In this document: positions 1-30,409 of the stretch, piece by piece
Numbering within the stretch: the stretch's first letter is position 1
Layout of the letters: every line of letters starts with the position of its first letter
IMG/VR virus record: IMGVR_UViG_3300029825_000697
Location: 1-30,409 of that record
Origin: a virus
Taxonomy: Duplodnaviria > Caudoviricetes
Reading direction: 5' to 3' (one strand)
DNA: 30,409 bases
Notes under the pieces: generated by a model
Told to the model about the DNA's origin: nothing
Database searches by the model: none
Seen by the model: only the letters and a program-made list of their open reading frames with translations
Position numbers and translations under genes: made by a program

Positions 1-21
1 TAATTATGCAGGGGTGTAATC

Positions 22-267
22 ATGGATATATTTGTTGAATTCATAGAAAGTTTACCAGTAAATAATCAAGAAGCAGTTGGTCAAATGTTAAATGAATTAT
101 CTGAAGATGATGCAGGATTCATTGAAGATTATTTGATTCATGGTAAAAATGTACCTGATAATATCATTGAAAGAATTGATAAGGTATTTGAAAATGTTGG
201 CTTTCCTCAATTCAATTGGGGTAATTGTCAACAGGAATTTTACAGTGGTAGGTTTGGGTTTGATTAA
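22..267 (+). CDS. Hypothetical acidic protein (81 aa)
   Basis: ORF with a GGGGTG RBS upstream, co-oriented with the island genes. Confidence 0.6.
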   Translation: MDIFVEFIESLPVNNQEAVGQMLNELSEDDAGFIEDYLIHGKNVPDNIIERIDKVFENVGFPQFNWGNCQQEFYSGRFGFD

Positions 268-274
268 GAAGTAT

Positions 275-326
275 TCGGACATATCGGACACCCTAAAAGG
301 GAAGTAAAATGTTAAGAAATGTTAAG
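275..326. repeat. Two tandem direct-repeat pairs upstream of terS
   Basis: TCGGACA at 275-281 and 284-290; AAATGTTAAG at 307-316 and 317-326. Confidence 0.6.
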
Positions 327-359
327 GTTTAATCTTAAAGAAAGGTGGGTGGGAACATT

Positions 360-818
360 ATGAATCACAGACAAAGAAGGTTTGCAGATGAATATCTAAT
401 AGACTTGAATGCTGAACAGGCAGCAATAAGGGCTGGTTATAGTGAAAGATATGCAAGGGGTAATGCACATAAATTGGTTGCAAAGGGTTGCATTAAAGAC
501 TATATAACGGAACAACTTGAAAAAATACACAGTGAAAAGATTGCAGATGTAGTTGAAGTTATGATTTATCTTACTTCAGTGATGAGAGGTGAGCAAACTG
601 AACAGACATTAAGATTAATTGGTGAAGGTTATCAGGAAATTACAGATATTAATATTTCAGCAAAAGAAAGATTAAAAGCTGCTGAATTGATTGGTAAAAG
701 ATATGGAATGTTTACTGATAAATTAAATGTTGAAGGAAGTATTCCAGTAGTAATTGTTGATGACCTTGAAGAAAATGATGAAGATGTTGATGATGTATCA
801 CCAATGGGTTTACACTGA
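360..818 (+). CDS. terS: Terminase small subunit (Terminase_2 type)
   Basis: RQRRFADEYLIDLNAEQAAIRAGYS HTH motif and KERLKAAELIGKRYGMFTDK. ATG at 360 preferred over GTG at 345. Confidence 0.93.
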   Translation: MNHRQRRFADEYLIDLNAEQAAIRAGYSERYARGNAHKLVAKGCIKDYITEQLEKIHSEKIADVVEVMIYLTSVMRGEQTEQTLRLIGEGYQEITDINISAKERLKAAELIGKRYGMFTDKLNVEGSIPVVIVDDLEENDEDVDDVSPMGLH

Positions 819-840
819 AGAATTAAAAGCTTTGATTAAT

Positions 841-873
841 AGTGATTAGTAACACATTAGTAACAAAATCACT
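841..873. repeat. Direct repeat nested in an inverted repeat downstream of terS
   Basis: ATTAGTAACA at 845-854 and 856-865, with AGTGATT (841-847) and AATCACT (867-873). Confidence 0.55.
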
Positions 874-934
874 TGGAAACATTGAGAAATGGCAATTAAA
901 AATATATTAAACAATAAGAAAGGGTGTAAAAACA

Positions 935-1546
935 ATGAAAACAGAGATTAAAAAGAAGATTCAACAGATTATTGATTCCTACAATACAGCTAAAAGGGAT
1001 ATAGCTGAAGAAATTGAAAAATGGGAAAATGACACAATGTATTCTATTGAGTACAAGAAAGAAAAGATAAAAGAACTTGAAGCGGATGCTGCTTCTTATG
1101 ATGCTTTATTCAATAACAAAGTAAAAGAAGTTATTGCTGAAGAAAAGAAAGCAATCATTGGTGAGCCTGAAAGTAAACCAGCTGATTATCAGGTTCAAAT
1201 ATCCAATGCTTTGAAATTCCTTGAATTGGCTGGTGATAAGCTAACTGATAACCAAGCATTAAATATTCTAAAACCTTTTCAGAATGATTATGAAACTATG
1301 ATGTTATTTCAACCAGTAGTTGGAGCATTAACCCAAAATCATGGTATTTGGAGCAAACACAATAAAATCTTTGAAAAAACTAATAGTTTTATGACACTTA
1401 TTAATAGCTTTGAACTTGCTGAAAAGACAATGGACAACTTATTTAATTTCAAAGAAAACAAGAGCCTTGCTGGTAATGTTAGACACAATATGTTTATGGA
1501 CAGTATCAACCATATTGAAAAATTAGTAAATGCTTTTGAAGCCTAA
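935..1546 (+). CDS. Hypothetical alpha-helical/coiled-coil protein (203 aa), in the position normally held by terL
   Basis: Long ORF with RBS; charged heptad-like N-terminus; no Walker motifs. Confidence 0.75.
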   Translation: MKTEIKKKIQQIIDSYNTAKRDIAEEIEKWENDTMYSIEYKKEKIKELEADAASYDALFNNKVKEVIAEEKKAIIGEPESKPADYQVQISNALKFLELAGDKLTDNQALNILKPFQNDYETMMLFQPVVGALTQNHGIWSKHNKIFEKTNSFMTLINSFELAEKTMDNLFNFKENKSLAGNVRHNMFMDSINHIEKLVNAFEA

Positions 1547-1560
1547 AGAAAGGGGTGTGA

Positions 1561-1755
1561 ATGATGAAATATCAAGATGATGCAGTAAATAAAACAGTTA
1601 ATGGCTTTAATGTAGGGGTTAGAATAGGTTCACCTTTGAAGGATGCACTTAATCCAACAGATGATGGCTATGACCATTTAAGGAAAGTAGAACATGTTGG
1701 AACTGTTCTTCAGGATGGGGCTGATAATGCAGTAAACCCAACACCAAAGGAATAA
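1561..1755 (+). CDS. Small hypothetical protein (64 aa) with three short internal repeats
   Basis: AGGGGTG RBS; repeats DDAVNKT, KDALNPT, DNAVNPT. Confidence 0.65.
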   Translation: MMKYQDDAVNKTVNGFNVGVRIGSPLKDALNPTDDGYDHLRKVEHVGTVLQDGADNAVNPTPKE

Positions 1756-1769
1756 TAATGCCAAATTCA

Positions 1770-1815
1770 ACAGTTGCCTTGATGGTGTACCACCTTTCAT
1801 TATCAGGGCAATTGT
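1770..1815 (+). other. 18-bp RNA-type stem-loop upstream of the sigma gene
   Basis: ACAGTTGCCTTGATGGTG (1770-1787) pairs with CATTATCAGGGCAATTGT (1798-1815) using G-U pairs; no U-tail. Confidence 0.55.
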
Positions 1816-1837
1816 CTATATTAGGGGGTGATGTGAT

Positions 1838-2635
1838 TTGACCAATGAAGAACTTGTAATTGAATATCAAAATGGTTATAAGGATGCAATGGATGAATTG
1901 ATTGAAAACAATATAGGTTTGGTCAAGTACTTCACCAATAAATATGGTGGATTTGCCAATATTACTTTGGATATTGAGGACTTGGAACAAGAAGCTTGGA
2001 TTGGTTTCATGAATGCAGTAGAAAAATATAAGTTCAATGAGGATGAACCAGTTCTATTTTCATCTTATGCATCTAAGGCTATAATGTACGGAATATTCAG
2101 GGCATTTGATGAAAACTCACAAAGAATGAAAAAAAGTGATAGGACAACCAAGGTATCTGTAATTAGTTTTTCAACACCCATATCAAGTGCTGATGATAGT
2201 GAAACAATGGAATACATACTTCCTGATAAAAAGGCAGAAGAGCCATTCAGAAAGATTGAACAAAAGCTTGATAATGAGATATTAAGAGAAGATATATTTG
2301 AACTGTTAGATGAAGTACTTGGAAATGACATTGATAAAAAGATTCTTATTGAGCGGTATGGTTTATATGATGAACCTATGACCCTTGATGAGATTGGAGA
2401 AAAACATTGTTTAAGTACTGAATGGGTTCGTAAATTAGAAATTGCTGCATTGCGTAAGATAAGACATAGTCCTATTGGAAAGGTATTCATGAACAAATAC
2501 TATGGTGATTATATCGGAATATTGGAAGAAAAGAAAGAATCAATCAATAAATATTATTCACCTGATATGGTGGTTTCTCAAATGGCTGGTGTTGATAACT
2601 TAATTAACAATATTCTAAAGAAATATGAAGCTTAA
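1838..2635 (+). CDS. Sigma-70 family RNA polymerase sigma factor (sporulation-sigma-like architecture)
   Basis: Region 2 DLEQEAWIGFMNAVEKY...FSSYA; region 4 HTH MTLDEIGEKHCLSTEWVRKLEIAALRKIR; TTG start with GGGGGTG RBS. Confidence 0.92.
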   Translation: MTNEELVIEYQNGYKDAMDELIENNIGLVKYFTNKYGGFANITLDIEDLEQEAWIGFMNAVEKYKFNEDEPVLFSSYASKAIMYGIFRAFDENSQRMKKSDRTTKVSVISFSTPISSADDSETMEYILPDKKAEEPFRKIEQKLDNEILREDIFELLDEVLGNDIDKKILIERYGLYDEPMTLDEIGEKHCLSTEWVRKLEIAALRKIRHSPIGKVFMNKYYGDYIGILEEKKESINKYYSPDMVVSQMAGVDNLINNILKKYEA

Positions 2636-2649
2636 TCAGGGGGGATAAT

Positions 2650-2880
2650 TTGAATAAATTAGAACATAAAAAGAATATAATCCAAAAACTAATAATCCTA
2701 TATTCAGAGGATTTGAAATCCTTCTTAATCTTAACACAAAATGCCCAAGGTATTCTTCCAAAGAGTACAATTCAAAAGATGGTTGAGTATTGCAATGAAA
2801 GAAAAAATATAATTATTGGGTTAAACAATAGATTAATAGAACTAATTCAAAGGGGTGAACAAATTGAATCAAAACATTGA
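2650..2880 (+). CDS. Hypothetical protein (76 aa)
   Basis: AGGGGGG RBS plus TTG start; tight operon packing. Confidence 0.6.
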   Translation: MNKLEHKKNIIQKLIILYSEDLKSFLILTQNAQGILPKSTIQKMVEYCNERKNIIIGLNNRLIELIQRGEQIESKH

Positions 2881-3214
2881 AGTTATTAATAAAGATTTAT
2901 GGGCGGTAAAGTTTAGCTTCCTTCCCTTCATATCAGAAATTGATTATAAACCTGATTCAGATATACCAGCATATCAAGAATTTGGAAGGGCAACCAATGA
3001 TGGAATATTGATATTAAACAAGGATTATCCAGGCTTTAGAATTCTAAAAGAACACATTCCAAAGGTTATGAAAAAGAAGGACAAGCAATTAAAGAAGGAA
3101 ATTAAGGCTTCACAGGCTTTAAAAAACAAAACAGATTGGCAAAATGTATATCATGCAATGCTTCAGATTGAAGCAGAAAGAAGAAAAAAGAAAGGGGTGA
3201 AATATTGGAATTGA
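2864..3214 (+). CDS. Hypothetical protein in tail-assembly-chaperone position
   Basis: AGGGGTG RBS then TTG at 2864 (ORF track start 2855); two genes upstream of the tape measure gene. Confidence 0.65.
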   Translation: MNQNIEVINKDLWAVKFSFLPFISEIDYKPDSDIPAYQEFGRATNDGILILNKDYPGFRILKEHIPKVMKKKDKQLKKEIKASQALKNKTDWQNVYHAMLQIEAERRKKKGVKYWN

Positions 3215-3426
3215 AACATAATGTAAAATATTTCTTTATTCAAAATGATGGAAGTGATATTCTTATCACCCAAGAATTAACCCAAAAAGATTTAGCAAAA
3301 CTTTTACTTTCACAGAATGTAATTTTGGATTCTGTAGGTATTAGTGCAGCAAAACCATATAGAAGAAGAAAAAAAGAAAGAGGTGAAATAAATGGCAACA
3401 ATAAGAACTGCAATTCAAGTTCATGA
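3205..3426 (+). CDS. Hypothetical protein (73 aa) immediately before the tape measure gene
   Basis: RBS plus TTG; overlaps both neighbours; lies in the -1 frame relative to the upstream ORF. Confidence 0.55.
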   Translation: MELKHNVKYFFIQNDGSDILITQELTQKDLAKLLLSQNVILDSVGISAAKPYRRRKKERGEINGNNKNCNSSS

Positions 3427-5398
3427 TGGAATGACACCTGGGTTGAAAGCAATGACCAATGCATTGAATATGACAGTATCAAGCTTTGAAGCACTTCAAA
3501 CCGCTTCAGGTAATGCAATTGATTCAAGTAGTGTTCAAGCAGCAAGGGCAGAATTAAACAAGGCTGAAATGGCTTTTGATGAAATAGAACAAGAGATTAA
3601 ACAAGCCAATGAAGCACAACAACAGTTCAATAATAGTGTTCAGAATGGTCAAGGTGCAGCTGGTGGATTATTAAGTAAAATAAAAAATATAGCGGTAACA
3701 ATGGGAGCTGCTTTCAGTGTAAAAAAGGTTATTGGTTTATCAGATGAAATGACCCAAACAACAGCAAGGCTTGATATGATGAATGATGGACTTCAAACCA
3801 CAGGACAACTTCAGGATATGATATTTCAATCAGCACAAAGGTCAAGGGGTGCATATCAATCAACAGCTGATGCAGTTGCTAAAATGGGGATATTAGCAAA
3901 GGATGCTTTTAGTTCCAATAATGAAGCAATAGCTTTTGTTGAACAGTTAAATAAACAGTTCACTATATCAGGAACAAGTGCAATGGGGATTGATGCAGCA
4001 ATGTTACAATTAACACAGGCAATGGGGCAAGGTGTGTTAAGGGGTGAAGAATTAAACAGTGTATTTGAACAAGCACCAACCATAATACAATCAATAGCTG
4101 ATTACTTGGATATTCCAATTGGTCAAGTAAGGAACATTGCACAGGAAGGAAAAATTACAGCGGATGTTGTTAAAAATGCAATGTTTGCTGCTGCTGATGA
4201 AACCAATGCAAAATTTGAACAGATGCCAATGACATTTTCACAAGTTGGAACAATACTTGGTAATACCCTACTTCAAACCTTTGAACCAGTTATTCAGGGG
4301 ATAGGTAGAGGGGCACAGTTAATATATGACAATTGGTCAACTCTTGAACCTATATTTTGGGGGCTTGTTACAGCAGTTGGTGCTTATGCTGCAATCACAG
4401 CAGTATCAAATGCAGTTACATGGCTTGGTGTTGCTGCAAATAGGGAATTGATTACAACATTACTTTCTAATCCAGCTTTATGGATTGCCCTTACAATTGG
4501 TGTTTTGATTGGAATGATATATAAATGGGTTCAATCAGTTGGTGGGCTTGAAATAGCTTGGAAGATTGCAATGAATGGAATTATGACAGCTTGGGATTGG
4601 GTTCAAATAGGATTCTTTACAGGTGTTTATTGGGTACTTGATTTATGGAATAAGCTTCAACTTGGAGCAATGACAGCAAGTGTTGGAATTCAAAACTTTA
4701 TGGGTGATATGAAAGCTGGGGTTCTTAATATCCTTCAGAATATGGTCAATGGTGCAATAGGTATCATCAATGATTTTATAAACATCTTGAATAAGATACC
4801 TGGGGTTTCAATTGAAGCAGTTCAAGAGGTTACCTTTGGAACAACAGCACAGCTTGAAAATGATGCTGCTAAAATAGCAAGGCAGAATGAATTGAAAGAT
4901 TATAGAACCCAAATTGAAGCTGGTATGGCTGAAAGGGATGCTTCACTTGAACAAATGAAAGTTGATGCAAGAAGTGCAACTTCACAAAGACAGAATGAAA
5001 TAAGTGCAACTTCACAAAGACAGAATGAAATAAGTGCAACTTCACAAAGACAGAATGAAATAAGTGCAATGCAAGCAGCACAAGCAGCTAAAGCAGCACA
5101 GGATAATGACTTTTCATCCATCTTTGATAATGCTGATTCAATGGGGCATATAGCAGATACTGCTGGTAATACTGCAAGAATGGCAGATACAATGGATGCT
5201 TCGGAAGAAGATTTGAAATATCTTCGTGATTTGGCAGAACAAGAAGCTATAAACAGATATACAACCGCTGATATTAATGTTGATATGAGTGGTATGCAAA
5301 ACATTGTAAATAATGATATGGATTTAGATGGTGTAGTTGATTATCTTGGTGAAGGTGTTTATGAAGCAATGGAAATAGCAGCGGAAGGTGGTGTATAA
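3392..5398 (+). CDS. Phage tail tape measure protein (clostridial myovirus type, 668 aa)
   Basis: Tape-measure domain (QLTQAMGQGVLRGEELNSVFEQAP...MPMTFSQ), hydrophobic Trp-periodic middle region and C-terminal LKYLRDLAEQEAINRYT. From memory this resembles C. difficile phiC2/phiCD119-like TMPs. Confidence 0.92.
   Translation: MATIRTAIQVHDGMTPGLKAMTNALNMTVSSFEALQTASGNAIDSSSVQAARAELNKAEMAFDEIEQEIKQANEAQQQFNNSVQNGQGAAGGLLSKIKNIAVTMGAAFSVKKVIGLSDEMTQTTARLDMMNDGLQTTGQLQDMIFQSAQRSRGAYQSTADAVAKMGILAKDAFSSNNEAIAFVEQLNKQFTISGTSAMGIDAAMLQLTQAMGQGVLRGEELNSVFEQAPTIIQSIADYLDIPIGQVRNIAQEGKITADVVKNAMFAAADETNAKFEQMPMTFSQVGTILGNTLLQTFEPVIQGIGRGAQLIYDNWSTLEPIFWGLVTAVGAYAAITAVSNAVTWLGVAANRELITTLLSNPALWIALTIGVLIGMIYKWVQSVGGLEIAWKIAMNGIMTAWDWVQIGFFTGVYWVLDLWNKLQLGAMTASVGIQNFMGDMKAGVLNILQNMVNGAIGIINDFINILNKIPGVSIEAVQEVTFGTTAQLENDAAKIARQNELKDYRTQIEAGMAERDASLEQMKVDARSATSQRQNEISATSQRQNEISATSQRQNEISAMQAAQAAKAAQDNDFSSIFDNADSMGHIADTAGNTARMADTMDASEEDLKYLRDLAEQEAINRYTTADINVDMSGMQNIVNNDMDLDGVVDYLGEGVYEAMEIAAEGGV
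4972..5069 (+). repeat. Perfect 30-bp tandem repeat, about 3.3 copies, in frame within the TMP (SATSQRQNEI x3)
   Basis: AAGTGCAACTTCACAAAGACAGAATGAAAT at 4972, 5002 and 5032, plus 8 bp. Confidence 0.97.
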
Positions 5399-5401
5399 AA
5401 T

Positions 5402-5764
5402 ATGTTAAACAATCATAGAAAAGCACTTGAAATGCTATGGAAAGGAATTTGCACAGTGCAAGTAATGCAAGAAGTTTTCAATGAAGTAACAAAAAGAACT
5501 GAATTCAAAGAAGTTACACTTTATGAAAATAAACCTTGTAAGTTATCCTTTGAAAGTATCACCAGTGCAAATGAAGTTGATAATGTAGCTTCAATATCCC
5601 AAGGAACTAAATTATTCATTGGCAATGAGTATTTAATCCCTGCTGGTTCAAAGATAACTGTTACCCAAAATGGTAAAACAACTGTTTATTCCAATAGTGG
5701 TGAACCTGCTATTTATAGTAATCATCAGGAAATTCCTTTACTGTTATTTGAAAGTTATGCATAA
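5402..5764 (+). CDS. Phage head-closure / head-tail adaptor protein
   Basis: RKALEMLW..CTV...PCKLSF...KLFI...IPAGSKITVT...SGEPAIY.NHQEI pattern typical of clostridial myovirus neck proteins (recognised by eye). Confidence 0.72.
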   Translation: MLNNHRKALEMLWKGICTVQVMQEVFNEVTKRTEFKEVTLYENKPCKLSFESITSANEVDNVASISQGTKLFIGNEYLIPAGSKITVTQNGKTTVYSNSGEPAIYSNHQEIPLLLFESYA

Positions 5765-5786
5765 TACAAATTAGAGTTCAATAATG

Positions 5787-5826
5787 AAGAAGCATCCCTT
5801 ATTGGTAGATGCTTCTTTTCTTTCTT
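5787..5826 (+). terminator. Rho-independent terminator closing the terS-TMP operon
   Basis: AAGAAGCATC (5787-5796) / GATGCTTCTT (5808-5817) followed by a T-rich tract. Confidence 0.75.
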
Positions 5827-6064
5827 GCCTATAGCTTGTCAAATTTCCCCTGTTTTAAGCAAACAAATCATTGGGCAATAGGATTACACCCCTGAAGCAA
5901 TAAAACCCCTTACAGGGCAAAATAGGGGCAAGGTGGAAGGAAGTAAATCCATAACAGGAAGTGGTTCATCACCTTCAACAGTATCCTTGAAAAAATGACC
6001 CTCTAAAATGCCCTACAATCAATTTTAATTATGATTAGGGGTAAATGTACCAGTAGGTAATAAC

Positions 6065-6102
6065 AAAAGCACCTGATGCCCAATTTCTTGGTCAGGTGCT
6101 TT
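6065..6102 (-). terminator. Rho-independent terminator for the minus-strand repressor operon
   Basis: AAAGCACCTGA (6066-6076) / TCAGGTGCTTT (6092-6102). Confidence 0.7.
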
Positions 6103-6114
6103 AATGATCCTTTG

Positions 6115-6327
6115 CTAATCATTCAATAGTTCTTCCCATGTCTTATTTTGCTTAATACACTCTTTATATAGGGCAGTGATGGTTTCAAACCTACCAACTA
6201 AACTTAACCCATCAAAAGAATATCCAAAAGGTTCACCACCCACTTTTTCATTATATTCAAGGTAAGCTTTCCCTTCTTCATCAAGCTGGTACATTTCTAT
6301 TTCTTCAGGTAACAGTTTAATTTTCAT
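6115..6327 (-). CDS. Small hypothetical protein (70 aa)
   Basis: RBS AAGGGGT; third gene of the repressor transcript. Confidence 0.65.
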   Translation of the reverse strand: MKIKLLPEEIEMYQLDEEGKAYLEYNEKVGGEPFGYSFDGLSLVGRFETITALYKECIKQNKTWEELLND

Positions 6328-6378
6328 TTTGTGTTACCCCTTCCTTAATCTTATTTTTTGAACTTGTTCAAAATTAGT

Positions 6379-6573
6379 TCATTTAATATTGAACTCTTGA
6401 AAATTAATTTTCAAAGGTAATTTAATTAAATCAATATACAGTGGAATATTAATTCCTTTTTCTTTTGCTTCATCATGTAATTTTATAATATTGGTAATGG
6501 CAGTATCAGAATAACCAAGTTGTTTTGCTTTGGCAATGAATTCATCTTTGGTCATTTCATTAGATTCATTCAT
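6379..6573 (-). CDS. Small hypothetical protein (64 aa)
   Basis: GGGGTG RBS directly after the repressor stop codon. Confidence 0.6.
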   Translation of the reverse strand: MNESNEMTKDEFIAKAKQLGYSDTAITNIIKLHDEAKEKGINIPLYIDLIKLPLKINFQEFNIK

Positions 6574-6587
6574 GTTATTTCACCCCA

Positions 6588-6803
6588 TCATTCTTCAGGT
6601 GAATCAGGAACATATTCCATTATATCCCCTGGTTGACAATCTAAAGCCTTACATATCTTATCAATCATATCAGTTTGTACCACCTTATCCTGCCTTAATT
6701 TCGCCATTGTTGGTGCTGAAATATTAGCAGCCTTTCTTAAATCTACATCTTTTAAATCTCTATCAACTAACAGATGAAAAAGTTTCTTAAATGATATTGC
6801 CAT
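6588..6803 (-). CDS. Cro/C1-type (XRE, HTH_26-like) transcriptional regulator
   Basis: ISFKKLFHLL..RDLK..DLRKAANISAPTMAKL...IDKICKALDCQPGDIMEY. Confidence 0.9.
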   Translation of the reverse strand: MAISFKKLFHLLVDRDLKDVDLRKAANISAPTMAKLRQDKVVQTDMIDKICKALDCQPGDIMEYVPDSPEE

Positions 6804-6826
6804 TTTATCACCTACCTTTCATTAAT

Positions 6827-6937
6827 ATAATATATGCAAAAACTAAAAAAATCAAGTATTCACTTAAAATAATTATTGACAACTTAATTTTTAAGTGTTA
6901 ATATAAGTGTAAGCTAAATATTTAAGCGTTCACTTAA
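6827..6937. promoter_or_regulatory. Divergent sigma-A promoters with an operator palindrome
   Basis: Plus strand: TTGACA (6876-6881), 17 bp, TAATAT (6899-6904) with extended TG. Minus strand: TTGATT (6855-6850), 17 bp, TATTAT (6832-6827). Palindrome ACTTAA-TTT-TTAAGT at 6882-6896; CACTTAA half-sites at 6861 and 6931. Confidence 0.8.
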
Positions 6938-6959
6938 CAAGATTGAAAGGGGTGATAAC

Positions 6960-7445
6960 TTGAGTAAAAAGAAAAGGTATAGTGTTTATAAGCTTACATC
7001 CCCAAAGGGCAAGATATATATTGGAATTACAAGCATATTACCTGAAGCACGTTGGAAAGATGGTAAAGGATATGATTACAACATTTATTTATCATCAGAT
7101 ATTAAAATGTATGGATGGGATAACTTCAAACATGAAATATTATTTTGTGGATTAAGTGAAGCTGAAGCCAAACAAAAAGAGATTGAACTTATTGACAAGT
7201 ATAATTCCACAAATTTTTTACAGGGGTATAACATTGAGCATGGTGGGGATTTAAGAAAGGGAAGGTCATATAAAGCAGTAAAATGCCTTACAACCAATAT
7301 ATGCTTCAGTTCCATTAAAGAAGCGGGTGAATTTTATAACATAAGAAAAAAGTATATTACCAATTGCTTAACTGGTAGAGCAAGCTTTGCTGGTGAATTT
7401 AATGGTAAAAAATTGACTTGGGCTTATGTAAAGGAAAGGATGTGA
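6960..7445 (+). CDS. GIY-YIG endonuclease with C-terminal NUMOD1-like DNA-binding domain (homing-endonuclease-like)
   Basis: SVYKLTSPKGKIYIGIT...RWK; E in AKQKEIELI; GYN motif; C-terminal FSSIKEAGEFYNI...ITNCL. Confidence 0.85.
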   Translation: MSKKKRYSVYKLTSPKGKIYIGITSILPEARWKDGKGYDYNIYLSSDIKMYGWDNFKHEILFCGLSEAEAKQKEIELIDKYNSTNFLQGYNIEHGGDLRKGRSYKAVKCLTTNICFSSIKEAGEFYNIRKKYITNCLTGRASFAGEFNGKKLTWAYVKERM

Positions 7446-7678
7446 TTATCATAGACCATGCAATAAATTCACTACAACCATTTTATGAAGTAACCTTGGA
7501 TTGGTTTGTTGAAGAACATAGGACAGGTAAGTATAAGAAGTATTCAGAGAACCCTTATTTTGACGAATTAAAGGCTTTAATTAATGCAATGAACATATTA
7601 AGGCAGTATATGGGTTGGGATAAAATAAGGCTAAAAGATGAGGTTGAATTCTATTTACAAGATGAAAGGGGAATATAA
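7442..7678 (+). CDS. Hypothetical protein
   Basis: GTG start overlapping the GIY-YIG stop (ORF track start 7418). Confidence 0.6.
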   Translation: MIIIDHAINSLQPFYEVTLDWFVEEHRTGKYKKYSENPYFDELKALINAMNILRQYMGWDKIRLKDEVEFYLQDERGI

Positions 7679-7679
7679 A

Positions 7680-7886
7680 ATGTTTAATTATGAAAATTTG
7701 GAAAAGAGAATCAATAATATGTTTGGTGGTGTAGCTGCATTTGGAAAGCAAATAGGATTGGATGAACAAGAAGTAAAATCCAAGTTGGAAAACATATCAG
7801 AATTTACAATGGCAGAAATTGAAAAAACTGCTGAAATATTAAATATCTTTCCTGAAGAAATACCTGCATACTTCTTTGAAGTTTAA
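7680..7886 (+). CDS. DUF739-like Cro-type HTH protein
   Basis: MFNYENLEKRINNMFG..AAFGKQIGL....SKLEN..EFT..EIEK.AEILNI..EEIPAYFF; ATG at 7680 with AAGGGG RBS. Confidence 0.82.
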   Translation: MFNYENLEKRINNMFGGVAAFGKQIGLDEQEVKSKLENISEFTMAEIEKTAEILNIFPEEIPAYFFEV

Positions 7887-7913
7887 TATTGAAAATTAAC
7901 TTTCAAGAATAAG

Positions 7914-7948
7914 AAAAAAGCACTTACAAAAGTAGGTGCTTTTTTTTT
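7914..7948 (+). terminator. Rho-independent terminator
   Basis: GCACTTAC-AAAA-GTAGGTGC followed by T9. Confidence 0.85.
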
Positions 7949-8017
7949 AGTGCATAAGATTGAACAAGGTGATAAGATAATAGATAATAAGAAAATTATA
8001 AAAAGAGGTTACCAAGG

Positions 8018-8350
8018 ATGGAAATAAATATTTCTGAAGAAACAAAAAATACCATTATGGCTTTTACAGGATTGACTATTGAAGAATTCTTGGAAAAGGC
8101 AAAAGATGATATTCTTCAAAAATATCAGGATGGTAATAAAATATCAATCAAAGAAGCTGCTGAATTGATGGGAAAGTCACAGCAGTTTGTAAGGGTTGGA
8201 TTACAAAGGGGAATTCTTCCTTTTGGGGTAGCTATTCAAATAAGTAGTAAAAAATACAGTTATTATATTTCACCAAAGAAATTTTATGAATATGTTGGTT
8301 ATAACACCTCTACTATATCTGAAGAAAGTTCAAAGCAAAATGAAAAATAG
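8018..8350 (+). CDS. Excisionase-like winged-helix DNA-binding protein
   Basis: ISIKEAAELMGKSQQFVRVGLQRGILPFG...YYISPKKF; last gene before the att site. Confidence 0.65.
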   Translation: MEINISEETKNTIMAFTGLTIEEFLEKAKDDILQKYQDGNKISIKEAAELMGKSQQFVRVGLQRGILPFGVAIQISSKKYSYYISPKKFYEYVGYNTSTISEESSKQNEK

Positions 8351-8428
8351 CGATACTAAAACGATACTAATAATCTTTGAATTACCCTTGAACTATCCTT
8401 TTTTTTTCATTGAACATCATTGAACTTT
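8351..8428. promoter_or_regulatory. Putative tyrosine-integrase arm-type sites and accessory-protein repeats
   Basis: CGATACTAA at 8351-8359 and 8362-8370 (11-bp period), followed by pairs of TTGAA(C) motifs spaced about 10-11 bp apart. Confidence 0.55.
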
Positions 8429-8496
8429 AGTTCAAGAAATGCGATAAAACAAGGGTTTTTGATATGTATGAAAACAGTGATAATTGTATAATGACA

Positions 8497-8508
8497 GAGT
8501 GGGAGTAA
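8497..8508 (+). other. Putative attR core duplicating the guaA 3' end
   Basis: GAG TGG GAG TAA = E-W-E-stop, the conserved GMP synthase C-terminus (TIEWE*). It sits at the phage/host boundary and is followed by a terminator. Confidence 0.7.
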
Positions 8509-8515
8509 CGGACAG

Positions 8516-8555
8516 AACCCCGGAAATGCTGATAGAATATTCCCGGGGTTGTTTT
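8516..8555. terminator. Terminator hairpin between attR and the convergent lpdA
   Basis: AACCCCGGAAAT (8516-8527) / ATTCCCGGGGTT (8539-8550) then GTTTT. Confidence 0.75.
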
Positions 8556-8654
8556 ATGCCGTTTGGCTCTATTTATTTGATGAATACTGGATTTTGTATC
8601 ATGATACCTGCCTTAAATACATGACTTTAATTTGCGACAGAAGAAATTTATAGA

Positions 8655-10052
8655 TCACATTTTCTTCGGCATGGAATGTATGGCTTTGCCTATGCATCCA
8701 CACACAGCTTCATAAAAAACCTCAGATAATGTGGGATGCGCAAATATGGCATCTTTTATATCTTCAACAGTAAGGCTGTTCTGTATAGCTAATGAGCCTT
8801 CATGAACTATATCGCTTGCATGAGGTCCCATAATGTGCACTCCAATTATTTTATGGCTTTTTTTCTCGGCAATTACTTTAATAAAGCCCTGTCCTTCACC
8901 CATGGTCAGCGCTTTGCCATTCGCACCAAACATTGATTTTCCTACTACATACTCCACGTTGTTTTCTTTTGCTTCCTCTTCGGTAAAACCAACACAAGCA
9001 GCTTCAGGAAAAGAAAATACACAAGAAGGTATAGCATTATAGTTTACTTTCGAATTGCCACCGTAAATATTTTCAACGCACACCTTTCCTTCTTCTGATG
9101 CAATATGAGCAAGCATAACTCCACCAATAACATCTCCTATGGCATAAACACCCTCCGCAGATGTTTTATAATTTTCATAAACTTTTATACCTTTTTTATC
9201 ATACTCAATTCCTGCAGTTTCTAAATTCAGGCCTTCAGAATTAGGCTTTCTTCCAGCTGCCATCAGCAACAAATCGCAATCAAATTTTAAATCTCCTTTG
9301 CTTCCTCCTACAATTGTTTTTAATTCACTGCCGTAAGATTTCACTTCTTTCAATGCTGAACCTGTTACAATTCTAATGCTTTGTTTTTTTAGGTATACAG
9401 TCAACTTTCTAGAGAGTTCATCATCTAACCTGTACAATATTTTAGGCAAAAATTCTACTATTGTTACCTGTGTGCCAAGGGAAGCAAATATACCTGCAAA
9501 TTCAATTCCTACCACACCACCTCCAAGGATGACCATACTTTTGGGAATATACTCGAAATTTAATACCTCATCACTTGTAACAACACCTTTTAAATCAACT
9601 CCAGGCACAGAAACTGCTGACGGAGACGAGCCTGTAGCAATAATTATATTTGATGCGGTTATTTCTTCTGTCTTTCCTTCGCAAAAAACTTCAAGTGTTT
9701 TAGGCCCTTTGAATACTGCTCTACCATTTACTACTTCAATGCCATTTCCTTTAAGCAACATATTTATACCATTCACCAGTTTATTAACAACTTCAATTTT
9801 CTTTTTTTGCGCCTTGTGCATATCAAAATTGTATTTATCCAAAGACACACCAAATTCATCTGCTTTTTTTAAGCAATTTATCACTTCTGCACTCTTATAA
9901 AACGTCTTTGTAGGTATGCATCCTCTATTTAGACATGTACCTCCTAATTTATTCTCTTCTATAAGTGTTACATTTGCTCCAAGCTGAGCACCTCTTATAG
10001 CGGCTTCATAGCCACCGGGACCACCACCGATAATTACCAGATCTTTTTCCAT
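8655..10052 (-). CDS. lpdA: Dihydrolipoamide dehydrogenase (glycine cleavage L protein)
   Basis: GGGPGGY, redox-active GGTCLNRGCIP, GGGVVGIE, HPTLSE. Start at MEKDLVIIGG (10052) with AAAGGA RBS. Confidence 0.96.
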   Translation of the reverse strand: MEKDLVIIGGGPGGYEAAIRGAQLGANVTLIEENKLGGTCLNRGCIPTKTFYKSAEVINCLKKADEFGVSLDKYNFDMHKAQKKKIEVVNKLVNGINMLLKGNGIEVVNGRAVFKGPKTLEVFCEGKTEEITASNIIIATGSSPSAVSVPGVDLKGVVTSDEVLNFEYIPKSMVILGGGVVGIEFAGIFASLGTQVTIVEFLPKILYRLDDELSRKLTVYLKKQSIRIVTGSALKEVKSYGSELKTIVGGSKGDLKFDCDLLLMAAGRKPNSEGLNLETAGIEYDKKGIKVYENYKTSAEGVYAIGDVIGGVMLAHIASEEGKVCVENIYGGNSKVNYNAIPSCVFSFPEAACVGFTEEEAKENNVEYVVGKSMFGANGKALTMGEGQGFIKVIAEKKSHKIIGVHIMGPHASDIVHEGSLAIQNSLTVEDIKDAIFAHPTLSEVFYEAVCGCIGKAIHSMPKKM

Positions 10053-10065
10053 AGTTACCATTCCT

Positions 10066-11520
10066 TTATTTATTATAGCGAAGCACGGGCTTCCTTGCTG
10101 CCAAAACTTCATCTAGCCTTGACACTATTGTAGTATGTGGTGCAGAATTAACCATTTCAGCGTTATTTTCAGCTTCATCTGCTATTTGCCTCATAGCAGC
10201 TACAAAACCGTCCAATGTTTCTTTTGATTCGCATTCCGTAGGCTCAATCATGATTGCTTCCGAAACAATAAGCGGAAAATAAGTCGTAGGCGGATGGTAT
10301 CCAAAGTCCAGCAGCCGCTTTGCAATATCCAGTGTTGATACTCCGTTTTTCTTTTGTAGATCTCCTGATAACACACATTCGTGCATACATTTCCTGTTAA
10401 AAGGCATGTAATATCTATCTTTGAGATTTGCCGCAATATAATTCGCATTAAGCACGGCGTTTTCGGCAACAGATTTTAAACCTTCAGGGCCCATGCTCAA
10501 TATATATGCATATGCTCTTATACAAACACCGAAATTACCATAAAAGGACCTTACCTTTCCTATGGACAAAGGCTTTTTATAATCAAAAAAATACTTATTA
10601 TTTTTTTCTTCAATAACCGGAACAGGGAGGAAATCTGCCAGATGTTTTTTAACACCTACAGGCCCTGAACCCGGTCCACCACCGCCATGAGGGGTACTGA
10701 AAGTTTTATGAAGATTGAGGTGTACCACGTCAAAGCCCATGTCTCCAGGCCTTGTTATACCTAAAATAGCATTTGCGTTTGCTCCGTCATAATACATCAA
10801 TCCTCCTGCTTTATGTACTATTTCGGAAATCTTCAGTATGTTTTCGTCAAACAACCCGAGGGTATTAGGATTTGTAAGCATAAAACCCGCAATTTCATCG
10901 CTCATTAAGGATTTTAACGACTCTAAATCAACAAGACCTTTTTCATTTGATTTTACTTCTAAAACATCAAATCCTGCTACTGAAGCAGATGCCGGATTAG
11001 TACCATGAGCAGAATCTGGTACAATTATTTTGTTCCTTTTGCTATCTCCATTATTTTTATGATAGGCCCTTATTATCATAAGACCTGTAAGCTCTCCATG
11101 AGCCCCTGCGGAAGGTTGCAGTGTAAACCGATCCATTCCCGTTATTTCAGAAAGCATGCCGCCAAGATTATACATAAGCTTCATTGCCCCTTGAACTGTT
11201 TCTTCAGGCTGGTATGGATGAAGATTTGTAAAGCCGTCATATCTTGAAACAACCTCATTCACTTTTGGATTGTACTTCATTGTGCAGCTTCCCAGAGGAT
11301 AAAAACCCGAATCAACTCCGTGATTTCTTTGAGAAATTTTTGTAAAATGACGTACTGCATCTAATTCGCTTACTTCAGGAAGCTCAAGCTCCTTTACCCT
11401 TAAAAAACCCTTCCCTAAAATTTCTTCCGGAGGTTTAACAGGCACATCACATTCAGGCAGAGAATATGCTTTTCGTCCCGGCCTGCTTATTTCAAATATT
11501 AATGGTTGATATTTCTGCAT
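10066..11520 (-). CDS. gcvPB: Glycine dehydrogenase (decarboxylating) subunit 2
   Basis: [22 protein letters not shown] lysine motif [22 protein letters not shown]. Confidence 0.97.
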
Positions 11521-11521
11521 A

Positions 11522-12859
11522 TTATTCAGCCGCCTTTCTTGTTAATTCATCTATTTCTTTTTTAGTACGCTTTTCAGTAACTGCAACAAGCCATCCATTT
11601 TTTAATTCGAGATAGTCTTTTTCAATTTTGTAGCCTCCGATTATTTTACTTTTTAAAAGCTTATCATTAACCTCCTTAACATGTTCATTGCTTTTTACCA
11701 CAAATTCCTTAAAGAATGGTTTAGAAAACACCGGGCTGAATTTTCCCGTTTTAATCAACTGATCATAGGCATAATGAGATTTTTGCAAACATAGATTCGC
11801 TACTTCTTTTAATCCTTCTTTTCCCATTATCGTTAGATAGATCGTAGCTATTAGAGCATTTAACGCCTGGTTTGAACAGATGTTTGACGTTGCTTTTTCC
11901 CTTCTTATATGCTGTTCCCTGGTCTGAAGAGTGAGAACAAACCCTCTGTTTCCATTTTTATCAACTGTTTCTCCCACAATTCTCCCTGGCATTTTACGCA
12001 TCATCTTTTCTGTAACAGCCATAAATCCAAGATACGGACCGCCAAAGTTAAGGCTGTTTCCTAAAGATTGCCCTTCTCCTACAGCTATATCCGCTCCTAA
12101 TTCACCGGGACTCTTTAACAATGCAAGAGATATGGGATCCGAATTTACGATCAGCATACTCTTGTTGCTGTGTATTATATCTTTAATATCGGCAATATCT
12201 TCTACGATTCCAAAAAAATTTGGATTTTGAACTATTACCGCTGCAGTATTTCCATTTATTTTGTTTTTTAAGTCACTCGAACATGTTTGGCCGTCCTCAT
12301 ATTTTAATTCAATTATTGACATATTTCTAAACTGTGCATATGTATTTAATACCTTTCTAACTTCCGGATGAACTGTAGATGATATTAAAATTTCTGATCT
12401 TCTGGTAGACCGGCATGCCATTATGGCTGCTTCAGCCGTAGATGTAGCTCCATCATACAAAGACGCATTGGCAACAGGAAGCCCTGTAAGCTCACTTATC
12501 ATTGTTTGATATTCAAAAATTGACTGCAGTGTACCCTGGCTTATTTCAGGTTGGTACGGAGTGTATGATGTATAAAATTCCTGCCTTGAAATCAGCTGGT
12601 CAATAACTGCAGGAATAAAATGGTCATATACACCTGCACCTAAAAAGCATATATAATCATCAAGATTATAATTTTCGCAGGATAATGCTTTTATATTTTT
12701 AACCAGTTCCATTTCAGACTGGGCATCAGGTATATTCAAACCTCCTTTTAAGCGTACCTCATTAGGAATTTCTTCAAATAAAGATTCAATACTGTCACAG
12801 CCTATATCATTCAGCATTTGCTCTCTGTCTTCACTGGTATTCCCAATATATCTGTTCAT
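11522..12859 (-). CDS. gcvPA: Glycine dehydrogenase (decarboxylating) subunit 1
   Basis: [42 protein letters not shown]; start 12859 from GGAGG spacing. Confidence 0.97.
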
Positions 12860-12870
12860 CATATCCTCCT

Positions 12871-13245
12871 TTATTCGCATATTTTTTCATAATCTTCTGC
12901 AGAAAGGAGTTTTTCAATTTCTTCAGTACTGTCAATTTCTAAAATAACAAACCAAGCTTCGTAAGGGTTCTCATTAATTAAACCAGGGTTATCAATCAAC
13001 TCTTCATTCACCTTCGTAACCATTCCGGAAACAGGAGCATAAACATCTGAAGCAGCTTTAACTGATTCTAAAACCACAAACTGATCTCCTGACTTAACAG
13101 CTGTATCAACTTCAGGGAGCTCTACATAAACAATTTCTCCCAAACGGTCCTGTGCATAATCCGTAATTCCGACATAAGCTTTATTTCCTTCAACCTTTAC
13201 CCATTCGTGTGAATCAGAATACTTTAATTTCTCCAATATTTTCAT
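12871..13245 (-). CDS. gcvH: Glycine cleavage system H protein
   Basis: [14 protein letters not shown], lipoyl-lysine motif ESVKAASD. Confidence 0.97.
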
Positions 13246-13264
13246 AATAAATCTCCTCGTATAA

Positions 13265-13300
13265 TATGTTTAGAACTACATTTTAGGTGTTCTAAACATA
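13265..13300. promoter_or_regulatory. Perfect 12-bp inverted repeat just upstream of gcvH
   Basis: TATGTTTAGAAC-N12-GTTCTAAACATA. Confidence 0.55.
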
Positions 13301-13409
13301 AATTTATTTTTTAGGCAAATTGCAATTCTTATTGAACTAATTTTATCACTATCACATCTATTAATAATACTAAGTAAGTACTACTAAACATGAAAGCCAA
13401 AGTCTTCAG

Positions 13410-13476
13410 GCGCATATCTGAATCGTAAGGAGGCGTAGCCGACTGGAGATTCTAATATGCGCTCCGGCTTCGCCGA
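13410..13476. repeat. GC-rich REP-like nested hairpin element
   Basis: GCGCATAT/ATATGCGC and GAATC/GATTC stems; GGC-GTA-GCC and CGGC-TTC-GCCG triloop hairpins within AT-rich DNA. Confidence 0.5.
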
Positions 13477-13549
13477 TGTGCTAATAACGTCCAATCCATA
13501 TTACAATTTGCTTTAAATCTAATGTTTTATTCATTTTCAATTTTTAATT

Positions 13550-13780
13550 GAGATATCCTAATGCTATAATAGAATTAAAGAATATTAGCGAAGGATAATT
13601 CAATTCCTCCTTGCAAAACCCTTTGGTTATTGCCTAAAAAGCTTGCTTCCTGACTTAACTGTCATATTCTGCTTACTACAGATGCCGCATCTCTTTGATT
13701 AGACCAACAGCAAGGTTAGTTTTCAAAGATGAATGCTAATAATGCGAGGTTTCAGTCAGCAGTTAAGATTAGGATATCTC
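13550..13780 (+). ncRNA. Candidate IS110 bridge RNA region
   Basis: 13-bp inverted repeat GAGATATCCTAAT (13550-13562) / ATTAGGATATCTC (13768-13780); internal CTTAACTG/CAGTTAAG pairing; located upstream of an IS110 recombinase. Confidence 0.55.
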
Positions 13781-13824
13781 TTTTACTAATTGTTCTTCAA
13801 TGACCTATGAAAGGTGGTGATTTC

Positions 13825-15102
13825 ATGAAAAACAATTTTTTATCGACTTTATTTGTTGGTATTGATGTTAGCTCTAAAACTAACGTTTTGTGTGCTCTTG
13901 ATTTTCAAGGTGATAAACTTCTCAATCTAAAGGCTTTGAATAATCAGCCTGGTGCTGAATCTATTTTAGAAAGTATCTTGGACTGTTTAAATTCTAGTAG
14001 CTTAAAATATGTTGTTATCGCCTTAGAATCAACTTCTTTTTACAGTACTCACATTGCTAATTTTTTATCTTCTAATGAGGTTCTTTTGGCATATACACCT
14101 ATGGTTTATTGCCTTAATCCTAAGACTATTGCCAATTACAGAAAGTCTTTTATTGATATGGATAAAACTGACCCACTAGATGCCTTTATCATTGCTGATT
14201 TTGCAAGGTGTGGTAGAATTACATCTCAGCCTTGGCGAGGTGCTCAGTTTCTTGCTTTACAAAGACTTACCAGACACAGGTTACATTTGATTGAATCTGC
14301 CTCTAGAGAAAAGGCATATATGGTCTCTAATATTTATTTAAAGTTCAGTCAATTAGCTGTTGTTAAAGATGAGGACAAGCCATTTTCTAATACCTATGGG
14401 GCTACCTCTAAAGCAGTCTTAACTGAATTTCTTTCTTTAGATGATATTGCTTATTCCTCTTTAGAAGATTTAGTTGAATTCATTAAATCTAAAGGTAAAA
14501 ATCGCTTTAGCAATCCAGTAGAAACAGCTAAACTATTACAAAAAGCTGCAAGGGATTCTTATCGTTTAGATAAGGTTCTTTATGAGCCTTTAAATATTTC
14601 AATTGCTTCTTCCTTTAATGTTATCAAAGCTCTGCAAATTGAAATTAAAGAGATTGATAAAGCAATTGAAAAAAATATTAAAGGCATTAATACTACTGAA
14701 TATCAGTCACTGATTTCTATTCCAGGTATTGGCCCTGTATTTGCTAGTGGCATTTTGGCTGAAATTGGTTCTATTACTTCTTTTTCTTCCAATGATGCAT
14801 TGGCTAAATATGCTGGCTTAACCTGGAGAATCAAGGAGTCTGGTGATTATTCCGCTGATGAAACTAATATGACCAAAACCGGGAACAAGTACCTCAGATA
14901 CTATTTGATAGAGGCTGCTAATAGTGTTAAAAACAATGTTCCTGAGTTTAATAAGTATTACCATAAAAAGTTTGATGAAGTAACTTCTCATCAACACAAA
15001 CGAGCACTCGCATTAACATCTCGTAAACTAGTACGCCTGATTTTTGGATTGCTGACCAAGAATCAAATCTACTCCAGCAATAAAGCTGGTGAGGTACAAT
15101 AA
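13825..15102 (+). CDS. IS110 family transposase/recombinase (DEDD RuvC-like plus Tnp domain)
   Basis: GIDVS, LESTSFY, KTDPLDA, IPGIG, ESG, GNKYLR; ATG at 13825 after AAGGTGGTG. Confidence 0.96.
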   Translation: MKNNFLSTLFVGIDVSSKTNVLCALDFQGDKLLNLKALNNQPGAESILESILDCLNSSSLKYVVIALESTSFYSTHIANFLSSNEVLLAYTPMVYCLNPKTIANYRKSFIDMDKTDPLDAFIIADFARCGRITSQPWRGAQFLALQRLTRHRLHLIESASREKAYMVSNIYLKFSQLAVVKDEDKPFSNTYGATSKAVLTEFLSLDDIAYSSLEDLVEFIKSKGKNRFSNPVETAKLLQKAARDSYRLDKVLYEPLNISIASSFNVIKALQIEIKEIDKAIEKNIKGINTTEYQSLISIPGIGPVFASGILAEIGSITSFSSNDALAKYAGLTWRIKESGDYSADETNMTKTGNKYLRYYLIEAANSVKNNVPEFNKYYHKKFDEVTSHQHKRALALTSRKLVRLIFGLLTKNQIYSSNKAGEVQ

Positions 15103-15238
15103 AATTTTCCCTCTTTTATCCTATTTTTTCTTTGAAATTGATAGGCTCTATTAAAGTTACTCTTTTTTAATCAATTCTTTTAATTTTATTTATTTTTTTC
15201 TCTTGACATATTACCAGATTGCTTTAAGAGCTTGTAAT

Positions 15239-15326
15239 ATGCAATATGATTGCATTAAAGTTAATCAAATCTATTGACAATAGAAAGTGTGTTGCATATA
15301 ATTAATTTAATGCAAGATACTTGCGT
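15239..15326 (+). promoter_or_regulatory. Consensus sigma-A promoter flanked by ATGCAA-N5-TTGC(A/G)T operators
   Basis: TTGACA (15274-15279), 17 bp, TATAAT (15297-15302); palindromes at 15239-15255 and 15310-15326; half-site at 15292-15297. Confidence 0.85.
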
Positions 15327-15429
15327 ATTTATAATACTTTAAATTGCACATGTTGTCAACAAAAATTATGGTTGTAAATATTACCATAATATAAAAGTTG
15401 TAATGGTAGAATAAGGGGGATAGAGAATT

Positions 15430-15990
15430 ATGAGAAAAACTAAGATGATGAAAAGTATTTCAAGAATGTATGAGGGGATGCAGCTTGATGAAGAACAGGT
15501 TTTTAGAAAGGCAAAATTACTACTTGTAATTTACCGAGATGTAGTATGGACATCAATTAAAGAAGTAAATTATGTTAAGGAAGTATGTACTGCTTATTAT
15601 AGCAATGATTTATCTCTTGCACTTACTTATTTAAATGATTTTGCACCTACAGAAAGAAAAGAAGATTTTATGGAGAAAGTATCTGGTATCTTTGAAACGA
15701 AATGGATGATAGATTTAATAGATACAGCCATGATAAAGATTTATGATTATCACCATAATGGAAAGTTATATCATGAAATACTATCAAAATGCTATATTAC
15801 AGCATATACAATGACAGAGGGGGAAATGTTAGAAGCACTTTGCATGGAGAGATCAAACTTTTATATAAAGAAAAAAGAAGCAATAAAACTCTTTGGAATA
15901 GCATTATGGGGATATGCGCTTCCAAGATATCAGGAATTATTAATAGAAAATAACGAATATACAGTACATTCAAATTCATATTTTTACTAG
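15430..15990 (+). CDS. Putative ArpU/RinA-like transcriptional activator
   Basis: C-terminal EILSKCYI...EMLEALCMERSNFYIKKKEAIKLF HTH-like pattern; phased repeats directly downstream. Confidence 0.6.
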   Translation: MRKTKMMKSISRMYEGMQLDEEQVFRKAKLLLVIYRDVVWTSIKEVNYVKEVCTAYYSNDLSLALTYLNDFAPTERKEDFMEKVSGIFETKWMIDLIDTAMIKIYDYHHNGKLYHEILSKCYITAYTMTEGEMLEALCMERSNFYIKKKEAIKLFGIALWGYALPRYQELLIENNEYTVHSNSYFY

Positions 15991-16056
15991 CAGACTAATT
16001 GCATACTAAATACATACTCATTGCGTACTGACATTGGACAAGCAGTGTTCTATACT
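15991..16056 (+). promoter_or_regulatory. Four helically phased repeats abutting a promoter
   Basis: CAGACT 15991, CATACT 16002, CATACT 16013, CGTACT 16024 (11-bp period); CTGACA (16028-16033), 17 bp, TATACT (16051-16056). Confidence 0.7.
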
Positions 16057-16103
16057 ATGTATTATGGAGGAGTATGGCATAAATTAAATAAAGAAAAATA
16101 ATA

Positions 16104-16208
16104 AGCCTTGGCATTTGAAAAAAGTGCCAGGGCTATATTTATGCCCTCTTCTAAATAATACGGCAGATAAAGAGCCGAGAATAACATTTTGTTATTCTCG
16201 GTTTTTTT
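16104..16208 (+). terminator. Two leader hairpins; the second is a strong intrinsic terminator
   Basis: AGCCTTGGCATTT/AAGTGCCAGGGCT (16104-16134); CCGAGAATAACA/TGTTATTCTCGG (16175-16201) plus T7. Confidence 0.75.
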
Positions 16209-16232
16209 ATTGCCCAAAATTAAGGAGGCAGT

Positions 16233-16271
16233 ATGAAACGCTGGGAAACTTATATTGCTAGATACCCATGA
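16233..16271 (+). CDS. Putative leader peptide MKRWETYIARYP
   Basis: AAGGAGG RBS; stop codon abuts a hairpin (16273-16316) that sequesters the sigma gene's GGAGG. Confidence 0.5.
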   Translation: MKRWETYIARYP

Positions 16272-16323
16272 TCCTTTGATTTTTTCTAATTAAAACAAAA
16301 AAGAAAAAATTGGAGGAATGGAA

Positions 16324-16788
16324 ATGGCAAATTTTATGAATGGTTATGGTCTTCAAGTAATTAAAGGTAAAAACAAAGAAAGGTATTTTGTTTCATTTAC
16401 AGATGGTGATGGTGAATATCAAAGAGTTGAAATTAATTTTGGTATTTACTCTGCTTTATTTGAATTAAATAAAAGAGATAGAAATCTTACACGATCAGAT
16501 GAAAGGAATCTAGAATATTCAGAGCTTACAGATGAAACACTAATTAGAAGAGCCTTTGAAAAACCAAAAGGTATAGAAGAAATTATATTAGAAAAAGAAA
16601 TGAAAAAGTTATTCTGGAAAGCTATTGGAGAATTAACTGATGTTCAAAGAAAAAGATTACTTTTATATTATGATTGCGGTCTTACATTAAAAGAAATTGC
16701 AAATTTGGAAAACTGCTCAATCCGTGCAATTAAGTACAGTATAGACATTGCAAAAAGTAAATTAGAAGAAAAGATAAGAAAGTTTTAA
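16324..16788 (+). CDS. Sigma-70 region 4 / ECF-like factor of mobile elements (Tn916 Orf7-like role)
   Basis: AIGELTDVQRKRLLLYYDCGLTLKEIANLENCS; ATG at 16324 from RBS spacing. Confidence 0.85.
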   Translation: MANFMNGYGLQVIKGKNKERYFVSFTDGDGEYQRVEINFGIYSALFELNKRDRNLTRSDERNLEYSELTDETLIRRAFEKPKGIEEIILEKEMKKLFWKAIGELTDVQRKRLLLYYDCGLTLKEIANLENCSIRAIKYSIDIAKSKLEEKIRKF

Positions 16789-16896
16789 ATTTAGACTTCA
16801 AAAATAGGGTTCAAATGTGGAAACAGGTGAAGGGATATTTTTTCTCTTCTCTGTTTTTATTTTGAACAACAGGTTGTACTTTGAAAACTTAATATC

Positions 16897-17188
16897 CGAT
16901 TTCATAAATACTTTAGCTGATAAGCCAAAGATGGAAAAGCGACAAAGGAAGATGCGCCAAGACCACCTGTATAAAATATATTTTATATAAAAGTCGGCTT
17001 TCTAAGGTAAAGAGCGGTACCCATCTGTTCCTAAAAATAATCTATGGTAGATTGTTCGCCACAACCTTGTCAGCCTATAATGATACTTCTGCCTAGCCAC
17101 AGACATCCCAATGGGGGCAGCCAGCGGAGATCCCGGTGGAGGTGAAATGCCTATGATGAAGTCTAACTAACTTTAGTTTATGAAATCG
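16897..17188 (+). ncRNA. Candidate large structured RNA (~290 nt)
   Basis: Perfect 12-bp closing helix 16897-16908/17177-17188 with nested helices 16916-16924/17066-17074 and 16929-16934/17021-17026; GC-richer than flanks; no ORF in the track. Confidence 0.6.
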
Positions 17189-17449
17189 CCCTTTAAACCT
17201 TTGTAAGGCTTTGTGTGTTGGGGATAGTAGTGTCTAAGTACAACACGAAATATTAATAAATATTTTTTGTTTTAATATTAGAAACCATGGGGATCGCTTA
17301 TTTAAGGCAATATATTATATATTTTTTTACCAAATAAGGCGGTCCCTATTTTTGTGATATTAAGAAGATGAGAAAAAAGATATTTATGATAGTAAAAATT
17401 AAAGTTAATAAAATTGATTTAAAAATTACATAGAAATGGAGGAATAGAG

Positions 17450-17611
17450 ATGACAAAGGAGCAATCAGTCAGAGAAGTAGAATATAAAATGACATTAAAA
17501 CTGTTAAATATATTACTAAATAGAGGGATTATTACTAATGAAGAGTACTCAAGAATAGATGAATTAAACCGTCTGACCTTTTCTCCAGAACTTGCAGAAG
17601 TATATCTGTAA
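17450..17611 (+). CDS. Small SHOCT-like protein (53 aa) preceding the recombinases
   Basis: GGAGG RBS; MTKEQSVREVEYKMTLKLLNILLNRGIITNEEYSRIDELNRLTFSPELAEVYL (L..G.IT.EEY motif). Not in the ORF track. Confidence 0.8.
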   Translation: MTKEQSVREVEYKMTLKLLNILLNRGIITNEEYSRIDELNRLTFSPELAEVYL

Positions 17612-17691
17612 TAACACTAGCTATAGAAGAACTCTTGTGGTAGTGTATGTTGCTAACAAGAAGTAAATATTTAAAGAAGGGAGGATAAACT

Positions 17692-19281
17692 ATGGTAAAG
17701 AAAGTTAAGAAAGTAAGGAAAATAGAACCTGTACACCAAAAAGTCATACTAGAATTACAGCCTAAAAAGAGAGTCTGTGCTTATGCAAGGGTAAGTACGA
17801 ACTCTATAGATCAGCAAGGATCATTCCATGCTCAAGTAGATTATTACAAGAAATTTATAGGGAAAAGAGATGACTGGGAATATGCAGGTATTTATGCTGA
17901 TGAAGCTAAAAGTGGTACACAAGTAAAAAGAAGAGATGAATTTTTACAGATGATAAAAGACTGTGAAGACGGCAAGATTGATATGATTATTACTAAATCT
18001 GTAACAAGATTCGCTAGGAACACAGTAGATAGCATTGAAGCCATAAGAAAATTAAAACTACTTGGAATAGGAGTATATTTTGAAAAGGAAAATATCAATA
18101 CTTTATCAGAAAAGAGTGAGATGCTATTAACCATATTAAGTTCCATAGCCCAAGGAGAATCAGAAACCATATCTACGAATAATAAATGGGGAATTAGAAA
18201 AAAATTTGAAGATGGAACATTTAGATTCAGTACCCCTGCCTATGGATATACTAAGGATGAAGATGGACAATTGATCATAAATAAAGAAGAAGCTAAGGTT
18301 GTTCGAAGAATTTTCAATGAGTATTTGAATGGTAAAGGCTTCTATGCAATAGCCAGAGGATTAAATGAAGATAATATACCAACCATACGCTCTGCAGAAG
18401 AATGGCAGGACAGTGTGATAAAAGTAATTTTACAAAATCCTATTTATGAAGGAGATTTATTATTACAAAAGACGTATACAACTGAGATACTTCCCTTTCA
18501 AAGAAAAGTGAATAAAGGAGAATTGCCTAAGTATTTTATTGAAAATAATCATGAACCTATTATCTCTAGAAAACAAGGACAGCTGGTCCGTGAGATTTAT
18601 GAGTATCGAAGAAATAAAATAGGGATAGATGATAGTGATAAATATAAAAACAGATATGAGTTCAGTAGCAGGATTATCTGCAGTGAATGTGGAAGCACCT
18701 TACGTAGACAAAAGATTTATATAGGTAAACCTTATGAGAAAATCCAGTGGTGCTGTATTCAACATATAAGAGATATTAATAAATGCAGTATGAAAGCTGT
18801 AAGGGAAGATATTATAAAAGAAGCCTTTCTTACCATGTGGAACAAGTTAGTAAGTAACTACATAGATATCTTACATCCACTTCTTGAGTCCTTAAAAGAT
18901 TTAAGAACCAATGAAGAGCAGGAAGAAGAGATAAAAGACTTAAACAACAAAATAATGGAACTAACAGAGCAGAGTCATATCCTAAGTAGAGTAGTATCGA
19001 AAGGGTATATTGACTCTGCTGTTTTTATAGAAAGACAAAATGTCCTCACAGTAGAAATAGAGGCGACAAGGAAAAGGAGAAACCAACTGCTAGATAATAA
19101 CGGTTTTGAAAAGGAGATAGAAGGAACTTTACGATTACTAGACATTATAAGATATAACTCAGAGATCATGGAAGACTATGATGAAAACCTATTTATCCAT
19201 ACAGTAGATAAAATCATTATAGGAAAAGATTATGAAGTTACATTCAGACTGATTAATAATCTAGAGCTAACAGAATATTAA
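17692..19281 (+). CDS. Large serine recombinase 1
   Basis: YARVST catalytic motif, KSVTRFARN, recombinase domain, CSECG zinc ribbon, coiled coil. Confidence 0.95.
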   Translation: MVKKVKKVRKIEPVHQKVILELQPKKRVCAYARVSTNSIDQQGSFHAQVDYYKKFIGKRDDWEYAGIYADEAKSGTQVKRRDEFLQMIKDCEDGKIDMIITKSVTRFARNTVDSIEAIRKLKLLGIGVYFEKENINTLSEKSEMLLTILSSIAQGESETISTNNKWGIRKKFEDGTFRFSTPAYGYTKDEDGQLIINKEEAKVVRRIFNEYLNGKGFYAIARGLNEDNIPTIRSAEEWQDSVIKVILQNPIYEGDLLLQKTYTTEILPFQRKVNKGELPKYFIENNHEPIISRKQGQLVREIYEYRRNKIGIDDSDKYKNRYEFSSRIICSECGSTLRRQKIYIGKPYEKIQWCCIQHIRDINKCSMKAVREDIIKEAFLTMWNKLVSNYIDILHPLLESLKDLRTNEEQEEEIKDLNNKIMELTEQSHILSRVVSKGYIDSAVFIERQNVLTVEIEATRKRRNQLLDNNGFEKEIEGTLRLLDIIRYNSEIMEDYDENLFIHTVDKIIIGKDYEVTFRLINNLELTEY

Positions 19282-19300
19282 GGAAAGTGAGGTGCTAGAT

Positions 19301-20218
19301 ATGCAAAGACATATGCCAATAGGCTATAAAATAGTAGATGGAAAAATAGTCCTTAATGTTGAAAAAGTAGAAGTAATACAAAAAATATTTAAAGACTATT
19401 TAAATGGAGTATCTATGATTACCATAGCAAAGGAATTAACGGCTACAGGATTTCTTAATGCAAATAATAAGCCTAATTGGAATCATGGTTCTGTAGGCAG
19501 GATACTAGAAAACAGTAAATACTTGGGAGATAGTATGTATCCTCAAATAATAGATGAGGTCACCTTTGAATTAGTACAGCAACAAAGAAAAGCAAAAAAT
19601 AAGAAATTAGGCAGAACACCTCAGATTAATACTAGGAAAAATCAAAGTGTATTTACCAGTAAATTAAAATGTGGAGAATGTGGGAATATTTATCGCAAAT
19701 ACATTGAACATGCAGGAAGACCATCAGAAAAGAGTAACTGGAAATGTAAAAGATACATCTACCAGAATAGGGTTCATTGCAGAAACTTATTTCTAACTGG
19801 AAAAGATATAGAAAATATTTTTATATCAGCAACAAATAAAATTTTATCAAGAATGTGGATATTAGATAAAGAAAAGAAAAAAGAACCATCAAAGATGACT
19901 ATTGAAATTAGAAATTTAGAAGAACGAATCAAAGAGCTAGAAGACGAAAAACAATTTTCATCAAAGGAACTAGCAGAATTAATATTTAAAAGAGCAAAAG
20001 CCTATTACAAAATATCTAAAATAGATGATTATGATTACACGACTAAGAAAATTAAAGAGGAACTTCTTGATAAACAACCACTTACAGAATTTAATGAAGA
20101 ATTATTTATAAATATAGTAGAAGAAATAATCATTTATAAGGATGGAAAGATTCAAGTGGAATATATAAATGGAATTATGATGGAGGAAGACTATGGTGAA
20201 ATAAGAAAGGATGAATGA
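19301..20218 (+). CDS. Serine recombinase-like protein 2 lacking the catalytic domain
   Basis: Begins at the recombinase DNA-binding domain (HMPIGY); CGECG zinc ribbon; no RVS motif. Confidence 0.9.
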   Translation: MQRHMPIGYKIVDGKIVLNVEKVEVIQKIFKDYLNGVSMITIAKELTATGFLNANNKPNWNHGSVGRILENSKYLGDSMYPQIIDEVTFELVQQQRKAKNKKLGRTPQINTRKNQSVFTSKLKCGECGNIYRKYIEHAGRPSEKSNWKCKRYIYQNRVHCRNLFLTGKDIENIFISATNKILSRMWILDKEKKKEPSKMTIEIRNLEERIKELEDEKQFSSKELAELIFKRAKAYYKISKIDDYDYTTKKIKEELLDKQPLTEFNEELFINIVEEIIIYKDGKIQVEYINGIMMEEDYGEIRKDE

Positions 20219-21873
20219 AAATGGCAAGACCAAGAAAGAATGTAGCCTTTATACCAGCACAACCTATTTATGATAGAAATATAAGGGCAGAGTTAAAAGT
20301 CCTAAGAATAGCAGCTTACTGTAGAGTCAGCACCACCTTAGAACAGCAGGAAGGTAGTTATGAGGCTCAAGTATCTTATTATACAAATAAGATAAAAAAC
20401 AATCCAAATTGGAAATGTGCAGGGATTTATGCAGATGACGGCAAATCAGCAACTAATACAAAAAAGAGAGATGATTTTAATGCCATGATAGAAGACTGCA
20501 TGGCAGGAAAAATAGATATGGTCATAACAAAATCCGTCAGCAGATTCGCAAGAAATACAGTAGACTCCCTTCAAACCATAAGAAAACTTAAAGAAAAAAA
20601 CATAGCAGTATTTTTTGAGAAAGAGAATATCAATACCTTAGATGGAACAGGGGAACTATTAATTACCATTTTAAGTAGTCAAGCACAAGAAGAAAGCAGA
20701 AACTTAAGTGAAAATACAAAATGGGGAATAACGAGAAGATTTGAAAATGGAATTATCTCAATCAATCATAAAAAATTTATGGGATATACAAAAGATGAAG
20801 ATGGAGAACTGGTCATAGTACCTGAAGAAGCAGAAATAGTGAAAAGGATTTATAGAATGTATTTAGAAGGCAGTAGTATACTAGAGATTACTAGAGCTTT
20901 GGAGGCAGATAAAATTAAAACTGCTACAGGGAAAGAAAAGTGGCATCCTGGAGTAATAGAAAAAATGCTAGTCAATGAAAAGTATATGGGAGATGCATTA
21001 CTGCAGAAAACCTATACAGTAGATTTTCTAACTAAGAAACGAGTAAAAAATAACGGTATAGTACCACAGTATTATATCGAAGATAACCATGAGGCAATTA
21101 TACCAAAGGAATTATTTTATAAAGTGCAGGAAGAAAAGACAAGACGTGCCAGCCTTAATAAATCAGCAGTTACAAGAAAATTTAATAAGGCAAAGAAGGA
21201 AAAAAGTAAATTTAGCTCCAAATATGCACTGACGGAAATCTTAGTATGTGCTGAATGTGGACATCCCTATAGAAGACAAGTCTGGTCAAAGTATGGACAA
21301 AAGAGTGCAGTATGGAGATGTGAAAATAGGTTAAAGAATGGTACAAAAGCAAACTGTAAGAACTCACCTACCCTTAAAGAAGAGCCATTACATAATGCCA
21401 TAATGACAGCAATAAACAGTGTAGTAGAAAATAATGGAGATTTTATAGGAGCATTCAGGGAGAATGTAATCAGAGTCATCGGTGGATACTCCACAACAAA
21501 TATACCTACAGAATATGATGAACAAATAAAATCCTTGCAAAAAGATATGCTGACCTTAATCGAAGAAAATGCAAAACAAGGAGCTGTAGCAGAAGACTTT
21601 GATGATGAGTATAAAAGTATATCAGAAGAGATAAATGAGCTTAAAAAGGCAAAATTAAGGCTCGTACAAGAGAAAAAACAAGCTGATAGATATGAAGAAC
21701 GACTAGATGAAATAGAAAGCACCATAAAGACAGTGAGACCACAGGTAAGGGAATTTGATGAAGACTTAGTAAGAAGATTAATTAATACCATTAGAGTAAA
21801 TCGGGGAGAAAGACTGGAGATACAGTTTGAATCAGGGATAGTGATGAAGCAGACGGTAGATTACTATGATTAG
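20215..21873 (+). CDS. Large serine recombinase 3
   Basis: YCRVST, KSVSRFARN, CAECG zinc ribbon, coiled coil. Confidence 0.95.
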   Translation: MKMARPRKNVAFIPAQPIYDRNIRAELKVLRIAAYCRVSTTLEQQEGSYEAQVSYYTNKIKNNPNWKCAGIYADDGKSATNTKKRDDFNAMIEDCMAGKIDMVITKSVSRFARNTVDSLQTIRKLKEKNIAVFFEKENINTLDGTGELLITILSSQAQEESRNLSENTKWGITRRFENGIISINHKKFMGYTKDEDGELVIVPEEAEIVKRIYRMYLEGSSILEITRALEADKIKTATGKEKWHPGVIEKMLVNEKYMGDALLQKTYTVDFLTKKRVKNNGIVPQYYIEDNHEAIIPKELFYKVQEEKTRRASLNKSAVTRKFNKAKKEKSKFSSKYALTEILVCAECGHPYRRQVWSKYGQKSAVWRCENRLKNGTKANCKNSPTLKEEPLHNAIMTAINSVVENNGDFIGAFRENVIRVIGGYSTTNIPTEYDEQIKSLQKDMLTLIEENAKQGAVAEDFDDEYKSISEEINELKKAKLRLVQEKKQADRYEERLDEIESTIKTVRPQVREFDEDLVRRLINTIRVNRGERLEIQFESGIVMKQTVDYYD

Positions 21874-21881
21874 GGGTATAG

Positions 21882-21974
21882 GAGCAGTAACATGGAAAGA
21901 AGATAAGTTACTGCTCTTGCAATAATGAGAATATACTAAGACTAAAATCCTCAGATGGTGCTAAGGATTTTAGT
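21882..21974 (+). terminator. Two stem-loops after the recombinase operon
   Basis: GAGCAGTAAC/GTTACTGCTC (21882-21916); ACTAAAATCCT/AGGATTTTAGT (21941-21974). Confidence 0.55.
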
Positions 21975-22042
21975 GTTGGTAGATTAGATAGAATAAATAG
22001 TCAAAAGATTTGAGAAGATTTGGCAAATAATATGATTCTGGG

Positions 22043-22078
22043 TTGAGAAATGTTGGAAAATACTATAAAATTATAGTA
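22043..22078 (+). promoter_or_regulatory. Promoter of the DUF1413-Lamassu operon with an operator over the -10
   Basis: TTGAGA (22043-22048), 17 bp, TAAAAT (22066-22071); palindrome TACTATAA-AA-TTATAGTA at 22061-22078. Confidence 0.65.
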
Positions 22079-22121
22079 ACAATATTGTTTATATCGGTAT
22101 GGTCTACTTGGGGGTTATAAT

Positions 22122-22409
22122 ATGTCAAATGTTAATGAGCTTTTAGATATTGCCAAATCTGAAATAAATCATTTAGATTTAGATGAAGCTTTCTTAGTAT
22201 TGGATATTTTTAAAGGTTACAGATGGAATCGGATTTCTCAAAGTGAACGATTATTATTTGGAACCTTATTTCTAAATTATAATAAATCAGAGGCGATAGG
22301 TGCTGTTTGGCTAAAAAAGGTTTATTTAGGACAGCAAAAATATCAAATGATAAAAAATAATCTGGTTTTAGAAATGAGGTGTAACAGTTATGACATACCA
22401 ACCAGATAG
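22122..22409 (+). CDS. DUF1413-like small DNA-binding protein
   Basis: VNELL..A..E...L...E.FLV.D.FKGY.WNRI...ERLL.GTLFLNY pattern. Confidence 0.7.
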   Translation: MSNVNELLDIAKSEINHLDLDEAFLVLDIFKGYRWNRISQSERLLFGTLFLNYNKSEAIGAVWLKKVYLGQQKYQMIKNNLVLEMRCNSYDIPTR

Positions 22410-23550
22410 TAGTGGAATTAATAGCTTAAGTGGATTTTCATTCCAAATCAAGGTTTTTGTATACTATATGCTTATGCTTGAAGAAGGTATGCAAATTGAA
22501 TTTGAAACTTTAGAAGATGTCAATATTAAAAATATAGAAAATGGAAAGATAGATCAAAAAAGTGAAAATTTTATTAGCAAGTTGTTAACAATTAACTCAA
22601 ATATTGCTATTCAAGTAAAAAGAACAGGTATTACAAATGCAGTAGCCCAACAAGTATTACTTAATTGGATATTGTTAGAATCGTCTGAAAACAACATATC
22701 TAAATACTTGTTATTCACTGATAGCGAATATGATAATAAGGATATTATTTTTAAAAAAAGTGCTACTGAATTATTCGATATTATAGTAGATTCGGACAAA
22801 CAAAAGAATGCAACAATCTCAAAAGTTAAAAAACTTTATAAAGATAAATATACTGATTTTGAAAAGATTTATGAAGAAATAAAGAGAAAATATACCTTTA
22901 AATCTATAGGATGTATAGATAAGCAAATAGATGATGGCTGTTCAGTGCATTTTAGAAAATTAGCAAACAAAGTAGTTTACAATCAACGACTGAAGGAATT
23001 ACTACAACACATTACAGTTCAAATTATGGAAGCTGTTGATAAAAGGAGACCTTACGTAATAGGATATGAGGAATTTATAAAATTAATTGAAGATATATCA
23101 TGTCGCTTAACGGAAGAAATAACAGCACCTCTTTATTCTAATTTTAAAAAAATACACACAGTCGACCTTTCGAGTATTAAAATTTCAGAATCAAGAGAGT
23201 ATAAACAGCTTGTTGCTTGTGAACTTCCGAATATGCTAATTAAACAACATTTATTATTTGGGATGTATTATGAAAATACTAAGTTTAAATATATGGAAAC
23301 AAACAAAATAAGTAGAATTAGAGAAATCGAAGAAACTACATATGAGAATTATGAAAATGTAAAGTTTAGACTACAAAAAAATAAAGAAGATGAACCATAT
23401 AATAGACTTGAGGAAACTAAAAAAATGCCAAATTCATATGCAGAAAATGAACAAATAAGATATGGAGCTGGAATATATTTAACAAGAGAAAATATTGACA
23501 AAAATCAAATTTCATGGGAGGATGAGCAAAATGCGAAACTTGCAAAATGA
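22390..23550 (+). CDS. lmuA: Lamassu-like effector: Cap4/DUF4297-type PD-(D/E)xK nuclease plus ABC-3C C-terminal domain
   Basis: GINSLSGFSFQ...EFETLEDV...IQVK nuclease motifs; C-terminal G.YLT...ISW; first of three overlapping genes. Confidence 0.75.
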   Translation: MTYQPDSSGINSLSGFSFQIKVFVYYMLMLEEGMQIEFETLEDVNIKNIENGKIDQKSENFISKLLTINSNIAIQVKRTGITNAVAQQVLLNWILLESSENNISKYLLFTDSEYDNKDIIFKKSATELFDIIVDSDKQKNATISKVKKLYKDKYTDFEKIYEEIKRKYTFKSIGCIDKQIDDGCSVHFRKLANKVVYNQRLKELLQHITVQIMEAVDKRRPYVIGYEEFIKLIEDISCRLTEEITAPLYSNFKKIHTVDLSSIKISESREYKQLVACELPNMLIKQHLLFGMYYENTKFKYMETNKISRIREIEETTYENYENVKFRLQKNKEDEPYNRLEETKKMPNSYAENEQIRYGAGIYLTRENIDKNQISWEDEQNAKLAK

Positions 23551-23968
23551 GGCTGAGGCTATTCAGATTAGTATATATTGTGAGATAATAATGCAAATGC
23601 TTAAAAAGCATAAAGAATTAAGTGTTATTAAGATGCTTGTTTTCTCATATTTAATAAAAGGACAAAAATTTATACCAAATAGTATTTATACTGCTAATAC
23701 TTCTCAAGATCTCATATATAAGGGTCTTTCTTTATTAGCAGGGGATTATATAGGGCTTTGTGATAGTATTGGATATATTATTAAAGCTATTCATCTTTTA
23801 ATACAAAAAAACTTAATCAATTTAGAAAATAATATTATAATTGAGATACCAAACGAAGAACTAGGAAAATCAGCATATGAAGAAAGTTTGTTTTTAGAAA
23901 AGGTCATTGAAGCAAGTAAAAGGATGTCAGATAAACAATTTATGAGAGAGGTTATGTACAATGTTTAA
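23531..23968 (+). CDS. lmuC: Lamassu-like middle component
   Basis: Small helical protein overlapping both the effector and ATPase genes; ATG at 23531. Confidence 0.65.
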   Translation: MRNLQNEAEAIQISIYCEIIMQMLKKHKELSVIKMLVFSYLIKGQKFIPNSIYTANTSQDLIYKGLSLLAGDYIGLCDSIGYIIKAIHLLIQKNLINLENNIIIEIPNEELGKSAYEESLFLEKVIEASKRMSDKQFMREVMYNV

Positions 23969-25733
23969 AATAAATAAATTGATAATCTATAGTATGAAAG
24001 ATGAAACTTTTACATACAAGTTTAATTCAGGAATAAATTATTTCAAAGGTAAAAATAGTTCTGGTAAAACAGAATTTTATAGTTTTATTGATTTTATGTT
24101 TGGATCTTCTGAGGATATAAAGAAAAAGCCTTGGTATGCAAATTCTCTCAAAAAAGCCACTATGATTTTTGAATTTGAAGGTATGCAGTATTGCGTCTCA
24201 AGAACCAGGGAACGTAATCAAAATTATTTTTACTATTTTGGAGAGGATGAACCAGATGAAATTGATTTAAGAGAATATAAAGATAAATTAAATGCGGTTT
24301 TTGCACAGGATGTGGAGTTATTAAAGAATATTCGTAATTTCACTAATGAGGAATTGACGTATAGGGCATTTACCATGTTTAATTTTTTGGGAGAAAAAGG
24401 GCAGGGGAAAATACATGATTTTTTAGACAAGTGCAATGATATAAAATATGCTGTTAAATTAAATCCTATTCTTAATTTTATATTTAATAAAAACTTGGAA
24501 AGAATATACGAGCTACAAAAAGAATTGGAATCATTAACAGATGAGTTAAAAGAATTGGAAATGAACTCTGCGAGATATGATTTTATTATTAAGCAGGTTA
24601 ATAATAATCTTCAAAAGCTTGCTGGTAACTTATGGTATACGGGAAAAAATGTTGAAGATATTTGGAGATATTTAAGTGAAATCAAAAATATGCAAGATAT
24701 AAAAAAAAGAAAGAAAGAGAAAAATATCGCTGATTTACAAGTTATGTTTAATAATATTTCAGAACAAATAAAGGTATATGAAAACAGTATTTTTGATGCA
24801 AAACAATTTGAGAAAGATAATCAAAATAGAAAAGTATTGTTGGAAAAATTGAATGTTTTAATTAATGAAAATGTAGAGTTTAAATATTTGGTTGAGCCAT
24901 TACAAAGTTTACTAGCAGACATTGATAATACTATTTCATTTAGTAAATACCTAATCAGTGATAATACTATTAAAGAGTTAAAAAAGCAAAGAGAAAGTAT
25001 TAAAACTGAAATACAAAGGAATGATTCTAGATTCAAGTGTTACACAATGGAGGATAAATCAAAGGCAATTGCGTTAATCGAAGATTATTTATCAGCTGAA
25101 GTTTATTCTTGTGATGAAGAATTAAAAGAAAAGAAAAAACGAATTCGAGAGGTACGCGAAGAGTTAAAGATATTACAGGCAGCAGATGATAGTAAGAAAA
25201 TCAGGGAACTCTCAGAATATATTACGAATTTATATTATTCTGCGAAAGAAATATCCTCTGTTGTTGATGATGATATAAATCAAGAAGGATTTAAAATTCA
25301 ATATATTAAAAGAGGTAACATTTTACAACCAATGGTGACAAAGGAGTCTGAAAATGGCGATATTCCTAATAGAAAGAAGGAAGTAAACTATTATATTGGT
25401 AGTATGGCCCGACATACACTTATTCAATTATGCGGATACTTTGCATTTTTAAACATTTTACTGGTAGACAATAAATATCCTTTAATACCTATACTTGTTA
25501 TTGATCATATATCTAAACCTTTTGATGAAAAAAATAGCAAGGCTATTGGGAAAGTAATTTCAGAAGCATACGAAAGTATAGGTAAAGAAAATTTACAGTT
25601 ATTTATTTTTGATGATGAAGAATATGAAGCTTTAGGAATACAGCCTGATCATTTTGAAAATTTAGTAACTGAAGGTAAAACTGGGTTCAATCCATTTTTT
25701 ATTCCATATAAGGATGAATTTGAAGATAAGTAA
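23961..25733 (+). CDS. lmuB: Lamassu-like SMC-type ABC ATPase (short form, 590 aa)
   Basis: Walker A GKNSSGKT, long coiled coil, GSMA signature, Walker B-like ILVIDHISKPF. Confidence 0.8.
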   Translation: MFKINKLIIYSMKDETFTYKFNSGINYFKGKNSSGKTEFYSFIDFMFGSSEDIKKKPWYANSLKKATMIFEFEGMQYCVSRTRERNQNYFYYFGEDEPDEIDLREYKDKLNAVFAQDVELLKNIRNFTNEELTYRAFTMFNFLGEKGQGKIHDFLDKCNDIKYAVKLNPILNFIFNKNLERIYELQKELESLTDELKELEMNSARYDFIIKQVNNNLQKLAGNLWYTGKNVEDIWRYLSEIKNMQDIKKRKKEKNIADLQVMFNNISEQIKVYENSIFDAKQFEKDNQNRKVLLEKLNVLINENVEFKYLVEPLQSLLADIDNTISFSKYLISDNTIKELKKQRESIKTEIQRNDSRFKCYTMEDKSKAIALIEDYLSAEVYSCDEELKEKKKRIREVREELKILQAADDSKKIRELSEYITNLYYSAKEISSVVDDDINQEGFKIQYIKRGNILQPMVTKESENGDIPNRKKEVNYYIGSMARHTLIQLCGYFAFLNILLVDNKYPLIPILVIDHISKPFDEKNSKAIGKVISEAYESIGKENLQLFIFDDEEYEALGIQPDHFENLVTEGKTGFNPFFIPYKDEFEDK

Positions 25734-25993
25734 TAAATATGCTTTATCACTAAGAGAAAATAGTCTTAATTAAATTACTATTAGTTTTGTATTCTGAAAA
25801 GTACAGAAGAAATTTATTCTATGGGGAAGAAAGTTGAGTAAATTAACAGTTTTGGATGCGCGTATGAGGTTCTTTTTAGGACTTTTTTATTGAAATGCTA
25901 TTTTGTGCATAATTGATATACTTGGTGTATAGGCAAGAAATTTTTAAATAAGATTATTAATTTGATGCAGTATATAAAATTGAGGTGATATAG

Positions 25994-26721
25994 ATGGATG
26001 CTCAACAAAAAAAGAAAGCTATTGCTCGTTATAAAGAACTATAACATTTGGTATGAAATCAAGTATTTCTAGGACAGCAGATATATGGGAAGATGAAAAT
26101 AAACATGTAGCCATAATATCAAAGGATGGATGGAGATGCGGACATGGTCATAGTTGGGATGCATATCTACAATGTAAATTAGACTTAGATTTTATGAAAG
26201 AAGAGAAATATCAGAAAATCTTTGATAATCTATTTAATACTTTTGCATTAAAAAAATGATAAAGATGATTTAGCATATAAATTTATGAATTTGTTTATAT
26301 TGTATTCTCGAGGTATTGTTCAACGAAGAATACATCATGACGATTCACTTGTATTACTTCTGTTTATCACAGCTTTAGAATCATTAATTACAGAAGGACA
26401 ATCAGAGAAAAGAATTAGGCCTGCGGCAATTATATCAAAACTTATAAGCATAGATGGTGTTACACCTTTTGAGTTAGCAACGACAATAGATGAATTATAT
26501 AAAGAATCGAAACAATTTTGTTCATGCAGGTCAAACATCACAGTTTTCTTATGAAAATGACAAGCTTGATACATTGGAGCGTATAACAGAATTGATGTTA
26601 TTGAAATACTTTGAAATGGATTCTCTATTATGTGTATAAATAGGTCAAAATCCTCTAAATGTTTGGACAGAATATCTTAATAAGGTGTGTTTAACAGTAT
26701 TATTTTTAGACAAGGTGAATA
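25994..26721 (+). pseudogene. Fragmented ApeA-like HEPN domain gene
   Basis: Fragments with stops and frameshifts. FITALESL motif, plus an RNNFVHAG (Rx4H) motif at 26508-26531 that is out of frame with the 26285 ORF. End approximate. Confidence 0.7.
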
Positions 26722-26804
26722 GAGATGAAGGAACCAAGCTATGATATGGTGTCTTTATTTTATGAGACATATAAACTTAAATACAAAGCAAGGGAGCGGA
26801 GCAT

Positions 26805-28739
26805 ATGAAGTTATTGTATTTATGGGTAGAAAACCATAAAGAAATGATTAAGAATCAATCTTTTAACATATCAAACTCTTATCATATTGATTTTGATATG
26901 CAGTTTAACAGGTTACATATATCTAAAAACAAAGAATATATAGAAAACTTCTATGGTAATAATATACTTGACATAACAGCAATAGTAGGAAGAAATGGAA
27001 CAGGAAAAACAACGATAACAAGGAGTTTATATAAAATATGTGATAGTGTTAACCCAGTAGATGATGATGAATACTATCCAGCATATATTACAAAGCATAT
27101 AGTGATTTACGAGGTAGAAAGCCAGCAAGAAGGCGAACCAAGTAAATTAATAATACACTACTTTTTATCTAAGGATCCAAGTGTTGAAATTACTGAAGAC
27201 ATAGTAGTGGATTTAATAAATTTAAAGGATGTAAAAGGGGACGAATTTGAGCGAGCAGAGAAGCAACACAATATGACAACAGTATATTTCACAAATGCTT
27301 TTGAAGTAAATAATGTATTAGATAATCAAGGATTTTCAGAGTTTAGTTCGAGTGGTACACATAAATCACTTGCATATACACCGATGCTTTCATTACATAG
27401 AGCATTCATAAATTTGAGGGAGAATTACGGCTCAAAACAAAGTGAAGGTGGATTGATAGTAAGCGTTATAGAGCAATATGCTCAGAATATGACTAGAGAT
27501 TTTAAATTATCATATGCAACAGCTCAAAGCTATAATTATTTAATAGCAACAAGATATTTTCCTGGAGCAATAGCAAGAATTTTACCAGTCATGAAAGACT
27601 TTAAAATAAGCATAACAGAATTTGGGCAATACATTAAGTATAAAAGAGGGTTTATTGGACTTAGTAAAATGGATTGGCATGTAATGTTTATAAGAAATAA
27701 CATTTATGAATATATAGCACTTAACTATAAAAAGTATCATTGGGAGCAAATGTATGTAAATATAATCTGTGAAATTGCATTATTTGTGAGCCTAACATGG
27801 GATATAAATTTTGAAAAGGTGGAACATAGATATTCTTCATTAAATAAAAATAAATCATTTGAAATATTATTAGAACAAATTAAAGATAATGAAGAAAATA
27901 CACCTAAGAAAGAGTTAATCAGGAGGATAAGAAATGTACAAGGTATTGATTTAAGTATCATAAAAGAGTTTATTGAGATAGTAGATAGATATGAGGAGCT
28001 AAATATCTTAGCAACTTCAACATGGTATAAGCAGGTTCAAAACTTCTTAGAAGATTATGATAAGATTAAAAATATTGAAATAGAGCAAACAATCAATTAT
28101 GGATTCAATCCATTAATAGAATTAATCATTGAGCAATATAATAACAAGAAAACAATTTATAGTAGAATGATTAATATAATACCTCAACCTATGTCTTCTG
28201 GTGAGATAGCATTGATTAATATATTTGCAACTGTTTATTCAGCAATGAAAAAGAGAACAAGTGGAAGTATATTATTAATAATAGATGAGATAGACGCATT
28301 TCTACATCCGAAATGGCAACAGGACATACTAACACATATCACCAGATGGATAAATGAATCAGAGTTTTTTTATAAAAAGAAAGTTCAATTAGTAGTAGCA
28401 ACACATTCACCAATTATTCTATCAGATATACCAAGGGATAATATCATTTATTTGAAAGAACCATTTGAGGTTTATCCAAGTGGACAGCTTACCTTTGGAG
28501 CAAACATTAGTACACTTTTCTATGATTCTTTTTTCATGGAGAAAGGAAGCATAGGAGCAATAGCAAGGAGAGAGATTCAATGGGCGATAGATAATATTGA
28601 AAACACCAACTTAAATTTAGATAATCGGAAGAGGCTCGTATATATAATCAACAATATAGGAGACAAATTCCTAAGAGAAAATCTAAAGTCATATCCTATT
28701 TATATTGAATCTGCGAAAGAAAGCAGGGATGACTTATGA
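26805..28739 (+). CDS. ptuA: Septu-like ABC/AAA ATPase
   Basis: GRNGTGKT, MSSGE signature, LLIIDEID..LHP.WQ, ATHSP..LSD, TFGANI; coupled to an HNH gene. Confidence 0.78.
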   Translation: MKLLYLWVENHKEMIKNQSFNISNSYHIDFDMQFNRLHISKNKEYIENFYGNNILDITAIVGRNGTGKTTITRSLYKICDSVNPVDDDEYYPAYITKHIVIYEVESQQEGEPSKLIIHYFLSKDPSVEITEDIVVDLINLKDVKGDEFERAEKQHNMTTVYFTNAFEVNNVLDNQGFSEFSSSGTHKSLAYTPMLSLHRAFINLRENYGSKQSEGGLIVSVIEQYAQNMTRDFKLSYATAQSYNYLIATRYFPGAIARILPVMKDFKISITEFGQYIKYKRGFIGLSKMDWHVMFIRNNIYEYIALNYKKYHWEQMYVNIICEIALFVSLTWDINFEKVEHRYSSLNKNKSFEILLEQIKDNEENTPKKELIRRIRNVQGIDLSIIKEFIEIVDRYEELNILATSTWYKQVQNFLEDYDKIKNIEIEQTINYGFNPLIELIIEQYNNKKTIYSRMINIIPQPMSSGEIALINIFATVYSAMKKRTSGSILLIIDEIDAFLHPKWQQDILTHITRWINESEFFYKKKVQLVVATHSPIILSDIPRDNIIYLKEPFEVYPSGQLTFGANISTLFYDSFFMEKGSIGAIARREIQWAIDNIENTNLNLDNRKRLVYIINNIGDKFLRENLKSYPIYIESAKESRDDL

Positions 28740-29710
28740 TTAAGATAGAAGTAACAAAGGAAATGAGGAAACAAATAAACGATATTCACAGAGAATACAT
28801 TGAGCAAACTTCTGTATTAAAGCTAGAGGAAAAGATTAAGAAAATAAGGACTAAAAAACGTGAATTATTTAAGAAGTTATTTGGAGATAACACAAAGAAG
28901 AGGAAAACATCTATAATAAACTACTGTTTATCAGCTGATTTAGAAGATATACTAAAAACATTTGATGTTACATTTAGTGAGGTATATGGATTTAAATTTA
29001 GTGATAAATCAACTGATAAACAAAAGAGAACAATTGAAGCTATACGTAAAGATTTAGATGAGGTTTTTAATTATAGAGGATTCAACGCTGGTATAAAATT
29101 AAAAAACGGTAGCAAGTGGAATAGGCACAAGTTTATCACGGCTTTAGGAATTAGGGTGTGTCCCTATTGTAATCGGCAATATATAAGCTCTTATGAAGAT
29201 GGAACAGAAGGTAGAAAGACTACAGCTGATGCAGACCATTATTACCCTAAAGAACAATATCCAATTTTACAAATGAACATATTTAATTTAGTACCGAGTT
29301 GTAATGTATGTAATTCAAGGACTAAGGGAAGAAGTAATAAGAGACATCTATATCCTTACGTGGATCCAAGTGATAGCTTAAGTTTTCAGATACCATTAGA
29401 ATTAGGTGAGCAAGTATCGAAGATATTAATAGATACAAAAATTAATAAAAGAGCTGAAACTTCAAAAGATGTATTTAAGCTTGATAAAATATATCAAGCT
29501 CATTTAGAGGAGGCAATAGAGGTTAAGCAAAATGCAATAAATTACTTTGAATTTGGTGAAAGAGCATATGAAGCATTACAAGGTTTAGATGTATCATTTG
29601 ATATATTCCCTACATGGTTCAATTTCATGGGAAAGGATGCATTAAAAGATCCATTAACAAAACTAAGGCAAGACATATATAAACAAGTAATGGACGAGCT
29701 TAAAAAGTAA
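28736..29710 (+). CDS. ptuB: Septu-like HNH endonuclease
   Basis: CPYC...ADHYYPK...NLVPSCNVCN; ATGA overlap with the ATPase gene. Confidence 0.8.
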   Translation: MIKIEVTKEMRKQINDIHREYIEQTSVLKLEEKIKKIRTKKRELFKKLFGDNTKKRKTSIINYCLSADLEDILKTFDVTFSEVYGFKFSDKSTDKQKRTIEAIRKDLDEVFNYRGFNAGIKLKNGSKWNRHKFITALGIRVCPYCNRQYISSYEDGTEGRKTTADADHYYPKEQYPILQMNIFNLVPSCNVCNSRTKGRSNKRHLYPYVDPSDSLSFQIPLELGEQVSKILIDTKINKRAETSKDVFKLDKIYQAHLEEAIEVKQNAINYFEFGERAYEALQGLDVSFDIFPTWFNFMGKDALKDPLTKLRQDIYKQVMDELKK

Positions 29711-30326
29711 AATCCATATAAGTTGAAAGTACCTAATGTCAAGAAAGCATGAGGTGTTTTTAGTGGGGTTTAATAACAATGTAATTAGAGTGCAGTAGGC
29801 ATAGGAATATATTGTAGCGGACAGACAGCAGCGGATAGAGATCAATAACAGAAAGTTGAAACAGATGGAAGAAATAATTAAACATCAGAAGGCTTAAAAA
29901 TGAGTACAGTGTACATATTGTTTAGAATCTTAGTTTTGACCCGTACAGGGCAATCAAGTAACCATAATTGTTGCCCATGATTTTGGGTTAAATCACTCCC
30001 CAAAGAATGGGAAGATAGATTACATAACATTGTTCGAGAAAATGTGTCTACTATATTGACATAGTGGCAAGTAATAATAGAAAAATAAATTGTAATGAAC
30101 AAAGCTTTCAAGAGTTTAATATATTTTTGAGAGTTTTGTTGTTTACAATTTAAAATAATTGTAAAATATAAAAAATGGTTAATTTATTAAAAAAGGCCAT
30201 GGGTTTAAAAATAGTAAAGATATAATTAAAATTTAAGATTTTTTAAAATGTATCTTACTACATTTATCTAAAATACAACCTGCCGCCAAGGGGGTAATAT
30301 CAGTCTACGACATCATTATTGTACTC

Positions 30327-30368
30327 TCAAGGCATGTTGAAGTATGCTGCCTTCTGAAAAGGATGTAA
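30327..30368 (+). other. rlmD/rumA-like 3'-end remnant, putative att site
   Basis: CAT GTT GAA GTA TGC TGC CTT CTG AAA AGG ATG TAA = HVEVCCLLKRM*, like the RlmD C-terminus HVE...LL.R; TCAA-GGCATG-TTGA inverted repeat at the junction. Confidence 0.55.
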
Positions 30369-30409
30369 GCATGTGGCTGGTTGGAAATGGATATACCGAT
30401 TATATTTGC

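Follow-up and report, generated by a model that had tools for sequence, protein, structure and literature searches.

A 14.1-kb element at guaA is a likely phage parasite whose own ruler protein would go into stolen tails

Introduction

Why a phage satellite should carry its own tape measure protein (TMP) is a question left open in 2025-26 by the TMP-bearing satellites already published, the PLEs of Vibrio cholerae (PMC12987554) and the EPIPs of Mycolicibacterium (PMC12822802). The same question is raised by the DNA studied here, a 30,409-nt stretch of viral sequence (the window) in which an earlier note had seen a compact operon encoding a small terminase (TerS), a TMP, and a head-closure protein, and had proposed a satellite that might have tails of private length. 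We find that the operon belongs to a 14.1-kb element at guaA that is likely a phage parasite, one whose own ruler protein would go into stolen tails. New here are the family to which the element belongs, the bias of this family towards neck and DNA-delivery genes among those it captures, and the near-identity of the element's TMP to that of a phage; with length also the same, this contrasting case allows length and divergence to be separated from the benefit of owning a TMP.

Boundaries and gene content of the element

The left end of the element, missing from the window, was recovered from a contig of 99.6% identity (L130) that carries guaA, an attachment site, an integrase, a repressor, and a primase. 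Together the two sequences define both ends of the element, whose size falls within the 10-20 kb anticipated in the earlier note, and an empty guaA integration site is present in another sample (a contig of run X6). The tyrosine integrase (L130:1653-2747) is accompanied by attL and attR at the end of guaA, where SaPIbov elements also integrate. An HTH_3 repressor on the minus strand of L130 is divergent from HTH and xis-like genes, regulators judged by HTH family and divergent arrangement rather than by AlpA, MerR or Stl profiles, and the primase is of the P4 family TIGR01613 (231 bits, cut-off 109). Genes for TerL, portal, capsid, sheath, tube, and baseplate were found neither with Pfam in 33 scanned window ORFs nor with PHROGs in 17 element ORFs, and are also absent from the recovered left arm. 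These results bear out the proposal of a satellite-like island that has integrase and primase and lacks any module for head or tail tube. The full structural modules that the earlier note had allowed might lie just upstream do not appear there. No tRNAs were found in the window, an Rfam search of it returned only one sub-threshold chance match, and promoter-like sites were no commoner than in shuffles (34 vs 43.5).

The nine genes of the operon (360-5764; Table 1) are all intact and co-oriented, as had been claimed, each preceded by a purine-rich RBS-like sequence and separated, in order, by 116, 14, 82, 14, -26, -10, -35, and 3 nt. The operon also ends in a terminator-like structure, with a hairpin at ~5786-5818 and a U-rich tail (-16.2 kcal/mol, z -2.9, 3 of 200 shuffles as good) that a simple terminator scan does not list. 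A non-coding stretch at 5840-6105 is conserved as well; apart from L130 it was found in only 4 other satellite loci and is not family-wide.

Table 1 Features of the element within the window
Feature	Position	Strand	Evidence and remarks
u81, small conserved gene	22..267	+	cluster in 12 loci
small terminase (TerS)	360..818	+	PF03592 E 1e-31, phrog_51
p203, family core gene	935..1546	+	helical bundle (model); in 30/38 groups
p64, small conserved gene	1561..1755	+	17 loci
sigma-70-family factor	1838..2635	+	Pfam regions 2 and 4, phrog_351, TIGR02937 above cut-off; 21/38 groups
p76, accessory gene	2650..2880	+	3 loci
p119, family core gene	2855..3214	+	36/38 groups; almost always directly upstream of TMP
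p73	3205..3426	+	slot holds gp10-like tail-completion gene in L001, L003, L056
tape measure protein (TMP), 668 aa, myovirus type	3392..5398	+	PF20155; phrog_1068 E 6e-181
head-tail adaptor	5402..5764	+	phrog_615 E 9e-37
intrinsic-terminator-like hairpin	5786..5826	+	folding, shuffles
right accessory arm: HTH (minus strand), GIY-YIG nuclease, p86, DUF739, xis-like HTH	6588..8350
attR core GAGTGGGAGTAA	8497..8508	+	copy of guaA 3' end; partner attL at L130:1531

The terS allele is exchangeable, since the window and L001 copies are only 31% identical while the flanking DNA of L001 is 99% identical. The sigma-70-family factor likely drives late transcription. p203, a candidate for capsid or packaging redirection by its position, gave a confident structure model that resembles generic four-helix bundles (VIA Z of at most 10.4, rmsd 3.4, 122 aligned), with no match to capsid-morphogenesis families, a best Foldseek E of 0.07, and only unnamed clusters in the ESM Atlas. 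p119 matched no known family, had no match in the ESM Atlas, and reached at best E 0.76 and Z 4.8 in fold searches; these misses do not indicate that either protein has a new fold. The adaptor, 71% identical (aa) to that of the complete myovirus G001 and with no sequence match among solved structures, is probably of the head-closure type, judging from gene position in the phage neck module.

With its integrase, divergent repressor pair, primase, TerS, size within 10-15 kb, and lack of capsid and lysis genes, the element resembles PICIs and SaPIs as set out in the SatelliteFinder description (PMC10085698). In contrast to PICIs, it has its own sigma factor and no recognised capsid-morphogenesis gene, and both its TMP, a core gene, and its phrog_615 adaptor, an occasional one, are classed as forbidden in that model (PMC10085698), so that such elements would likely be missed or taken for defective prophages. 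The earlier note had placed an own TMP outside the PICI standard; as a satellite feature it has precedents in the PLEs (PMC12987554) and EPIPs (PMC12822802). The element also differs from cf-PICIs, as it lacks its own capsid, portal, and TerL throughout.

A recurring family in Bacillota

The element belongs to a recurring family of 38 dereplicated groups in Bacillota, confirming the expectation of recurring synteny and arguing against a one-off deletion product. The family core is terS, p203, sigma/RinA, p119, and TMP. The TMP is present in 35 of the 38 groups, starting at most 50 nt from p119 in 28 of the 35 groups that have both genes, and gene order is kept across Clostridia and one Bacilli genome. 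Among 125 loci, 53 have p203 or p119 and 61 have genes for sheath, tube or a tail chaperone; no locus falls into both sets. Neither p203 nor p119 had a match in 50,697 phage records. p119 is diverse (173 clusters at 50% identity), and in all six new matches from randomly drawn genomes it adjoins a TMP, and the DNA fetched with it holds neither sheath nor tube. A 134-aa gene takes the place of the primase in 10 of the 38 groups.

The phage genes captured beyond the core include those of neck and lumen proteins, namely gp10 (7 of the 38 groups), the adaptor (5), and MuF (2), while sheath, tube, terminator, and Ad1-type adaptor were each found in 0 of 38. The adaptor is thus accessory, which takes the neck protein out of the core system in which the earlier note had placed it. 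TerL and portal occur in one group (L008) and a capsid gene in one other (L035, with a scaffold fragment), and L012 has a baseplate module. The apparent source of the TMP, adaptor, gp10, MuF, and baseplate genes is the family of phiC2/CDMH1/EJ-1-like myoviruses and G001, full phages of 40-56 kb that have TerL, portal, capsid, sheath, tube, chaperone, and a related primase, but lack p203 and p119.

Phage gene blocks retained in L008, L012, L035, and L037, a few split TMP frames (L020, L029, L056; the L156 protein is short, at 573 aa), and a primase 67% identical (nt) to that of G001 are what might be expected if these loci were deletion remnants of myoviruses, in which a functionless TMP lingers or is renewed by recombination. 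We consider such decay very unlikely. The eight elements with both ends have a tight size range of 12.1-14.9 kb, gene order is the same in Clostridia and in a Bacilli genome, core genes p203 and p119 are missing from phage records, and the guaA site is found empty. Furthermore, the dN/dS check proposed in the earlier note gave 0.10-0.32 for the TMP in 11 of 12 satellite pairs, indicating purifying selection, and in close pairs TMP, p203, and p119 all stay well under 1, although part of the TMP signal may date from time spent in phages.

A phage-like tape measure protein

The window TMP gene is 92.8% identical (nt) to that of G001, and this identity is confined to window positions 3376-5398. 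The G001 TMP, adaptor, and gp10 in turn all have satellite copies as their best matches (89%, 71%, and 79%), in a comparison where two entries labelled phage, L066 and L067, are short contigs with neither sheath nor tube. The satellite TMPs do not form a single clade (monophyly rejected, p-AU 1e-52) and have thus been exchanged with phages repeatedly. In two genomes that hold both a satellite and a myovirus, the TMPs of the two share only 45% and 34% identity.

The earlier note had proposed that the satellite TMP could give satellite particles a tail length of their own, and EPIP and PLE tails do differ in length from those of their helpers (PMC12822802, PMC12987554). Some family members likewise have long TMPs of 868-1140 aa, but these group with long phage TMPs, and the median is 650 aa both in satellites (n = 29) and in phages (n = 53, not dereplicated). 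The 668 aa of the window protein is not a meaningful length. It stems from a 30-nt repeat (4965-5069) that is present three times and whose copy number varies between samples, with two copies in L130 and L001 (658 aa) and one in G001 (650 aa), and the resulting difference of 18 residues amounts to ~2-3 nm on the scale of the PLE paper (PMC12987554). Private tail length is therefore highly improbable.

Equal length and near-identity are also what would be expected if the satellite supplied extra copies of limiting, low-copy virion parts, with TMP first among them, so that more tails are finished and both TMPs mix freely. Most of the captured extras are low-copy virion parts, and none of them is a sheath or tube gene. 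However, supplementation leaves unexplained why low-copy terminator, Ad1-type adaptor, and chaperone were captured in 0 of 38 groups, and why the TMP N-terminus is distinct in three gp10-adjacent elements, and no identified small-capsid gene would cause a shortage of tails. We regard it as unlikely.

No XkdN-like tail chaperone was found in any of the 38 groups, and the satellite TMP would thus need the chaperone of the helper. p119 sits where the tail-assembly chaperone of PLEs would be. Its position next to the TMP, its absence from phage records, and the joint absence of both genes from L005 would fit interference, in which a TMP made without chaperone, or p119 itself, blocks helper tail assembly. 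Rta and Tai provide precedents for tail blocking by satellites (PMC12987554, PMC11364771). In an Rta-like version, p119 would be the inhibitor and the satellite TMP a resistant replacement, but with 93% identity to its phage counterpart this TMP would be a poor resistant substitute. Nor does p119 follow the TMP allele, as L004 and L015 share 82% TMP but 35% p119 identity, the window and L015 67% and 80%, and the Mantel correlation of TMP with p119 (r 0.52) is lower than with p203 (0.73). PADLOC gave no match. Interference is rather unlikely on this evidence.

Proposed role in helper tails

Our preferred reading, to which we assign a probability of about 0.55, is that the element is PICI-like, a satellite of temperate clostridial myoviruses, and that its phage-compatible TMP is built into helper-made tails. 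In this process, a helper with an SPP1-type head and a contractile tail (phiC2/G001-like) would lift repression, and the element would excise and replicate with its own primase. Its sigma factor would drive transcription from terS to the TMP, and its TerS would recruit the TerL of the helper to satellite DNA. The satellite TMP would then assemble with the chaperone, baseplate, tube, and sheath of the helper, and the need to fit these parts would explain why it keeps to a phage-like sequence and the phage length. The gain could lie in controlling the lumen of the tail and the route of DNA delivery, or in guaranteed access to tails, rather than in altered tail length, with the head-closure gene an optional piece of the same kit. 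A head of ~42 kb would have room for three 14.1-kb copies of the element. As G001 TerS is only 26% identical to that of the window, G001 need not be the helper itself. Also weighing against this reading are the low TMP identities of the co-resident myoviruses, the split or short TMP frames, the L005 element with neither p119 nor TMP, and the members with capsid, TerL, portal or baseplate genes.

PLEs offer the closest support for TMP incorporation, as capsid-less satellites of a contractile-tailed phage whose own TMP enters tails and is required for transfer (PMC12987554). The PLE TMP is 20% identical to that of the helper, differs by 95 aa in length, and has its own chaperone alongside (PMC12987554). 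In contrast, the TMP described here reaches 93% identity with a phage protein, is of equal length (650 vs 658-668 aa, with G001 as a proxy rather than a proven helper), lacks a recognisable chaperone, and has been exchanged repeatedly, and the helper is likely temperate. At 93% identity there is no obvious basis for selective incorporation, unlike in PLEs. By gene descriptions the EPIPs are similar satellites of ~11 kb with TerS, a head-tail adaptor, a stopper, and a TMP, but they are described with a serine integrase, a scaffold gene, little helper homology, longer tails, and an actinobacterial host (PMC12822802), whereas the element has a tyrosine integrase and no scaffold match.

More tentatively, the family could be building a private DNA-delivery core in stolen myovirus tails, renewing, through exchange of genes, a TMP matched to that of the phage, and adding modular proteins that touch the TMP or the DNA end (tail-completion, head-closure, and MuF), with p119 sorting or blocking helper tails. 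This would be lumen piracy by mimicry, as opposed to the divergence of PLEs. In phage 80alpha, a gp10-like TCP binds TMP N-termini within the head-tail joining ring (PMC11661146).

A sheath search with one query gave no match in 3 of 5 other carrier genomes, which likewise tells against the preferred reading. Two cultured, named species carry members of the family, Thermotalea metallivorans (L007), whose genome also holds a myovirus prophage, and Caloramator quimbayensis (L006), and the system is therefore testable. p119 and p203 can serve as markers for the family; with the centres left out, p119 marked ~0.75% of the genomes sampled (2 of 399 from Clostridia, 4 of 400 from Bacillota).

A satellite-like island at guaA that carries a tape measure gene

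Because the window spans the complete 30,409-bp record, the left end of the element is missing from it. A metagenome contig, L130, is 99.6% identical to window positions 1-7972 and extends further left. The operon has the content and order described in the earlier note, from terS through the genes for the tape measure protein (TMP) and the head-tail adaptor (phrog_615) to a terminator-like hairpin. The total size of the element is 14,112 bp, and with the left end from L130 included it contains no gene for TerL, portal, capsid, sheath, tube, or baseplate. The upstream DNA that the earlier note wished to see inspected holds an integrase and a primase. A contig from sequencing run X6 represents the empty site, running from the end of guaA straight into window position 8509 onward (sequence checked). 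Both ends are also present in seven relatives, of 13,959, 14,657, 12,060, 14,904, 13,889, 14,615, and 14,801 bp.

Features of the element and its right-hand neighbors (window coordinates unless stated)
Feature	Position	Remarks
guaA, att core, tyrosine integrase, repressor, divergent HTH and xis-like genes	att core at L130 1531	left extension of L130
P4-family primase, Mor-like activator, small genes		remainder of L130 left extension
terS	360-818	
p203, p64		uncharacterized; after terS, before sigma
sigma	1838-2635	
p76, p119, p73		uncharacterized; after sigma, before TMP
TMP	3392-5398	
adaptor	5402-5764	
terminator-like hairpin		after adaptor, operon end
right arm: HTH, GIY-YIG, p86, DUF739, xis-like	ends 8497-8508	ends at GAGTGGGAGTAA
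host gcvH, gcvPA, gcvPB, lpdA, then IS110 transposase	8655-15102	glycine-cleavage genes beyond GAGTGGGAGTAA

Window positions 5840-6105 are non-coding, with a strong hairpin at 6066-6102 (z -5.3), and are common to L001, L015, L005, and L009. A second island at 17692-29710 has three serine recombinase genes and, after them, an LmuB-like SMC gene (PADLOC E 3e-31), next to which lie two unknown genes; it also contains a PDC-M62A/B ATPase-HNH candidate defense pair.

The element has the integrase, regulation, primase, and TerS expected of PICIs (PMC10085698), but it carries tail genes, which the PICI model excludes, and it is therefore not filed as a PICI member. PLEs make chimeric tails using a chaperone of their own together with a divergent TMP, with further tmp-bearing satellites listed in Extended Data Fig. 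10 (PMC12987554), EPIPs encode TerS, adaptor, stopper, and TMP (PMC12822802), and Tai is a tail assembly blocker (PMC11364771). Carriage of a TMP by satellites is already known from PLEs and EPIPs, and the element is a further variant of such satellites. It is a real, well-delimited member of a satellite family in Bacillota that is apparently undescribed so far, with no account found in the literature searched, most subscription papers lying outside that search.

A recurrent p119-TMP layout

Searches with p203, p119, and TMP gave 121 loci, which with three phage records and the window made 125. Either p203 or p119 occurs in 53 of these and sheath, tube, or chaperone in 61 (sheath and tube being scored in high-GC loci through stand-in antisense ORF clusters); none has both, and 11 are unclassified. 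The 53 loci form 38 groups, with p119 in 36, TMP in 35, p203 in 30, sigma in 21, a RinA-like gene in 20, integrase in 21, primase in 15, and terS in 17 plus 7 terS-like, counts that are floors, with absences valid for the fetched DNA only, because many contigs are truncated. In two of the three groups without TMP the contig stops before the TMP position, and in the third, L005, both p119 and TMP are absent. The earlier note proposed a search for recurring terS-sigma-TMP-adaptor synteny at guaA; synteny is conserved in many genomes, guaA lies at the left end in four of the seven two-ended relatives, and the adaptor is found in 5 of 38 groups. Carriers with a name include Caloramator, Thermotalea, an Acholeplasmatales MAG, and Desemzia.

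A check with less bias came from screening genomes drawn at random for p119, which was present in 2/399 Clostridia and 4/400 Bacillota (centers excluded) and in 0/21 further genomes of one family. The layout is the same in all six carriers (one of which, G146, is L021): p119 is followed by TMP, and the fetched DNA contains neither sheath nor tube. In one, L156, the TMP is short and an integrase is not visible. Neither p119 nor p203 had a match among 50,697 phage records.

A 128-160-aa unknown gene replaces the primase in ten groups (L002, L004, L008, L009, L012, L021, L029, L032, L047, and L053), which may mark a subtype without a replication gene. At L005:3638-4400, the right arm, a tRNA-3'-end-like sequence, and the integrase follow one another, resembling an excised-circle junction or tandem. 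The right end of L007 has two att-core copies (18255 and 19106), which enclose a duplicated toxin-antitoxin-like pair.

Structural genes captured next to TMP

Extra structural genes adjoin TMP in some of the 38 groups: gp10-like tail completion in 7, LysM and XkdQ in 3 each, MuF in 2, further baseplate genes in 1-2, and TerL with portal, and capsid, in 1 each, beside the five with an adaptor. Some of these captures are non-independent. L158 and L155 contribute a further adaptor and an XkdR. None of the 38 groups had a gene for sheath, tube, chaperone, terminator, or Ad1-type adaptor in the fetched DNA. The same tally gave 0 for scaffold, which is nevertheless present as a fragment in L035. The baseplate genes could be hitchhikers, since phage baseplate genes lie after TMP; gp10, adaptor, and MuF, unlike these, are not downstream of TMP in phages. 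At L035:65-1632, a scaffold fragment, a capsid gene, and an adaptor all lie upstream of sigma-p119-TMP on a truncated contig, possibly a capsid-bearing variant of the family. L008:12144-16092 has TerL, portal, and MuF flanked by two p119-like genes, with no capsid gene, and L012:9501-13834 and L037 have a LysM-baseplate module after TMP, with no sheath or tube within the contig.

Phage 80alpha has a gp10-like protein that caps the DNA and binds TMP N-termini within the head-tail joining ring, and a minor capsid protein that leaves together with the DNA at ejection (PMC11661146); SPP1 gp16.1 is described as routing DNA into the cell (PMC11099176). The three elements with gp10 immediately before TMP (L001, L003, and L056) share a distinct TMP N-terminus, a pattern defined after the data were seen and found in 0/26 other satellite starts and 0/11 phage starts examined. 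Between L001 and the window, 17 of the first 30 TMP residues are identical, against 48 of the 50 that come after. Linkage alone could explain this association.

Exchange of TMP with phages and the possible helper

The nearest cultured relatives of the window TMP are in the myoviruses phiC2, phiMMP01/03, and CDMH1. G001, a 40,755-bp metagenomic myovirus record, is the nearest source for TMP, adaptor, and gp10, and encodes a 650-aa TMP with 92.8% nucleotide identity to that of the window. This match is limited to window positions 3376-5398; beyond it, G001 and the element have in common the adaptor at 77% identity, the primase at 67%, and a short stretch of 154 nt at 73%. A 30-nt repeat is present in three copies in the window, two in L130, two in L001, and one in G001, and because of the extra copies the window TMP is 18 residues longer than that of G001.

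A tree of the first 330 TMP residues was built from 29 satellite and 24 phage rows, taken from 81 after leaving out near-duplicates and unclassified and misframed sequences. It contains 12 changes between satellite and phage labels, of which well-supported branches force at least 8, and satellite monophyly is rejected (p-AU 1e-52), although the tree has long branches and its labels still cluster more than they do in shuffles. The dN/dS calculation proposed in the earlier note gave 0.10-0.32 in 11 of 12 satellite TMP pairs, including those of the all-satellite clade L006, L007, and L021, and 0.52 in one. L020, L029, and L056 each have a split TMP frame, which counts against a uniform TMP function.

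The near-identity of satellite and phage TMPs and their repeated exchange would fit a need for compatibility. They also argue against the tails of private length envisaged in the earlier note, as does a median TMP length of 650 aa in satellites and phages alike. Judged from sequence, the element most likely operates as PICIs do with an added PLE-like step, in which the helper's chaperone would be used to build the element's TMP into helper tails. The main rivals are interference with the helper by p119 or TMP, against which the loose co-variation of p119 and TMP speaks, and simple supplementation of the helper by the element.

Two carrier genomes have full myovirus prophages with a TMP of similar length and only 45% and 34% identity. 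One sheath query against five other carriers returned no match in three and distant matches only in two. The TerS of G001 is 26% identical to that of the window and 46% identical to that of L001. Among elements otherwise 99% identical, terS is swapped, as might be expected if helpers change.
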